From assembly GCA_964384365.1 (NCBI GenBank), contig CAYLKF010000002.1:98840-162839 (forward strand): a stretch of DNA of 64,000 bases, written 5' to 3'. This document shows, piece after piece, positions 1-64,000 of this stretch. Source of the DNA: an uncultured Pseudomonadota bacterium (GTDB lineage: Bacteria > UBA10199 > JADFYH01). The notes below the pieces were generated by a model. That model was not told the DNA's origin, searched no databases, and saw nothing but the letters and a program-made list of their open reading frames with translations. The translations under genes were made by a program, and so were the position numbers. The stretch's first letter is position 1, and every line of letters begins with the position of its first letter.

Positions 1-4
1 TCTT

Positions 5-478
5 TTGGGAGATTCTTTAGTGGCTTTTCAAGGCCCTTGCCGTGTGGATCTTTCTCAAATGGTGGATTTAGAAGATGTAAAACGCAAAAGCCCTATTTTT
101 TCTGAGAATATGCTGCACTTTTTAGGGGAGTTTTATCAAATTTCTTTAGAAACCACAGTTTTATATCAGCGAATTTTGATCGCCTTAATGCTTGAAGAAT
201 TAAGAAATCAAACTGGTTCGCTCAAAATTTTTAGGCAGGGTGACGATCTTTACGACGAAAACTATAAACTGAGTGTTTCAATTGCCACGGTAAGCTCTGT
301 TTCTACCTTGATTCATGCAGGCATCAATATTTCTTCTCGGGGTACTCCCGTTCTAACGCGCGGCCTAGAAGATTATAAAGTTTCGGTCGTTCCTTTTGCG
401 CAAAAGATTTTAAAGCGATTCGAAGAAGAATTTTTGGGAACCTCAAAAGCCCTTGCCAAAGTGAGGGGAGTTCCATGA
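5..478 (+). CDS. Conserved hypothetical protein, possibly 5'-truncated by the window edge; its stop overlaps the queE start (ATGA)
   Basis: ORF runs from the window start and is translationally coupled to queE by a 4-nt overlap. I recognise no catalytic motif; the QueD CxxxHGH motif is absent. Confidence 0.4.
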   Translation: MGDSLVAFQGPCRVDLSQMVDLEDVKRKSPIFSENMLHFLGEFYQISLETTVLYQRILIALMLEELRNQTGSLKIFRQGDDLYDENYKLSVSIATVSSVSTLIHAGINISSRGTPVLTRGLEDYKVSVVPFAQKILKRFEEEFLGTSKALAKVRGVP

Positions 479-1209
479 CGGCACGCTTGGTTGAAATTTT
501 TTCATCGATTCAAGGCGAAGGTTTAAGGGTAGGAGAAAAACAGACCTTTGTGCGCTTTCAGGGCTGTGCTTTACGGTGTTGTTGGTGTGATACGCCTGAA
601 AATTTTTCAGCAAAGCCTCAGTATCGGGTTGAAGAAGAAGCCTGGAGTGGAGTTTGGACCAAGCATCAAAATCCTGTTAGCCCAGAAAAATTAAGAGAAT
701 GGCTCTGTTTTTTTAAAAATAAAACAGTGAGTTTAACCGGTGGAGAGCCTTTGCAACAGGTGGAGTTTTTAAAGGAATGGTTACCGAGCTTGAATGGTAA
801 TTTTCATATTTTTCTGGAGACCAATGGAGTCTTACCCCAAGCCTTAGAGCAAGTTTTACCCTGGATTCATACCGTGAGTATGGATTTTAAACTCGAAAGC
901 TCTGCCCACACGGGGCGATTTGAAAAGTTGCACACCGAATTTTTAAAGATCGCGAAAAAGGCCCCGGAATGTTATGTGAAAATAGTACTTACTCAAGATA
1001 CGGAAGAAGAAGAACTCGAAGAAGCCTTGCATTGTATTCGTGAAATCGATTCTGGTATTGCCGTCATTCTTCAACCGGTGAGCCCCACATCCGATTTTAA
1101 ACAAGAGTTGTCGTTGAGTAAGCTTTCACAATTTGAGAAACTTTCGTCCGGTCTTTGTGCACGTTTAAGAGTGATTCCACAAACGCATAAGGTTTTGGGA
1201 GTTTTATAA
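475..1209 (+). CDS. queE: 7-carboxy-7-deazaguanine synthase (radical SAM), QueE
   Basis: N-terminus IFSSIQGEGLRVGEKQTFVRFQGC-ALRC-CWC matches the QueE signature with a CX3CX2C radical-SAM cluster. About 244 aa, typical for QueE. Confidence 0.8.
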   Translation: MTARLVEIFSSIQGEGLRVGEKQTFVRFQGCALRCCWCDTPENFSAKPQYRVEEEAWSGVWTKHQNPVSPEKLREWLCFFKNKTVSLTGGEPLQQVEFLKEWLPSLNGNFHIFLETNGVLPQALEQVLPWIHTVSMDFKLESSAHTGRFEKLHTEFLKIAKKAPECYVKIVLTQDTEEEELEEALHCIREIDSGIAVILQPVSPTSDFKQELSLSKLSQFEKLSSGLCARLRVIPQTHKVLGVL

Positions 1210-1256
1210 TTCGCCCTCTTATTTGAGAAGGGGAGATAAAGGCTAGGGTTTATTGT

Positions 1257-2408
1257 ATGCGTAATCGTGAAGAGTTTGAACTTCTCGAAGAAAAAAATTT
1301 AGCGCCCTATGCTTGCCATTCGGGAACTTCTGCAGGGCGGGAGTATGAGGAAGAAGAGCACCCTTTTCGCACCCGTTTTCAACGCGATCGCGATCGTATT
1401 ATCCACAGTAAAGCCTTTCGTCGTTTAGAATACAAAACCCAGGTTTTTGTAAATCATGAAGGCGATCATTACCGTACGCGTCTGACGCATAGCCTCGAAG
1501 TGGCTCAGATTTCGCGTACCATTGCCCGAGCTTTGCGCTTGAACGAAGATTTGTCTGAAACCATTGCACTGGCCCACGATCTGGGGCATCCGCCGTTTGG
1601 ACATTCCGGCCAAGATGTGATGAACGAGCTCATGCAGGGCCACGGCGGGTTTGAGCATAATCGACAATCGCTTCGAGTGGTCACCTTACTCGAAAAGCCT
1701 TACGTGAATTTTCCGGGATTGAATCTCACTTACGAGGTGCTCGAGGGAATTTCCAAACATTTTACTGAATATGATTTGCCTGAAGGACGTGGGTTCATCC
1801 GCGAAGGAGCGCCTAGCTTAGAGGCGCAACTTGTGAATTTAGCCGATGAGATTGCCTATAATAATCACGATCTCGATGACGGCTTGCGTTCTCAGATGAT
1901 CAGCTTTGAACAGCTCCAAGAAATCGAGATTTGGCAGACTCACTTTGAGAAAGTCTGCAAAAAATTTCCAAATATTTCCGACGAACTGAAAGCCCGTGCA
2001 ACGATTAAAGAATTGATTAATTTATTGGTTACCGACTTATTAATTCAGAGTGAGAAAAACATTGCCGAGAAAAACATTCAAAATTTAAAGGACGTGCGTG
2101 AAAAAGGAGCCCAGCTTATTGGTTTTAGCGAAAAGGTGAAAAAACAAACCACCCAACTCAAGCGCTTTTTATTTTCGAATCTTTATCGTCAATATCGTGT
2201 AGAACGCATGGCCGTGAAGGCTGGGCGAATTTTAACCGATCTGTTTAACACTTATTTGAATAATCCAAAAATTCTCTCTCCTGAGGTTTTTGAAAAATCT
2301 ACCGAAGCCGATAAACACCGTGCGATCTGCGATTATATTGCTGGTATGACCGATCGATTTGCTTTAGAAGAACATGAGAAGCTGTTTAACCCGCATTCGA
2401 AAGTGTAG
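1257..2408 (+). CDS. dgt: dGTP triphosphohydrolase-like HD-domain phosphohydrolase
   Basis: HD motif region THSLEVAQISRTIA ... LAHDLGHPPFGHSGQ, 383 aa, typical of the Dgt-like family. Confidence 0.8.
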   Translation: MRNREEFELLEEKNLAPYACHSGTSAGREYEEEEHPFRTRFQRDRDRIIHSKAFRRLEYKTQVFVNHEGDHYRTRLTHSLEVAQISRTIARALRLNEDLSETIALAHDLGHPPFGHSGQDVMNELMQGHGGFEHNRQSLRVVTLLEKPYVNFPGLNLTYEVLEGISKHFTEYDLPEGRGFIREGAPSLEAQLVNLADEIAYNNHDLDDGLRSQMISFEQLQEIEIWQTHFEKVCKKFPNISDELKARATIKELINLLVTDLLIQSEKNIAEKNIQNLKDVREKGAQLIGFSEKVKKQTTQLKRFLFSNLYRQYRVERMAVKAGRILTDLFNTYLNNPKILSPEVFEKSTEADKHRAICDYIAGMTDRFALEEHEKLFNPHSKV

Positions 2409-2419
2409 AGAGGAAATGT

Positions 2420-2668
2420 ATGAAAGATCGACAAGTTGAGATTCTTCTTCAAACACCGTTGCTCGTGATTAGTGACCGGGAAGTCTTAAAACAAAAACCT
2501 GTTTTAGAACATGTAATCCGCGTGATTGGGAAAATCGCTCATGAAAATACGGCTGGCATTCTCATTGAAGTTAAAACTATCGGTTCCGAACGTGCCTTAG
2601 ATCGTTCTCCTCCATGGAAAGAAATTTTTATCCCTTTCCACAAAATTGATCATGTGGTGTTTTCTTAA
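2420..2668 (+). CDS. Small hypothetical protein
   Basis: 82-aa ORF with an RBS-like gagaggaaatgtATG; no recognisable motif. Confidence 0.25.
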   Translation: MKDRQVEILLQTPLLVISDREVLKQKPVLEHVIRVIGKIAHENTAGILIEVKTIGSERALDRSPPWKEIFIPFHKIDHVVFS

Positions 2669-3960
2669 TTCCAATAATATCCCAATACCTTCCGCACATA
2701 ATTATTGGTTTCGCGGTAAGGAATCATTTCAATAAATTCATCGCAGTTGTTTTTATCGCGGAGCTTGGTCCAGCGATCTACCGCATCGGGGCCGGCATTG
2801 TAAGCGGCAATGGTATAAGGAAGATTGCCCGAGAATTTTTCGAGAAGTACTGCCAAATAATGCACACCCAAATGAATATTCAAAGAGGGGTTGGTTAAAT
2901 CATCCGGATCGAACGGACTAATTTCAAGCGCTTCGGCCATATCGTAACCAGTTTCGGGCATGAGTTGTAGAAGGCCTGAAGCCCCCACTGGCGATTTCGC
3001 TTCGGCTCTAAAACGACTTTCTTGATACATGATCGCCCAGATTAATTTTTCGGGAACTTTTTCCTTTTTCGAAAAACGTTGGACGAGTTCTTGAACTCCC
3101 GGATCTGACGAAGTGAGCCCCGCGTAAGAACTGTGGTCGATCAGATTTTTCGATGGGCATTCACTCTTGCCTTTTTGTTGTTTAAGCCATTCGGCATAAA
3201 AATGATCTTGGTTGATTAAGTTTTGTCTTTCTCTTTCGGCTTCATTTTTTTTACCGGCTGCTTCTAAAAATCGCATTCTCCAATAAGAAACTCTTCCTGG
3301 GTTTGTTTTTGCTCCATACATTGCTTCGTAGCTATTGAGTGTGGCCAAGGCCCGCTCGGGTTTTTTGAGTTGATACTCACACCACAGTTTTTGCCAAAGG
3401 GCTTCATCTGCTTTTTGGCTTTTGGGATAAGCATCTAAATATCGATCAATAAGGGGGATTGCCGTTTCGCAACGGTTGGCATCGACCAAAATAAATATAC
3501 GGCGATATTCTAGGCTCGGTGCACTTTTGCTCGAAACACCTTCGAGTTGATCGAGTGCAGCCAAGGCCGCATCAAATTGATTGGAGCGCACATACGATGA
3601 AACGAGCTTATCTAAAACTTCGGCATTGGGGGAGCGCTCTGCCAATTTTGCATAATAAGTAGCCGCATCAGTATAAAGGCGGGCCTTAAAAAAGATTTCG
3701 GCGGCTTCTGCTTCGCGTCGGCGTTGCTCATCGGGAGAGAGAGTTTCTAGAAATTTTTTGTATTCTAAAGCAGCTTTAATCCATCGTTCTTGTTTTCTTA
3801 AACTAAAAATAGTTCTTTCAGCTTCAGAAGAAGGAATGGGCTGTTCAATCACAGGCGCTGGGTTTGATTTTTTTTTCTTGGTTTTGGCAAAGCTTGCAGA
3901 ATGAAAACTGAGAATTAATAGAACAACACCCAAAACAGTAAAAGTTTTTCTCATAAACAT
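2665..3960 (-). CDS. Soluble lytic murein transglycosylase (SLT domain) with N-terminal signal peptide and TPR-like helical repeats
   Basis: Signal peptide MFMRKTFTVLGVVLLILSFHSASFA. SLT catalytic region ESRFRAEAKSPVGASGLLQLMPETG ... AYNAGPDAVDRW. Confidence 0.8.
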   Translation of the reverse strand: MFMRKTFTVLGVVLLILSFHSASFAKTKKKKSNPAPVIEQPIPSSEAERTIFSLRKQERWIKAALEYKKFLETLSPDEQRRREAEAAEIFFKARLYTDAATYYAKLAERSPNAEVLDKLVSSYVRSNQFDAALAALDQLEGVSSKSAPSLEYRRIFILVDANRCETAIPLIDRYLDAYPKSQKADEALWQKLWCEYQLKKPERALATLNSYEAMYGAKTNPGRVSYWRMRFLEAAGKKNEAERERQNLINQDHFYAEWLKQQKGKSECPSKNLIDHSSYAGLTSSDPGVQELVQRFSKKEKVPEKLIWAIMYQESRFRAEAKSPVGASGLLQLMPETGYDMAEALEISPFDPDDLTNPSLNIHLGVHYLAVLLEKFSGNLPYTIAAYNAGPDAVDRWTKLRDKNNCDEFIEMIPYRETNNYVRKVLGYYWN

Positions 3961-4057
3961 TTCCGATAAATGCTGTTCCCCAGTTTGATTGGGGAATCTA
4001 AATTTTGGTTTAAAATGGATCCCAGATCAAGTCTGAGATGTGAAAATAGATATTTTT

Positions 4058-7000
4058 CTAAAAAGAACTTCCTACCTGTAAAATGAGTGTCCCATATTTC
4101 AGGCTTGCTTGGGTAATCGGATCATGAAGCCCTGAAAGGAATTCGCGACCCTTCACGATGATTCCATAACCCAAGCGTGCTGTTAAAGGTAAACCGTAGC
4201 CAATGGTAAAATCGCCTCGAAGTTCAAACCCCACACCCCATAAGAATTCATCCCAGTTGGGTGCATTATTGAAAATGGTTCCTAAATCACTAAAAAAGAC
4301 GGTGTAGAAATTTTTCAAAAAGATGGGGCCCGTACCTAAGCCTCGATCAACCAAGAGCAAGGGTAAACGATATTCGGTTGAGAAAAGCATCGCCCTTTCT
4401 CCTGAAAAAGTAATTTCGGGCAAGCCTCGAAGAGGGTAGAGCAGGGGCGTATCTTCGGAGAAAACTCCTTCTCCTAAATCACTTCCCATTCGGAAAACAC
4501 CCTGAAAGAGTTTATCGCCAAAATTCACGCCACCCATGAAGCGAAAGGCCAGCACGTGATGATCGGCCCACGGAAGCTCGGTATATTTTCGAACATCAAC
4601 TTCGGCAATCTTTGTTTCGTTTCGTGGACTCGAGCCCAAGGCTTGATCGTTGATTTGCAAAGTGAAACGGAAACGCATGCCTTCTTCGGGGCTAATCGAG
4701 GCCGGGTAGCGCTCAGCGCTCCGATAATTGTAAGTAAGACCGAAGCCTGAAAAGTTTCCGAGGTTTAAAAGGGGTTCAAAACCGCCTAAAAGGCCCGATT
4801 CATCATCGCGATGTAAAAAAGAATAGTAAAGGTTGAAACGGTGTTTGCGGAGTGGAAGAAGAACCCCAGCCGAAGCGCGTCGCCATTCTTCGTAGTAATT
4901 TTGCCCTACGCCGAAGATGTTTCCGTAGTTTACCACAAGATCATTAAAACTTACGTAGAAGGGGGTCCACCAACGATTATAGGTGTAGAGAAAATCGCCT
5001 CCCAAAAAATTGGCATCGGTTCGATAAGTAACATCGCCCGACCAAATATGACGGCCCAACGGATCGGCATTGTTGATTCCTAACGATAAGATTGCGCCTC
5101 CCTGACCAAAAACAAAACCGGGCATGAGATAACGTGGGAGAAAGAGTTTTTCGAAAGGGTTGTATTTTTGAATCTTGTAATCGATTGGGGGAGGGGCTTC
5201 GAGTGCTGCTGCATTCTGTTTTTCGGATAAGTTATTTTCAGAATATAAAGGGGAGTGAACGCAAGGCGCTGGGCAAGTTGCCCCCGTTGAAGCTTTGCGG
5301 GCTATTTTTGTTTTCTTAGTTTTTTTATTCTTCTTTTTTGTTTTTTGAATGTCTTTTATTTTTGAAGGAGGATTTTCAAATTTGATGAGCTCGTAGCCTC
5401 TGCCGAAATAATGCTGGGCATAAATATTTCCGTTGGAATCGAGTTGCGGTTGAAAAAGTCCGCTCAACACATTGGAAAGTTTTTCTGCTCGGTAAGAATT
5501 TTTGTTTTCAAGATCGATACGATAAATATTGGTAATCCCCGATTCATCTGAAGAGTAATAAATCCATTTTGAATCTTTGCTCCAAACGGGGTTGTTTTCG
5601 AGGGCTACATTGTTTGTGAGTTGGGCCAAAACCTTGCCTTCGAGATCGTAAAGATACAAATCGCGCGTGCCGTTTATCCAAACAGAAACGGCAATTTGTT
5701 TTCCATCGGGTGAAAACCGAGGGTTTGAGAATTGGGTATAAGCCGGAGAATGGGTAATTTGCCGAGCCTCTTTGCTCGCACGATCAAAGAGAAAAAGCTC
5801 GGTGCTACCAGTTAAATCTCCTACATAAAGAATAGATTTTCCATCGGGAGAATAATCGGCATCGGAGGCTCGTTTGCCATGAGTAAGCCTTGTTTTTTTC
5901 TTGCTTGCGAGATCCACTTCAAAAAGATCGTTGTAGTAATAGAAAAACTTATGGAATTTCGGGATGCTAAATAAGAGCTGTGTGCCATCGGGAGAAAAGC
6001 TTAACTGTTGGCTATCTTCTTTGCGAAGCAAGAGTTCATCTTTCGAAGACGCTAAATCGAGTAAACGAATTTCAGCAGGGCCATCAATGCCGGTGGTTAC
6101 ATAGGCGATTTTTGTTTGATCGGGCGAAAGTATTGCGGCCTTCACCACATCTTTTTTATGAAGAATGGGTGTTAAGGGGGTTAGCCCGGCGGCAGAAACT
6201 TTTTGGGCCACCGCTTGATACTGAGTTTGAAGAAAACTTTTCCATTCGGCCCAGAGCTTGAAAAAATTTTTATCGTCGTAGGTTTTGCGTGCTTTGTTAT
6301 TCAAAGAAAAAAACCACATCGAGTCGCCATAACGATTAATGAATTCGGTGATTTTTTCTTCGCCGTAGGTAGTAGCCATATATTGCCAGAAGGATCCACC
6401 ATACACGTAAGCAGCGGTGCCCGAAGGCCATTCAATGCGTTCTCCCGAAAGCATGTCGACTTTTAAGAATTGATCGTTGAGGATGTCGGTCCTGAGAATC
6501 ATATCGGCATAGCTGCTATGATTTCGGCCTTTGCCACCCTGGCTTTCTTCAAAAACGGCGATGCCTTCTTGGATCCATTTGGGGCTTAAGGCATTGGGGG
6601 CAATAAGTTTTCCGAATATCCAATGGAAAGGATTGGTAATGCTTCCGTGTTGATCCATGTGAAGAATGTGGGTGAATTCATGGGTAAAAAGAATTTCGAG
6701 CCAGTTATCATAATAACTGAGTGCGGAGTTTCCATCGGGCGGGGCCACGAAAAAAATCATGTAATTGTAGGGCAAAATTGTGGCTAAGCCGTTGGCTTTA
6801 TCGACTTGATCGGTTACTACGATTTCGGTGCGGCCCCAGGGCTTCCAATTTAATTTTTTGGTGAGTACCTGATATTTTTGTTCGGCAATAGGAGCCAGTT
6901 TGAGGGCGATTTCTTCTTCGGCTTCGTAGAAATGGATATTAAAGTGCTCAGTTTTTAAAGTTTTCCATTTTAAACGAGGGTCAGTGAAGGCAGCTTGTAA

Positions 7001-7060
7001 GTTGAAGCTGCTTGTGAGAAAAAGGCAGAGGCAAAAAAAGAAAAAAATTTTTTTGAGCAT
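4058..7060 (-). CDS. Large outer-membrane protein: N-terminal HExxH metallopeptidase-like domain, PD40/TolB-type beta-propeller repeats, C-terminal beta-barrel
   Basis: Signal peptide; HEFTHILH zinc-binding-like motif; repeated SPDG(T/K)(Q/S)(L/I) propeller blades; Lys-rich linker; C-terminal alternating hydrophobic beta-strands ending ...VGSSF (terminal Phe typical of OM barrels). Confidence 0.6.
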   Translation of the reverse strand: MLKKIFFFFCLCLFLTSSFNLQAAFTDPRLKWKTLKTEHFNIHFYEAEEEIALKLAPIAEQKYQVLTKKLNWKPWGRTEIVVTDQVDKANGLATILPYNYMIFFVAPPDGNSALSYYDNWLEILFTHEFTHILHMDQHGSITNPFHWIFGKLIAPNALSPKWIQEGIAVFEESQGGKGRNHSSYADMILRTDILNDQFLKVDMLSGERIEWPSGTAAYVYGGSFWQYMATTYGEEKITEFINRYGDSMWFFSLNNKARKTYDDKNFFKLWAEWKSFLQTQYQAVAQKVSAAGLTPLTPILHKKDVVKAAILSPDQTKIAYVTTGIDGPAEIRLLDLASSKDELLLRKEDSQQLSFSPDGTQLLFSIPKFHKFFYYYNDLFEVDLASKKKTRLTHGKRASDADYSPDGKSILYVGDLTGSTELFLFDRASKEARQITHSPAYTQFSNPRFSPDGKQIAVSVWINGTRDLYLYDLEGKVLAQLTNNVALENNPVWSKDSKWIYYSSDESGITNIYRIDLENKNSYRAEKLSNVLSGLFQPQLDSNGNIYAQHYFGRGYELIKFENPPSKIKDIQKTKKKNKKTKKTKIARKASTGATCPAPCVHSPLYSENNLSEKQNAAALEAPPPIDYKIQKYNPFEKLFLPRYLMPGFVFGQGGAILSLGINNADPLGRHIWSGDVTYRTDANFLGGDFLYTYNRWWTPFYVSFNDLVVNYGNIFGVGQNYYEEWRRASAGVLLPLRKHRFNLYYSFLHRDDESGLLGGFEPLLNLGNFSGFGLTYNYRSAERYPASISPEEGMRFRFTLQINDQALGSSPRNETKIAEVDVRKYTELPWADHHVLAFRFMGGVNFGDKLFQGVFRMGSDLGEGVFSEDTPLLYPLRGLPEITFSGERAMLFSTEYRLPLLLVDRGLGTGPIFLKNFYTVFFSDLGTIFNNAPNWDEFLWGVGFELRGDFTIGYGLPLTARLGYGIIVKGREFLSGLHDPITQASLKYGTLILQVGSSF

Positions 7061-7200
7061 GAAGATAATTTAAGAAAAGCCTACGGGACAAATTTTTTAA
7101 AGCTTTCGAACGTTGCGTTGTGCTTCATAAAACTAAATAGGCGATTTACCACTCGAAATCTTTTCAAAATTGTCCCGTAGGCTTATAAGAAAAGCATACA

Positions 7201-9030
7201 ATGCGCCTTAATCGCAAGAATCTAATTTTTTTATTTGGTTTTTTAGGGCTCTTTAGCATTTTTGCCCTACTTTTCTACATTTCAAACAAGATCGAGAATA
7301 TCAAAGAACCTTTAATTACTTTCTTGAAAAGCCAGATCGCTGGAAATTTAGTTATTCAAGAAGCCAAAGTTTCGTTTTTTCCTCCCGGAATCGATTTGCA
7401 AAATATTTCTGTGTTTGCCCCGGGTGAAGAAAAACCTTCTGTGACTGCCCAAAGCGGCAAGCTTCGGTTTCATTACATTCCCTGGCTTCAAGATAAAATT
7501 CAAATCACGCTCTATATTAATAAGCCCGAGGTGATTTTTTATAAACAGGCCAATGGGCAGAGTAATATGGAGCAAATTTTTGCGCCTTTGTTAAAAGGGG
7601 CAGGTCAATCTTCTTCATTTTTTTCTAAGTTTTGGCGGGGAAAATTAGAAGTAGACGGCATTCGAATTAAACAGGGAAAATTTTTAATCGAATCGCAGGG
7701 CGAAGAAACAGAGATTAAAAATATTCAGCTCAAAGCCGATCAAATTCAGTTTGAAAAAAATAAGCCCGCACAGATACAAGCTCAGTTTTTGGTGCCGCGT
7801 TGGGGATCTAAAGACTTATCACTGGAGTTCCCCCTCCTTTTAGAAAAAGAAAAAACCCTAAAGGTGGCGGCCGGAAATATTCGGTGGGATGAGCTTAAAG
7901 CCGAATTTCAAGGGCAGATTGGGCTTCCGGATTCCGATCAAAAAGATCCGAGTTTAAATATTGAATTGAAGAGCTCGCCCGATTTTAAAACCCTTGCCAG
8001 TTTGGCGGGTTTACCTCCGGGAGAGGGAAATTTAAATTTATCGGTGCATTTAAAGGGTTCGGTTTTTGCTCCAGTAATTTCCTTTGAAGTAGATTCCCCT
8101 CAATTAAAGATTAAAGAAAAAAAGCTCACCAATATAAAGCTCATGGCCCAGAAGAAAGAAGAACCCTTTGAAATTGAAAAAGCCTCCTTTCATATTTTGG
8201 GAGGAGATATTCAAAGTAGCGGCACAGTTCTTTTAAAAGCGCCTTCTGCCCAGCTCAAGGTACAAGCAAATAATTTAAGCTTAGCCGAAATTTCGGGCGA
8301 TAAAACCCAGCGGGCACGATTGAGTGCGAATCTGAATCTTGAAAATAAAAATTTGAAGAATGAATCGGGTTGGACGGGCGCGGGCGCGGTGAATTTAGGC
8401 CCTTTTCCGATTCCGGCCACCGATTTAAGCCAAAAAGTGCGAGTGGCCGAAATTTTGGCCATGGCCACCAGTCTCGATCAGAAAATTAATATTGGAATGC
8501 TTAAATCGAGTTCGAATGTGGTGGGAACTCAAATCGATCAAATCCGTGCGAACATTAATTTTGCAGGCGATACAGTGAATATTACTTCTTTTAATCTCGG
8601 AAATTCTCATTTTACGGCCTCAGGTTCTGGCACTTTGGTTCAACAAAAACGAATCAACGCTTCGGGAGTAGCGGTTTTGAGCTCGGCGGTTACGGCCGAG
8701 CTTTTTCCGGATGCTCCATTTCGAAATGCCTTAACTGAGGGCAAAGGAAGTTTCTCGGTGCCTTTTCGCGTGACTGGGAATTTACCCGATCCAGAAGTGT
8801 TGGTGGATCAAGAAGCCTTAAAACAGATTATTCATCGGGCGACTTTGCTTACCGTAAAAGATGTTTTGCTAGGCGGTGTTCGTCCTCAAAAATTAATTGA
8901 TTCGGCGATTCAAAATAGCCCCTTGGGAAAAATCTTCAAGAAACAAGATCCAAACGCGCCTCCACCCCCTCCGGCGCAAAACCCGCCGCCGCAGCGTAAT
9001 CCAATTCAAGAATTATTGTTTGGGAGATAG
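7201..9030 (+). CDS. AsmA-like membrane-anchored envelope assembly protein with Pro-rich C-terminus
   Basis: N-terminal TM anchor LIFLFGFLGLFSIFALLFYI, about 600-aa mostly soluble beta-rich body, C-terminal PPPPPAQNPPPQ. The AsmA assignment is by architecture only. Confidence 0.4.
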   Translation: MRLNRKNLIFLFGFLGLFSIFALLFYISNKIENIKEPLITFLKSQIAGNLVIQEAKVSFFPPGIDLQNISVFAPGEEKPSVTAQSGKLRFHYIPWLQDKIQITLYINKPEVIFYKQANGQSNMEQIFAPLLKGAGQSSSFFSKFWRGKLEVDGIRIKQGKFLIESQGEETEIKNIQLKADQIQFEKNKPAQIQAQFLVPRWGSKDLSLEFPLLLEKEKTLKVAAGNIRWDELKAEFQGQIGLPDSDQKDPSLNIELKSSPDFKTLASLAGLPPGEGNLNLSVHLKGSVFAPVISFEVDSPQLKIKEKKLTNIKLMAQKKEEPFEIEKASFHILGGDIQSSGTVLLKAPSAQLKVQANNLSLAEISGDKTQRARLSANLNLENKNLKNESGWTGAGAVNLGPFPIPATDLSQKVRVAEILAMATSLDQKINIGMLKSSSNVVGTQIDQIRANINFAGDTVNITSFNLGNSHFTASGSGTLVQQKRINASGVAVLSSAVTAELFPDAPFRNALTEGKGSFSVPFRVTGNLPDPEVLVDQEALKQIIHRATLLTVKDVLLGGVRPQKLIDSAIQNSPLGKIFKKQDPNAPPPPPAQNPPPQRNPIQELLFGR

Positions 9031-9034
9031 AGTA

Positions 9035-9886
9035 TCAGAAATTTTGTTGGCTCAACCACTCCACCCATTCGCTGTGTTTCTGGCCATTGCTGGCGAATGT
9101 TTTGGTGCCGTGAGAATAGGGGGCTTTGAGCTCCGAATAGTTCAGAGCTTGTCCATCCAAGCGCGTGAAAATTCCGCCCGCTTCTTCTAAGATAATTTGT
9201 GGAGCACAGGTATCCCAAAGGCTTACATCGTGATGATTAATATAAAGATCGGCATTTTTTTGAACTAAGGCCGCAACTTTGATGCCCACGCTATTGATGG
9301 GAGTGCAAATCGGCGAAGAAAATTGAGTGTTAATTTTTTCTAAGAGATCTTTTGGAAAACCTGGAGAAGTAATGAGGGGCATTTCGCTGGCTTGGGTGCG
9401 CGAAGAAACGTGAAGGGTTTTTCGAAACGGCCCCTGAATTTTTTGAGTGCCTTCGCCTTTCAAGGCAAAATAAATGCTTTTTTCGAGAGGATCGGCGACC
9501 ACGCCCAGATGCGGTATTCCGCCACGAAGAAGGCCGATCATCACACAAAAGCCCGGAATTTTTTTGGCAAAGGCTTTGGTGCCATCTAACGGATCAATCA
9601 ACCAGGTGTATTCTGATTTTTCATTTCCGATCAGTCCATTTTCTTCGGTAAGAATTGCATGGGTGGAGAAGCGTTGTAACAAGCCGTCTCTTAAGATTTG
9701 ATCGGCTTGAAGATCGGCCACGGTTACCGGGCTACTATCTTCTTTTTTTTCGGTCTTAAAATCGGTTTTTAAAATTTCGAGAATTTTTTCGCTGGCTAAT
9801 TCGGCGAGCTCAATTGCTTTTTCTAAAAGTAAGGTTTCATCGGCTAAGGTCATTAGTCTTCCTTTTTCGGAGCATGTAAACCGCAT
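9035..9886 (-). CDS. cysQ: Inositol monophosphatase family; likely 3'(2'),5'-bisphosphate nucleotidase CysQ
   Basis: WLIDPLDGTKAF metal-binding motif of the IMPase/CysQ family. Overlaps and is co-oriented with cysH. Confidence 0.65.
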   Translation of the reverse strand: MRFTCSEKGRLMTLADETLLLEKAIELAELASEKILEILKTDFKTEKKEDSSPVTVADLQADQILRDGLLQRFSTHAILTEENGLIGNEKSEYTWLIDPLDGTKAFAKKIPGFCVMIGLLRGGIPHLGVVADPLEKSIYFALKGEGTQKIQGPFRKTLHVSSRTQASEMPLITSPGFPKDLLEKINTQFSSPICTPINSVGIKVAALVQKNADLYINHHDVSLWDTCAPQIILEEAGGIFTRLDGQALNYSELKAPYSHGTKTFASNGQKHSEWVEWLSQQNF

Positions 9887-10605
9887 TCTTTATTGGCATC
9901 GGGATCTAGCGCATTAAACCAGCGCCAACGGCCAGCCCGCCTAGGCTCATTTGGGCCAATGGGTGTGGTGCATAAAATGCAACCGAGTGATTCATAATAC
10001 CAACCGTTTTGATTCCAGTTGAGCAAAGCGTGAATGGGCACTTGGTGATCTTTCGCGTATTCTCGCAGTTGTTTTTCGGTCCAGCTTACCAAAGGAGCCA
10101 CTTTCAAAATGGGGCGTTTGTCTTTGCCGTGCTCGATAATTTCAAAACGCGAGGTATTTGCCCGTGCCTTCGATTGATCGGCGCGCAGGCCCGTGAGCCA
10201 AACATCCACAGTCTCTAAAACACGCTCGTTCGGTTCGACTTTACGAAGATGGCAGCAGAATTCTTGTTTTTCTTTGCTATCAAAAAAAAGATATTCACCG
10301 TGCTCTGAAACCATCTGATTAAGCTTATGAGCATCGGGCTGGATGCGCTCGACTTTTAGATGATATTTTTTTTCGATCGCGTCGAAGAGTTCGTAAGTTT
10401 CTTTGAAAAGCCGTAGGGTATCGATCGTGAATATGCGAGGCTTAACACCCGTTGAGCAGGCCAGATCAATCATCACCGAACCGGTGAGTTGGCCACTGGT
10501 TCCAATTGCCGCTCGATTTCCGAAACGGGTAAAAATTTCCTTCATCAGATCTTTAGGGTCTGAGAATTTTTCAAGATCGGTGATGAGAGAGGGGGTAATT
10601 TGCAT
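9853..10605 (-). CDS. cysH: Adenylylsulfate/phosphoadenylylsulfate reductase (thioredoxin-dependent), APS-reductase-type cysteine pairs
   Basis: PAPS-reductase fold (AIGTSGQLTGSVMIDL, WLTGLRADQS) plus CC...CxxC cysteines (EFCCHL, LGCILC) characteristic of Fe-S APS reductases. Confidence 0.8.
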   Translation of the reverse strand: MQITPSLITDLEKFSDPKDLMKEIFTRFGNRAAIGTSGQLTGSVMIDLACSTGVKPRIFTIDTLRLFKETYELFDAIEKKYHLKVERIQPDAHKLNQMVSEHGEYLFFDSKEKQEFCCHLRKVEPNERVLETVDVWLTGLRADQSKARANTSRFEIIEHGKDKRPILKVAPLVSWTEKQLREYAKDHQVPIHALLNWNQNGWYYESLGCILCTTPIGPNEPRRAGRWRWFNALDPDANKECGLHAPKKED

Positions 10606-10610
10606 GATTT

Positions 10611-10695
10611 ACCTCCCCTCCTTACAAAGGAGGGGATTTAAGGGGAGGTCTCCAATAGGACCTCTCCCTCACCCTCTCCTTTGTAAGGAGAGGGA
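10611..10695. repeat. Tandem GC-rich palindromic hairpin repeats between cysC and cysH
   Basis: cccctcctt-acaa-aggagggg; ggaggtc..gacctc; ccctctccttt-gtaa-ggagaggg. Same family as the copies at 12872-12962, 14230-14252, 16240-16264, 41055-42305 and 59545-59625. Confidence 0.7.
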
Positions 10696-10702
10696 ATAAT
10701 AA

Positions 10703-11308
10703 TTAAATAATCCCTTTTTCCTGAAGCAAGTTTAGCACTTTTTGGGTGCTTTGTTCTAATGTTTCCTTGCCGGTTTCGAGGACGAGCTCGGGCTTATCGG
10801 GGGCTTCATAAGGAGCGGAAATGCCCGTAAATTCAGGAATCTGCCCGGCACGTGCTTTTTTGTATAAGCCTTTGGGGTCGCGGGCTTCGCATTCTTCAAC
10901 ACTCGCCGCACAATAAATTTCGAAGAATTGTCCTTCGGGTACTAATTTGCGGGCTAAATCGCGGTCTGCCTTATAAGGGGAGATGAAAGCGGTGAGAGTC
11001 ACCACATTTGACTCGCAGAAAAGTTTTGCTACTTCGCCAATGCGCCTAATATTTTCTTTTCGATCTTCGGGAGAAAATCCAAGATTTGAATTTAAGCCTT
11101 GGCGGATATTATCGCCATCGAGCACATAAGAATAGAGGCCATTTTCAACGAGGGCCAGCTCTACTTCGCGAGCGACGGTGGATTTTCCCGAAGCGGAAAG
11201 TCCGGTGAACCAGATCACTGCGCCTTGTTGCCCTAAACATTCTTGACGTTGGGCCGCGGTAAGTTTGCCATGGTGCCAGGTGAGATTTTTTGATTTGGGT
11301 TGAGTCAT
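10703..11308 (-). CDS. cysC: Adenylylsulfate kinase
   Basis: P-loop GLSASGKST and overall APS kinase length and sequence pattern. Confidence 0.85.
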   Translation of the reverse strand: MTQPKSKNLTWHHGKLTAAQRQECLGQQGAVIWFTGLSASGKSTVAREVELALVENGLYSYVLDGDNIRQGLNSNLGFSPEDRKENIRRIGEVAKLFCESNVVTLTAFISPYKADRDLARKLVPEGQFFEIYCAASVEECEARDPKGLYKKARAGQIPEFTGISAPYEAPDKPELVLETGKETLEQSTQKVLNLLQEKGII

Positions 11309-11345
11309 ATTTGCTCCTTTATTTTGAGGGCGCTGTTTAAGCCAA

Positions 11346-11930
11346 TTAAGAAGCCGGCGTCAAGGTCGTCTTCAAAAGATTTGCTTCTTCTGCCGAAAAA
11401 GGGAGTTTTAGAGCCAATAGGCGTGCTTTTTCGCTCATCTTGGCCCAAGTTTTTTGAATAATCGCGGGCATTTTTTCAGGAGGAGTTTTTTTCACAAAAT
11501 CCGAGAATTGGTATTCTAAGAAGACCAAGCAGAGGGCATCTTCCATGGTTTGGGTGTCCGGATCTTTTAAGTTTTTCTTGAGATTGATCGCTTTTACTTT
11601 TTCGATGATCTCTGAATTGTAGTTTAAACTCTTCAAAATTTTTTCGGCTTCGTCCGCATGAAATTGGTAAAGATATTTACGCCATTTTAAATACCCTATT
11701 TTTCCTTCTTCAAAATCCGTACGCGGAATCTCCCAACGTTTAAGGTGCTGACAGCGCGAGGCTAAAAGGAGGGCTTCCGAGGCTTGCGGATTCAATTTTT
11801 TCACCCATTCCGTCAGCCGCTGGGCATAAAGCAGTTCACGCGGATATTTTTTCCCCTGAACGAGTTCTAAATGGGGATCTTGTGAGTTTGCTTCATCGAA
11901 TTTTTCAAAGGCAATGCTAAGATTGGTCAT
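11346..11930 (-). CDS. Conserved hypothetical protein
   Basis: 194-aa ORF upstream of and co-oriented with the cys operon; no motif recognised. Confidence 0.45.
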   Translation of the reverse strand: MTNLSIAFEKFDEANSQDPHLELVQGKKYPRELLYAQRLTEWVKKLNPQASEALLLASRCQHLKRWEIPRTDFEEGKIGYLKWRKYLYQFHADEAEKILKSLNYNSEIIEKVKAINLKKNLKDPDTQTMEDALCLVFLEYQFSDFVKKTPPEKMPAIIQKTWAKMSEKARLLALKLPFSAEEANLLKTTLTPAS

Positions 11931-12016
11931 AGTTTCCCAATAGATTTTAGAGGCAACTTATTCATTCTCATTCCGATAATAGATTAAGGGCATACTTAAA
12001 ATATTCGGAGATTTCA

Positions 12017-12595
12017 ATGAAAGTGAATGATAATTCCCTTATTTCAAAAATTCCAAACTCAATGAATGTGGCTGCTTCTCCTCCCACGCCTGCATCTACT
12101 ATAGGGTCAAAAGATTCTTACGTTTTGTCCGAACAACGTGCTGATTTTTCCGCGCGTCTTAGGCCTGCTCCTAGGCCTCATCCTCGAATTCCTCGTCCCG
12201 TACCCGCACCAACACCTGTCCCAGGTCCTTCTGAAACTCAATGTCCAGAGGGATTGCCAGCCGGGTTTTGGCACGGAGATTTGCAGGTCGATGGACAAAG
12301 TCATCCTCTGATTGTGACTGAAGTCGATATGAGGACCGCAGAAGATGTGTTGCGACAATTACAAGTTTGCGAAAGTACTCCAATGATTGCATTCCGCCAT
12401 ACAGTGTTGGGCCATTCTTATTGGCTCATTATGCCACGTTCCGAATTTCCTGTTTCTTATTCACAAATTTGCAATGGTCAAATCCACAGTATTCGATTGC
12501 TTGGAGCAGGACCAATTCTTACTTTACCCATATCAGGTGCTCAATGTCCTGCGTTATCGGCTTTTGAAGCAAGGGGAGTAGTGTTAAGAAATTAA
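12017..12595 (+). CDS. Hypothetical protein with Pro-rich N-terminal region
   Basis: 192-aa ORF; RPAPRPHPRIPRPVPAPTPVPGP low-complexity stretch, then Cys-containing C-terminal domain; no signal peptide. Confidence 0.4.
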   Translation: MKVNDNSLISKIPNSMNVAASPPTPASTIGSKDSYVLSEQRADFSARLRPAPRPHPRIPRPVPAPTPVPGPSETQCPEGLPAGFWHGDLQVDGQSHPLIVTEVDMRTAEDVLRQLQVCESTPMIAFRHTVLGHSYWLIMPRSEFPVSYSQICNGQIHSIRLLGAGPILTLPISGAQCPALSAFEARGVVLRN

Positions 12596-12639
12596 CTTGG
12601 TATGAGTTTTTTTTAGCCTCCCGCATCGAAACTGTACCC

Positions 12640-12670
12640 TTGACAAGATTAACAAAGAAATTTTATACCC
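12640..12670 (+). promoter_or_regulatory. Putative sigma70-type promoter for the riboswitch-controlled operon
   Basis: TTGACA at 12640-12645, 17-nt spacer, TTATAC -10-like element, about 15 nt before the riboswitch P1. Confidence 0.35.
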
Positions 12671-12685
12671 ATTACACAATTTGTT

Positions 12686-12794
12686 GTCTTATCCAGAGTG
12701 GGTGAGGGAATGGCCCGATGACCCCACAGCAACCGCCTGTAAAGGAAGGTGCTAAATCCATCTCTTCGACGTTGAGTTGAAGGGGAAGATAAGG
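12686..12794 (+). promoter_or_regulatory. SAM-I (S-box) riboswitch aptamer
   Basis: cttatccAGAGtGGgtGAGGGAatGGCCCGATGAcCCCacaGCAACC...GGTGCTAAaTCC...gataag matches the conserved S-box core, with P1 closing pair cttatc/gataag. Confidence 0.75.
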
Positions 12795-12798
12795 AGAA

Positions 12799-12861
12799 AA
12801 CCTCTTCTTGTTCTACGGAGATTCTGGAAAGAAATCTTCGGAATAAGAAGAGGTTTTTTTT
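12799..12861 (+). terminator. Riboswitch expression-platform intrinsic terminator (attenuator)
   Basis: Long imperfect hairpin aacctcttcttgttctacggagattc...gaaatcttcggaataagaagaggtt followed by a T9 tract. Confidence 0.7.
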
Positions 12862-12871
12862 TACCATTATC

Positions 12872-12962
12872 TCCTCCTCTTAAGATTAAGAGGAGGTTGG
12901 GAGGAGTTGTGATCAATGAGTTTTCACAACTCCCCCTGACCCCCTCTTGATCTCAAGAGGGG
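12872..12962. repeat. Three palindromic hairpin repeats in the leader between the riboswitch terminator and the ThrC-like start codon
   Basis: cctcctctt-aagatt-aagaggagg; ggagttgtga..tcacaactcc; ccccctctt-gatc-tcaagaggggg. The last overlaps the RBS. Confidence 0.7.
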
Positions 12963-12984
12963 GAAGTAAAAGGAAAAAGTATTT

Positions 12985-14217
12985 ATGACACTGGTTAAAG
13001 GTTTAAAATGTCGGGAATGTGGCCACGGTTATCCAGTCACTCCTACCCATGTGTGTGAGTTTTGCTTTGGTCCGCTTGAAGTCGATTATAATTACGATGA
13101 AATCAAGAATGCTATTTCTCGGGAGAAAATTCTCTCTCGCCCCAAAACCATGTGGCGTTATAAAGAACTGCTTCCCATTGATCAAGAGCCGACGGTAGGC
13201 CGCTTAGCGGGCTTTACTCCTTTAGTGAAGGCCGATCGCTTGGCCAAGGCTTTGGGGGTGCAAGAACTTTATATTAAAAACGATGCGGTCTGTTACCCCA
13301 CCCTTTCTTTTAAAGATCGGGTGGTTTCAGTCGCACTTTCGAAAGCGAAGGAGTTCGGTTTTAAGGTAGTGGCTTGCGCCTCTACAGGTAATCTTGCAAA
13401 TTCTGTGGCGGCCAATGCAGCCAGTGCGGGCTTAGAAAGCTATGTATTTATTCCCCATGATTTAGAAGCGGGTAAGGTTTTAGGAACTCTCGTGTTTGGC
13501 TCCCACGTGGTGGGTATTCGGGGTACTTACGATGAAGTGAATCGCCTCTGCAGTGAAATTGCCGCCAAATATAAATGGGCGTTTGTGAATATTAACGTTC
13601 GACCTTTCTATGCCGAAGGTTCGAAGAGCTTATTTTTTGAAGTGATTGAGCAATTGGGTTGGAAAGTGCCCAAACATGTGGTGGTGCCGATGGCGAGTGG
13701 TTCTTTGCTTACGAAGGTGCACAAAGCCATTAAAGAATTTCAAAAAGTAGGTTTGATTGACTCCAGCGAGTGTAAAATCTATGGTGCCCAGGCTACCGGT
13801 TGCTCGCCCATTGCAACGGCTTTAAAAAGTGGATGGGATTTGTTTAAACCGGTTCGCCCGAATACAATCGCGAAATCTTTAGCGATCGGAAATCCGGCTG
13901 ATGGGTTTTATGCCATGCTCTCGATGAAAGAGACTGGCGGCTGGAGCGAAGATGTGTCGGATGATGAAATAGTTGACGCCATTAAACTTTTAGCTTCGAC
14001 TGAAGGGATCTTTACCGAAACCGCGGGTGGAGTCACTTTAGGGGTGACTAAAAAATTGATTGAACAAGGGAAAATCCCTAAAAATGAGTCTATCGTGATT
14101 TGCATTACCGGTAACGGACTTAAAACCCAAGAAGCGATTGCCGATAAAGTGGGTAAGACGACGATCATTAATGCCAAGCTTGCAGATTTCGATGCGGTTG
14201 TAGAAACGATGAAATAG
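12985..14217 (+). CDS. Threonine-synthase-family PLP enzyme with N-terminal zinc ribbon; candidate homocysteine-forming MetM-like enzyme
   Basis: N-terminal CxxC..CxxC ribbon (CRECGH...CEFC), fold-type II PLP lysine motif SFKDR, 410 aa. Sits behind a SAM riboswitch next to sulfur-carrier genes, so probably not a housekeeping thrC. Confidence 0.75.
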   Translation: MTLVKGLKCRECGHGYPVTPTHVCEFCFGPLEVDYNYDEIKNAISREKILSRPKTMWRYKELLPIDQEPTVGRLAGFTPLVKADRLAKALGVQELYIKNDAVCYPTLSFKDRVVSVALSKAKEFGFKVVACASTGNLANSVAANAASAGLESYVFIPHDLEAGKVLGTLVFGSHVVGIRGTYDEVNRLCSEIAAKYKWAFVNINVRPFYAEGSKSLFFEVIEQLGWKVPKHVVVPMASGSLLTKVHKAIKEFQKVGLIDSSECKIYGAQATGCSPIATALKSGWDLFKPVRPNTIAKSLAIGNPADGFYAMLSMKETGGWSEDVSDDEIVDAIKLLASTEGIFTETAGGVTLGVTKKLIEQGKIPKNESIVICITGNGLKTQEAIADKVGKTTIINAKLADFDAVVETMK

Positions 14218-14229
14218 ACCTCACCCCAA

Positions 14230-14252
14230 CCCTCTCTTTTGTAAGGAGAGGG
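14230..14252. repeat. Palindromic hairpin repeat
   Basis: ccctctcttt-tgta-aggagaggg, preceded by cctcacccc as in the 10611-10695 copy. Confidence 0.6.
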
Positions 14253-14270
14253 AGATTAGAAGGAGATAAA

Positions 14271-14522
14271 ATGTCTCACAACATTCGACGAAAAGTTTAT
14301 TTAACCTTTCCGGCTACCAAAACCAAAGAAGCGATTATTTGCGATATGTACGATAAATATAAAGTACGATTTAACATTCGCAATTCTTCGGTGACTCAAG
14401 AAGTTGGGATCATTGCACTAGAACTCGAAGCGCCGGAAGATAAGATGAATGAAGCGCTCAAATATTTTGAAAGTCGGGGCGTTTTAGTGGAGCCGGTGGA
14501 GATGGATGTTATAGCGGGTTAA
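14271..14522 (+). CDS. Small conserved protein (ACT/NIL-like ferredoxin-fold domain?)
   Basis: 83-aa ORF with good RBS (aggagat), alternating beta-alpha pattern; function uncertain. Confidence 0.4.
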   Translation: MSHNIRRKVYLTFPATKTKEAIICDMYDKYKVRFNIRNSSVTQEVGIIALELEAPEDKMNEALKYFESRGVLVEPVEMDVIAG

Positions 14523-14533
14523 TCCTCTTACAT

Positions 14534-15412
14534 ATGCAAAAAACAATTCTCGATCATATTGGCAATACGCCCCTTTACCAAGTGAGGATGTTTGAAAAAG
14601 AATTTCCGAAAGTAAAAATTTTCGCGAAGCTCGAATTCAATAATCCCGGTGGTTCGGTAAAAGATCGTCCGGCTGCGCGTATGGTTTTAGAAGGAATCAA
14701 GCGGGGCGACTTGAAACCAGGAAAAATCATCATGGATCCGACCAGCGGAAACACGGGCATTGCTCTTGCAATGATTGGTGCGGCGCTCGGTTATCCGGTC
14801 GAATTGGTAGTGCCTAAAAACGTGAGCCCGCGGCGTAAGGCCGTTGCTCAAAGTTTTGGGGCGAAGCTTACTTTTTCATCCGAGATGGAAGGCTCCGATG
14901 GTGCCATTCGCTTGGCGCAAAAACTCAAAAAAGAAAACTCTGAAAAATATTTTTGCCCCGATCAATATAATAATCCGTTGAATCCTCAAGCGCATGCCGA
15001 AACCACGGCCGTTGAAATCTGGAAACAAACCGATGGGAAAGTTACTCATTTTGTAACGGGGATCGGAACGAGCGGAACTCTAATGGGCACTTCGCGGGGT
15101 TTAAAAGGGTTCAATCCAAAAATTCAAACCTATGCGGTGGAGCCCGCCGATGCGCTCCATGGCTTAGAAGGTTTGAAGCATATGCCCAGCTCCATAGTGC
15201 CCGGAATTTATAAACGCGAAACGGTCGACGGGCTTTTTTCGATTCCCACCGAGCCTGCGTGGGAAGTTTGCGAGCGTTTGGCAAAAGAAGAGGGTATTTT
15301 AGTGGGCCATTCTTCGGGCGCTAATTTATTGGGGGCCGTTGAAGTTGCAAAACAAATTCAAGAAGGAATTGTGGTGACTGTTTTTTGTGATTCTGGGGAA
15401 AGATATTTATGA
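14534..15412 (+). CDS. cysM: Cysteine synthase family (CysM/CysK-like O-phosphoserine/O-acetylserine sulfhydrylase)
   Basis: PLP-lysine motif GGSVKDRPA, Gly-rich PLP loop GIGTSGT. 292 aa. Confidence 0.85.
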   Translation: MQKTILDHIGNTPLYQVRMFEKEFPKVKIFAKLEFNNPGGSVKDRPAARMVLEGIKRGDLKPGKIIMDPTSGNTGIALAMIGAALGYPVELVVPKNVSPRRKAVAQSFGAKLTFSSEMEGSDGAIRLAQKLKKENSEKYFCPDQYNNPLNPQAHAETTAVEIWKQTDGKVTHFVTGIGTSGTLMGTSRGLKGFNPKIQTYAVEPADALHGLEGLKHMPSSIVPGIYKRETVDGLFSIPTEPAWEVCERLAKEEGILVGHSSGANLLGAVEVAKQIQEGIVVTVFCDSGERYL

Positions 15413-15873
15413 TTCAAATTTCGGAGTACGTTTTAAAACAAATTTGTCTGCATGCCGAACGCGAATATCCCAATGAAGCTTGCGGAATGATTATTGGCCC
15501 CGAGCATAAAGAAAACGCGATTGGAGTTTTTCCGATTCGCAATATTCAAGAGGAGTTGCATCAGAAAGATCCTCAAAAATATCCGCGTACTGCCAAAACC
15601 GCTTATTATATGGATCCTGGCCAATTAAAAATCGTGGAAAAAGAAGCGAAGAGTAAAAACTTCGATACCAAAGTGATTTATCATTCGCACCCCGATCATG
15701 AAGTTTATTTTTCAGATGAAGATAAATTAATGGCTGCCCCTTGGGGAGAACCCAATCATCCGGGAGTTTCTTGGATTGTCATTTCAGTTCAGAATGGAAG
15801 AGCTCAGGCCGCCAGTGAATTTTTTTGGGAAGAAGAAAAAAAAGAATATGTGGAGAAGAAATTAAAAATTTGA
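15409..15873 (+). CDS. JAMM/MPN+ metalloprotease (Mec+/CysO-hydrolase-like)
   Basis: JAMM motif YHSHPDHEVYFSDED (HxHx7Sx2D) plus upstream Glu; 4-nt overlap with cysM. Confidence 0.8.
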   Translation: MIQISEYVLKQICLHAEREYPNEACGMIIGPEHKENAIGVFPIRNIQEELHQKDPQKYPRTAKTAYYMDPGQLKIVEKEAKSKNFDTKVIYHSHPDHEVYFSDEDKLMAAPWGEPNHPGVSWIVISVQNGRAQAASEFFWEEEKKEYVEKKLKI

Positions 15874-15917
15874 ATGCTTCGACAAGATCGCCGTGCCCAA
15901 TCGGGGCATCTTAAGGC

Positions 15918-16223
15918 TTGTTGGAGAATGAAAAGGAGAACCTTATGTCAATCAAAGTGAGAATCCCCACCCCCTTACAAAAACTCACTCAAAATCAATC
16001 GGAAGTATCGGTGGAGGCCAAAACTGTTCGTGAAGTGATTCAAAATCTCGAAAAAAACTTTCCGGGAATCCAAGAACGTTTGTGTGATGAAAAAGGAAGT
16101 TTACGACGCTTCGTGAATTTTTATGTGAACGAAGAAGATATTCGTTTTCTTCAAGGAGATGCGACTGCTCTTAAAGCAGGGGATGAAGTGTCTATCGTTC
16201 CTGCGATAGCTGGGGGGAAATAG
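15918..16223 (+). CDS. ThiS/MoaD/CysO-type sulfur-carrier protein
   Basis: About 100-aa beta-grasp-like protein ending ...PAIAGGK. A Gly-Gly plus one residue suits JAMM trimming to expose the GG thiocarboxylate terminus. Confidence 0.7.
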
Positions 16224-16239
16224 TCACAACTCCTCCCCA

Positions 16240-16264
16240 CCTCCTCTTAATCTTAAGAGGAAGG
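16240..16264. repeat. Palindromic hairpin repeat
   Basis: cctcctctt-aatctt-aagaggaagg, preceded by tcacaactcctcccc (compare 12925-12940). Confidence 0.6.
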
Positions 16265-16266
16265 AT

Positions 16267-17448
16267 GTGCAGCGTTGTGAAGTTTTCATGCTTAACCCCG
16301 CACTACTCAAGCTTGAGCTCATTGCGTATGGAATTCATACCGAAGGCGAGGTTCCGCGGCCTTTGGCGAATCCGTTTGGCTTGGTTCATCTTGTTTTGCC
16401 CGAGACTACTGCAGTGAGTGTGCACGAAGTGAAAAGCGAAACGCCTTTTACTCTTTTTAAGAAAAAAGATCGGTTTTATTTAAGAGATAGCCGAAATAAA
16501 AAAGAGATTTCGATTTCGTGGACGCCCCCGCTTCAGAGTTATCAGAAAAAAACTTCTTCTGGGGTTTTGGTTTCCGATATTTTAACTGTTCACGGAGGCT
16601 ATATCGCCGTGCATCCTAAAGGGGCCTGCCGATTTGGAATGAGCGGACTCTCCTGCCGTTACTGCGGTTCTACGCGTGAGCTTTATAAGCATCCTCCCTT
16701 TACGAAAAAAGATCTCATCGAAGCTGTTGAAATTGTCTTGAAAGAAAAGAAATGTGAATTTTTGAATTTTTCATCGGGTCGTGTCGAAACCGAAGATGGC
16801 GGAGTACTCTGGCTTAAACCTTGGGTTGAAGAGATTCGACGTCACTTAGATCTTTTGATTTCACTCGATTTAGTTCCGCCCAAAACCAATGATTGGATTG
16901 ATCAAACTTATGCCATGGGAGTTGATGCGCTTTATTATGATCTCGATTTTTTTAACCCATTAGAAATGGAATCGACCCGGCAATTTCATCTTCAAGAAGA
17001 ACGGCACCTAGAAGCTTTAGCTTATGCCGCCAAGATTTTTCCGAAAGGCGCTGTGCTTTCGCACGTGGTGGTGGGCTTGGAGCCGGTGAAAGAAACCAAA
17101 AAAAAGGTTGATCTTTTATTGCAGCGCGGGGTGGTGCCGGTGCTGGCGTATTTTCCACCCGATTCAACTTCCGATTTAGTAAAAGTTTGGAAAGTAGAAC
17201 CCAAAGAACTCACTTCACTTTATGCGCATCTCTTTGAAGGCTTAGCCAAAACCAAAAACACTCCACATTGGGTGCAACAGCAAGATGTGGTGCTCACTCC
17301 TCTCGAAGGGCGATTTTTTTCCATTCGCTCGCCGGGTCTGCATCTCGCTCTAAAAGAATTTTATCAAACTTCTTTTGGAAGGGGCTTGAGAAGAAGCTTG
17401 GTAGGGGTGCGGCGAAAGTTCAAAAATCCCGCTAAAAATAAGAATTAG
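16267..17448 (+). CDS. Hypothetical protein with Cys-x8-Cys-x2-Cys motif (possible Fe-S/radical-SAM-like), last gene of the riboswitch operon
   Basis: GACRFGMSGLSCRYCGS motif; 393 aa; no canonical CX3CX2C. The start may be the downstream Met (MLNPALL). Confidence 0.5.
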   Translation: MQRCEVFMLNPALLKLELIAYGIHTEGEVPRPLANPFGLVHLVLPETTAVSVHEVKSETPFTLFKKKDRFYLRDSRNKKEISISWTPPLQSYQKKTSSGVLVSDILTVHGGYIAVHPKGACRFGMSGLSCRYCGSTRELYKHPPFTKKDLIEAVEIVLKEKKCEFLNFSSGRVETEDGGVLWLKPWVEEIRRHLDLLISLDLVPPKTNDWIDQTYAMGVDALYYDLDFFNPLEMESTRQFHLQEERHLEALAYAAKIFPKGAVLSHVVVGLEPVKETKKKVDLLLQRGVVPVLAYFPPDSTSDLVKVWKVEPKELTSLYAHLFEGLAKTKNTPHWVQQQDVVLTPLEGRFFSIRSPGLHLALKEFYQTSFGRGLRRSLVGVRRKFKNPAKNKN

Positions 17449-18238
17449 ATTTTCCTTTTGCATTGAGGCTGGCCGTGTAGCGTTTGTTTTTTTCTTTCAC
17501 TCGAATGGAATGCCCAAACGCCTTCGAAAGATTTTTTGTGGTTAAGATCTCTCTCTTTTTTCCTGCCGCCGCGACTTTTCCTTTGCTCAGTAAAAGAATA
17601 TGAGTAAAGTTTTTTGGAATTTCTTCTACATGGTGAGTGACTAAAATCAAAGTGGGTGGTTTTTGCGAAGAAACGAGCTCGTTTAAGAAATTCAAAAATT
17701 CTTCTCGAGCCACCAAATCTAGGCCCGCGCAGGGTTCATCCAATATCAAAATTTTGTAATCTGCCATGAGGGCACGGCCAATCAAAATGCGCTGGCGTTC
17801 TCCTTGAGAGAGTTGAATCCAGGTTCTTTCAGCAAGATGTGTGGCCTTAATTTTTTTGAGAATGCTCTTTGCTTTTTTTAAATCTTCTTTCGAAATTTTG
17901 CCCCAGTGATTGATCATCGCCTCTTTGCCGCTGAGCACGAGTTTGAGGGCTGTTTCATCGGCCTGAATCATCGAATGAATCACCGTGCTGACTAACCCCA
18001 CTTTTTTGCGAAGTTCCCGCCAATCACTTTGACCATACGTTTGATCTAAAACAGTAAGTTTGCCGGAGCTCGGAGTGACGTAACCTGTTAAGGCCCCCAA
18101 AAGAGTGCTTTTACCGGAGCCATTGGGGCCCAAGATTACCCAATGCTCTCCGGCATGAAAAATCCAATTCAAATCTTGAAGAATTGCTTGTTCTCGCCAG
18201 AGTTTTAGGTGTTTAATCTCAATGATTTTTTGTTTCAT
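17432..18238 (-). CDS. ABC transporter ATP-binding protein
   Basis: Walker A GPNGSGKST, signature LSQGERQR, Walker B ILILDEP. Confidence 0.8.
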   Translation of the reverse strand: MKQKIIEIKHLKLWREQAILQDLNWIFHAGEHWVILGPNGSGKSTLLGALTGYVTPSSGKLTVLDQTYGQSDWRELRKKVGLVSTVIHSMIQADETALKLVLSGKEAMINHWGKISKEDLKKAKSILKKIKATHLAERTWIQLSQGERQRILIGRALMADYKILILDEPCAGLDLVAREEFLNFLNELVSSQKPPTLILVTHHVEEIPKNFTHILLLSKGKVAAAGKKREILTTKNLSKAFGHSIRVKEKNKRYTASLNAKGKSNSYF

Positions 18239-18249
18239 GTCTGCATTCT

Positions 18250-18678
18250 ATGAAAGGAAGGGCTATGGTCAAAATAATTCTTCTTACTTTTGTTTTGCTC
18301 CTATTTTGTTTTTTGATGGATGGAATTTGGCTAGGAGTTGTAGCGAATAAATTTTACCGCCAAGAAATTGGTGTGATTATGCGCAGTTCTCCTTTATCCG
18401 ACCCCAAAATCTTGGCCTCGATTGTGATGGTTTATTTGCTCATGATCAGCGGAATTTTATATTTTATTGTTCTTTCTCCTGCGGCTTCTTCCGGAGTTTT
18501 TCTAAAAGGGGCCCTCTTGGGTTTAGTGGTTTACGGGGTTTATGATTTTACCAATTACGCTATTTTAAAAGATTGGACCTTCAAGGTTTTGGTGGCTGAT
18601 GTGCTTTGGGGTGTTTTTCTGTGTGGAATGATTGCACAAGTGGGTAAAGTTTTATCCAAATTTTTTGGATTGGCTTAG
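18250..18678 (+). CDS. Small integral membrane protein (DUF2177-like)
   Basis: 142 aa with four predicted TM helices. Confidence 0.5.
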   Translation: MKGRAMVKIILLTFVLLLFCFLMDGIWLGVVANKFYRQEIGVIMRSSPLSDPKILASIVMVYLLMISGILYFIVLSPAASSGVFLKGALLGLVVYGVYDFTNYAILKDWTFKVLVADVLWGVFLCGMIAQVGKVLSKFFGLA

Positions 18679-18762
18679 CGTTTCTGAAGCTGAGCAAAAA
18701 AGCACCGAACTCTCGATCTTAAAATCAGTAACTTTAAATTTGTCTCCCAATATTTCCTTACG

Positions 18763-19458
18763 GTGCGTTTTTTTTTGCGAACATCAGAAATGCTAAGCCA
18801 TTCTGATTCTTTTCATATGCTTTCTGCTTCTCGAAAAGATTTTCAGTGGCAGCGAAAACTTTTCCATCTCTTCAATGGAACTCTAGGTTTTTGTTTGTAT
18901 GTGTATTCGGGGCTCTCGCATACCGTTGTTCTTTCGATTTTAGGTTTTTGTGCGCTGGTGTGCTTGATCTTAGATGTAATTCGTTTTTGCTCGCCCGTTT
19001 TTAATGCTTGGCTGAGCCAAAAAACAGCGGGTGTGATTCGGCAAGAAGAATCCAATCGCCTTACATCGATGACGAAGGGCTTGAGCCTGGCCTTTTTCGT
19101 TTTAGTTCTTTTCCCCGAAAAAGTAGGAATTTTAATTATGCTTTACATGACCTATGCCGATGCGGCGGCTGGAATTGTGGGAAGTCTGTGGGGGCGGCAT
19201 CGCTTGAATCGTCATGCCAGTGTTGAAGGAAGCTCAGCGTTTTTCATTATCGCTTTTTTAAGTTCTCTTTTTGCCTTCTTTTTTATCTTTCACTTTCCAC
19301 TCCATTCTGCTGTTTTTGTTTTTGCGGTCATTGCATCTTTACTCATGACAGTGATTGAAGGACTATTCCCTAATCTTGATGATAATGTGACGATTCCTCT
19401 ATTTGGAGCATCCGTTCTTTACCTTCTCTTTAAGTTTTTTCCTTTAAACCTTGGTTGA
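18763..19458 (+). CDS. Polytopic membrane protein (CdsA/dolichol-kinase-like cytidylyltransferase family?)
   Basis: Multiple TM helices; YADAAAGIVGSLWGRHRL loop. The annotated GTG start lies in a T-run; the true start is probably the ATG near 18790. Confidence 0.4.
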   Translation: MRFFLRTSEMLSHSDSFHMLSASRKDFQWQRKLFHLFNGTLGFCLYVYSGLSHTVVLSILGFCALVCLILDVIRFCSPVFNAWLSQKTAGVIRQEESNRLTSMTKGLSLAFFVLVLFPEKVGILIMLYMTYADAAAGIVGSLWGRHRLNRHASVEGSSAFFIIAFLSSLFAFFFIFHFPLHSAVFVFAVIASLLMTVIEGLFPNLDDNVTIPLFGASVLYLLFKFFPLNLG

Positions 19459-19529
19459 CAGCCCCCCTTTAATCTCGCTAAAAGCCTGGAACCTTATGAC
19501 TGAATCCGGCTACCCCGTATGCGGGGCGG

Positions 19530-21203
19530 ATGAAGAAATGGTTAAAAACGGAGTTGAAAATCATGAATACCACTCAAGCGCTTGAAGCAGCGAAAAAGCT
19601 TCTCAATCATGTTGGAAAACACTTGGCTCAAAAAGCCTCCGATGGAAAAGATATTTCTACCGCGAAGCTCGATACCTTTCAAAATGTAGCCTACGATTTG
19701 GCCTGGATCGCTTCTGAAGTATATGCAGCCGGCGAATTGATCGCGTATGCCGAAAAAAATTCAGGAGAAGTTGAAAAAGCTTTGGCTGAAATTTTTACGG
19801 CAGAAATGGTGAGCAATTTTTCCAATAAAGTGAGCTATCGCTTTCACGATTTTGGGGTTGATCAAAACATTCTTCACGAAACAATCTGGAAACCCGAAGT
19901 GACCAAAGATATTGAAACCGCCCTCAGTTCACAAAACTATTCTCGCGTGGCAAAACTGGTGCACGATCAAGGCGCTGGCACCTATGGTTTGGATGAAAAC
20001 CATTCGATGTTTCGCGAAAGCTTCAAAAAATTTGCCGAAGATGTGGTGATGCCCTTGGCTGAAAAGGTGCATCGTCACGATGATTTAATTCCGGCTCAAA
20101 TTATGGATGGCTTAAAAGAAATGGGCTGTTTCGGGCTCTCGATTCCCCAAAAGTTTGGGGGCTTTCAAGATGATGCCAAGCCCGATAATACTGGAATGTG
20201 CGTGGTCACCGAAGAGCTTTCTCGCGGAGGCTTAGGAATTGCGGGCTCACTCATTACTCGCCCCGAAATTTTATCGAAGGCGATTTTAAAAGGAGGAACC
20301 GAAGAACAAAAAGCAAAGTGGCTTCCGTTACTCGCCACGGGTGAAAAAATGGCTGCGGTTGCCGTTACCGAACCCGATTTTGGTTCAGACGTTGCCGGTA
20401 TGAAAGTGACTGCCAAGCCGCAAGAGCACAATGGCAAAAAAGGTTATGTAATTAATGGCGTGAAGACTTGGTGCACCTTTGCGGGTTATGCCGATACCTT
20501 GATGGTATTGTGCCGAACAAATCCGGATATGAGTTTGAAACACAAAGGGATGTCGATTCTCATCGCTGAAAAACCAAGTTTCGATGGCCATGAATTTAAA
20601 TACGATCAACCTGAAGGTGGGCACATCGAAGGAAAAGCGATTGCCACCATTGGTTACCGGGGCATGCATTCGTATGAAGTTGCCTTTGAAAATTATTGGG
20701 TGCCTGAAGAAAATCTGGTGGGTGGAGAAGCCGGGCTTGGAAAAGGTTTCTATCTTCAGATGGAAGGGTTCGCCGGTGGACGTTTGCAAACTGCCGCTCG
20801 CGCGATTGGTGTGATGCAAGCGGCACTTGAAGCCGCCGTTCGTTATTCGAATGAGCGAAAAGTTTTTGCTAAACCCATTTTCGAATATGGCATGACTCAA
20901 TATAAAATTGCCCGCATGGCGGCCCTTATTCAAGCGTGCCGTCAAGCCACTTACCATGCCTGCCAACTCATGGATGAACATAAAGGCGCCATGGAAGCCT
21001 CTCTGGTGAAATTCTACGCCTCCAAAGTGAGCGAATGGGTAACCCGAGAAGCGCTTCAAATTCATGGGGGCTACGGTTATGCCGAAGAGTATGCGGTGAG
21101 CCGCTATTTTGTGGATGCCCGCGTGTTTTCGATTTTTGAAGGGGCGGAGGAAGTTTTAGCCCTTCGCGTGATTGCGCCCGCCTTGTTGAAGCAGTATCTT
21201 TAA
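19530..21203 (+). CDS. Acyl-CoA dehydrogenase (long N-terminal extension form)
   Basis: ACAD middle and C-terminal domains (GSDVAGMKVTA, YRFFVDARVFSIFEGAEEV). The likely true start is ATG at 19563 behind ggagttgaaaatc. Confidence 0.85.
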   Translation: MKKWLKTELKIMNTTQALEAAKKLLNHVGKHLAQKASDGKDISTAKLDTFQNVAYDLAWIASEVYAAGELIAYAEKNSGEVEKALAEIFTAEMVSNFSNKVSYRFHDFGVDQNILHETIWKPEVTKDIETALSSQNYSRVAKLVHDQGAGTYGLDENHSMFRESFKKFAEDVVMPLAEKVHRHDDLIPAQIMDGLKEMGCFGLSIPQKFGGFQDDAKPDNTGMCVVTEELSRGGLGIAGSLITRPEILSKAILKGGTEEQKAKWLPLLATGEKMAAVAVTEPDFGSDVAGMKVTAKPQEHNGKKGYVINGVKTWCTFAGYADTLMVLCRTNPDMSLKHKGMSILIAEKPSFDGHEFKYDQPEGGHIEGKAIATIGYRGMHSYEVAFENYWVPEENLVGGEAGLGKGFYLQMEGFAGGRLQTAARAIGVMQAALEAAVRYSNERKVFAKPIFEYGMTQYKIARMAALIQACRQATYHACQLMDEHKGAMEASLVKFYASKVSEWVTREALQIHGGYGYAEEYAVSRYFVDARVFSIFEGAEEVLALRVIAPALLKQYL

Positions 21204-21230
21204 AGTATAGTAGCCCAAGATCAGTAGTGA

Positions 21231-22412
21231 TTGATTCAGAAAGGCTTAAATATGTCTCCAAAAATTCCTTACCCTAAATTCATTGAAAAAGCGCCTGGAA
21301 TGGCCGCCAATTTAAATCAGGTGAAAAAACTTGAATACGGCCGCGTTTTAGAAGATCTCGACGAAGGTGAAGTGTTTTGTCATCCTCGCGGAATCACCAT
21401 TACCAAGGCCTTTGCCATCGATTTCGCGACCACTTTCATGGAAACAAATCCGCTTTACTTAAATGAAGTCTACGCGAAAGCCCATGGTTTTAAAGATCTC
21501 GTTGTTTCCCCGCTCATGGTCATGAATATTGCGCTCTCCCTCGGAGTTCAAAACGATTCCGAAAAGGCTGTGGCCAATTTGGGTTATTATAATGTGTGTT
21601 TTGTGAAGCCGACTTATCCAGGAGACACCCTTCGCGCGATGACCAAAGTTTTAAAGCGCGAGATGAAAGAGGGGGGTAAACCGGGCATTGCCACGATTCG
21701 CACCATTGCTCTCAATCAAAATGAGGAGCTTGTGCTTCAATACGATCGAAAAATCATGGTGGCGCCAGCGGGTAAGAAAACAGAGGCGTCCACAATTGCG
21801 AATCAGCCTTTCCCGGAAATGGCAGAACTCAGCATGGAGTTGCCGAATTTCCCCAAATCGTTTCCTAAAAATTTAACCGGTGTTCGTACCTATTTTGAAG
21901 ATTTCAAAGTGGGCGATATTTTAGTGCATGCCAACGGCCGCACCATTACCGATGAGCACTATGCCTGGACTTATAAAGTAATGAATACGCATCCGCTTCA
22001 TTACGATCGTTTGTATTCCACTGCCCGGACGGGTGCCATGAGTGGTGAGCCCATTGTGTATGGAGGGCTTGTTTTTGCTTGGTTGGCTGGTCTCGCGAGT
22101 AGAGATACAACGGAGAATGCGCTAATCGATTTCGGTTACACCGAAGGTTATCACACTCAACCTGCCGTGAGTGGCGATACCGTGGGCGCGATTTCTCGGG
22201 TACTCTCCGTAGAAGAAGGCCCTGACGGAATCCCTGCCGGCATCGTCACCTTTCAACTCATTGGCGTGAAAAATATCCGTGCTGCTCAAGCGCTTGAAAA
22301 GTTTGGCGCAGATTTGTTCATTAAAGAAAATGATAAAAAGAAATTGGGTAAAGAAAAAATTCCCGAGAAAATTTTTGAGATTGAACGAAGAATCCTGATT
22401 AAAAAGAGATAA
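21231..22412 (+). CDS. Tandem-hotdog MaoC-like (R)-specific enoyl-CoA hydratase/dehydratase
   Basis: Two MaoC/hotdog halves in one 393-aa protein; adjacent to the ACAD. Confidence 0.7.
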
Positions 22413-22415
22413 TCT

Positions 22416-22829
22416 TTAACTAATCTCTTTTGAACTTATCATAAAAGAACCCGAACCATTCGCGATCAATCGCGAATCTTTGGAATACACTTCCATTTGG
22501 CAAACGATCAGGCGTTTTTCTAAGCGTACGAGATGCCCAATTGCTTTTAGATCTTGAGTGAGTGCCCCTTCTAAGATTCGAATATTGAGATCGGAGGTGA
22601 CCACCCATTTCCCCGCGTGGGCGGCGGCGGTAAACCAACCGGCATTATCTAGCAAGGTGGCGATGATTCCTCCGTGCACATCCCCCATCCCATGATTGAA
22701 TTTCTCTTGATAAGGCATATCGAAAATGGCCTCTGTTTTTTCGTTATAAGAGAGGATCATGCCCGTTGAAGCTTGGATGGGCGCCCGATTAAAGAGGGCA
22801 ACTAATTTTTTGCAAGTTTCTTGACTCAT
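22416..22829 (-). CDS. PaaI/YbgC-type hotdog thioesterase
   Basis: HGGIIATLLDNAGWF active-site region of the PaaI family. Confidence 0.75.
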   Translation of the reverse strand: MSQETCKKLVALFNRAPIQASTGMILSYNEKTEAIFDMPYQEKFNHGMGDVHGGIIATLLDNAGWFTAAAHAGKWVVTSDLNIRILEGALTQDLKAIGHLVRLEKRLIVCQMEVYSKDSRLIANGSGSFMISSKEIS

Positions 22830-22835
22830 AATTGT

Positions 22836-23228
22836 TTAATGAAAATATCCGGATCGATATAAGTAAATCACTCCTACTAAGAGGAAGATTCCTATTATCA
22901 ATACTCCGAGTGTGAAGAGTAAGCTACTACTGGATTCAGAAGGGGTAACAAGGGGTAGCGGAGCGTGTTGAGGGGGATTTGGGGTGGTTTGAGGCCGATT
23001 AGTCTCGGAACTGGGCTGCTTACCCTGAATGCGTTGAGCAATTTCTCGAAGTTGTTCGATTTTTTCCGGATTTAGTTTTCCCAGTTTGCCTTCAAAAATA
23101 TCCGGCAGGCCATCTCCATTTTTATCTCCTAATACTTGATTCATTTCTTGATAAAGCTCGCGTAATTCCACAGGGACTTCTTCTAATGAAGTGTATTCTT
23201 TGCCGAGAATGATGATTTTTGGGCTCAT
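22836..23228 (-). CDS. Tail-anchored small membrane protein with EF-hand-like Ca-binding loop
   Basis: DKNGDGLPD (DxNxDGxxD) loop; Pro-rich linker; C-terminal TM LLFTLGVLIIGIFLLVGVIYLY. Confidence 0.45.
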   Translation of the reverse strand: MSPKIIILGKEYTSLEEVPVELRELYQEMNQVLGDKNGDGLPDIFEGKLGKLNPEKIEQLREIAQRIQGKQPSSETNRPQTTPNPPQHAPLPLVTPSESSSSLLFTLGVLIIGIFLLVGVIYLYRSGYFH

Positions 23229-23276
23229 TCTTTTTTTCTAATAAAAATACGGATTAAACGCAACCTTTTCGGCCCC

Positions 23277-24617
23277 TTGCCGATAGTGCAAGGCATGTGG
23301 TCTATTGGTTTATTAGCTTATCAACCGCGGGTTATATCCAGTGGTGCCGTTACATTGACTGAGGTCGATGCGGCTGCTCCTGCAGATTCTTTTTTTGTTC
23401 GAGAAGACCTCGTGTCTTCTTTTGAGCCGTTGGGCGATTCACTTTTTAGAACTTCTCAAGTTTTTAATCCTGCATATCAAAGAAGAATCGGAGATTATTC
23501 TGTTCGAATTTATCCTGTTCAAAATGACTTTCAATGGAATTCTCTACGCGTTTTTTTTGATCCTCATTATTCCCCTGAAAAAGAAGGAATTTTTTGTAGA
23601 CTACCCCGAGAGCGATTTGACTTCGGAGCGGCGAATCGCAATGGAGCTCCGAGCGCCCCTGCCGAAGATTGTGGCACTCTAAAATTGTTTCAGCAATTTG
23701 GGTGGTTTGAGTCGAGCCAGCCGGTTTCTCCGGGAGTAAGTCGTGTCTTTCTTACTTATCGCCCTGATTCTCGAGGCCGCTGTCAGGACGCTGATTTTCG
23801 TTATCCGGTAGTGGTTATTTTTCACGGCACCGATGGTGATTCGGGCAGTGTGAGGCACGATTTATTTGACCAGCATGAAATTGACAGAGTGTTTCAGGGG
23901 CGGGTGATCGTTTTTATTCTGCAGGCAAGAGATCTTATGAGCCCTGAAGATTGGGAACATTATGGCACCCAGAGTCGTGCTTTTTGGAATACAACCGATG
24001 ATCATTCTAACCGGGATATGCTTTTCGTAAGGGCTTTAGTGCGCAGTGCCATTCAGCAATATCAAGCAGACCCGGGTCGAATTTTTTTTATGGGTCATTC
24101 GAATGGGGCCTTTGCCGCCTTAAGTTATGGAATGGCATTGGGAGTGCGGGGGATTGCAATGAGCGCGGGTGGATGGGTAGAACATCCTCCCAAACGTTTT
24201 TTTACTTCCCTCTCGGTGAATTGTGATGAAATTTTGAGAGAGGGGGAAGGTAGAATGCAAGAGCCCTTCAATAATTGGGATCGCTACGACATAAGAAGAG
24301 AAGAAAATTTTCCTTATTTTGCTGTAAATGATCTCAATGCTCTTTTCCCGGCACCTCGCCCAATTGGTGATTTCTCGGCTAGTTGCCCGCCTGCACTTTA
24401 TTCAGTTTCCGATCATGAAGATCCAAAAATTTCTGTGTATTACACTTGCGCTTTAGATCGTCGGGCTCGTCAGCTCGGTTATAGAGAGGTGATAACCCAG
24501 ATCACGAGTGGGGTTGACCCTCGCCATCCCGAAGATGGGCATCATTATCTCAGCCCTAATTTTACACCGGGGGCTTGGGAATTCTTTAGACCTTTGCCCG
24601 CCCGTGTTTGCGAATAA
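23277..24617 (+). CDS. Alpha/beta-hydrolase (esterase/PHB-depolymerase-like), GHSNG nucleophile elbow
   Basis: IFFMGHSNGAF serine-hydrolase motif. The annotated start is TTG; an ATG lies 18 nt downstream. Confidence 0.55.
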   Translation: MPIVQGMWSIGLLAYQPRVISSGAVTLTEVDAAAPADSFFVREDLVSSFEPLGDSLFRTSQVFNPAYQRRIGDYSVRIYPVQNDFQWNSLRVFFDPHYSPEKEGIFCRLPRERFDFGAANRNGAPSAPAEDCGTLKLFQQFGWFESSQPVSPGVSRVFLTYRPDSRGRCQDADFRYPVVVIFHGTDGDSGSVRHDLFDQHEIDRVFQGRVIVFILQARDLMSPEDWEHYGTQSRAFWNTTDDHSNRDMLFVRALVRSAIQQYQADPGRIFFMGHSNGAFAALSYGMALGVRGIAMSAGGWVEHPPKRFFTSLSVNCDEILREGEGRMQEPFNNWDRYDIRREENFPYFAVNDLNALFPAPRPIGDFSASCPPALYSVSDHEDPKISVYYTCALDRRARQLGYREVITQITSGVDPRHPEDGHHYLSPNFTPGAWEFFRPLPARVCE

Positions 24618-24774
24618 CCCTGCGACTTAAAAAAACTTAAACAATCCTTAACTTTTCTTTTCAATTTTTTCAGCCTTTTCAAAAATAATCCGCTCGAATT
24701 AATAAAGATTGGCCTTCGGCTTGAATCCCCGTTAAAATTTCGGATCGACCTTTTTTCAACAGGACAAACTTAAA

Positions 24775-26991
24775 ATGTTTCGACATCGCTCTACCTTTCG
24801 ATTGGGAATTTTTTCTTTCATCTATTTTTTCCTTTCTTTAAGTCTCAATCTGGTTTTTTTCGCGACTGATGCCTTGCTCATTACTCAAGCGGGCCCTTCT
24901 TTCCTTTTTTATGTCTACTTTGGTGGCAGCCTTTTTTCGCTCGTCTTAAGTTTTATCTTTTATTTCTTTAAGCAAGACGGAAGTAGTTCGAAAAAAATCG
25001 ATTCTTACTTTTTATCACTCAGCATTTGGCTCTTTGGCGGATGGTTTCTCCTTACCTTGCCCAATATTAATTCGCATTTTTATGTGATTTTTAATGGATT
25101 TTTTTACGGGATTTATTTGCTTGCGAATTTGAGATTTTGGATTTCGGCGAGTGAATGCTTCAGTAGTTTTGAAGCGCAACGCAAATACCCTATTTTACTG
25201 ATTGCGGGTTTATTGGGAGATATCGCTGCGGGTGCCTTTGCCAGTTTATTTGCCAATTACTTTCAGCCCAGCACCTTCGTGCTTTTTTGTGCTGTGGTTC
25301 TTCTCATTATTCCTTTTTTGATTGCCGGGGTACCCAAACAAGATACGGTGCTTCCTCCAGACAAACTCAAAACCGAGACTACTTCATTTAATTTCTTAAA
25401 GAGCCGAAAAACTTTATTGGTTTTAGGTTTTACGCTCTCTTTATTTTGGTGTTTCTACTCTTTCTCTTCTTATAGTGTTGATTACTTGTTTAACGTTGAA
25501 ATTTTGAAACACTTTGCCACCCAAGATAAAATTATTTCTTATTTGGGCAAACTTTCTTTTTGGGCGAGTTTAGGAATTTTAGGATATCAGATCTTTTTGC
25601 TTAGCCCAATAGGTAGACGTTTTGCCTCTGAAAAAACAATCTATTTAATTTCATTTCTCTTATTCGGATTTTTTAGTTGGATTTATTTTAGCCCGTCTCT
25701 CATGACTTTAACGCTCACTCAAGCTTTGCTGCATTACTTTGTGGAGTATGGAACCGCCAACTTCATGCAACCGGTCTTGAATGCGATTCCCCCGGCACGT
25801 AAAAAAGCATTTAAACTTTTCACCGAAGCGATTGCCCAGCCTATCGGCACCGTCATTCTCCTTTTACTAGCACTTTTTTATGGTTTGAATATTCCACTTG
25901 AAGTTCTCACTTTGATTTTATTTTTGAGCTCCTTGATTTTATTGGTTTATCCTTTTTGGTTTCAGCGCGTTTATCGGCAGTATTTGATTGAGTGTCTTCA
26001 CTCGGATGACACCTTGCTGGTGGTGAATGCGATTCAGGCCTTAGGGGGTACTCACAATGTTCAAGCTGTGCCTGCTTTACTCGAGTTACTTCATCATACA
26101 AAAGAGATTCATCTCCAAAAAAGTTTGGTTTTGAGTTTGGGGCAAATTCAAAGCCGAGAGGCCTTTCGCGAAATTCTCTCTTTATTTTCAACGCGTCAAG
26201 AATCGTTGCAGCTGGCCGTCGTGGAATCCCTTGGAAATTATCAAAATTACGAAAGCATGTTTGCGTTACTGCGACTTTTAAAATCAAAAGAGAGTGTGAG
26301 TTTGCAGGTGCGGATGAATGCCACTCAGATTTTAACACGTTTGATTGGTAACAAGATGATTCCCTTTTTGATGGAAGCCTTAGATGAAAATCAAGATTTG
26401 CGTATACGTGCCAATGCCGTTGAATCGATTGGCTTGCTCCACGATGTGAAAACTATTCCGATTTTGGTGGCTTATTTGAAAAACCCAAATCATCGTTTAA
26501 AAGCGAATGCCTTGATTGCGCTATATCCGTTTCGATCTACGCGAAGAAAGGCACTGCAAGCGCTTCGAGAACTTTCTGCATCGTCTGAAAAAAATGCGCA
26601 GTTAGCAGCGTTGTATGCGGCTGCTTATTTAAAGTTAAAATCTTACCGAAAAATGATGCTGGGTTTTTTACATTCGCCTGATGCGTCATTTCGCTTAATG
26701 GCTTGCTTAGGTTTAGCGCGCCTTCAAGACAAACGCTTTTGCGATGTATATATGCAACTTCTTTTGGGCAAAGAAGAAAAACAGGCCTTGGAGTGTGTGC
26801 GGCGCATGGCCGATTTCCCTCGAACGAGCCGGTACTTAATTTTTGAACATTTTTTAGCGCTGGATGATTTGCAAAAACACCTCTTTAAGAAACGCCTCGA
26901 TCAAAGTCCACTCGACTTTTCAAATGAATGGTGGATGACCCGCAATAAGACTCGCCTTTGGGGTTTGGGAAAAGAGGCTTGGATAGGCTAG
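24775..26991 (+). CDS. Polytopic membrane transporter-like domain fused to C-terminal HEAT/PBS-lyase repeat domain
   Basis: About 400-aa N-terminal region with about 10-12 TM helices, then repeated ALGxxxxxxAVPxLxxLL HEAT-like units (ALGGTHNVQAVPALLELL, IGLLHDVKTIPILVAYL, ANALIALYPF). Confidence 0.6.
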   Translation: MFRHRSTFRLGIFSFIYFFLSLSLNLVFFATDALLITQAGPSFLFYVYFGGSLFSLVLSFIFYFFKQDGSSSKKIDSYFLSLSIWLFGGWFLLTLPNINSHFYVIFNGFFYGIYLLANLRFWISASECFSSFEAQRKYPILLIAGLLGDIAAGAFASLFANYFQPSTFVLFCAVVLLIIPFLIAGVPKQDTVLPPDKLKTETTSFNFLKSRKTLLVLGFTLSLFWCFYSFSSYSVDYLFNVEILKHFATQDKIISYLGKLSFWASLGILGYQIFLLSPIGRRFASEKTIYLISFLLFGFFSWIYFSPSLMTLTLTQALLHYFVEYGTANFMQPVLNAIPPARKKAFKLFTEAIAQPIGTVILLLLALFYGLNIPLEVLTLILFLSSLILLVYPFWFQRVYRQYLIECLHSDDTLLVVNAIQALGGTHNVQAVPALLELLHHTKEIHLQKSLVLSLGQIQSREAFREILSLFSTRQESLQLAVVESLGNYQNYESMFALLRLLKSKESVSLQVRMNATQILTRLIGNKMIPFLMEALDENQDLRIRANAVESIGLLHDVKTIPILVAYLKNPNHRLKANALIALYPFRSTRRKALQALRELSASSEKNAQLAALYAAAYLKLKSYRKMMLGFLHSPDASFRLMACLGLARLQDKRFCDVYMQLLLGKEEKQALECVRRMADFPRTSRYLIFEHFLALDDLQKHLFKKRLDQSPLDFSNEWWMTRNKTRLWGLGKEAWIG

Positions 26992-27052
26992 CGTTTTTAC
27001 TACCCATTATTCCGCTCTTGACCCACTGCGTAAAAATTTCTAGAACACGATC

Positions 27053-29008
27053 ATGCAAACTAAACGTGATGATCCTTGGCTGATGCGTACCTACTCCGGG
27101 CATAGCTCCGCGAAAGCCTCGAACGAACTCTACAAAACCAACCTTTCGAAAGGCCAAACGGGTTTATCGGTTGCCTTCGATTTACCCACCCAAACGGGCT
27201 ATGATTCCGATCATATTTTGGCCCGTGGAGAAGTGGGCAAAGTGGGAGTTCCGATTTCGAATATTGGCGATATGAAGATGCTTTTCCAAGATATTCCTTT
27301 GGAGAAGATGAATACCTCCATGACGATTAATGCCACGGCTGCTTGGTTGCTAGCGCTTTATATCGCCACGGCTGAAGACCAGGGCGCCAATACCAAGCTT
27401 CTTCAAGGCACGACTCAGAATGACATCATCAAAGAATATCTTTCACGCGGCACTTACGTGTTTCCGCCTGAACATTCGCTGCGTTTGATTGTCGACATGA
27501 TTTCGTATACGGTGAATGAAGTCCCGAAATGGAATCCCATCAATATTTGTAGCTACCATCTTCAAGAAGCAGGTGCCACGCCGGTTCAAGAAATTGCCTA
27601 CTCGATTTGCAATGCCATGGCCGTGCTCGATGCGGTAAAGGCCTCCGGAAAAGTTCCGGCCGATGTTTTTCCTAAAGTGGTGGGGCGTATTTCCTTTTTC
27701 GTGAATGCGGGGATTCGTTTTGTTGAAGAAATGTGCAAGATGCGCGCTTTTGTGAAGCTTTGGGATGAGCTCACGCGTACGCGCTATGGGGTAGAAGATC
27801 CGAAATATCGAATTTTCCGCTATGGAGTCCAAGTCAATTCTTTGGGCTTAACCGAACGCCAGCCCGAGAATAATATTGCCCGAATTATTTATGAAATGTT
27901 GGCGGTGACTTTATCGAAAGATGCGCGCGCGCGGGCGATTCAGCTTCCGGCCTGGAACGAAGCTTTAGGTTTGCCTCGTCCCTGGGATCAACAACTCTCA
28001 CTGCGCATGCAGCAAATTTTAGCCTATGAAACCGATCTTTTAGAATGCGGAGATATTTTTAATGGCTCCACGGTGATTGAAGCGAAGGTGAATGAGCTGA
28101 TAGAAGGTGCCAAAAAAGAGATTGAAAAAGTGCAACAAGCAGGGGGTGCCATTAAGGCGATTGAGATGATGAAGCAGGCCTTGGTGACTTCGCATGCCGA
28201 ACGGGTTCGCCGCATTGAAGCGGGAAATTTAAAAGTGATTGGTGTGAATTGTTTTCAAGAAGCAGCCCCTTCTCCCTTGATGGCTGGAGAAGACGAAGGC
28301 ATTTTAAAAGTCGATGCGCGCGCTGAAAAAGATCAGATCGAAAGTCTTAAAAAATTTAAGGCCTCGCGAAATGAAGAAACCGTGAAAAAAGCTTTAGAGG
28401 CTTTGAAAAAAGCGGCAAAAGGAAATGAGAATATCATGCCTCCTTCGATTGCCTGTGCCCATGCCGGGGTGACCACCGGTGAATGGGGCACGGCCCTTCG
28501 TGAAGTGTTTGGAGAATTTCGTGCACCCACCGGCGTTTCGGGCGTGAAGCTGGCCAGCACCACCGAAGCGATTGAGAAAGTGCGAGAAAAAGTAAAAGAG
28601 TTTGAAAAAAAGACGGGCGAAAAACTGCGTATTCTCGTCGGTAAACCCGGTTTAGATGGGCATAGTAATGGGGCCGAACAAATTGCTGTGCGGGCTCGCG
28701 ATGTAGGTATGGAAGTCATTTATCAAGGGATTCGCTTAACGCCTGAGCAAATTGCAGAGTCGGCCTTGCAAGAGGGGGTGCACTTGGTGGGGCTTTCGAT
28801 TCTTTCAGGGTCGCATCTAGAATTGATTCCCGAAGTGTTACGGCTTTTAAAAGAAAAAGGGCTTTCGAATGTGCCTGTGGTTGTGGGTGGGATTATCCCT
28901 GATTCCGATGCCAAAATGCTTGTCCAGCAAGGTGTTGCACGGGTTTACACGCCTAAGGATTTTGAGCTCAATCGTATCATGAGTGAAATGGTAGATTTAG
29001 CAGGCTAG
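27053..29008 (+). CDS. Fused B12-dependent acyl-CoA mutase (methylmalonyl/ethylmalonyl-CoA mutase family), catalytic TIM-barrel plus C-terminal cobalamin-binding domain
   Basis: [18 protein letters not shown] substrate-barrel signature; C-terminal DxHxxG B12-binding motif LDGHSNGAE. 651 aa single-chain size matches Ecm-like enzymes. Confidence 0.8.
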   Translation: MQTKRDDPWLMRTYSGHSSAKASNELYKTNLSKGQTGLSVAFDLPTQTGYDSDHILARGEVGKVGVPISNIGDMKMLFQDIPLEKMNTSMTINATAAWLLALYIATAEDQGANTKLLQGTTQNDIIKEYLSRGTYVFPPEHSLRLIVDMISYTVNEVPKWNPINICSYHLQEAGATPVQEIAYSICNAMAVLDAVKASGKVPADVFPKVVGRISFFVNAGIRFVEEMCKMRAFVKLWDELTRTRYGVEDPKYRIFRYGVQVNSLGLTERQPENNIARIIYEMLAVTLSKDARARAIQLPAWNEALGLPRPWDQQLSLRMQQILAYETDLLECGDIFNGSTVIEAKVNELIEGAKKEIEKVQQAGGAIKAIEMMKQALVTSHAERVRRIEAGNLKVIGVNCFQEAAPSPLMAGEDEGILKVDARAEKDQIESLKKFKASRNEETVKKALEALKKAAKGNENIMPPSIACAHAGVTTGEWGTALREVFGEFRAPTGVSGVKLASTTEAIEKVREKVKEFEKKTGEKLRILVGKPGLDGHSNGAEQIAVRARDVGMEVIYQGIRLTPEQIAESALQEGVHLVGLSILSGSHLELIPEVLRLLKEKGLSNVPVVVGGIIPDSDAKMLVQQGVARVYTPKDFELNRIMSEMVDLAG

Positions 29009-29071
29009 GTGATGGGGTTTTATAGAATGAAAGAGTTTTCTATAGAATCGTGCGAAATCGAGATTTCATTT

Positions 29072-29968
29072 TTAGAATAATTTCTCGCGGGCAGATTCGG
29101 TGATCGCAAGCACTCCTGGGTGTTTAATTTTTCTATCCATTGTAACGGCATAGAATTTTTCGCTTATTTCTTTGGTTTTCCCTACGAGTACTAAATCATA
29201 TTGGTTGATAATTTCTCTTTCTAAAACAGAGGGCGCTGCAAAAAAACCTTTGCTGCTTTGGCCAAACACCTTCATTAGAGCGCTGTCGTCAAACTCTGCA
29301 GTGAATTGCGGATAAATTTTTTTTTCTTCAAACCATTGTTCTAGATTTTTTCTAAGCAAATTCATTTTTCCGGGGAGTAGAAAGGGGGCTTGGTGTAGGC
29401 ATTTTGGAAATTTTGAAGAATAATTCTTACGAATTTTTTTTGAGCAGAAAAAACTGACTCCACACTCACCTAAAAGATGATTAAAAGCTTTCATCGGAAA
29501 ATTGGGGGGTAGGGGAATCTCCGAAAGAACAAGATCAATCTCATGTTTTATAAGCGAATCAATTAAATTATTAAAATGATCTTCTTTAGAAACAAGATAA
29601 AGAAACTCGATTTTTCTGAATGCAGGTTCGATCAGTTGATGGGCAATGAGTTTTGGCAAGGAGTTTGTGATTCCTACGATCAAATTAAGATTTCTCCCAC
29701 TGGGCTTGCCCCTGAGTGTTTCTTTCATTTCTTTTCCTAAAAGAAAAATCTCCTCGCAATATTTTAATGCAATCTTTCCAGATTCGGTTAGGCGGATATT
29801 TCTCCCCACTTTTTCAAACAGCTTTTCACCGATATTTTTTTCGAGGCATTTGATTTGAAAGCTGATCGTTGATTGTGAAAGGCGCATTTTTTCTGCTGCT
29901 CTTGAAATGCCTCCTTCTGTAGCAACAAGGTAAAAATAAAAGAGATGATTATAGTTTTGCCATTCCAT
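29072..29968 (-). CDS. LysR-family transcriptional regulator
   Basis: N-terminal HTH HLFYFYLVATEGGISRAAEKMRLSQSTISFQIKCLE; 298 aa. Confidence 0.8.
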   Translation of the reverse strand: MEWQNYNHLFYFYLVATEGGISRAAEKMRLSQSTISFQIKCLEKNIGEKLFEKVGRNIRLTESGKIALKYCEEIFLLGKEMKETLRGKPSGRNLNLIVGITNSLPKLIAHQLIEPAFRKIEFLYLVSKEDHFNNLIDSLIKHEIDLVLSEIPLPPNFPMKAFNHLLGECGVSFFCSKKIRKNYSSKFPKCLHQAPFLLPGKMNLLRKNLEQWFEEKKIYPQFTAEFDDSALMKVFGQSSKGFFAAPSVLEREIINQYDLVLVGKTKEISEKFYAVTMDRKIKHPGVLAITESAREKLF

Positions 29969-30044
29969 AATTGTTCGATTTAATCGAAGTGTTATTGATT
30001 AATTATCTTATTTTTAAAATAAATAGAAAGTATATTATTTACTA

Positions 30045-30398
30045 ATGAAACCAATAAATTTAAAAGGAGAGTTTATGAGAATAAATATAAAGCAGTTTAA
30101 TCAATATTCAAATCACCTTTCCGAATATATTGAAAAAAGAGTTAGGTTTGCGTTGGGTCGTTTCGCGCAAGTTCTGCGAGAAGTAAAAATTAGTCTGAGG
30201 GATTTAAATGGTCCTAAAGGAGGTATAGATAAAAGTTGCAAGTTTATTATCCTATTAAAGGACAGGGTTCTTGTGCTGGAAAGTGTTGAAGAAGATTTTT
30301 ATAGAGCAGTCGATAGGGGAGTTGAGAGAGTGAGAAATGTGATTTCTCGGGAAATGAGGAAAAGAGTAAGTCTAAGGCATAAAATAATAACCATTTGA
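30045..30398 (+). CDS. hpf: Ribosome hibernation-promoting factor / RaiA family
   Basis: INIKQFNQYSN..L.EYIEKRV...L.RF fits the HPF/YfiA beta-alpha-beta-beta-beta-alpha pattern at about 100 aa. Confidence 0.65.
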   Translation: MKPINLKGEFMRINIKQFNQYSNHLSEYIEKRVRFALGRFAQVLREVKISLRDLNGPKGGIDKSCKFIILLKDRVLVLESVEEDFYRAVDRGVERVRNVISREMRKRVSLRHKIITI

Positions 30399-30417
30399 AG
30401 ATTGAGAGAGATAATTA

Positions 30418-31431
30418 ATGGAACAAATATATTTTTTCCCTTTTGAACAGTATTGGTGGTTTTATCTAGGATTTATTTTGTTTGTTGTAGGAATGCTCGT
30501 GTTAGATCTTGGTGTATTCCACCGCAAAGCGCATGTGGTTGGTATAAGAGAATCGGCATTGTGGTCAGTTGTATGGGTGGGGTTGGCGTTAACTTTTAAT
30601 TATCTTCTCTACCAATATGCTTTGTGGGAGTTTCCTCAAAAGGAACATTTAATTGCGATTCCTGGGTTTGACTCTGTGGAAGCCGCTCGCAAAGTAAGCC
30701 TCGAATTTCTCACTGGGTTTATTGTCGAAAAATCACTTGCGGTAGATAATATATTCATTTTCGTGATTGTATTCTCCTACTTTGCAATACCCCCTCAATA
30801 TCAACATCGCATTCTATTTTATGGGATTGTTGGTGCACTCTTATTCAGGACAATTTTTATCGCGATGGGTTCTGTGCTGATGCAGTATCAGGCAATTATA
30901 ATTCTATTCGGAGTATTTCTGATTCTCACAGGGTTGAAAATGTTCTTCACAAATAATCAGAAAATAGATCCTGAGAAAAATTTTGCGGTCCGGTTTCTGA
31001 AAAAAGTTGTTCGAATAACGCCCCAAATTGAAGGTGAAAAATTCTTCATTAGAAAAAATGGTTTGTTATTCGCTACCCCCTTATTCGTTTGTTTGGTTTT
31101 TATTGAGATTACCGATATCATTTTTGCCGTTGATTCTGTTCCCGCGATATTCGCCTTAACCAAAGAACCTTTCATTGTTTTTACCTCGAACATATTTGCT
31201 ATGTTGGGCTTAAGATCCCTCTATTTCATGCTAGCTGGCATTATAGATAAATTTTATTTGTTGAAATATGGTTTGGCTCTTGTGCTCATTTTCGTGGGGC
31301 TGAAAATGGCATGGTTAAATGACTGGTTCGGCGGAAAGTTTCCAATCCATTGGTCGTTGATGATTATTGGTTCAGTTATAGGAGTATCGGTGATCGCCTC
31401 TTTACTTATTCCTAAAAAAGAAACTCATTAG
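30418..31431 (+). CDS. TerC/Alx-family integral membrane protein
   Basis: Conserved TerC motifs EKSLAVDNIFIFVIVF and ITDIIFAVDSVPAIFALT. Confidence 0.8.
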   Translation: MEQIYFFPFEQYWWFYLGFILFVVGMLVLDLGVFHRKAHVVGIRESALWSVVWVGLALTFNYLLYQYALWEFPQKEHLIAIPGFDSVEAARKVSLEFLTGFIVEKSLAVDNIFIFVIVFSYFAIPPQYQHRILFYGIVGALLFRTIFIAMGSVLMQYQAIIILFGVFLILTGLKMFFTNNQKIDPEKNFAVRFLKKVVRITPQIEGEKFFIRKNGLLFATPLFVCLVFIEITDIIFAVDSVPAIFALTKEPFIVFTSNIFAMLGLRSLYFMLAGIIDKFYLLKYGLALVLIFVGLKMAWLNDWFGGKFPIHWSLMIIGSVIGVSVIASLLIPKKETH

Positions 31432-31790
31432 GTCGAGTTGTTAATTAAAAGCCTATGTTTGTTATTTCATTGGTTTTTGTGGTGGATGATCCTGATTTTG
31501 TTAAAAGAGTGTGTGATGGCATAGTTGTTTAGCAGATGCCCCAACCTAGAATAAAAAATAAAAAGTGATTTGCTAAATTTAGAGGCCAGAGGCTATACCC
31601 CCAAAGGGGCTTAGGGTCAGGGCTGGAGAAGATCGGCCACTAGCAAGGCGCGTGGTTTAAGTGAGGCCTTGGTTCTTCGATGAGGAAGCTGTGAGTAAGT
31701 TGCTGTTTTTGAAGTGATTTTAAATAATCCAGACTTGACGGATAAAAAATCTTTTAATAGGCCAAGTGACTCAAAATAAAGGAGAGATAT

Positions 31791-33050
31791 ATGTCAAAAG
31801 AACTTTATGAACTCGGGGAAATTCCCCCTTTAGGAGAAGTTCCTAAAAAGATGCACGCGCAAGTGATTCGCCCTTCGCGTTTCGGTGAACCTAAAACTGC
31901 TTTTCAAGCAGAAGTAATCGATGTGCCTGAAATTGGCGATGACGAAGTTTTGGTTTACGTGATGGCTGCCGGAATCAACTACAATAACGTTTGGGCTGCT
32001 TTAGGAATCCCGGTGAATGTGATTGGAGCCCGAAATAAAGCCGGCGAAAAAGAAGAATTTCACATTGGTGGCTCCGATGCGAGTGGTGTGATTTATAAAA
32101 TCGGAAAAAATGTAAAAAATGTGAAAGTGGGCGATGAGGTGGTCATCCACTGTGGAATGTGGGATATTCATGATCCTGCGATTAAGAATGGCACCGATCC
32201 CATGTATCTTCCTTCTTACCGAATTTGGGGTTACGAAAGTAACTGGGGAAGTTTTGCCCAGTTTACCAAAGTTCAGGCCCACCAATGCGTACCCAAACCT
32301 AAGCATTTAAGTTGGGAAGAATCCGCTGCATATATGTTGGTGGCGGCCACGGCTTATCGCATGCTCACACGTTGGAGAGAGCACGAAGTGCGCAAAGATG
32401 ATGTGGTGCTTGTTTGGGGAGGCGCCGGTGGTTTGGGTTCGATGGCCATTCAAATCTGTAAAGCCTTTGGTGCAAAAGCGATCGCGGTGGTTTCAGGCGA
32501 AGATAAAGTGGAATATTGCAAAAAATTAGGCGCGGTCGGTTGCATTGATCGCCGAAAATTCAACCATTGGGGAATGCTCCCGCACTGGAAAGATAACGAA
32601 AAGTATAATGCTTGGTTAAAAGGCGCCCGCGATTTTGGGAAAGCGATTTGGGATGTTTTGGGTGAGAAGAAAAGTCCTCGCATTGTTTTCGAACATCCCG
32701 GTGAAGATACCGTTCCAACCTCGATCTTTGTTTGCGATACCGGCGGTATGGTGGTGATTTGTGCAGGAACCACGGGCTATAATGCTACCGTGGACTTGCG
32801 CTATCTCTGGATGCGTCAAAAACGTTTACAAGGTTCTCATTTTGCCAACGATGATCAAGCTATTGGCGTGAATAATCTCGTTCTCGAAGGAAAGATTGAT
32901 CCTTGCCTTTCTCGGGTATGGGAATTTAAAGAAACGGGCGATGCCCATCAACTTATGCGCGAAAATAAACATCCGCACGGAAATATGTCGATCTTGGTGA
33001 ATGCCAAGAAAAAAGGCCTGAAAAACCTCGAAGAATCAAGGAAGGCTTAA
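31791..33050 (+). CDS. ccr: Crotonyl-CoA carboxylase/reductase family enoyl-CoA reductase
   Basis: 419 aa; N-terminus [28 protein letters not shown] and MDR-superfamily GGAGGLG NADPH motif typical of Ccr. Confidence 0.8.
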
Positions 33051-33076
33051 AAAAACAAATCAGTTCAAACAAAAAA

Positions 33077-33103
33077 AGGCAGCGAAACGCTGCCTTTTTT
33101 ATT
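33077..33103 (+). terminator. Rho-independent terminator after ccr
   Basis: ggcagcg-aaa-cgctgcc stem-loop followed by a T8 tract. Confidence 0.8.
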
Positions 33104-33124
33104 GTAATTGCAGAGACTCTCTTT

Positions 33125-33481
33125 ATGAAAAAAATTCCCCTCTTCCTTTTTGCTTTAATGTTCTTTCTTCCTCAAATTTCTTTTTCTGCCAGCAGTTGTG
33201 GCTTAAGCCCTCAAGATTGGTGTCGGTCTGCACCGGGAGATATTTGTGGAAAGTATCGAGATAAAAGATCTTGCCAAGGTGATTTTCAGTGCGAGGCACT
33301 GCCTTATCGCGGCGAATCCATGGTAACCTGTCAAAAAGATGAAAGGGGATTTGCGAGCAATTGTCCGACGGTAGGTTGTCGCTTGCGATCGGAGCTCTTG
33401 CAAAAGAGTGATTGTGTATTTTACGAAATCCAATACGGGATTACGAAATGGGAGAATGAACGCTGTCGCTCTCGTTTTTAG
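33125..33481 (+). CDS. Small secreted cysteine-rich protein
   Basis: Signal peptide MKKIPLFLFALMFFLPQISFSA; about 12 Cys in the 96-aa mature part. Confidence 0.5.
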   Translation: MKKIPLFLFALMFFLPQISFSASSCGLSPQDWCRSAPGDICGKYRDKRSCQGDFQCEALPYRGESMVTCQKDERGFASNCPTVGCRLRSELLQKSDCVFYEIQYGITKWENERCRSRF

Positions 33482-33495
33482 AAAAGGATATTTTT

Positions 33496-34167
33496 ATGGA
33501 TCTTCTCTATTTTTATAGTCCTGGTACCTGCGCTTTGGGAGGCATGGTGGTTTTAGAGTGGCTGGGCTTGCCGTATCACCTTTGTAAGGTCGATCGTCCT
33601 TTGAGGGCCACAAAAGCCTTTAAAAAAATTAATCCTTGGGGAAAAGTTCCTGCCTTACAACACCGTGGGCAGTTGATTGCCGAAAGCAGTGCCATTGTTT
33701 TACATCTGCTTCAGCAAAAACCGAAATCAAATTTTGCCCCTCAGGCTGGAGAAGTTAAATGGGATGAAATGAATCAGTGGTTTTCTTATTTAGCGAGTGG
33801 TTTTCATGCGGCGTTTTATCCTTATTATGCCCCGTTTCGATATATCCAAGATGCAGAACTCTATAAACCTGTGAAAGAAGCGGCGGTGGAGCAAATTAAA
33901 AATCATCTTCAATATGTAAACGTGCATCTTTCGAAGAACAAATGGGTTTTAGGTGATTCGAAAACGGCGCTTGATCCGTGTTTGTATGCCATGAGCCGTT
34001 GGGCCAATGGTTTTTTGAAGATGTCCGAAGAGTTTCCGGCCATTGCCCGGCACCAAAAAAATCTCGAGCAAGATCCAGCCCTCCAATTTGCACTCGCGTT
34101 GGAAAAAGAAGAGATTAAAGAGCCGAAGGGGAATTTTAAAGGTTTGGTGGATTTGGAGAAGATATAG
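33496..34167 (+). CDS. Glutathione S-transferase
   Basis: N-terminal thioredoxin-like GST domain (LLYFYSPGTCALG...WGKVPAL) and helical C-terminal domain. Confidence 0.75.
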   Translation: MDLLYFYSPGTCALGGMVVLEWLGLPYHLCKVDRPLRATKAFKKINPWGKVPALQHRGQLIAESSAIVLHLLQQKPKSNFAPQAGEVKWDEMNQWFSYLASGFHAAFYPYYAPFRYIQDAELYKPVKEAAVEQIKNHLQYVNVHLSKNKWVLGDSKTALDPCLYAMSRWANGFLKMSEEFPAIARHQKNLEQDPALQFALALEKEEIKEPKGNFKGLVDLEKI

Positions 34168-34306
34168 TTCTGAACAGGGTTTCTTCCGTTTGCGAAAAAA
34201 CGCGCCGTAAGGAAACCGTTCAGGAAAAGTGTTAACCGGCACTTGTCTAGAATCGATAGTTCGGCGCTTTTTCTTTCACTTCAGAAACCTTGTTCAGAGG
34301 CTCTTA

Positions 34307-34756
34307 TCACTTCTTTTGAGAGTAAATATTGTAAGTTCCGAGTGCCACGGCGATATCTTTTTTATCTTTCTCTTTTTCACGAAATACGTGGCATTCCATC
34401 ACCGCATGAGATTTTCCGAGGTATTTAATCTTGGCTTCTCCAAAAATGGTTTCTCCAAGTTTCACGGGCGAGATATAGTTGATCTTGAATTCAATGGTCG
34501 AGCATCGATCGCCTTTTTTAAGGCTTTTAAATAAGGCAGCTCCCATCGAAAAATCCACAAACGTCGAAAGTACCCCCCCATGAGTCATTCCCGAAGGGCT
34601 AATGTGTTTTTCTTCAATAGTGAGAGAAGTTTTTGCACGCCCCGAGCCTATTTCATCGACCCGATAACCAACCAACATTCCAAAGTTGTCGGGGTGGTTG
34701 AAAACGCCTTTGTAAGATTCGAAGAGGTTTTTCATTTTAGGCTTTGGTAGGATCAA
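34307..34756 (-). CDS. PaaI-family hotdog thioesterase (second copy)
   Basis: SPSGMTHGGVLSTFVDFSMGAA motif. Confidence 0.7.
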   Translation of the reverse strand: MILPKPKMKNLFESYKGVFNHPDNFGMLVGYRVDEIGSGRAKTSLTIEEKHISPSGMTHGGVLSTFVDFSMGAALFKSLKKGDRCSTIEFKINYISPVKLGETIFGEAKIKYLGKSHAVMECHVFREKEKDKKDIAVALGTYNIYSQKK

Positions 34757-35282
34757 GTGTTTTTAGAAAATTGGCCAAATCGTCGGCATGTTCTTCTTCC
34801 ATGGCTAAAATTCCTTCGAGCATGCGTCTGGTTGTGGGATCGTTGTTCCCCACATAGCGGATCATTTCACTGTAAGAATCGATCGCCACGCGTTCTGCAA
34901 CCAAATCTTCTTTGATCATATCAACCAGGCTTTCTCCTTCGACATATTCGGAGTGGCTGCGGCTTAAGAGTCCTTCTGGATTAAAATTGGGTTCTCCGTC
35001 GAGTTGGGTGATGCGTTCGGCGATAAGATCGGCATGGCCTTGTTCTTCATTAGCGTGTTGTAAAAATTCTTGGGCCACGGGCTCGGCGTGAATGCCTTGC
35101 GCCATGTAGAAATGGCGTTTGTAGCGTAACACGCAAACAATCTCGGTGGCCAAGGCTTCGTTTAAAAGTTTAATCACAGTTTTGCGATCGCCTTGATAAG
35201 CTTCGGTAACAGCTCCATTTTCAATATGTTTGCGGGCGCGGGCGCGAAGAGCTTTGATATCGGTTAAAAAGGGTTTTGCCAT
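34737..35282 (-). CDS. bfr: Bacterioferritin / ferritin-like di-iron protein
   Basis: Ferritin-like four-helix-bundle ligand pattern E...ExxH repeated (HANEEQGHADL, LAMEEEHADDL). Confidence 0.7.
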   Translation of the reverse strand: MAKPFLTDIKALRARARKHIENGAVTEAYQGDRKTVIKLLNEALATEIVCVLRYKRHFYMAQGIHAEPVAQEFLQHANEEQGHADLIAERITQLDGEPNFNPEGLLSRSHSEYVEGESLVDMIKEDLVAERVAIDSYSEMIRYVGNNDPTTRRMLEGILAMEEEHADDLANFLKTLDPTKA

Positions 35283-35296
35283 AAGGGTCTCCTTTA

Positions 35297-35899
35297 TTAT
35301 TTTAAGAGTTGAAGCAGTTGCTCCGAATGGGTTTTAGGATCAACTTTGCGCAATACTTTTTTTATTTTTCCTTCTTTATCGATCACGATGGTGTCACGGG
35401 CGGCATATTGTGCACCGCTTACCCCATAAGCCGCCGCAATTTTCTTATCGGAATCGACGAGGAGCGGAAAATTTAAGTGAAACTTTTCTTTGAACGCTTG
35501 ATGACTTTTCGCATCATCGAAACTTACGCCTAAGATTTGGGTTTCGGCATTCTGGAATTGATTTAAATTGTCGCGAAAATTACAGGCCTCGATGGTGCAG
35601 CCGGGTGTGTCGTCTTTTGGATAAAAATAGAGAATTACGTTTTTCTTTCCTTTAAAATCCGAAAGCTGCACGGTATTTCCTAATTCGTCTTTTGCGCTAA
35701 ATTCAGGGGCGGGACTTCCTTCTAATAATTCACTCATAAATTGCTCCTTTTCTTGAAAATAAAACCAAGCTAATAAGATTAACGAAAATGCAAAAACAAC
35801 CCAAAATCGTTTTTTTGGATACCGCGACTGTAGATCGCCAGGACCTTGAGCTTGGAGATTTTCTTTCATTAGGACAGGTGACTTGTTACCCACAAACAA
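35297..35899 (-). CDS. bcp: Bcp-type peroxiredoxin (AhpC/TSA family), possibly with N-terminal membrane anchor
   Basis: FYPKDDTPGCTIEAC peroxidatic/resolving Cys motif. The long ORF start overlaps the next gene; a downstream Met (MSELLEGSPAPEF, about 35737) would remove the overlap. Confidence 0.8.
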   Translation of the reverse strand: MFVGNKSPVLMKENLQAQGPGDLQSRYPKKRFWVVFAFSLILLAWFYFQEKEQFMSELLEGSPAPEFSAKDELGNTVQLSDFKGKKNVILYFYPKDDTPGCTIEACNFRDNLNQFQNAETQILGVSFDDAKSHQAFKEKFHLNFPLLVDSDKKIAAAYGVSGAQYAARDTIVIDKEGKIKKVLRKVDPKTHSEQLLQLLK

Positions 35900-36756
35900 T
35901 TCCTTCTCAGATTATCTCTCGGTGCAAAAAAGCCGATATCATCGTTACCAATAAATGTATTTTGAGTGAAAAAGAACTGGGCGCTTTACCTAATCTTCGA
36001 TTCATCGCCGTAACCGCGACAGGCTACAATAATATCGATGGGATTGCAGCAAAAAAGAAGGGAATTGGGCTAAGCAATGTGGCGGGTTATTCTACTTCGA
36101 CAGTTGTTGAACAGGCCCTCCTTTTTTTGCTCGCCTTTTCTCATCGTTTTCTCGAGCATCGTGAAGCCGCCTTCGGCCGCTGGAATCGTTCAAAGCTCTA
36201 TGCCATTCTCGATTATTCTTACTCGGAGCTCGATGGAAAAACTTTGGGAATTATCGGCTACGGAACGATTGGACGAAAGCTTGCAGGGCTTGCTCAAGCT
36301 TTAGGAATGCGGGTTTTGATTGCGAGGTTACCTGGGCGCAAATATTCTTCTTCGTTGAGGCGTCATTCCCTTCGAGAGGTTTTGGAAAAAAGCGATTATG
36401 TGAGTTTGCATACAGCCTTGCATGCGAATACTCACAAAATCATCAATGAAAAAAGCTTACGTTTTCTGAAACCCAGCGCTTATCTCTTGAATTTGAGTCG
36501 AGGTCCGCTTGTAGATGAAAAAGCAATTGCGAAAGCTTTGCTTCGAAACAAGTTGGCGGGTTATGCGAGTGATGTAATGGAGCAAGAGCCCCCTCCGCTA
36601 AAACATCCTTTTTGGAATTCAAAATTGAAAGATAAACTGATTTTGACTCCGCACATCGCCTGGGCCAGCCGTGAGGCACGGCAACGTTTGATGGATGAAG
36701 TTACAAAAAATATTGAGGCTTTTTTAAAAGGGAAGAAAAGGAATCGGGTGGTGTAG
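35788..36756 (+). CDS. D-isomer-specific 2-hydroxyacid dehydrogenase (glycerate/hydroxypyruvate reductase-like)
   Basis: NAD-binding GIIGYGTIGRKLAGLAQALGMRVL; catalytic R/E/H region LTPHIAWAS. Confidence 0.8.
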   Translation: MQKQPKIVFLDTATVDRQDLELGDFLSLGQVTCYPQTIPSQIISRCKKADIIVTNKCILSEKELGALPNLRFIAVTATGYNNIDGIAAKKKGIGLSNVAGYSTSTVVEQALLFLLAFSHRFLEHREAAFGRWNRSKLYAILDYSYSELDGKTLGIIGYGTIGRKLAGLAQALGMRVLIARLPGRKYSSSLRRHSLREVLEKSDYVSLHTALHANTHKIINEKSLRFLKPSAYLLNLSRGPLVDEKAIAKALLRNKLAGYASDVMEQEPPPLKHPFWNSKLKDKLILTPHIAWASREARQRLMDEVTKNIEAFLKGKKRNRVV

Positions 36757-36758
36757 CT

Positions 36759-37103
36759 TTATTCCCGAGTGGAGGCTTCGGCATGCGGCATGCTCAAGAT
36801 GGCCAAGAAGATTCCGTAATAAGCAATGGGAGTGACTACTCCCCAGTTAAACCGAAGTTGCAATAAGGGTTGAATCACTTGAATCACGATCATTCCAATG
36901 CAGGCAAATCGTAAAACGCGGCGAGCCCATTCTTGAAGTAATAAAAGGCCTAAACCGCCAATGAAGAAGATGAGATTGGTTCCATCGGCCAAAGTGATGG
37001 AGGTTTGAAACTTTGTTTGGACGATGATAAGAAGTTTTTCAGCAACGGGCTTACCGGAATAAAGTAGGAAAAAAAGTCCCATGGCGCGAAGTAAATAGGC
37101 CAT
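36759..37103 (-). CDS. Small membrane protein, hypothetical
   Basis: 114 aa, three predicted TM helices. Confidence 0.4.
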   Translation of the reverse strand: MAYLLRAMGLFFLLYSGKPVAEKLLIIVQTKFQTSITLADGTNLIFFIGGLGLLLLQEWARRVLRFACIGMIVIQVIQPLLQLRFNWGVVTPIAYYGIFLAILSMPHAEASTRE

Positions 37104-37287
37104 TTAAAATCCTTTCTTTTGTCGAAAACTGGAATTTGTGAGCACTTCTTCAGTTCGAGAAAAAACGCACCGTAGGGAAAATTTTTCAGAGAAATTAAAA
37201 AATTATAGAATTCAATAATTAAGAACTCGGTGCTTTTTCTCTTACTTCAGAAGTATTCACAAATTCTGAAATATTGAGGAATGAATT

Positions 37288-38217
37288 ATGATCGCATTTT
37301 TTACCCTGCTTTTCAATCTTCTGTTTGTTTTTTCTGTTTTTGCTCAAACCCCTTTGCAAAATTGCAAAGATGAAAGTTGTTTGAGGGCTGCGGTGCCTTA
37401 CAACTCAAAAACACCGCCCTCTGTGGAGTCTTGTAAAGCGTTAGACGGAAAAAAATCGCCCGGTGATTTTGATGAAGATTTGGGTGTTTTGTGCCGTTTG
37501 GTGATTAGTCGGGCAATCGCTTCGCAGCGAAGTGTGGAAGCTTGTTTGGCGAAAGAAGGTGATCCAAATCCCGATTGGGAGATGGATTTAGATCAAAAGG
37601 CCCTACTCCAATACTATAACAAAACTTTAAGAGAAGCAGCGCTCGCTAAAAAAGGAGTGGGGGCTTTATCGAGTACCAGTGGAGCCAATAACAGCACGAT
37701 TCATGGGAGCTATGTTTATGATCACCAATCGCGCGAAGAGGCTGGGGCCAAGCGAGAGGTTTCTTTTGCCACTTATTTTTGCATTACCGCTTCTCCTCAA
37801 AAACACTATACCCCCTATTTTTCGGTTTTGAAGGTTTCGGGAAAACCGGTGGAACAAAACTCGATTGCAAATCCTCCGAAAGCGGAGCCTGTTCTTTTTC
37901 AGCTTCCTAAAACCGATTTCGATGCGGCTTATGAATTTTATGATTTGAATGGTGATGGAAATAAAGACATCGTGATTTTAAATCGCGATATATTCGAAGG
38001 ATTTGGCTTAAGTGCTTGTTTGTATAAGGCGGGTCAGGCTTCTTGCCAGGAAGTAAAGTCTCCCGATTTTATAAAAGTGGATGAAATGTTTGCCAAAGGA
38101 AAATTAGAAATCAAATCTCCTCGAGAAATTAAGGTTCAATTCAGCAAAGATGGCAAAGTGCTTTCCGATGCGGTTTATGAATATTCGGGGAATAGTTTGA
38201 AGTTAAAGAAGCCCTAA
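37288..38217 (+). CDS. Secreted hypothetical protein with FG-GAP-like Ca-binding loop
   Basis: Signal peptide MIAFFTLLFNLLFVFSVFAQT; DLNGDGNKD loop; several Cys pairs. Confidence 0.5.
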   Translation: MIAFFTLLFNLLFVFSVFAQTPLQNCKDESCLRAAVPYNSKTPPSVESCKALDGKKSPGDFDEDLGVLCRLVISRAIASQRSVEACLAKEGDPNPDWEMDLDQKALLQYYNKTLREAALAKKGVGALSSTSGANNSTIHGSYVYDHQSREEAGAKREVSFATYFCITASPQKHYTPYFSVLKVSGKPVEQNSIANPPKAEPVLFQLPKTDFDAAYEFYDLNGDGNKDIVILNRDIFEGFGLSACLYKAGQASCQEVKSPDFIKVDEMFAKGKLEIKSPREIKVQFSKDGKVLSDAVYEYSGNSLKLKKP

Positions 38218-40580
38218 AGATTAGGTACCACGAAAGGTTCACGACCTTCACGCGCAGCAATTTCTCGTGCAAGCGGTAGCAAGAGTCGATACGCATAAAC
38301 TTTATCGGGGTCTGCCCCATTTTCTTGAAGCTCTAATTGGATCGTGCTCACGAGTGGATTCCAAAAATTTATAAACGAATCTTCTAAACGCGGGTATTCG
38401 CGGCAAAGCTGCCGTAACTTTTCTGCTAAGGCAGGTGTCCAATCTCTCCAGTGAGAGCCATGAGAAAAGAGCAGATACACGACATAGGTTTCCATTCGCA
38501 CAAAACGGGGATCATTCAAACGAGAGCCATCCACTAAAAAAACCTGTAAACCCGAAGGCGACGGTTCTGTAGGAAAATGATTTGTAAGGGGCGGCGGGTT
38601 TCTTAAAGGTCGTCTATAATCTAATCCGTTAAAATAGATTTCTAAAGCCGATCTAAATTCGTTCAAGTGATGCCTAGCCAGGGAGCTCATATCTTCAAGG
38701 AAAAAACCCAAGATTCTATTTTTTTCTCGGAGCGGAATGCTATCGAGAATCCTAAAAAATTCTCCAGGATTTTGACGGAAGTGAGAATAAAAAGAATCGA
38801 TCGCTTGTTTGATTTCTCTTAAGCGTTGTTCATAGATGGGGTATAGGGGCGGGAGATTTCTAAAATTTTGATCGGACCATCGTGCCATCATTCCTAAAAT
38901 AGATCCTTGAAAAGGATATTGATGAGAGTCTGTCGTTAGAAAATCCATTGTGTTCCATAAATCCATATAATTTTCTTGGCTCAGGTGTCTTAATTGTTCT
39001 GGATTTTGGAGAATTCGCAGAAAGGTCTGAAAACCCGGGCTGAATAAACCCTGAAGCGCCTGTTCTGTTCGGTGTCGAATCAGAAGACTATGTTCTTGGC
39101 TTCTGGGGTTATATAATCCAAGAAAAGTTCTCCGTTCTCCCTTATTCAGGAAAACCCAGCCCTGAATTGGCCTTCTTTGTTCATCGAGAAGAGGCAAGAT
39201 GGGAAAAGAGAGCTTCTCCATGATTTTTCTATAAAGATTTCCATTTTCCTCAAGTTCCGAGACGAGCAGGGTAGGATAGGGAGGTGTTTCAGGTGCCTCC
39301 GAGTTTCCAGCTCCATTTATAAAATCAGGAATCGATAGACGAGTTCTCTCAGGCGGTAATCTTCCCGTGGGGTTAAAAAGTCGCGCGGAATATGGGAGCC
39401 AGAATAATTCCCCTCGCGGAGTGTGGCTTACTTCTAAAGGAACATCGCCTTGATGAGGAAGCCGGCAAGGCGCAAGTAGAAGTGCTTCTTCTTCAATCGG
39501 AGGAACGATCCCCTGAGAAAGTAAAAAAGCATAGGCAAAAATTTCTTCTGCGTAGGTGGGTGCTTGAATTTCTGTATTTTCTTCTCCACTCATTAAATTG
39601 GTATTGAAAGAAGTATCGCCTTGTAAACTTACCGGCTGAATATGATCGGCGAAAAGATTTAAGGCGCGTGTTTCTCCGGGAACGTCTGCGTGTTGCCGGT
39701 GGAGTGTAGCCACCATGAATTGGCTATTGGCCTGACAAGCTCCCCCGATTGGAATCCCCAAAGCGGGAGGAAATAGAAAACCCCGCATATAAGGATTATC
39801 GCGCTCGTAAGAATCAATCGAAGAATTCAAGAAAAGTTGAATGATGATTTGATTGCGGCGCTCTAAAGAAGTTAATCCCGGAGCGGGGCGAATTCTAGCC
39901 AAAATTTGATCAAAGTCGCTGGAGAAAGTGAAGTTTTGGCCTGCAGGGAGTTGTGGCAAATTGGCTAGATATTGGGTCTCTAAAAAAAATCGACCATAAT
40001 CAAAAGAGGGATCTCGTCGATGACGACTGTAATTGATAAGTAATCGTCTCGCTTGTTCAATTTGCCTTGCATAACGGGAAGGACTCGGAGCTGTTTCTTC
40101 GGGCTGAAGTCCTCCCGAAGCCAATGCCACGGTGCCTGCTCCCCCTACAAAAGCGGCTAAGATTCCGACTCCGACTTCGAGAGCAACGGCAAATCCTCCT
40201 CCCACCCCTCCCGTTGCGCAAGTGAGGGCGATGCCCACTTGTGCACGCTCGGCACCATTTTGAGTGAGCTCGGTGTAACGATTCCAAAGCTTTTGGGCTT
40301 CCAAAAGGTGTTGATAGCTTGTGTTTAAATGGAGGGCCACTTCGTTGAGGTGGTTTCCTGCTAGATCAGCTTGAAGTGATCTAATTTCTCGCCTGCTTTG
40401 ATCAAGTAGATGCCGTAATGCAGCGGCATTATCTGCATTTTCTCCAAACGTGAAAAAATCAGAGACTTGTTGAACAAAAGATGGATGAGCGACGTAACGC
40501 GCTTCAAGTTCTTCTAATCCCTGTAATTCGTGCTGTAGAGCTTCCACACGATGGGTCAAAATTTGACGTAAAGTAACCAT
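38214..40580 (-). CDS. Large (788 aa) hypothetical protein with internal glycine-zipper hydrophobic segment
   Basis: Long uninterrupted ORF; G/A/V-rich segment GIALTCATGGVGGGFAVALEVGVGILAAFVGGAGTVALASGG; no enzymatic motif recognised. Confidence 0.6.
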   Translation of the reverse strand: MVTLRQILTHRVEALQHELQGLEELEARYVAHPSFVQQVSDFFTFGENADNAAALRHLLDQSRREIRSLQADLAGNHLNEVALHLNTSYQHLLEAQKLWNRYTELTQNGAERAQVGIALTCATGGVGGGFAVALEVGVGILAAFVGGAGTVALASGGLQPEETAPSPSRYARQIEQARRLLINYSRHRRDPSFDYGRFFLETQYLANLPQLPAGQNFTFSSDFDQILARIRPAPGLTSLERRNQIIIQLFLNSSIDSYERDNPYMRGFLFPPALGIPIGGACQANSQFMVATLHRQHADVPGETRALNLFADHIQPVSLQGDTSFNTNLMSGEENTEIQAPTYAEEIFAYAFLLSQGIVPPIEEEALLLAPCRLPHQGDVPLEVSHTPRGELFWLPYSARLFNPTGRLPPERTRLSIPDFINGAGNSEAPETPPYPTLLVSELEENGNLYRKIMEKLSFPILPLLDEQRRPIQGWVFLNKGERRTFLGLYNPRSQEHSLLIRHRTEQALQGLFSPGFQTFLRILQNPEQLRHLSQENYMDLWNTMDFLTTDSHQYPFQGSILGMMARWSDQNFRNLPPLYPIYEQRLREIKQAIDSFYSHFRQNPGEFFRILDSIPLREKNRILGFFLEDMSSLARHHLNEFRSALEIYFNGLDYRRPLRNPPPLTNHFPTEPSPSGLQVFLVDGSRLNDPRFVRMETYVVYLLFSHGSHWRDWTPALAEKLRQLCREYPRLEDSFINFWNPLVSTIQLELQENGADPDKVYAYRLLLPLAREIAAREGREPFVVPNL

Positions 40581-40639
40581 GGAGAGTGTCTGCTTTTCGG
40601 TTATGTTTTGACAAAGTTGCTTTATTTTTTAGGGCAATT

Positions 40640-42436
40640 TTACGGCTGTTTTTCTAGAATTTTATGCCGTTGGAGTTTCCCATTCGCCGTTTTAGGGAGA
40701 CTTTTTACGAAATAAATCTGTTTCGGGCATTTATAGGCCGAGAGTTTTTTTTCGCATTCTTTTTTGATTTGTATTTCTAAATTTTCATCGGCTTCAAAAT
40801 CGGATTTCAAAACTAAAAAAGCCGTGACTAAAGTTTTGCCTGCTTCGATTTCTTTTCCAATCACGGCGGATTCTTCAATTTCGGGCATTGCATTCAAAAC
40901 CGTTTCGACTTCGAGGGGAGAGATGCGATAGCCGCCTGCCGTAATCACCTCATCGCGCCGGCCTAAGAAAAAGAAATTTCCGCTCTCGTCTTTTTGGGCG
41001 AGATCGCCGCTGAGGAAGTAATCATTTTTAAATCCCTCCACACCTCCCTTTACAAAGGGAGGGGGGGAAGTGTTTCCTCCTTTTGTAAAGGGGGATTCAG
41101 GGGGATTTTTTCGATAATATCCTAACATCAAGCCCGTGCAGGAAACATGCGTAGCGAGAATCCCAGGAGTATGGGGAGGTAGTTCTTTTCCTTCTTCATC
41201 CACAATCTCTATTTTCTGATCGGGCAAGGCTTTACCACAGGAGCCTTTCACAATTTCTTCGCCCACGCGCTGTACCAGATAAACACTATGTTCACTCATG
41301 CCTAAGCCTTCGTAAATCTCAAGTTCGGTGTAATTTTTAAATTTTTCACGAATTTCTTCGGGCAGTTTTTCGCCGGCGGAATTGCAAATGCGAACTCCAT
41401 CAAACCCCACCTTTATCCTCCCCTTGATCTCAAGGGGAGGTGGGGAGGGGTTTAGCTCAAAATATTCGACCAAGCGTCGATAAATTCCGGGCACGCTCAT
41501 GAAGGTTGTGATTCCAAATTGTTTGATGAGTTGGCAAATTTTTTCGGCGTTTAAAGGGCCATTGTAAATTAAGGTGGGGAGCCCGTGCCGCCAAACATCG
41601 AGCAGGCCTGCGGTGAGGGCGTAGCTCCAATTGAGGGTACTGGTGTTAAAAATTACATCATTGAAACGGAAATCGTTCCAAAGCTTTGCGCGTGTATCGT
41701 GAGCGGGAATACTGCGGTGCGCATGAATCACTGCTTTGGGTTTTCCTTCGGTGCCGCTCGTATAAAGCCAAAAGGCAGGGTCGTTTGCCTGAGTGGGTTC
41801 CGTTTGAAATTGAGAAGAAGAATTTTTTAAGAGATCTTGGAAACGGAGGACAGACCGCCCCCCGTCCCCCTTCTTGGTAAGGAGGGGGAGGAGAGACGCC
41901 GGAGTAATGCAAAGAATGTATTTTAAAGAAGGGAGAGAATTTTTCAGAATTTCTTTGGGGAATAATTCTTCCGTTGTAACCAGCACACTCGCTTCACTAT
42001 CTTCCAAAATAAATTTTAATTCATCTTCTGTCGCTTGAACGGAACTTGGAATCGGAATGATGCCTGCTTTGATTGCTCCTAAAAAAGTGATGGGAAATTC
42101 GGGAGAATTCGGAAGTCGCAAAACAAGCCTTTCTCCTTTTTGAAGCCCTAAATTTTTTAAGGCATTCGCAATTCGATTGGTCAGGCCTTCAAGATTTGAA
42201 AATGTGAATTTTTTGATTTCCAAGCTTCCTCCCTTTTGTAAAGGGAGGTCAGGAGGAATTTTTTGATCGAGAAATCCCCCTGTATCCCCCTTTTCCAAAG
42301 GGGGAGAGAGATCTTTCACATAAATCAATGCAGGCTTATGTTTGTTGTGGGGCGACTGCGCGTTTTTATCGATGCAATCGAGCGCAATGTTGTAAGAATT
42401 GAGCATAGCTCCCTCTAGCGGGCTTTGGGCTTGCAT
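40640..42436 (-). CDS. AMP-dependent synthetase/ligase (acyl-CoA synthetase) carrying four in-frame palindromic-repeat insertions
   Basis: Adenylate-forming motifs YTSGTEGKPKAV, GYY..P, SGDL, GRRDEVI..GGYRI, PKTANGKLQR. Extra peptides TKGGNTSPPPFVKGG, PSPPPLEIKGRIKVG, TKKGDGGRS and EKGDTGG...LPLQKGGS coincide with the DNA palindromes. Confidence 0.85.
   Translation of the reverse strand: MQAQSPLEGAMLNSYNIALDCIDKNAQSPHNKHKPALIYVKDLSPPLEKGDTGGFLDQKIPPDLPLQKGGSLEIKKFTFSNLEGLTNRIANALKNLGLQKGERLVLRLPNSPEFPITFLGAIKAGIIPIPSSVQATEDELKFILEDSEASVLVTTEELFPKEILKNSLPSLKYILCITPASLLPLLTKKGDGGRSVLRFQDLLKNSSSQFQTEPTQANDPAFWLYTSGTEGKPKAVIHAHRSIPAHDTRAKLWNDFRFNDVIFNTSTLNWSYALTAGLLDVWRHGLPTLIYNGPLNAEKICQLIKQFGITTFMSVPGIYRRLVEYFELNPSPPPLEIKGRIKVGFDGVRICNSAGEKLPEEIREKFKNYTELEIYEGLGMSEHSVYLVQRVGEEIVKGSCGKALPDQKIEIVDEEGKELPPHTPGILATHVSCTGLMLGYYRKNPPESPFTKGGNTSPPPFVKGGVEGFKNDYFLSGDLAQKDESGNFFFLGRRDEVITAGGYRISPLEVETVLNAMPEIEESAVIGKEIEAGKTLVTAFLVLKSDFEADENLEIQIKKECEKKLSAYKCPKQIYFVKSLPKTANGKLQRHKILEKQP
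41055..41115. repeat. Palindromic repeat pair inside the acyl-CoA synthetase CDS
   Basis: cctcccttt-acaa-agggaggg and cctcctttt-gtaa-aggggg. Confidence 0.7.
41404..41445. repeat. Nested palindromic repeat inside the acyl-CoA synthetase CDS
   Basis: ccccacc...cctcccctt-gatc-tcaaggggagg...ggtgggg. Confidence 0.7.
41850..41895. repeat. GC-rich palindromic repeat inside the acyl-CoA synthetase CDS
   Basis: ccgccccccgtcccccttc-ttggtaa-ggagggggaggag. Confidence 0.6.
42228..42305. repeat. Palindromic repeat pair inside the acyl-CoA synthetase CDS
   Basis: cctccctttt-gtaa-agggagg and tccccctttt-ccaa-aggggga. Confidence 0.7.
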
Positions 42437-42506
42437 TCAACCGGTAAAACAAAAACCTCCTGGTCGGATGACGCAGGAGGTTTTTAGGGTAGGGAGGGTA
42501 GATGAG

Positions 42507-43946
42507 TTATCGTTGTTCTTGAATTCCTTTGTAATGAAAGTCTTTGCCTAGGCTTTTTAAGCTTTCCTCTTTATTCGGACTACTAAAGGCTCGTTGCATG
42601 GCGCCTTCTGCCTTTTTGGCTTCTGCTACTTGCCCAGAAAGTGCAGAGGAGGGAGCCATGGCGTTGGCTTCTCCTACTTTTTCTCGGTAATCATTCATCA
42701 CCTTTGCAGCACCGGCCGGATCGCCACTGGCCACTTTACGAGCACTTTCTTTTAGGGCTTTTCCGTAATTATTTTTTGTCCAGGCTTCTTCATAGACCTT
42801 TTGATTGATCGAATCGCTCACCTCATAACGCTGCGAGGCGGGGAGACACGACACATAGAGATCGGAATTAATGACGGGTACTCGATAGAAGTTTCCTTGA
42901 ACATAGAATGATAAATCGAGCTGACCTAAAGGCCGCGCAGAATAGGTGTAGGTGCTGGGGAGTGCGAGCGTTAAATAAACGACTTTCTTTTGATTTTGGT
43001 AAATGTGCCCTGGTTGAACAATATAATGATTGCCTTGACGTTGAATCGGGTAGCCCGAGGCATCCGTGAGAGTAATATCCGGGGGAAGGTCGAAATTGAT
43101 TTCTGTATTTGACGCATAAATTTCACTCGCGCCCCGGAATTCTTGAGCCAAAATACTAAACATTCCATTTGGATTTTGGAGGTAATAATAACTTCCTTGA
43201 CCACGGTCTGCTAAATTAGAAAGAAGATTTTCATTAAAATCTAAGCCCACCCCGATGGTTGAGAGTGCAAAGGGTGAAGAGGCTTTGCCCATTCCGTAGT
43301 TTTGAGAAGCGGCGATTACCATATTGCTCAAAGCAGCGGGGTCGGTAATGCCTTGATTGGCCAAGCCGTCTGAGATCAAAATAATTCTTTCAGAACGAGC
43401 AACGGAATTATTCTCACGCATCATTTGAATGGCAGTTTGAAGGCCACTGGAAATATTGGTGCTTCCACGCGGTTGGATGCCCGATATTTTTTGCTGAAGA
43501 TAATTTTTATCTTGAGAAGAAACATAACTCAAATAATGATTAATCTCGGCCTTATCGTCAAAAGAAACCAAGCCGAAACGATCTTGCGGAGAAAGCTGTT
43601 GGATCAGGGTTCTTAAACCTTGATGCGCATACTCCATTTTTTGCGCGGCCGACATGCTGCCACTGCGATCGAGCACCACAATTAAATCGGTGGGTTTGCG
43701 TGTTTCAACCGAATCAGTTTGGCGTGGGGCTTCGATATCCATCTGTAAATAAACCAGGCCATCGGAACCTTGTAAAATCTTGCCTTGTGAAAGCGAGGCC
43801 TGAACTCGAATTTGAGGTGTTTGCTTCTTTAAGATAGGAGAACCCGACTTTGCGCCCGCGCTGCAAGCGGGGGCTAAGATTTGAAGCGTTAAGAGCACGA
43901 GTATTGTGATTTGATGTTTTAAATTTTTCATAAATTTTCCTTTCAT
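42507..43946 (-). CDS. Secreted von Willebrand factor type A (vWA) domain protein
   Basis: Signal peptide; MIDAS motif DLIVVLDRSGSM; 479 aa. Confidence 0.75.
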   Translation of the reverse strand: MKGKFMKNLKHQITILVLLTLQILAPACSAGAKSGSPILKKQTPQIRVQASLSQGKILQGSDGLVYLQMDIEAPRQTDSVETRKPTDLIVVLDRSGSMSAAQKMEYAHQGLRTLIQQLSPQDRFGLVSFDDKAEINHYLSYVSSQDKNYLQQKISGIQPRGSTNISSGLQTAIQMMRENNSVARSERIILISDGLANQGITDPAALSNMVIAASQNYGMGKASSPFALSTIGVGLDFNENLLSNLADRGQGSYYYLQNPNGMFSILAQEFRGASEIYASNTEINFDLPPDITLTDASGYPIQRQGNHYIVQPGHIYQNQKKVVYLTLALPSTYTYSARPLGQLDLSFYVQGNFYRVPVINSDLYVSCLPASQRYEVSDSINQKVYEEAWTKNNYGKALKESARKVASGDPAGAAKVMNDYREKVGEANAMAPSSALSGQVAEAKKAEGAMQRAFSSPNKEESLKSLGKDFHYKGIQEQR

Positions 43947-44115
43947 GGATGAAGCACAAATGCTCCATCTGCTCCCACAATGCTGGAAATCTCCTTTGAA
44001 AAAGAGGCCTTAGTCTGTAAAAAAATGGGGGAGATCTTTTACAAATGTTTTACAGAATTTGTGTTTGGAATTCGGTATAGTGAGAGGAATGACTGAGGTC
44101 TCGGGTAAGTTTTTC

Positions 44116-44130
44116 TCCGCCTAAGGCGGA
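44116..44130. promoter_or_regulatory. 15-nt palindrome TCCGCCTAAGGCGGA in divergent promoter region (candidate operator/hairpin)
   Basis: Perfect 6-3-6 palindrome; near-identical copy at 58478-58492. Confidence 0.4.
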
Positions 44131-44226
44131 CAAACGTTACATTTTCTTTCAAAGGGAGTTAAAGCCTGTGCCCCACTTGAAATCTTCTCAAAGTTCACCA
44201 GAAACCTTAAAGTAAGAGAGGAAATT

Positions 44227-44925
44227 ATGGATGCTGGAAAAAGTAAAATTCTAATTGCTGAAGACGAAGAGAGCATTCGAAAAGGTTTGGTCGATGTTTT
44301 TGTTTATCATGGCTATCAAGTGAATGCCGTAGAAACGGGGTCTGCGGCATTAAAAGAAGCTCTTACCGGAACGTATCATTTGATTATTTTAGATGTGATG
44401 TTGCCCGAATTAGATGGCTTTAAAATTTGCGATGCCATTCGAAAAAAAGATCGTGCGCAACCCATTATTCTTCTCACTGCAAAAGGCGATGAAGAAGATA
44501 TTATTCAGGGTTTAAAATTAGGTGCCGATGATTATGTAACCAAGCCTTTTTCAATTCGAGAGCTTTTAGCCCGATGTGAGAGTGTTTTGCGGCGAAGCCC
44601 AAAGCTTCAAGTAGCCAAGCAAAAGATTGAATGGGGGAAATTTGTGATCGATCCACTCAATCTGATTTTTGAAGGGCCCCAGGGAAATATCGAGCTTACG
44701 CGTCGGGAGGTTGATTTGCTCCGTTATCTTATTCAAAATTCTGAACGGCCGGTTTCGCGGCAGGAATTATTAAAAGAAGTTTGGGGTTACCAAAATCCAC
44801 AGATGGATACCCGCACGGTCGATATTCACATGACGAAGCTGCGACGAAAAATTGAAGAAGATGCGGAAAATCCAAAAATGATTCTGACGATTCGAGGAGA
44901 AGGCTACAAAATCGTTTCGTTTTGA
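44227..44925 (+). CDS. OmpR-family two-component response regulator
   Basis: Receiver domain (ILIAEDEE...LDVMLPELDGF...TAKGDEED) and winged-helix output domain. Confidence 0.85.
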   Translation: MDAGKSKILIAEDEESIRKGLVDVFVYHGYQVNAVETGSAALKEALTGTYHLIILDVMLPELDGFKICDAIRKKDRAQPIILLTAKGDEEDIIQGLKLGADDYVTKPFSIRELLARCESVLRRSPKLQVAKQKIEWGKFVIDPLNLIFEGPQGNIELTRREVDLLRYLIQNSERPVSRQELLKEVWGYQNPQMDTRTVDIHMTKLRRKIEEDAENPKMILTIRGEGYKIVSF

Positions 44926-46913
44926 TTTTTATGACAAAACTTCGCCTTCAATTTTTAGCTTTCTTTATCTTGCTCCAATTAGGGGTGATTTTTCTTTTGG
45001 GGAATTCTTATCGGCAGATGAGAATTGAAGAAAAAAGTTTGTGGGAAGGCGAAAGCGCCAAAGTTTATAATCAAATGCAGGCGCAGATTAGTGATTTTCT
45101 AAATTTAGAAGATGCACGTTCTTTTAAAGATTACCGTTTTTCCCAATCAAAAGAAGGAGAGGCTTTTACCACACGCTCTCCGCTCTCGGAGATTTCTCCC
45201 GTGGGTTTGCCCAAAGGGTGGCTAGGATATTTTCAAGTTGAGCCCGATGGAGGTTTTTCGACTCCCTATCTTCCTCCCGAAAATCCGAAATCTTTAAGTG
45301 ATTATTCCGAGCGTTTTCGCAAGCAAACAGAATTAGAGAAAAGTACCCTTCGTTTTCGAAAAGAGATGCAAGGTGCTTTGGCCGAGCGCGTGTCTCCAAA
45401 AGATGTTTCTATTCCCCACTTAAAGCCGCCCCCTGCGCCCGCCAAAGTTTTTGATGCAAAAGAAAAGGCTAAATCGGCACCGAATGTTTATCCAAACCCC
45501 ATTGCCGAAAAAAAGCAGGAAGCTAAATCGGGAGAAATGGAAAGCCCAAAAATGGCAGCTCCTGCGGCCGATTATTCTTCTCAGCTCGGCCGACGAGAAG
45601 AAACGGTGCAAGAAGGTTCTATACAAAATTTCCGACAAACTCAGTCTTCTGCTTCTTCTGCAGCGGGCCCCACCCTTAAGAAATCAAGAGCTGCTCCTCT
45701 CAAAGAATCTTCGCAGAGGCCGATAGAGCCGGTGCCCGCAGGCGCTCCAAAACCCTCTTCTTTCGCTCAAAGCTCTGAGCTCAATAAAACCACTTCGATT
45801 GTTTGGCTCGATCCTTTTCAGGCAAAAGTCTCGGGGCAGTTTTTGATTTTTTTTAGACGAGTTTCGGTTGATCAAAAAATGTATTTGCAGGGCTTTGTTT
45901 TAGAGACTCAGAAATTTTTTGAAGCCCTGATGCAGAATAGTTTTGAAAATTCGGAGTTGCCAAAATTTTCTTGGGTGCGTTGGGTCTGGGAAGACGAATT
46001 GATTGCGCAATATGGGCAAGTTCAGTCGGCTTCCAATAAACAAAATACCTTGTTTTGGCGCTGGATGGCCTATCCTTTAAATTCGATTCGTTGGAAAGTA
46101 GTGGGGGAGGCTTGGCCGCAAGTCTCAACGCGTTTGTATTTAAATATTCTCTCTGCCGGGCTCTTCTTATTTTCAACTCTTGGCTTGTTTTGGATTTACC
46201 GTTCGTCGGCTGCTCAGATTCGGCTCTCTCAAAAGCGCCAAGATTTTGTGGCAGCGGTGAGCCATGAATTGAAAACACCACTCACCTCCATCCGTATGTA
46301 TAGCGAAATGCTCGAAGATGATTGGGTAAAAGATGAAGCGAAGAAAAAAGAATATTATCAAAACATTCATCAAGAAAGTGAGCGCTTATCACGCTTGATT
46401 GAAAATGTTTTGCAAATGGCAAGGCTCGAAAAACAAAACCACCCCGTTCATCTCATTAAACAAAACCCAGAAGCTGATTTAAAACATTGGGCTCTACAAT
46501 TTGAGACTCTCGCCCAAAAAGAAGGTTTTGAATTTGTTTTGAAACTTCCGGATTCTCTTCCTTCTATTGAATATGATCCGGATGCCCTGAAAGAAATTTT
46601 TCTAATCTTCATGGAGAATAGTATTAAATTTTCTAAAAATGCTTCGAAGAAATTATTAGAATTGATTGTGAAGGTAGATGGATCTTTTCTGAATTTTGTG
46701 TGGAGAGATTATGGCCCTGGAGTGCCCGAGGCTGAACTCCGAAAGATTTTCGAGAAGTTTTATCGAATTGAAAATGAGCTTACCCGCAAAACCAAAGGGA
46801 CTGGTATTGGGCTAGCCATTGCAAAAATGACGATGGAGTCTATGAGGGCAAGCATTGAGGCAAAAAACCGAGAAGAGGGGTTAGATATTCTCTTAAAATT
46901 TCCTATTTCTTAA
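44922..46913 (+). CDS. Sensor histidine kinase with large low-complexity extracytoplasmic region
   Basis: Two TM segments; H-box AAVSHELKTPLTSI; HATPase N/G boxes (FMENSIKFS, GTGIGLAIAK). 4-nt overlap with the regulator. Confidence 0.85.
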   Translation: MIFMTKLRLQFLAFFILLQLGVIFLLGNSYRQMRIEEKSLWEGESAKVYNQMQAQISDFLNLEDARSFKDYRFSQSKEGEAFTTRSPLSEISPVGLPKGWLGYFQVEPDGGFSTPYLPPENPKSLSDYSERFRKQTELEKSTLRFRKEMQGALAERVSPKDVSIPHLKPPPAPAKVFDAKEKAKSAPNVYPNPIAEKKQEAKSGEMESPKMAAPAADYSSQLGRREETVQEGSIQNFRQTQSSASSAAGPTLKKSRAAPLKESSQRPIEPVPAGAPKPSSFAQSSELNKTTSIVWLDPFQAKVSGQFLIFFRRVSVDQKMYLQGFVLETQKFFEALMQNSFENSELPKFSWVRWVWEDELIAQYGQVQSASNKQNTLFWRWMAYPLNSIRWKVVGEAWPQVSTRLYLNILSAGLFLFSTLGLFWIYRSSAAQIRLSQKRQDFVAAVSHELKTPLTSIRMYSEMLEDDWVKDEAKKKEYYQNIHQESERLSRLIENVLQMARLEKQNHPVHLIKQNPEADLKHWALQFETLAQKEGFEFVLKLPDSLPSIEYDPDALKEIFLIFMENSIKFSKNASKKLLELIVKVDGSFLNFVWRDYGPGVPEAELRKIFEKFYRIENELTRKTKGTGIGLAIAKMTMESMRASIEAKNREEGLDILLKFPIS

Positions 46914-46918
46914 GAGCC

Positions 46919-47632
46919 TTATCTTCTGCGGCCAAAAAGACGCAATAAACTTAAAAACAGATTAATGAAATCAAGATAAAGCGTTAACGCGCCGCTAATC
47001 GCTTCTTTTTGATTTTCATCGGTTCCTTCATTTCCAATAATATTCATCTGCTTGATTTTTTGGGTATCGTAGGCCGTTAACCCTGCAAAAACAATCACTC
47101 CTACAATCGCATAGACTTTGCTGCTTGTCTCGGTCCACAAGCTCGAAAAGAAAAGGCTTAAAAGTCCAAAGCCTACCAAACCAAAAAGTCCCATGGTGCA
47201 AAAAGTACCGATGGGCCCTAAATCTTTTTTGGTAAAATATCCGATGGCTCCTAAGCCCGCAAAAGAGAAAGCGGTGAGTAAGAAAATAGAGGCGATACTA
47301 TCCTGAGTAAAAATAAGAAAAATGATAGAAAAAGTTACTCCATTGAGCGCGGAGTAAGTCATAAATAAGGCCAAGGCAGTGAGTGAATTAATTTTCGGGA
47401 GAAGAAACGAGAAAGCCAAGACCATTCCAAATTCGGCGAAGAGTAATCCGTAAAACAGAACCTTATTTTGAACAATTTTTACAGCTAAGTCTTGGTTATT
47501 TCCGATGAAATAGCTGATCAGCGCCGTGAGGAGAATCCCCAGCGTCATCCAAGAATACACCTTCGACATAAATCGTGCATTTTCTTCGGCGATGGCCTGA
47601 GTGGAAAGATTTTGTGGAAAAGAAGTGTGCAT
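46919..47632 (-). CDS. Bax-inhibitor-1/YccA-family membrane protein
   Basis: Seven-TM 237-aa protein with N-terminal FMSKVYSWMTLGILLTALISYF, typical of the BI-1/YccA family. Confidence 0.75.
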   Translation of the reverse strand: MHTSFPQNLSTQAIAEENARFMSKVYSWMTLGILLTALISYFIGNNQDLAVKIVQNKVLFYGLLFAEFGMVLAFSFLLPKINSLTALALFMTYSALNGVTFSIIFLIFTQDSIASIFLLTAFSFAGLGAIGYFTKKDLGPIGTFCTMGLFGLVGFGLLSLFFSSLWTETSSKVYAIVGVIVFAGLTAYDTQKIKQMNIIGNEGTDENQKEAISGALTLYLDFINLFLSLLRLFGRRR

Positions 47633-47652
47633 TTGGATCTCCTATAGCGTTT

Positions 47653-47727
47653 CAACTTTTAATGAGTACGAATGTGCTCATTAAAAGTTAGAAATACTTA
47701 CCGCATAAAGAGCGGCCCCTCTTTATG
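47653..47727. promoter_or_regulatory. Two palindromes in the divergent promoter region upstream of the Pls-like gene
   Basis: aacttttaatgagtac-gaat-gtgctcattaaaagtt (16-nt arms) and cataaagag-cggccc-ctctttatg. Confidence 0.4.
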
Positions 47728-47891
47728 GGGTGGTTTGTGAATGTAAAGTTGTCCTAATTGGAAGTTAATAAACCATAAAAGATAAAAAATCTTAGAACCC
47801 ATAGTACACCAAAGAAGTTTCAGAGATAAAGGTTGTTTTTGGGGAAATACTTGAAACGAGTCTAAAATCTAGTGTAATCCCCGTTTCGTCC

Positions 47892-50800
47892 TTGAGGACA
47901 CCTTGTGAATTTGTGAATATTGGAATTCCAAAAACTGAAAAGCGGTTGAGTTGGGTGCTGGGAGATTCTCGGCCCGATTTGTTGCGAGAAGAAACCCTTG
48001 CCCAAATCTTCCGAGAGACAGCCCAGGCTTATCCTGCCAAGACCGCCCTTTTTTTTCAGGAGAAATCTTTAACTTATGAAGAGCTCGATCGTTGGAGCGA
48101 TACGGTTGCGTTGGAGCTTGCGAGGCGAGGGGTTGGTCGGGGTGCGACAGTAGGGGTGTGGTGGCCTCGGAGCTTAGAGCTCCACGTGGCGATTTTGGGA
48201 ATCGTCAAGTCAGGAGCGGCTTATGTGCCTCTTGATCGTGAAATGCCCGCTGACCGCGTTTTGACCGTGCTGGCCGAAGTGGGGGCCGCCGCATGTTTTA
48301 GCGATGAAATTCTAGAGAGTGTTTGCCCGGTTTTGAAAGTGCCTGAGCCGTCTCCTCAAATTACGAAAGCAGAGCTTCCTGTAGGACCTTCTCCAGAAGA
48401 TTGGGCTTATGTCCTTTATACGTCGGGGAGTACGGGCAAGCCCAAAGGGATTCCCATTACTCAACGGCAAATTTGTCATCTCGTTCGTTCCGAACAAAGT
48501 ATTTTAAATATTCAAAACCAAGATAAGGTTTACCAGGGTTTTTCGGTTTCTTTCGATATGTGGTGCGAAGAAACCTGGATCAGTTTTTTGGTGGGAGCTA
48601 CACTTTGGGTGGCCGATTCAACCACAGCCAAATCGCTAGATGAGCTGGGCGAAATTCTCCGTAAAAATCAGATTACCGTGCTTCATGCGGTTCCAAGTTT
48701 ATTGGCGATCATTGACGATCAAATTCCTTCGATTCGTTTAGTCAATGCGGGAGGGGAGGCCTGCACTCCACAGGTTTTGGCAAAATGGGCCAAATCGTCG
48801 CGTCAATTTTTTAATACATATGGCCCCACCGAAACAACAGTTACGGCGACTCTTGCGCCCTTGAAAAGGGGAGATGAAATTACCATCGGCAAACCCTTGC
48901 CCAATTATGGTTTGGCCGTGGTGGACGAACAACTGAATCTTCTTCCTTGTGGAGAGCGCGGAGAATTAGTCATTTCGGGCCCAGGAGTGGGGGGGGGCTA
49001 TATCAACAGGCCCGAGCTTACTCGAAATTGTTTTCTCCCAAAACCGGAGGCGCTTCATTTACTTCCTGGAAATAAAATTTATCGAACCGGCGATGCAGCT
49101 TTCATCAATGAACAAGGCGATATTTTTGTGCAGGGGCGCTTTGATGATCAGATTAAGCTTCGTGGCTATCGAATTGAACTCGGTGAGATAGAAGTCTGTT
49201 TAAATCAACTCCCTTTTGTTTCAAGTGCAGCGGTCGCCGTAAAAAAAGATAAAGAATCGACCGATCATTTGGTGGCCTATCTTGTTTTGGAAACGGGAAA
49301 AACTTTTGATGAAATTCAGGCCCGTCATCTACTTGCCGAGCATTTGCCGGTTTATATGATTCCCAATTTGTTTGTGACGCTGAGCAAGATGCCTTATTTG
49401 CCCAGCGGAAAAATCGATCGTAAATCGCTTCCGGCTCCCGAAGTGCTTAATCAAGCCCAAGAGAAGACGAAAAATTTTGAGGCGAATGCTTCTGTTCAAG
49501 AACGGGTGCTGTGGGTTTTAAATCAAATGTTTCCAAATCGGCCTATAGAGTTAGAAGAAGATTTTTTCGATGATTTAGGCGGACACTCCCTTTTGGCGGC
49601 CGAATTTGTTTCTCGGCTTCGTGAGGCGAAACTGAATTATGCTTCGATTAAAGATGTTTATCTCCACCGCCCTCTGTCGAATCTTTTGAAAGAATGGGAG
49701 ACGAAAAAAACAGATTCTAAAATCTCAGGTGCCGCTTACCAGAAAATTTCGAATGGGCGTTATCTTTTTTGCAGCATCGCTCAAACTTTTGCCTTGCTTT
49801 TTGTTTATGGGCTCTTCGCTTTTCAAATTTTCTTACCTTATGTTTCTTATTATTATGTTTTGCAAGATACTTCGAGTCATGTGTGGGGCATTGTTGCTGC
49901 ACTTTGCTCTTTTTGCTTGGTCCCTCCGATTTTTATTACCATTACCATTCTAACAAAGTGGCTAGTAATTGGCCGAATTCGCCCTGGAGATTATCCGCTT
50001 TGGGGCTGGTATTATTTTCGCTGGTGGCTTTTCAAAGCCGTCCAAAAACTCACACCAGTTGAGTATATTAATGGAACGCCGATCTATCCCCTGTATTTGC
50101 GTTTGCTTGGAGTGAAGGTGGCATCCGATGCCCAATTAAGTGCGTTTATCATTGGCGCAGAAGATTTGGTTACCCTTGGAAAAGATGTGAGTATTAGCTC
50201 AGGAGTTGTTTTAAATAATGCGGTGGTTGAAGGCGGGCTTTTAAAACTGCGCTCCGTTCATCTTGCCGACCATGCCTATATTGGAACCAGTTCAGTGATT
50301 GGCGGAGACTGCAAAATTGAAGAATGGGGAGAGCTCAAAGATTTAAGTTTTTTGCGTCCGGGTACTCGGGTAAAAACTTGTGAAGTTTGGGGAGGAAGTC
50401 CGGCAGAACGGGAATGCACGAAAACGCTTGAAGAATTGCCTCAGCCTTTAGAAGTTTCTTTTCAAACACGTCTGAAATATAGCGCCATTTTTTTGCTTCT
50501 TCTTCTTTTGTTTCCTTTCAATGTTTTGCTTCCCCTTTTGCCGAGCATCATTATTTTGAATGAACTCGATACTGCAGCTCCCGATTATAATTTCAATTAT
50601 TTGGTGATTACGCCTCTCTTAGCAGCGAGCTACGTTTTGCTCTTTGCTTTGGAGGTGGTGATTTTTTCGCGGATCATTCTCAAAGACTTAAAACCAGGAA
50701 CCTATTCTCTCTATAGCAAGCTTTATATTCGTAAGTGGTTTGTAGATCAGTTAATCACTTTATCGCTCTATGTGCTGCATCCTGCCTACGCGACGGTCTA

Positions 50801-51878
50801 TGTTTCGAGCTTTTACCGAGCCCTGCGTGCGAAGATTGGAAAGCGCACCGAGATTTCAACGGCCAGTGAAGTGACTCATTGTCTTTTAGAGGTTGGAGAA
50901 GGAGCTTTTGTGGCCGATGCGGTTACTTTGGGTGAAGATGATGTGCGAGCTCAGCAATTTACCCTCAGCCAAACAACGATTGGAAGCAATAGCTTTGTAG
51001 GAAATAGTGCGCTGATTCCCCAAGGCTATCATTTACCCAGCGATATGTTGGTGGGAGTTTTATCGGTACCGCCCACGCCAGAGCAACTTCGCAACTCTTC
51101 GGCAAAAAATTGGTTTGGTTCTCCGGCGATTCCGCTTCCGAGGCGCCAGGAGAGCGGAAATTATCCGGCAAGTTTAACGACGCATCCTTCTCACAAAAGA
51201 AAAATTGTTCGTGGAGTGATTGAGTTTCTACGGCTTTTGGTTCCTTCAACGGTCTTGATGTGTTTGAGTGTGGTTTTTATTGCGTATGTGCATGATTTGG
51301 TTGTTGATGGGAGCTGGTTGGAATTATTTTTACAATTTCCTTTTTACTATATTGGTTTCGTGGGGCTTCCTTGTTTCTTGGTTGTGGTGCTTCTTAAATG
51401 GATTTTGATTGGAAAATATAAAGTGCTTCAAACCCCCATGTGGACTTCAAAAGTCTGGCGAACAGAAGCCATTACTGCCATCTACGAGGCGCTTTCGGTG
51501 CCTTTTCTCCTTGAATATTTAAAGGGGACCCTCTGGCTGCCTCTTGCCTTGCGTTTGCTGGGAGTTAAAGCTGGAAAACGGGTTTGGCTGAATACGACGG
51601 ATATCACCGAATTTGATTTGGTAAGTATTGGAGACGATGCGGCTCTCAATGAAGATAGTGGCCCCCAAACTCATTTGTTTGAAGATCGTGTGATGAAAAT
51701 AGGATCGGTGGATATTGGTGAAAGAGCTAGTGTCGGGGCTCGAACTGTGGTTTTATACGAGAGTAAAGTGGGCAACGAAACGGTTTTGGAGCCTTTGTCT
51801 TTGGTGATGAAGGGTGAAAATCTTCCTTCACAGTCTCGTTGGGGCGGAAGCCCCGTAAGGCCCGTTTCAGCTTCTTAG
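47892..51878 (+). CDS. Single-module NRPS-like homopoly(amino acid) synthetase with epsilon-poly-L-lysine-synthetase (Pls)-type architecture: A domain, T domain, then three tandem soluble repeats each flanked by TM pairs
   Basis: A-domain cores LKSGAAYVPLD, LYTSGSTGKPKG, NTYGPTETT, YRTGD, GRFDDQIKLRGYRIELGEIE, PSGKIDRK. PCP core FFDDLGGHSLLA. The C-terminal half shows a triplicated unit (KWLVIGRIRPGDYPLWGWYYFRWW, KDLKPGTYSLYSKLYIRKWF, KWILIGKYKVLQTPMWTSKVWRTE, each followed by a hexapeptide-like beta-helix segment) separated by pairs of TM helices. No C or TE domain. TTG start. Confidence 0.8.
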   Translation: MRTPCEFVNIGIPKTEKRLSWVLGDSRPDLLREETLAQIFRETAQAYPAKTALFFQEKSLTYEELDRWSDTVALELARRGVGRGATVGVWWPRSLELHVAILGIVKSGAAYVPLDREMPADRVLTVLAEVGAAACFSDEILESVCPVLKVPEPSPQITKAELPVGPSPEDWAYVLYTSGSTGKPKGIPITQRQICHLVRSEQSILNIQNQDKVYQGFSVSFDMWCEETWISFLVGATLWVADSTTAKSLDELGEILRKNQITVLHAVPSLLAIIDDQIPSIRLVNAGGEACTPQVLAKWAKSSRQFFNTYGPTETTVTATLAPLKRGDEITIGKPLPNYGLAVVDEQLNLLPCGERGELVISGPGVGGGYINRPELTRNCFLPKPEALHLLPGNKIYRTGDAAFINEQGDIFVQGRFDDQIKLRGYRIELGEIEVCLNQLPFVSSAAVAVKKDKESTDHLVAYLVLETGKTFDEIQARHLLAEHLPVYMIPNLFVTLSKMPYLPSGKIDRKSLPAPEVLNQAQEKTKNFEANASVQERVLWVLNQMFPNRPIELEEDFFDDLGGHSLLAAEFVSRLREAKLNYASIKDVYLHRPLSNLLKEWETKKTDSKISGAAYQKISNGRYLFCSIAQTFALLFVYGLFAFQIFLPYVSYYYVLQDTSSHVWGIVAALCSFCLVPPIFITITILTKWLVIGRIRPGDYPLWGWYYFRWWLFKAVQKLTPVEYINGTPIYPLYLRLLGVKVASDAQLSAFIIGAEDLVTLGKDVSISSGVVLNNAVVEGGLLKLRSVHLADHAYIGTSSVIGGDCKIEEWGELKDLSFLRPGTRVKTCEVWGGSPAERECTKTLEELPQPLEVSFQTRLKYSAIFLLLLLLFPFNVLLPLLPSIIILNELDTAAPDYNFNYLVITPLLAASYVLLFALEVVIFSRIILKDLKPGTYSLYSKLYIRKWFVDQLITLSLYVLHPAYATVYVSSFYRALRAKIGKRTEISTASEVTHCLLEVGEGAFVADAVTLGEDDVRAQQFTLSQTTIGSNSFVGNSALIPQGYHLPSDMLVGVLSVPPTPEQLRNSSAKNWFGSPAIPLPRRQESGNYPASLTTHPSHKRKIVRGVIEFLRLLVPSTVLMCLSVVFIAYVHDLVVDGSWLELFLQFPFYYIGFVGLPCFLVVVLLKWILIGKYKVLQTPMWTSKVWRTEAITAIYEALSVPFLLEYLKGTLWLPLALRLLGVKAGKRVWLNTTDITEFDLVSIGDDAALNEDSGPQTHLFEDRVMKIGSVDIGERASVGARTVVLYESKVGNETVLEPLSLVMKGENLPSQSRWGGSPVRPVSAS

Positions 51879-51886
51879 GAGGGATC

Positions 51887-52588
51887 ATGCCAGAAATTTC
51901 TTACCGAAAAGGGGCGATTCAGCCTCTCGTTTGTTATCGTTTAGCGTGGCAATTCATTAAAGATGACTATTGGACTTTTTTGCTTATTGCTCTGGTGGGC
52001 CTAGTCTTAGGGAGTTTGGCGCCTTTAGGTATTTTGATGGGGCCCATGATGTGCGGGATCTATCTTTGTTTGTTCGGAAAACTCAATCAAGAAAAAATTA
52101 CTTTTGATAAGCTCTTAAAAGGCTTTGATTTCTTTTTGCCGAGCTTTATCGCAACGCTGATTCAAATGATTCCGGTTATTATTCTCATTGTCCCGATGAA
52201 TTTTTATTTCATCTTCGTGATGATGCAAGACATTCAAATGCTTCAACAAAATTCCGACCCGGCCTTTGCTCAAGCTTGGCTCGTTAGTTTTTTCCTGAAG
52301 ATGATTCCTGGAGTAGGAATTATGATGCTTCTGATGTTAATCGCGACAGCCCTTTTCATGTTTAGTTATCCTTTGATCGTCGATAAAAAACTCTCGGCTT
52401 GGGAAGCCATTCAAACCAGCGCCCGATCTGCCTTAGCGAATTTAGGGGGAGTTTTGGGTTTGGTGTTTTTAAATATGTTTTTGGGAGTGATTGGTGTTTG
52501 TTGCTGTTATGTAGGTGCAATCTTTATTCTTCCGATTACCCTGGCCGCTAATTTTATGGCTTATCGCCAAGTTTTTGGAGAAATCTAA
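51887..52588 (+). CDS. Polytopic membrane protein translationally coupled to the Pls-like gene
   Basis: ATG 8 nt after the pls stop, behind GGAGGG; about 6 TM helices. The longer upstream ORF start at 51839 overlaps pls and is less likely. Confidence 0.5.
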   Translation: MPEISYRKGAIQPLVCYRLAWQFIKDDYWTFLLIALVGLVLGSLAPLGILMGPMMCGIYLCLFGKLNQEKITFDKLLKGFDFFLPSFIATLIQMIPVIILIVPMNFYFIFVMMQDIQMLQQNSDPAFAQAWLVSFFLKMIPGVGIMMLLMLIATALFMFSYPLIVDKKLSAWEAIQTSARSALANLGGVLGLVFLNMFLGVIGVCCCYVGAIFILPITLAANFMAYRQVFGEI

Positions 52589-52630
52589 TTTTTTCTTCGC
52601 TGCACTAACCCAGATAAACTGGATAAGAGA

Positions 52631-54700
52631 CTAATGGCTCCGCACCTTTGAGAGATGCACCATCGGAAAAGGTTCCATCGGAATTTGAATCTCTAAATTA
52701 TCTCCTCTACAAGTATAGTGAAGTTGGGCTGGATGGGTTGATGGCGGAGTTGGAAGATTTGTACTTCGAGTTCTTCCCGCAATAGAGATGGTAGCCTGAC
52801 CACTTGAGTTTACTGCAAAATTCCAAATATTTAAGGTGGAACCACCCGCTGCATAATTTCCCTGTGCATTCATTTGCATGTTGATGTTCATGATCATATT
52901 CATTCCTCGATCCATGGGCGTATTTGTGCCCACGCTATAATCGAGTGTGCCATTTGCGATTCCATTCCGTTTCATGCAGAGATCCGCGTTGATCGAAAAA
53001 TTCGTGATTTGAGTTCGTTGAGTCGCCTGATGCCCTGAGAAGAGGGCTTGCAAAGCACTCCGATCACTTGCAGGGTCGATATGCCATCGGCCAATCAGAC
53101 AGTTGTCGCGAGAGCTTGCATCGACCCCTGCCGGAGCGCTTTCAGTACCCCCTCCTGCGTTTTCTGCTCTTACATCCACCGTCAGTTGATATTCTGTATG
53201 TCCGGATCGGGTATTCGTCAGCAATACTTTATAGGTTGAGGATTCGGAATCTCCGTCACAAGAAAAATTACCGATTGTTTCGGGTAAATTTCCCCAGGTG
53301 GTTTCACCTTCTTTTTCTGCACTATATTTCCCAGGATTTTCGTCGCGAGTCTGAATGTGAAATTGTTTGTTATCAGGATCAAAAACCATTTTTTTGCGGG
53401 TGATCACGAAAGGTTGGGAGCTGTAGCGATAAGTGTGAGTATCGGTTACTCGATCCACATCCGAAAAAGTTGGATTGAGAGGGCGATTTCCCCCGCCGGT
53501 ATCGTGAATTTGATTATCTAAATAATGCTCTCCAAAACGGTGAAAGAGATCATTCATGTTGGAATAAGCCGAGAGCGCGGCTTCTTGCTCGTCGAAAGAT
53601 CCGCTCGTAGGGAGTGAAGCAAACAAGCTTAAGACACCCGCATTTCCTGTTTCGTTGGCGAGATATTGGAGAAAAACATTCGCCTCATAGCTCATGCGAT
53701 GAATGGGCGTTGTGGGAGATTCAGAATCAAAATCGCTGTTGTAGTAATCTTCTTCATTGGTAGAAGGATAAACCACGTTGCTGAAATATTCTGCACCGCC
53801 TTCGGCCCACCATTCGGTGGCAGCCACTGAAGGACCCCGGTTTTGCATCATATAATTATCATCTTCGACACAATGAAAAACTTCGTGGGCAAGAATTTGT
53901 TTGAAGACCGCCGGATTTTCGATGAAACTTTGGATTCCCGCATACCACACCTGAACCCGACAGACCTCTTCTCCTAAAACATTGGCGTTTACGGCACTGG
54001 CGTCTGCACCGAGAGCCGCAGGGTTTGACATGGGAATCACTAAAACATAGGTTTTGCGAGTTCGAAGCCCCAAGCCTCTGTAAGTGCGTAGAGAATCGCT
54101 GACTGCCTCGCTCACGGCAGAACGAAAATTGTCTTCTGCATTCACAAGGGTGTGGATGAGGAGTTTGTTTTCAAAACCTTGAGAGGGAATATTGTATTCC
54201 AGATAGCAATCCGAATCGATGCAACGTCGTTCTTGTGCAGATGCAGGGGGAACTAAGATATTTTGGAGAGAAAGAGAAGGAGGTGTTGATGAATTCGCAG
54301 AGCTCGATTTTTTTAAAATTTTATTCAAATCTGGAAATACTTTATCGATCAAGCGTTGGATTTCTTTTTTGGCTGCTTCATCGTCACCATACTGAAGGTA
54401 GTGTTGGGCACGACGCTGAAGAGGGGTAAGCTCTCGGGCCCTGATTTTTTTGATGCCATAAACTTGTTCTGGAGTTTTTTCTCCGGCAAAAATTTTCAGG
54501 TTTTCGATAATGAGAGTTTTTTCGTCCCAGGTTCCGGATAATTCCTTTTCTCGATAGAGATTATAAAGAACAGGAATCGTTGTGTCTGGGCCGGTGATTT
54601 TTTTAGAATTTGTTTTATAGAGAAATAAAAGTGCTGCACCAAATCCGAGGAGAATGATAAAAAGCCCCACGAGAGCAAAAAGAATTTTATTGGATTTCAT
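52631..54700 (-). CDS. Membrane-anchored putative zinc metalloprotease (HExxH)
   Basis: N-terminal TM anchor ILFALVGLFIILLGFGAALLFLY; HEVFH motif with downstream Glu (WWAEGGAEYF); 689 aa; convergent with the pls operon. Confidence 0.55.
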   Translation of the reverse strand: MKSNKILFALVGLFIILLGFGAALLFLYKTNSKKITGPDTTIPVLYNLYREKELSGTWDEKTLIIENLKIFAGEKTPEQVYGIKKIRARELTPLQRRAQHYLQYGDDEAAKKEIQRLIDKVFPDLNKILKKSSSANSSTPPSLSLQNILVPPASAQERRCIDSDCYLEYNIPSQGFENKLLIHTLVNAEDNFRSAVSEAVSDSLRTYRGLGLRTRKTYVLVIPMSNPAALGADASAVNANVLGEEVCRVQVWYAGIQSFIENPAVFKQILAHEVFHCVEDDNYMMQNRGPSVAATEWWAEGGAEYFSNVVYPSTNEEDYYNSDFDSESPTTPIHRMSYEANVFLQYLANETGNAGVLSLFASLPTSGSFDEQEAALSAYSNMNDLFHRFGEHYLDNQIHDTGGGNRPLNPTFSDVDRVTDTHTYRYSSQPFVITRKKMVFDPDNKQFHIQTRDENPGKYSAEKEGETTWGNLPETIGNFSCDGDSESSTYKVLLTNTRSGHTEYQLTVDVRAENAGGGTESAPAGVDASSRDNCLIGRWHIDPASDRSALQALFSGHQATQRTQITNFSINADLCMKRNGIANGTLDYSVGTNTPMDRGMNMIMNINMQMNAQGNYAAGGSTLNIWNFAVNSSGQATISIAGRTRSTNLPTPPSTHPAQLHYTCRGDNLEIQIPMEPFPMVHLSKVRSH

Positions 54701-54812
54701 AAGGTCTTGAAATGGGCATAAGTTCGCTCAGAAAACAAGTTTTATGATGGGTTCGCTGAGCAACTTGAAATATCTTTGCAGGGTGTGAGAGGCTAAATAC
54801 ATTTCTATAATT

Positions 54813-55562
54813 TTGAAAAATTGGTTAGCGGTGAAAAAAACTCAGATCACATTTCAATTACAGGCACCTCATCTTTGGACCCTCGAAAGCTTGATGCAAA
54901 TCCAGGGCATCCCTTCTGTTTTTGTGCCTCCGTTACCTGCCTGGATTGAGCAAATGCCTATTCGGATGACCGTTGTTGAGCTTCCCGAGAAGAAATTGTT
55001 TTTACATTCTCCTGTTCCCCTCACGGAAGAGGTAAAACAAGAACTGGATTCTTTAGGAGAAGTTGCTTTTGTGGTGGCGCCGAGTCTACTTCATCATGTG
55101 AATGTTTTGTCTTATGCCCAAAATTATAAAAAAGCCTTATGTCTCATGCCTCAAAATTTAAAAAAGAAACGGCGAGATTTAGAGAGTTTTTCTTATTTAG
55201 AAGATCATCCACGCTTTGCTGCTCCTCATCTCGAGCAGATCTTGCTTGCCGGGCATCGTTCCGAAGAAACAGCTTTTTTTCATCCTTCAACTCGCACCCT
55301 CATTGTGGCGGATCTTTGCTATAACCCGGGGATGGAGCAGGGTTTCTTAGGAAGGACTTTTTTTAAAATAGTTGGTGCTTATGGCAAGCCGAGTTTACCT
55401 TTCTATCATCGCTTCGCGGTGAGCGATGCCAAAGCTCTAAAACAATCTTTAGAAAAAATTCTCAGTTGGGATTTTGACCGAATCATTCTCTCTCACGGAA
55501 CAATCATCCCCAATAATGGGAAAGAAATTTTTCAGAAAATATGGGCCTGGGCGTTGAAATAG
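54813..55562 (+). CDS. Conserved hypothetical protein
   Basis: 249-aa ORF, several His-rich positions (SLLHHVNV, LAGHRSEE, ILSHGT) suggesting a metal-dependent fold; not assigned. Confidence 0.45.
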   Translation: MKNWLAVKKTQITFQLQAPHLWTLESLMQIQGIPSVFVPPLPAWIEQMPIRMTVVELPEKKLFLHSPVPLTEEVKQELDSLGEVAFVVAPSLLHHVNVLSYAQNYKKALCLMPQNLKKKRRDLESFSYLEDHPRFAAPHLEQILLAGHRSEETAFFHPSTRTLIVADLCYNPGMEQGFLGRTFFKIVGAYGKPSLPFYHRFAVSDAKALKQSLEKILSWDFDRIILSHGTIIPNNGKEIFQKIWAWALK

Positions 55563-55564
55563 CC

Positions 55565-55984
55565 TTAACGGGTGCTGACGAGACGAATTTCAATATCTTG
55601 TTGGGGGGCGAGCACCGAAATAAATTCTTGTAGCTTAGAGAGGCTGGGCTCGGAGCGCCCTTGTTCGTATTGAGCGTAGGCATTTTTTGATTTTGTTTTG
55701 AGTTTTTTTGCCATTTCACTCAAGCTGATATTTTTCAGGGCTCGCTGGCGTTTTAGCATTAAAGACAGGAGAGAAATCGGATTGTTAGAGCTTAAGAAGA
55801 ATGTGTTTTTACTGTGTGGGATGATTTTAATTCTCAATCCTTTGTCATTTAAAAGGAGTTCGAGAGCATTCCCGAGCATGAAATAGGCTTCTTTCTTAGA
55901 TTTTGCTTGGGTGAGTAAGTCTAATACAGGGATTTCAATTAACCACCACTTTTTGTGTTTACGAATTTTGCCTTCCAAAATCAT
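55565..55984 (-). CDS. hicB: HicB-family antitoxin with C-terminal XRE-type HTH
   Basis: N-terminal HicB fold region (WWLIEIPVLDLLTQAKSKKEA); C-terminal HTH NISLSEMAKKLKTKSKNAYAQYEQGRSEPSLSKL; 4-nt overlap with hicA. Confidence 0.7.
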   Translation of the reverse strand: MILEGKIRKHKKWWLIEIPVLDLLTQAKSKKEAYFMLGNALELLLNDKGLRIKIIPHSKNTFFLSSNNPISLLSLMLKRQRALKNISLSEMAKKLKTKSKNAYAQYEQGRSEPSLSKLQEFISVLAPQQDIEIRLVSTR

Positions 55985-56199
55985 AAAATTCCCCTCGAGT
56001 GATATTTAGCTTTTTTCAGAATTTTTTTTGCCAAGAGCTCATTGATTTCTTTGTGCCTTGGAATGGGTTCTTCTAATTCTCCATTCGACCAAATTTCGTG
56101 TTTGGATCCCTGGCGAAGAAGATACCATCCTTTTGATTTTAATTTGTAGATAAGCTCTTTATACTTCATAAGTATACATAAATTAATGTACGATGTCAA
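55981..56199 (-). CDS. hicA: HicA-family mRNA interferase toxin
   Basis: KELIYKLKSKGWYLLRQGSKHEIW matches the HicA GW.L.RQ.GSH core. The true start is probably the internal Met (MKYKEL). Confidence 0.7.
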   Translation of the reverse strand: MTSYINLCILMKYKELIYKLKSKGWYLLRQGSKHEIWSNGELEEPIPRHKEINELLAKKILKKAKYHSRGIL

Positions 56200-56326
56200 T
56201 GAGGGGTGGCGATTGGAAACCTATGAAGCAAAAGAGAGGCCAATATTTTTATTCTATTTAATGGGAGATGAAAGGCGTGGGGTCTGGTTTTCGGACATTT
56301 GAGGGTCCGATTTCCGGAATTGAAGT

Positions 56327-56731
56327 CTAACTCATTTTCCGCAATTTTCCTAAAGTAAGAAGGCTTAAAAACAGAAGAGGGGCAAGGGCGATCAGATAAA
56401 AAAGCCCCAAAGCAAAAGCGAAGGGGAGAAATAAGGTTAAGAGAGCACTCAGTGCCGCCAAAACATACAGAAGAAGAAAGAGAGAATGAAGAATCTTGGC
56501 AAGTTTGAGACTTGTAGGCGATTGGAGGAGTAGCAAAACTCCGGTTAAGCTTAAAAAAATGAGAATTCCAATTGTTGCGGGAGATAAAGAGAAGCCAGTA
56601 GAAACTTGAATTTCTTGATCTTGCGGGTAGACGTTGATGAAGTGTTGAAAAAAGTAAGCGAAGAATAGCAATGCTAGCCCAAGTGTGAAGTGGGCGAAGG
56701 CTAAATATTTGAGGTGTGGGTTTTTATTCAC
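56327..56731 (-). CDS. Small membrane protein, hypothetical
   Basis: 134 aa, 4 TM helices. Confidence 0.4.
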   Translation of the reverse strand: MNKNPHLKYLAFAHFTLGLALLFFAYFFQHFINVYPQDQEIQVSTGFSLSPATIGILIFLSLTGVLLLLQSPTSLKLAKILHSLFLLLYVLAALSALLTLFLPFAFALGLFYLIALAPLLFLSLLTLGKLRKMS

Positions 56732-56743
56732 CGGAGCCCTAAT

Positions 56744-58402
56744 CTACACCACAATCCGCTCGCGATACAGCCCAAAAACCTCACGCATCGTATCGCTAAT
56801 TTCTCCGAGAGTGGTGTAGCAACGAACCGCATTCAAAATATGCGGCATCAAATTTTCGTTTCCTTTGGCGGCTTGAGTGAGTCTTTCTCGCGCCGCTTTT
56901 ACAGCCCCGTTATCGCGTTTTTCACGAAGTTTTTTCAAGCGCTCGCACTGCTTAATTTCAATCGAGGGGTCGACCCGTAAAATATCTTTTACGGCTTCTT
57001 CCTTCTTTTGAAATTTATTCACGCCCACAATAATAATTTTTTCCTCTTCGATCGCTTTTTGATATTGATACGCCGCTTCTTGGATTTCGCGTTGTTGAAA
57101 GCCGGCTTCAATTCCTTTTACGGCGCCGCCCAGTTTATCGATTTTCTCAATGTATTCTAAGGCGCGTTTTTCGATTTCGTCCGTCAACGATTCCACCACG
57201 TAAGATCCGGCGAAAGGATCAATCGTATCGGTTACGCCCGTTTCATAAGCAATCAATTGTTGAGTGCGCAGCGCCAGGGTTGCCGAGGCTTCGGTGGGGA
57301 GGGCTAGGGCTTCGTCGCGTCCATTGGTGTGAAGACTTTGAGTTCCACCAAAAACCGCAGAAAGCGCCTGGAAAGCCACGCGAATTCCATTGTTATCGAT
57401 CTGCTGCGCGGTGAGTGTAGAGCCCCCGGTTTGGGTATGAAAACGAAGCATGCAGCTGCGATCGGTCGCGTTGAAGCGCTGCTTCATCAATTTTGCCCAA
57501 AGACGCCGAGCCGCGCGAAACTTTGCCACTTCTTCAAGAAAATTATTGTGCGAATTAAAAAAGAAAGAGAGGCGCGAGGCGAAGTCATCCACCTTCAAGC
57601 CTTTATCAACCGCGGCTTTCACGTAAGCCAAGCCATTTGCCAAAGTGAACGCAACTTCTTGCACGGCCGTCGATCCGGCTTCGCGAATATGATAGCCCGA
57701 GATTGAAATCGTATTCCATTTGGGAACAGAATCTTTGCAGAAGGCAAACATATCGGTAATGATTCGCATCGAGTGTTCGGGCGGGTAGATATAGGTACCC
57801 CGGGCGATGTATTCTTTGAGTAAATCGTTTTGAACGGTGCCCGAAATTTTATCGGCAGTGACGCCCTGTTTTTCGGCAACAGCCATGTAGAGAGCCAAAA
57901 GAATAGAAGCGGTGGAATTAATCGTCATCGAAGTCGAAACTTTATCGAGGGGGATTTGGTTAAACAAAATTTCCATATCTTCGAGCGAATCGATGGCAAC
58001 TCCGGCCTTTCCCACTTCGCCCTTTGAACGCGGCGAATCGGAATCGTAACCCATTTGAGTGGGCAGATCGAAAGCGACCGAAAGCCCTGTTCCACCATTT
58101 TCAATCAGATAGCGGTAACGTTTGTTCGATTCTTCAGCGGTCGCAAAACCGGCATACATGCGCATGGTCCAGTAGCGCCCACGATACATGGTGGGTTGAA
58201 CGCCGCGGGTGAAGGGAAATTGGCCGGGAAAATTCAGTTCTTCAAGATAGCTCGGATCAGGATTTTCAGGAAGATACAGTCTTTCAAGCTCGATTCCCGA
58301 AGAATTCGTAAACTGTTTTTTACTTTCCGGATCGCGTGCTAACGATTTTGCTAAAGTGGTTTCTTCCCATTTTTTGAAGGCTTCTTTGGTTTTGTCAGAC
58401 AT
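56744..58402 (-). CDS. B12-dependent acyl-CoA mutase large (catalytic) subunit without fused B12-binding domain (IcmA/McmA-like)
   Basis: [50 protein letters not shown] signature; 552 aa; no C-terminal DxHxxG domain. Confidence 0.8.
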
Positions 58403-58477
58403 ATGAAGTTCCTGTTTAAAAATAACTTTGTCATCCTCCGACTTGATCGGGGGATCCAGTTTGAATAAATAGATTCC

Positions 58478-58492
58478 TCCGCCTCAGGCGGA
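58478..58492. promoter_or_regulatory. 15-nt palindrome TCCGCCTCAGGCGGA in divergent promoter region
   Basis: Second copy of the 44116-44130 palindrome with matching flanks (cTCCGCCTnAGGCGGAc). Confidence 0.4.
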
Positions 58493-58606
58493 CGGGAATG
58501 ACACAAATTCTGGACCCTATTCAATAATAAGGGTCAATTCAACGGCTTTTTCATTTTGAGAAAAACGCAAAATAAGCTAGCGCTCTAGCCTTATCGAGGA
58601 GGGTTT

Positions 58607-59533
58607 ATGTCACTTCCCATTGGAAAAGCCACAGCCATTACCTTTAAAACAATTCCCTACATTTTTTTGCGTTTCTTTGTTTATTTTTTGTTTGGTTTAG
58701 GAATTTTGTTTTATGGCCTTTTTGTCTATTGGATTGGGCAGGCTGCGGCCCACCTTCACGAAAATGCACGCGTGATCGTTTGGATTTTAGGCTTTATCCT
58801 TTCTTTCCCAATTACCCGCTTGCTCCGAGAATATGTCATTTACATCATTAAGGCTGGGCATGTGGCAGTGATTACCGAGCTTGCTACCGTGGGGCGTTTG
58901 CCCGAAGGGCAGAGTCAAATTAGCTGGGGGAAAGATCAAGTTACAAAAACCTTTAAAGAAGTTTCGGTTTTATTTGTAATGGATCGTCTCGTGGTGGGGG
59001 TGATTCGAAGTATTAATGCCATGATGCAGCGGGTGGGTAGCATGTTTTCTGCCATTCCCGGTATGGAGACGATTGCGAAATTTGCAGGATTAGTTTTGCG
59101 TTTTTCACTCACGTATGTCGATGAAGCGATCTTGGCCCGAAATTTTAAAATGAAAAATGAATCGGTTTGGGAATCGGCCAAAAAAGGTTTGGTGCTTTAT
59201 GCGCAGAGTTGGCAAGAAATTTTAAAGACGGCTCTTTTTTTAGGGGCTGTTGCTTTTTTCTCTTATGTTTTTTTGGTGATTTTATTTTTGATTCCTCTTT
59301 GGGGTATTTCAACGGCGTATCCGCATTATCAGTGGGTATTTATTTTGGCGGCCTTTGTTTTTGCAGGCGTCTTAAAGCTCGCTTTTTTTGATCCTTGGGC
59401 AATGACGATTTTAATTTTGACCTATTTAGAAGCGACCGAAGGAAAGATTGCAGACCCCGCTTGGGAAGAAAAACTTCAAGGCCTGTCTTCTTCTTTTCAA
59501 AAAATTCGAGATCGAGCGTTGCAAAGTTCTTAA
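58607..59533 (+). CDS. Integral membrane protein, hypothetical
   Basis: 308 aa with about 6 TM helices. Confidence 0.5.
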   Translation: MSLPIGKATAITFKTIPYIFLRFFVYFLFGLGILFYGLFVYWIGQAAAHLHENARVIVWILGFILSFPITRLLREYVIYIIKAGHVAVITELATVGRLPEGQSQISWGKDQVTKTFKEVSVLFVMDRLVVGVIRSINAMMQRVGSMFSAIPGMETIAKFAGLVLRFSLTYVDEAILARNFKMKNESVWESAKKGLVLYAQSWQEILKTALFLGAVAFFSYVFLVILFLIPLWGISTAYPHYQWVFILAAFVFAGVLKLAFFDPWAMTILILTYLEATEGKIADPAWEEKLQGLSSSFQKIRDRALQSS

Positions 59534-59544
59534 TTTTTTTAATG

Positions 59545-59625
59545 AACCCCTCACCCTACCCCTGGTTCGACAGGCTCACCACGCCGTCTCCCCAGAGGGG
59601 AGAGGGTGAAGGGGAAAGGTATGTC
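59545..59625. repeat. Palindromic repeat element upstream of the Kir channel gene
   Basis: cccctcaccctacccc ... tctcccc-aga-ggggaga-gggtgaagggg; related to the cctcaccc/ccctctcc family. Confidence 0.55.
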
Positions 59626-60487
59626 TCAACGTTTACTCAATCCCGATGGCAGTTTTAATATTTACCATAAAAAGCGCCCCGGGCTTGTGTTTTCTGATTT
59701 ATATCATTTTCTTCTTTCTCTTTCGTGGCCCCGCCTCATTTTGGTTTTGGTGGGTGTTTTTTTGATTACCCATTTTTTCTTTGCTTCTCTGTATTATCTT
59801 TGTGGGCCTTCGAGCTTGCAAGGTTTGGGCGCAGAGCAGGGCCTAGGTTTTTATCTCGATTGTTTTTTCTTTAGTGTGCAAACCTTGGCCACCATTGGTT
59901 ATGGCCATATTGCCCCGCGCGGTTTTTGGCCCAATATACTGGTTACTTTCGAATCGTTTTTAGGGCTTTTTGGCCTCGCACTCATGACAGGGCTCCTCTT
60001 TGCCCGTTTTTCGAGGCCTAATTCGCGCGTGATTTTTAGCCGCGTGGCCTTAATGACCCATTATCAAAATCAACCCGCTTGGATGTTTCGAATTGCCAAC
60101 GAACGCATGAATCAAATCATCGAGGCAAAAGTTTCGGTGATTGTGGTGAAAGATGAAGCAGCCGAAGATGGAAAAGTTTTCCGCAAAGTCTATAATATGA
60201 AGCTCCTTCGGGAAACCACGCCCATTTTTGCATTGAGCTGGACGGTGGTGCATCCCATTACTCCCGATAGCCCCATTTACGGATTAAATGCAGAAGATTT
60301 CGAAAAAGGCAGCGCCGAGATTTTTGTTTCGGTTACCGGAATCGATGAAGTTTTTTCACAAACCATCCATGCGCGTTATTCTTATGCGGGCAGCGATATT
60401 CTGTGGAATAAACAATTTAAAGATGTGCTGATTCCTTCTGAGCGCGGCATTGAGGTGGATCTCGATCCGTTTCATGAGGTGGAGTAA
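59606..60487 (+). CDS. Prokaryotic inward-rectifier K+ channel (KirBac family)
   Basis: Selectivity filter TIGYGH, two-TM pore architecture (slide helix, M1, pore helix, M2) and cytoplasmic Ig-like C-terminal domain. Confidence 0.8.
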   Translation: MKGKGMSQRLLNPDGSFNIYHKKRPGLVFSDLYHFLLSLSWPRLILVLVGVFLITHFFFASLYYLCGPSSLQGLGAEQGLGFYLDCFFFSVQTLATIGYGHIAPRGFWPNILVTFESFLGLFGLALMTGLLFARFSRPNSRVIFSRVALMTHYQNQPAWMFRIANERMNQIIEAKVSVIVVKDEAAEDGKVFRKVYNMKLLRETTPIFALSWTVVHPITPDSPIYGLNAEDFEKGSAEIFVSVTGIDEVFSQTIHARYSYAGSDILWNKQFKDVLIPSERGIEVDLDPFHEVE

Positions 60488-60488
60488 T

Positions 60489-60761
60489 CTAATTCTTTAA
60501 GGAATTGGTAAACTCTTCATAAATTGTTTTTCGCAGACCTAGCGTGTGAATGTAAATTTTTTTGGAAGAATTTTCAACTTTGTAAAGTACGCGATGCTTT
60601 TTGACACGAAGAGAATAAAAACCAACTAACTCGCGTTGAAGAGCCTTACCTGCCCAAGGATTCTCTTTTAAAGATTCAACAGCCAATTTTAAAGCAGATT
60701 TTATGGAAGGATGAAGTTTAGAGATTCGAGTCTTTGCTTCTTTGGAATAGACCAAGGTCAT
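60489..60761 (-). CDS. parE: RelE/ParE-family toxin
   Basis: 90 aa; 4-nt overlap with the upstream Phd/YefM antitoxin gene; conserved C-terminal pattern typical of RelE/ParE. Confidence 0.6.
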   Translation of the reverse strand: MTLVYSKEAKTRISKLHPSIKSALKLAVESLKENPWAGKALQRELVGFYSLRVKKHRVLYKVENSSKKIYIHTLGLRKTIYEEFTNSLKN

Positions 60762-61027
60762 TCGCCGAAGACCTCTTTATGAGTGAAGGTGCGGCCTGCT
60801 TTAAAATCTTCCGAAGATTTTTTTAGACTCTTGATTAGATTTTGGTCACTTAAAATCTCTAAAGTTTCGATTAAACCTTCGTATTCTTCGCTACTGAGCA
60901 AGACTCCTGCTGCAAATCCATCTTTTGTAATAATCAAAGGATCTCTTTCGTTCTGAACCCTTTTTAAGAGTTTCATCAGATTTTTTTTTACGGTGGTAAC
61001 GGGTAAAATGTTCTTAGAGGGTATCAT
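60758..61027 (-). CDS. Phd/YefM-family antitoxin
   Basis: 89 aa; N-terminal VTTVKKNLMKLLKRVQNERDPLIITKDG matches the Phd/YefM fold. Confidence 0.65.
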   Translation of the reverse strand: MIPSKNILPVTTVKKNLMKLLKRVQNERDPLIITKDGFAAGVLLSSEEYEGLIETLEILSDQNLIKSLKKSSEDFKAGRTFTHKEVFGE

Positions 61028-61092
61028 AAAGGCTCCTTTTAAAAGCCCTTTAAAGATACCTTTATTGATATCAAGAGGTCAAGAGGCTTTAA

Positions 61093-62148
61093 TTACGGAA
61101 GTTTAGGCTCGGCAATCGTAGGATAAGGGCTCCCGTTCAAGGCTTTCATAAAATTCACCAGATCGGTTTTTTCTTGAGGCGTTAAATTAAGCTTTCGCAC
61201 GAGAGGATCTAACTGCGGATTCGCTTCTCCCCCTTGATCGTAAAATTCAATCACTTCTTCGAGAGTTTTTTGAGAACCATCGTGCATGTAAGGGGCACGC
61301 AAGGCTACATCGCGGAGGCCCGGGGTTTTGAAAGCGCCTTTATCTTTTTCTTGTTTGGTTTGGGTGTAGCGGCCGAGATCGGGATTAGGCTTATTCATTC
61401 CCACGCCTAAGTTGTGAAATTGGCTATCCGAAAAAGTGGGGCCGTTGTGGCAAGTGACGCACATCGCTTTGCCAAAGAATAAATCTTTTCCGCGTTTTTC
61501 CGATTCATTCAAAGCATTTTGATTTCCCGCCACAAACTGATCATACTTTGAATTTCCGGAAAGCACCGTGCGTTCAAAACTTCCAATCGCTTGGGCAATA
61601 TTTTCTTTATTGGGCGGTGCACCAAATGCCTTTTGAAATAAGTCGACATAGGCGGGGATTTTTCGAATGCGTTCAACCACCACATCGTGATTGGGGTTTC
61701 CCATTTCGATTGGATTAATCATGGGGCCTAAGGCTTGTTCCTCTAGATTTTTTGCGCGGCCATCCCAAAACTGAGAAATGAAATAGGTAGAATTGATAAC
61801 GCTAGGAGCCCGGCGCGTGCCTTTTTGGCCTTTGATTCCAGTGGAGACGGGGCCTTCGTCGCTCCAACCCGTTTTGGGATTATGGCAAGTGGCGCAAGAA
61901 ACGGTGCCATCGAGCGAAATGCGTTTATCGAAATAAAGTAAATGACCGAGCATGACCTTCTCAGGCGTGAGCGGATTTTCTGCCGGAATTTTCAAATCTT
62001 CGGAGAGCCCGAGAGGCACCTTAATGAAAGGGGCATCTTTGGCGGGTTTGCCTTGAGCCGTTTCAGAATGAGCGAGGGTGTTCGAGGGATTGGGTTTGCT
62101 GCAAGCAGTGAGAGAAAGTATAAGACATGCTAAGACAAGTTTTTTCAT
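61093..62148 (-). CDS. ccp: Di-haem cytochrome c peroxidase (CCP/MauG family), lipoprotein-type signal
   Basis: Two CxxCH haem-binding motifs (CATCHNP, CVTCHNGPTFSD); signal peptide with lipobox-like LTAC. Confidence 0.85.
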   Translation of the reverse strand: MKKLVLACLILSLTACSKPNPSNTLAHSETAQGKPAKDAPFIKVPLGLSEDLKIPAENPLTPEKVMLGHLLYFDKRISLDGTVSCATCHNPKTGWSDEGPVSTGIKGQKGTRRAPSVINSTYFISQFWDGRAKNLEEQALGPMINPIEMGNPNHDVVVERIRKIPAYVDLFQKAFGAPPNKENIAQAIGSFERTVLSGNSKYDQFVAGNQNALNESEKRGKDLFFGKAMCVTCHNGPTFSDSQFHNLGVGMNKPNPDLGRYTQTKQEKDKGAFKTPGLRDVALRAPYMHDGSQKTLEEVIEFYDQGGEANPQLDPLVRKLNLTPQEKTDLVNFMKALNGSPYPTIAEPKLP

Positions 62149-62162
62149 AGGAGTTTTCGTAT

Positions 62163-62570
62163 TTAAATTGTTTCTATTTTTAAAGCAGAAGCCAATTTCT
62201 TAAGCTTTTTATCCAGTGTCCAAAGAGACACTTTGTTCTTTAATGCCACTAAAATCAGAATGCGATCAATTACACCCGGTATTCCCAAAGATTCTTTACG
62301 CGCTTTTCTTCCAAGTTCAATTAAATCTTCCCAAAAACTCTCTTCTTCCCACTTGGGGTCGAGGTGAGAGAGCGTTGCAAAAATACTTCGAACTTCTTTT
62401 TCAAGAGAAGAGGAAAGTTGACCGGGCAAGAGTTCTGCTTCGATGGCTCGAATAATCGAGACTCGGTCTTCGAGAATAAGTGAATCTAAGAGTTGAAAAG
62501 ATTCTGGGGAAAGTTTGGAGGGTGAACGAAAGTATTCAATCCAAACGGACGTATCAACCAATACCTTCAT
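62163..62570 (-). CDS. vapC: PIN-domain VapC toxin
   Basis: MKVLVDTSVWIEYF N-terminal PIN acidic motif; 4-nt overlap with the upstream antitoxin. Confidence 0.75.
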   Translation of the reverse strand: MKVLVDTSVWIEYFRSPSKLSPESFQLLDSLILEDRVSIIRAIEAELLPGQLSSSLEKEVRSIFATLSHLDPKWEEESFWEDLIELGRKARKESLGIPGVIDRILILVALKNKVSLWTLDKKLKKLASALKIETI

Positions 62571-62767
62571 CTTTTTCTCATTTCCTTGAGCTGGCTCTGA
62601 GTGAGTTTAAAGATATTGGATTTCTTGAGTTCTACGAGGCGACGTAGTTTTTTCTTTCGAATGAGTTCTTTTAATCCGAGTACGACGGCATCCGTTTGAG
62701 TGGAAGCACCACTCGCCTTGATGGCTTCATTCAGTAAGTCTTTCGGAAGATTCATGGAGGTACGCAC
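62567..62767 (-). CDS. vapB: VapB-type antitoxin (ribbon-helix-helix-like)
   Basis: 66 aa, immediately upstream of and overlapping vapC. Confidence 0.55.
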   Translation of the reverse strand: MRTSMNLPKDLLNEAIKASGASTQTDAVVLGLKELIRKKKLRRLVELKKSNIFKLTQSQLKEMRKR

Positions 62768-62870
62768 GATGAAATAATATATGCATGAATCACTAAAAAC
62801 AAGACATATTTATTTATTGAAAAATATGCTTACTTTAAAAGGCACCTGCCTCAAACAGATGCCTTTAATA

Positions 62871-63977
62871 TTATTCCACGTTAAACTCTGTCACTTCGCC
62901 TGTTTCACTAGGCGCAGGGTTAGCAAGAGTAGGTACAAGATTAAGAGTGCTAGGGGTGTTGAGTTGCCGCAAAAGGTCTCTCACTCCCCGATCGCCCTCA
63001 CGGGCGGGGCGAGTTACGCTTCTTCCGTTTACAGTTTCTGAAACGGTTGCCTGCAGCACCACAATTCTAACGCGATTTGTGGTGCCGGGTTCATAATGAA
63101 TGCCAATACGGGCACTCATAAGCCCTGAGCCGGGGGTGTGGATGATCCGTCCAATTTCGCCATGAAGTGGAGCGAGAGCACCACCATTAAAATTGGAGAT
63201 CTGTCTGCCCATGGCTGTTGCAGCACTATTGGCGCCAAGGTTTTGGTTCAAAGAAGGGGGAAGTTGTCCCGCACTTCGGAGAGTTACATTTGCAGGACCG
63301 CCTCCTCCTACTACTGCGCCCGTTCCTCCCACGTCGATACGACCCTGAGCATCTCGTCTTGGTTCAGGAGAAGATGAGCCGAATCCCCCGAGATTGACTG
63401 CTGCAGTGTTTCTCTGAATGGAAGAAGCTGCTACTCCAGATGACTGCGCGTTTGGGTCTGCCGGTGGCGCAGGCGCTACTGCCTGAGGTCGAACCGGTTG
63501 AGGTGCTTCGGGAGCGGGTGGTGAAGGTGGTTGAGGCGCTGGTGCCTGCGGTGCAGGGTTTGCAGCTCGCACTTCTGAAGTTACATTTGGAAAAGCCTGA
63601 CGAAGAAAACCCATCCAAGGTCTCCCCAAGCTTTCAAAAACGCCTTGTGCACTTGCGGGCGCACGATTTGCACCTTGAATTCGAGCGGTTTCCGCTTGCC
63701 GAAATAATCGTTCGGCGTTTGCTAATAATCTACGAGAAGGGGAGCCTGAATGGGCATAAGCCTGTGCTAAAGTTGCAGCGGCTTGATGACTCAAACTAAG
63801 AGCGCGCCTCAGAGTGGGTTGTAGAGTAGGGGCTTGAATTCCTACGATTGCTTGTTCAGCACCAAGGCTAGTTTGTAGAAGAGAGCTTCTCAGTGAGGCT
63901 AATTCACGAGTAGATAAAGTTGGTCCCGTATCGGAATAATCTTCTCCCGGAGCAAGATCTGTATCAATATCTCCCAA
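62871..63977 (-). CDS. GC-rich Pro/Ala/Gly-rich hypothetical protein (possibly extends beyond window end)
   Basis: Long ORF with locally elevated GC (about 60% vs about 44% background); PAPQPPSPPAPEAPQPVRPQAVAPAPP low-complexity core; no signal peptide. Confidence 0.5.
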   Translation of the reverse strand: MGDIDTDLAPGEDYSDTGPTLSTRELASLRSSLLQTSLGAEQAIVGIQAPTLQPTLRRALSLSHQAAATLAQAYAHSGSPSRRLLANAERLFRQAETARIQGANRAPASAQGVFESLGRPWMGFLRQAFPNVTSEVRAANPAPQAPAPQPPSPPAPEAPQPVRPQAVAPAPPADPNAQSSGVAASSIQRNTAAVNLGGFGSSSPEPRRDAQGRIDVGGTGAVVGGGGPANVTLRSAGQLPPSLNQNLGANSAATAMGRQISNFNGGALAPLHGEIGRIIHTPGSGLMSARIGIHYEPGTTNRVRIVVLQATVSETVNGRSVTRPAREGDRGVRDLLRQLNTPSTLNLVPTLANPAPSETGEVTEFNVE

Positions 63978-64000
63978 GCCGTCGGCTCGATCCGGTTGAG

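Follow-up and report, generated by a model that had tools for sequence, protein, structure and literature searches.

Two described enzymes are closest to the synthetase analyzed here. The epsilon-poly-L-lysine synthetase Pls of Streptomyces albulus (BAG68864, 7WEW) is the founder of this architecture, and it works iteratively without a condensation (C) or thioesterase (TE) domain. The gene pldII lies on the same strand directly downstream of pls and is translationally coupled to it (PMC9223678, PMC8117764); its product PldII is described as aminopeptidase-like and as containing two Zn ions (PMC9223678). The second enzyme is the delta-poly-L-ornithine synthetase PosA of Acinetobacter baumannii AB307-0294 (ATY43264), which is encoded by a single-gene unit and whose adenylation (A) domain structures (8G95-8G98) were reported by Patel and Gulick in 2023 (PMC10522769). 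In PosA, mutation of D217 or E221 abolished activity, the delta-amine is bound by T304 and S313, and lysine is excluded by M218; the products formed in vitro were only 7 to 12 residues long, and loss of the gene had a weak phenotype (PMC10522769). The same report found code positions 1 (Asp) and 3 (Glu) to be conserved in all such synthetases, and described Stachelhaus codes as degenerate for cationic substrates (PMC10522769).

Here, we describe a locus of this family in a window of 64,000 nucleotides from an uncultured bacterium with a GC content of about 43.5%, a host that differs from that of PosA. The preliminary description of this DNA regarded the Gram-negative, low-GC setting as unusual, a view that did not hold, as PosA, characterized in 2023, comes from A. 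baumannii and family members are widespread (PMC10522769). The Pls/PosA family comprises more than 8000 database matches in about 600 clusters at 50% identity, and it is common in Gram-negative bacteria, being widespread in Proteobacteria and Bacteroidota. The features of the locus are listed in Table 1.

Table 1. Features of the synthetase locus, in window coordinates.
Feature	Position	Strand	Basis or remark
Pls/PosA-family single-module NRPS, 1321 aa	47913..51878	+	start codon uncertain by a few codons
Adenylation domain (Acore + Asub)	48009..49457	+	Pfam AMP-binding, AMP-binding_C; HMMER alignments to 1AMU, 8G95, 7WEW
Specificity code residues D215 M216 E219 H258 N278 G280 T302 V310 T311 K500			1321-aa numbering
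Carrier (thiolation) domain	49533..49730	+	Pfam PP-binding; motif position
C-terminal polymerization domain, three repeats (two TM helices + left-handed beta-helix)	49740..51875	+	TIGR02353, hydropathy, repeat homology, AF2
Hydrophobic pair, repeat 1	49761-49850/49875-49973	+	hydropathy
Hydrophobic pair, repeat 2	50472-50561/50592-50690	+	hydropathy
Hydrophobic pair, repeat 3	51213-51311/51327-51428	+	hydropathy
Invariant motif GPQTHLFEDRVMK in repeat 3	51660-51698	+	invariant columns
Polytopic membrane protein, 233 aa, DUF975 / GPDPase_memb / BPSS1780-like	51887..52588	+	weak family matches
Membrane-anchored HExxH (gluzincin-like) protein, 689 aa	52631..54700	-	HEVFH motif; convergent with synthetase

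Overall architecture of the synthetase

The three open reading frames of the preliminary description were all present where it had placed them. The mechanical open reading frame of the synthetase spans 47892-51878 and encodes 1328 aa from a TTG codon, and a protein of 100% identity in public data has 1321 aa, with a GTG start at 47913. The Pfam scan of the synthetase (E <= 0.01) revealed only AMP-binding, AMP-binding_C, PP-binding and Hexapep domains and neither a Condensation nor a Thioesterase domain, and the motif scan found no HHxxxDG and no GxSxG; the single A domain with a carrier and without C or TE domains, as initially proposed, was thus upheld. The curated NCBIfam model TIGR02353 ("Pls/PosA family non-ribosomal peptide synthetase") matched residues 630-1322 with 634.6 bits (E = 2e-190; cutoff, 423.1 bits) and was covered over profile positions 2-695 of 695, while the NCBIfam A domain model TIGR01733 matched with 372.7 bits. 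Together with the architecture, the TIGR02353 match bears out the assignment as a Pls-type homopoly-amino-acid synthetase. The gene is intact, and it is an ordinary addition to the already described Pls/PosA family. Judged from its sequence, the protein is probably a cationic homopoly-amino-acid synthetase of the PosA subtype of this family.

Upon end-to-end alignment, the synthetase (1321 aa) and PosA (1332 aa) showed 39.7% identity over residues 15-1317 and the same A-carrier-[2 TM + beta-helix]x3 architecture, and both contained the motif GPQTHLFEDR(V/I)MK. The TIGR02353 domain is also common to the synthetase and Pls. Closer homologues, with 59-69% identity over the full length, were found in Chitinophaga (for example, C. 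vietnamensis WP_201747873.1, locus L015), Pedobacter and Mucilaginibacter and in a Deltaproteobacteria-labelled MAG (MBF0491472.1). These genes share the code family DME(H/S)NG(S/T)V(S/T)K with the synthetase and fall into the same 50%-identity cluster. Ornithine was predicted as their substrate by the PosA authors, and homologues at 60-64% identity in Chitinophaga and Pedobacter have already been predicted to be ornithine polymerases (PMC10522769).

Adenylation domain and specificity pocket

The A1-A9 core motifs were found in sequence by regular expression, in agreement with the ordered cores described previously, and inspection of the translated sequence gave A10 (PSGKIDRK) and, for the carrier domain, the motif DFFDDLGGHSL; Ser559, within the latter motif, is the predicted phosphopantetheine-bearing serine. 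Alignments to 1AMU and 8G95 gave the specificity code DMEHNGTVTK, in which D215 corresponds to GrsA D235 and PosA D217, and E219 to GrsA W239 and PosA E221. The acidic residue noted earlier after the FD motif was located in this way, FDMWCEE placing Glu at GrsA position 239.

The code agrees with that of PosA (DMEHNGTVSK) at nine of ten positions, among them Asp, Met, Glu and Thr. The remaining position, position 9, is Thr in the synthetase and Ser in PosA, so that the hydroxyl is kept; the change falls on the residue at which an Ala substitution caused a 183-fold loss in PosA. In contrast, the Pls code DAESIGTVVK has Ala at position 2, where the synthetase has Met. All 120 of the 120 nearest homologues of the synthetase carried a DME(H/S)NG(S/T)V(S/T)K code. 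Patel and Gulick predicted ornithine as the substrate for the codes DMEHNGSVTK, DMEHNGSVSK and DMENNGTVTK, and codes with this S/T wobble were classed as ornithine-type by prediction only (PMC10522769).

The best single-domain solved structure was the PosA A domain (8G95-8G98), with 384 bits compared with 283 bits for Pls (7WEW), and the difference was also evident in a 158-aa pocket segment (191 bits for PosA versus 95 bits for Pls). The synthetase was closer to PosA than to the lysine, DAP and DAB enzymes, the DAP and DAB enzymes being compared by their codes only. The near identity of the DMEHNGTVTK and DMEHNGTVSK codes suggests that L-ornithine is the likely monomer, by analogy with the biochemistry of PosA; the cationic monomer hinted at in the preliminary description is thereby sharpened to ornithine, and short ornithine chains would be the most likely product.

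C-terminal membrane domain

Kyte-Doolittle hydropathy analysis revealed six hydrophobic segments, arranged as three pairs, in the 700-aa C-terminal domain. The three repeats were homologous in blastp comparisons (repeats 1 and 3, 1.6e-16; repeats 1 and 2, 1.6e-6; repeats 2 and 3, 1e-3), and the AlphaFold2 model (pLDDT 85.7, pTM 0.87), which covers the last 733 aa, contained three units, each of two long helices and a beta-helix. The hydropathy scale, the repeat comparison and the model are all consistent with the six helices interleaved with three homologous soluble domains (C1-C3) that had been proposed. The region matched TIGR02353 and showed no canonical C or TE domain in the Pfam scan. The motif GPQTHLFEDRVMK of repeat 3 was invariant in 46 homologues and is also present in PosA.

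Foldseek searches with the repeats returned hexapeptide acyltransferases and gamma-carbonic anhydrases with a probability of 1.0. The fold of the hexapeptide acyltransferases (1OCX and 3HJJ, maltose O-acetyltransferase; 6WYE, serine acetyltransferase) is common to all three soluble repeats, and the repeats would pack in a trimer-like manner as in these enzymes, according to the PosA model. There are also differences; in the synthetase, the three beta-helices lie in one chain with six membrane helices, and the identity to these enzymes is 11-25%. Additionally, the acyl donor is proposed to be the aminoacyl-S-carrier domain, whereas the acyltransferases use acyl-CoA.

Neighboring genes

The gene of the 233-aa membrane protein follows the synthetase gene after a gap of 8 nt, a difference from the single-gene posA unit, and its Shine-Dalgarno sequence GGAGGG overlaps the synthetase stop codon. 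It starts at the ATG at 51887; an overlapping 249-aa frame from a TTG codon was attributed to the mechanical ORF calling and rejected. The protein has four hydrophobic blocks of 37-46 residues each by hydropathy. Upon comparison of loci L002-L086, it followed the synthetase in just two, L002 and L003, close syntenic relatives whose synthetases are 88% and 83% identical to that of the window. Homologues of the membrane protein elsewhere (44-51% identity) were surrounded by purine-catabolism or polyamine genes, with no synthetase nearby. Thus, of the coupling proposed earlier, the tight linkage stands and the gene is probably co-transcribed with the synthetase gene, but the pairing is limited to a narrow clade.

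Other neighbors were found in the Chitinophaga, Pedobacter and Mucilaginibacter loci and that of the Deltaproteobacteria-labelled MAG, which contain neither the DUF975-like nor the HExxH protein gene. A GNAT gene lies 10 nt downstream of the synthetase gene in 25 of 78 loci (Chitinophaga), and a divergent Sfp-type phosphopantetheinyl transferase (PPTase) gene is present in 19 of the 78 (Pedobacter, Mucilaginibacter). The neighborhood of the window synthetase contained no phosphopantetheinyl transferase gene and no ornithine-supply gene.

In the HExxH protein, HEVFH occupies residues 272-276 and a single hydrophobic anchor lies near the N terminus; homologues of this protein share an invariant AHExFHC...WWxEGxAEYFSNVVYP pattern. 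Its fold weakly matched M1 aminopeptidase catalytic domains and ColG-like beta-sandwiches. It is a single HExxH+E gluzincin-like orphan with only nine homologues among 5.8 billion proteins, and no synthetase was present in the three homologue neighborhoods examined (41%, 28% and 27% identity). The gene belongs to an island that varies between strains (window 52583-54863); L002 and L003 lack it and have two small unrelated genes in its place, and it is likewise missing from 80 further synthetase loci. The pls-pldII arrangement of S. albulus was not found at the window locus, where no same-strand coupled peptidase gene is present; the HExxH gene runs convergently on the other strand and is separated from the synthetase gene by another gene. 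The protease had been proposed as a Pld-like degrading partner, which is disfavored by the lack of co-occurrence with the synthetase, the few homologues and the convergent strand. The absence from relatives and the synthetase-free homologue loci rule against the gene as part of the synthetase system, and on present evidence, the HExxH protein is neither a component nor a conserved partner of it.

Proposed mechanism and alternatives

The synthetase itself shows the domain content, the membership in the family, the membrane architecture with its threefold repeat and the pocket resembling that of PosA. In the proposed mechanism, the A domain would activate L-ornithine with ATP, with the alpha-amine bound by Asp215, the delta-amine bound by Glu219, Thr302 and Thr311, and the side-chain length limited by Met216. 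The ornithine would then be loaded as a thioester on the phosphopantetheine arm at carrier Ser559. The C-terminal domain, in which one chain may form a pseudo-trimer of acyltransferase-like left-handed beta-helix units on six membrane helices, would pass the ornithyl group on to the delta-amine of free ornithine or of an untethered growing chain, and repeated cycles would yield isopeptide-linked delta-poly-L-ornithine, which would be released at the membrane. Both the iterative mechanism, in which the acceptor is untethered, and the export step are carried over by analogy from work on Pls and PosA, the Pls part being reported by Yamanaka et al. 2008.

An enzyme of the same class may instead use another cationic monomer (L-lysine, 2,4-diaminobutyrate, or modified or D-ornithine), and its product would then not be delta-poly-L-ornithine. 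We consider this unlikely, though worth keeping in view. The Thr at code position 9 in place of the Ser of PosA points in this direction, as do the side activity of PosA itself with D-Orn, Lys and DAB and a Bdellovibrionales homologue indicating that a changed pocket can have unexpected effects on specificity. However, Met at position 2, Glu at position 3 and the hydroxyls at positions 7 and 9 are all retained; position 2 is Ala in lysine enzymes and Phe in DAP and DAB enzymes, and positions 7 and 9 frequently alternate between Ser and Thr in the clade, a pattern that is ornithine-type according to the PosA authors. It is very improbable that the protein is not a polymerase in vivo and uses its beta-helix domain to transfer a single ornithyl group to a membrane or envelope acceptor, such as a lipid, a polysaccharide or a peptidoglycan component. 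The end-to-end alignment with PosA, which polymerizes ornithine in vitro without another acceptor, and the homopolymers made by every characterized family member in Patel and Gulick (PMC10522769) argue against such a role, even though each C-terminal repeat has the hexapeptide acyltransferase fold and PosA gave short oligomers and a mild knockout phenotype.

The three adjoining genes could also form a cassette like that of Streptomyces pls/pldII, in which the membrane protein would serve in export or immunity and the HExxH protease would degrade the polymer for self-protection. The closely spaced membrane protein gene, its position kept in L002 and L003, and the membrane anchor and outward-facing gluzincin-like domain of the HExxH protein would fit a cassette. 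We nevertheless find it decidedly improbable, given the distribution and strand of the HExxH gene, the synthetase-free contexts of homologues of both accessory proteins, the single-gene posA unit and the variation of accessory genes by lineage (GNAT in Chitinophaga; PPTase in Pedobacter and Mucilaginibacter).

With a PosA-like ornithine polymerase as the preferred reading, there is a slim chance that the locus holds either a two-gene operon with the DUF975-like protein in a small uncultured clade or a Thr/Thr pocket that selects a monomer new to the polymer class. If the two-gene operon is real, the DUF975-like protein could serve as a dedicated exporter of the polymer, confer immunity to it or set its chain length, and this would be the first role for the large DUF975-like family.

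Domain organisation of the synthetase

The synthetase gene was found to be real, intact and well recognised, and it lies among ordinary chromosomal genes (44-60 kb of the window) with a GC content of ~43.5% and no compositional break. Public data hold an identical 1321-aa protein (P0001) that starts at GTG 47913. The Pfam search revealed AMP-binding (residues 40-370), AMP-binding_C, PP-binding and hexapeptide-repeat domains and nothing else. In NCBIfam, the amino-acid adenylation domain profile TIGR01733 was matched at 372.7 bits (cutoff 317.4), and the entire profile TIGR02353, "Pls/PosA family non-ribosomal peptide synthetase", was matched over residues 630-1322 at 634.6 bits (cutoff 423.1). 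The core motifs A1-A9 were all present in the correct order, direct reading of the translation showed A10 (PSGKIDRK) as well as the carrier motif DFFDDLGGHSL, and neither an HHxxxDG nor a GxSxG motif was found in the protein. The synthetase is thus almost certainly a member of the Pls/PosA family. The motifs, the domain matches and the threefold C-terminal architecture therefore bear out in full the preliminary description of a Pls-type single-module synthetase, with the start codons slightly corrected.

Features of the window and of compared loci
Feature	Location	Strand	Details
Synthetase ORF	47892-51878	+	uninterrupted translation
Motif GPQTHLFEDRVMK	51660-51698	+	third β-helix repeat; invariant in 46 homologues, present in PosA
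HExxH protein, 689 aa	52631-54700	-	one N-terminal anchor; HEVFH at 272-276
SAM riboswitch	12686-12795	+	Rfam RF00162, 84 bits; sole Rfam match
Threonine-synthase-like ORF	12985-14217	+	~190 nt 3' of the SAM riboswitch
KirBac-like inward-rectifier potassium channel gene	59606-60487	+	IRK, Ion_trans_2 and IRK_C domains; kept in L002/L003
GNAT, 172 aa	L007 9931-10449	same as synthetase	also in 24 other Chitinophaga-type loci
Sfp-type PPTase	L029 5194-5757	divergent from synthetase	also in 18 other Pedobacter/Mucilaginibacter-type loci

Specificity pocket and predicted monomer

Among single domains of solved structure, the top match was the adenylation domain of PosA, the δ-poly-L-ornithine synthetase of Acinetobacter baumannii (8G95-8G98, 384 bits), and that of Pls, the ε-poly-L-lysine synthetase of Streptomyces albulus, scored 283 bits (7WEW); for the 158-aa pocket segment, PosA reached 191 bits versus 95 bits for Pls. 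The specificity code was taken from HMMER alignments to GrsA-PheA (1AMU), in which the chain numbering equals the classical positions 235 to 331; because the 158-aa query stops short of the tenth position (GrsA K517), the A10 motif SGKIDRK supplied this residue. The resulting code, DMEHNGTVTK, compares with DMEHNGTVSK in PosA and with DAESIGTVVK in Pls. PosA cannot do without Asp217 and Glu221, its Thr304 and Ser313 form hydrogen bonds to the δ-amine, and its Met218 keeps lysine out sterically (PMC10522769); all of the PosA pocket residues are retained in the window synthetase except Ser313, which is replaced by Thr.

The pattern DME(H/S)NG(S/T)V(S/T)K was present in all 120 nearest homologues (the best 120 of at least 8000). 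Three codes of the DME..NG.V.K type are listed as predicted ornithine codes in Supplementary Table 2 of Patel and Gulick, namely DMEHNGSVTK from Pedobacter, DMEHNGSVSK from Chitinophaga vietnamensis (our locus L015) and DMENNGTVTK from a fungus (PMC10522769). End-to-end alignment with PosA gave 39.7% identity, a value that is approximate because the PosA sequence, taken from Supplementary Table 3 of the same paper as machine-read text, has lost a few residues (PMC10522769). Together, the PosA-like code, the codes of the homologues and the PosA alignment make L-ornithine the best prediction for the monomer, and a prediction it remains. The protein is probably a new, uncharacterised family member of the PosA subtype, ornithine included.

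C-terminal polymerisation domain

A hydropathy scan of the synthetase revealed six hydrophobic segments arranged in three pairs (~617-646/655-687, 854-883/894-926 and 1101-1133/1139-1172), and blastp comparison revealed that the three C-terminal units are mutually homologous (E = 1.6e-16, 1.6e-6 and 1e-3). A K/W/Y-rich stretch, noted earlier as a mark of each repeat, was indeed found behind the second helix of each unit. The AlphaFold2 model of this domain, built with 46 homologues as input (pLDDT 85.7, pTM 0.87), consisted of three copies of a unit in which a short-strand β-helix comes after two long helices. Foldseek matched each β-helix to hexapeptide acyltransferases and γ-carbonic anhydrases with a probability of 1.0, and weak sequence matches agreed with this fold assignment. 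The published model of PosA gives the same C-terminal picture (PMC10522769). Searches of the PDB by sequence or fold yielded only generic β-helix proteins and no experimental structure of the domain, and the literature search returned nothing relevant on an experimental full-length Pls structure. The motif GPQTHLFEDRVMK is invariant in repeat 3, and the equivalent positions in repeats 1 and 2 differ, which suggests that catalysis is confined to one of the three pseudo-symmetric sites; His1254 of this motif is a candidate catalytic base.

Distribution of the family

A search of 5.8 billion proteins with the synthetase returned at least 8000 scored candidates, all at E <= 1e-20; identity was 60% or higher in the top 120 matches, and many matches already carry the NCBI name "Pls/PosA family non-ribosomal peptide synthetase". 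The novelty ascribed to the locus was overstated. GTDB species representatives held 403 relatives, none of them more than 64% identical to the synthetase, and the best 80 of the 403 were nearly all from Chitinophaga, Mucilaginibacter, Pedobacter and other Bacteroidota. When the C-terminal domain was used as the query of an exhaustive HMMER search, 603 clusters were obtained (50% identity, E <= 1e-30), and the window synthetase shares its cluster with these relatives. According to a published survey, synthetases of this kind occur in archaea, fungi and some eukaryotes as well as in many bacterial phyla (PMC10522769). The Gram-negative setting, described earlier as low in GC and unusual, is of moderate GC and, given the many Bacteroidota relatives and this survey, is therefore not unusual.

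Neighbouring genes

Between the stop codon of the synthetase (TAG 51876-51878) and ATG 51887 lies GAGGGATC; a Shine-Dalgarno sequence thus overlaps the stop, and the membrane protein gene begins 8 nt on. Co-transcription of the two genes is plausible. The 233-aa product is a polytopic membrane protein with weak similarity to DUF975, GPDPase_memb and BPSS1780. Its gene also lies 3' of the synthetase in the closest relatives L002 (synthetase 88% identical) and L003 (83%), which provide no independent support for the pairing because they are syntenic over the entire 16 kb. It was not found behind the 69%- and 68%-identical synthetases or in any of 80 Bacteroidota synthetase loci. The membrane protein family exceeds 1000 proteins, many of the named members being from Acidobacteria, and three homologues whose contexts were read were surrounded by purine-catabolism or polyamine genes, with no synthetase.

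The convergent HExxH protein had been likened to the polymer-degrading Pld peptidases of S. albulus. It carries an HExxH+E, gluzincin-like signature with the invariant downstream motif WWxEGxAEYFSNVVYP. Its AlphaFold2 model was moderate (pLDDT 71) and resembled M1 aminopeptidase catalytic domains and ColG-type β-sandwich domains only weakly and in part; Pfam holds no family for the protein, and the family profile matched no PDB sequence, so we grade it as gluzincin-like only. We found 9 homologues among 5.8 billion proteins. Members of this very small orphan family (52631-54700 and loci L087-L091) share an invariant AHExFHC...WWxEGxAEYFSNVVYPxxNxE pattern, several conserved cysteines and C-terminal β-sandwich domains, and six of the nine, the window protein not among them, weakly touch Pfam DUF6055.

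The HExxH gene lies within a strain-variable island (52583-54863) that holds two small unrelated genes instead in L002 and L003; it was not found in any other synthetase locus compared, and no synthetase lies within 8 kb of its 41%-, 28%- and 27%-identical homologues. In S. albulus, pldII runs in the same direction as pls, and the two genes are translationally coupled (PMC9223678, PMC8117764), whereas the HExxH gene is on the minus strand and convergent with the synthetase; PldII is reported to resemble aminopeptidases and to contain two Zn ions (PMC9223678). On present evidence, the Pld analogy comes down to adjacency in one genome. A toxin-antitoxin-like pair at 55565-56169 (-), made up of genes for an HTH_3 protein (139 aa) and a HicA toxin (62 aa), is not in L002 or L003; this pair and the HExxH gene mark a strain-variable region.

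Comparison across lineages revealed that these synthetases have no universal partner gene. A GNAT acetyltransferase gene lies 10 nt 3' of the synthetase on the same strand in 25 of 78 Bacteroidota loci, and the encoded enzyme could confer self-resistance to a polyamine-like product or modify it. In 19 of the 78, an Sfp-type phosphopantetheinyl transferase gene lies 5' of the synthetase in divergent orientation. The accessory gene encodes a peptidase in Streptomyces and Corynebacterium, GNAT in Chitinophaga, the transferase in Sphingobacteriaceae and a DUF975-like membrane protein in the window lineage; there is none in Acinetobacter, where posA of A. baumannii is a stand-alone gene (PMC10522769). 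Since accessory genes depend on lineage, adjacency alone is no proof of a degradation or immunity module, and the neighbourhood had been over-read in this respect.

Upstream of the 69%-identical homologue (L004/L005, 4771-7989) lie a hybrid PAS histidine kinase and, after it, a stand-alone response regulator of 135 aa whose end is 12 nt 5' of the synthetase. An OmpR-type regulator and a kinase lie 1-3.5 kb upstream of the synthetase in the window (44227-46913) and likewise in L002/L003. These positions may hint at two-component control; we keep this as a side note because tblastn matches to the window kinase and regulator in other loci (24-36% identity only) are as between unrelated two-component proteins.

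Remainder of the window

The remainder of the window contains ordinary chromosomal genes and no lineage-specific markers. Scans of 46800-55700 gave 8 promoter sites versus 12.4 in shuffled sequence and 14 terminator sites versus 11.3, no excess over shuffled sequence, and were not used. A crotonyl-CoA carboxylase/reductase gene and two methylmalonyl-CoA-mutase-type genes (27053-29008, 31791-33050 and 56744-58402) suggest an ethylmalonyl-CoA-type metabolism.

Proposed mechanism and role

The analysis directly shows which domains the protein has, that it belongs to the family, that its membrane architecture is threefold and that its pocket is of the PosA type; onto this base, a reaction scheme carried over from PosA (PMC10522769) and from the original Pls work may be placed. 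L-ornithine, which we infer to be the monomer, would be adenylated and then thioesterified onto Ser559; the pseudo-trimeric β-helix domain would pass the ornithyl group to the δ-amine of a free monomer or an untethered chain, and the cycle would repeat, with the product released outside the cell. A synthetic 12-mer of δ-poly-ornithine has mild antifungal activity (PMC10522769).

The locus makes no long-standing question testable in particular, and its value is modest: it adds one more predicted δ-poly-ornithine producer, from an uncultured non-actinomycete lineage, and supports the published picture of cationic homopolymer synthesis as a widespread trait.
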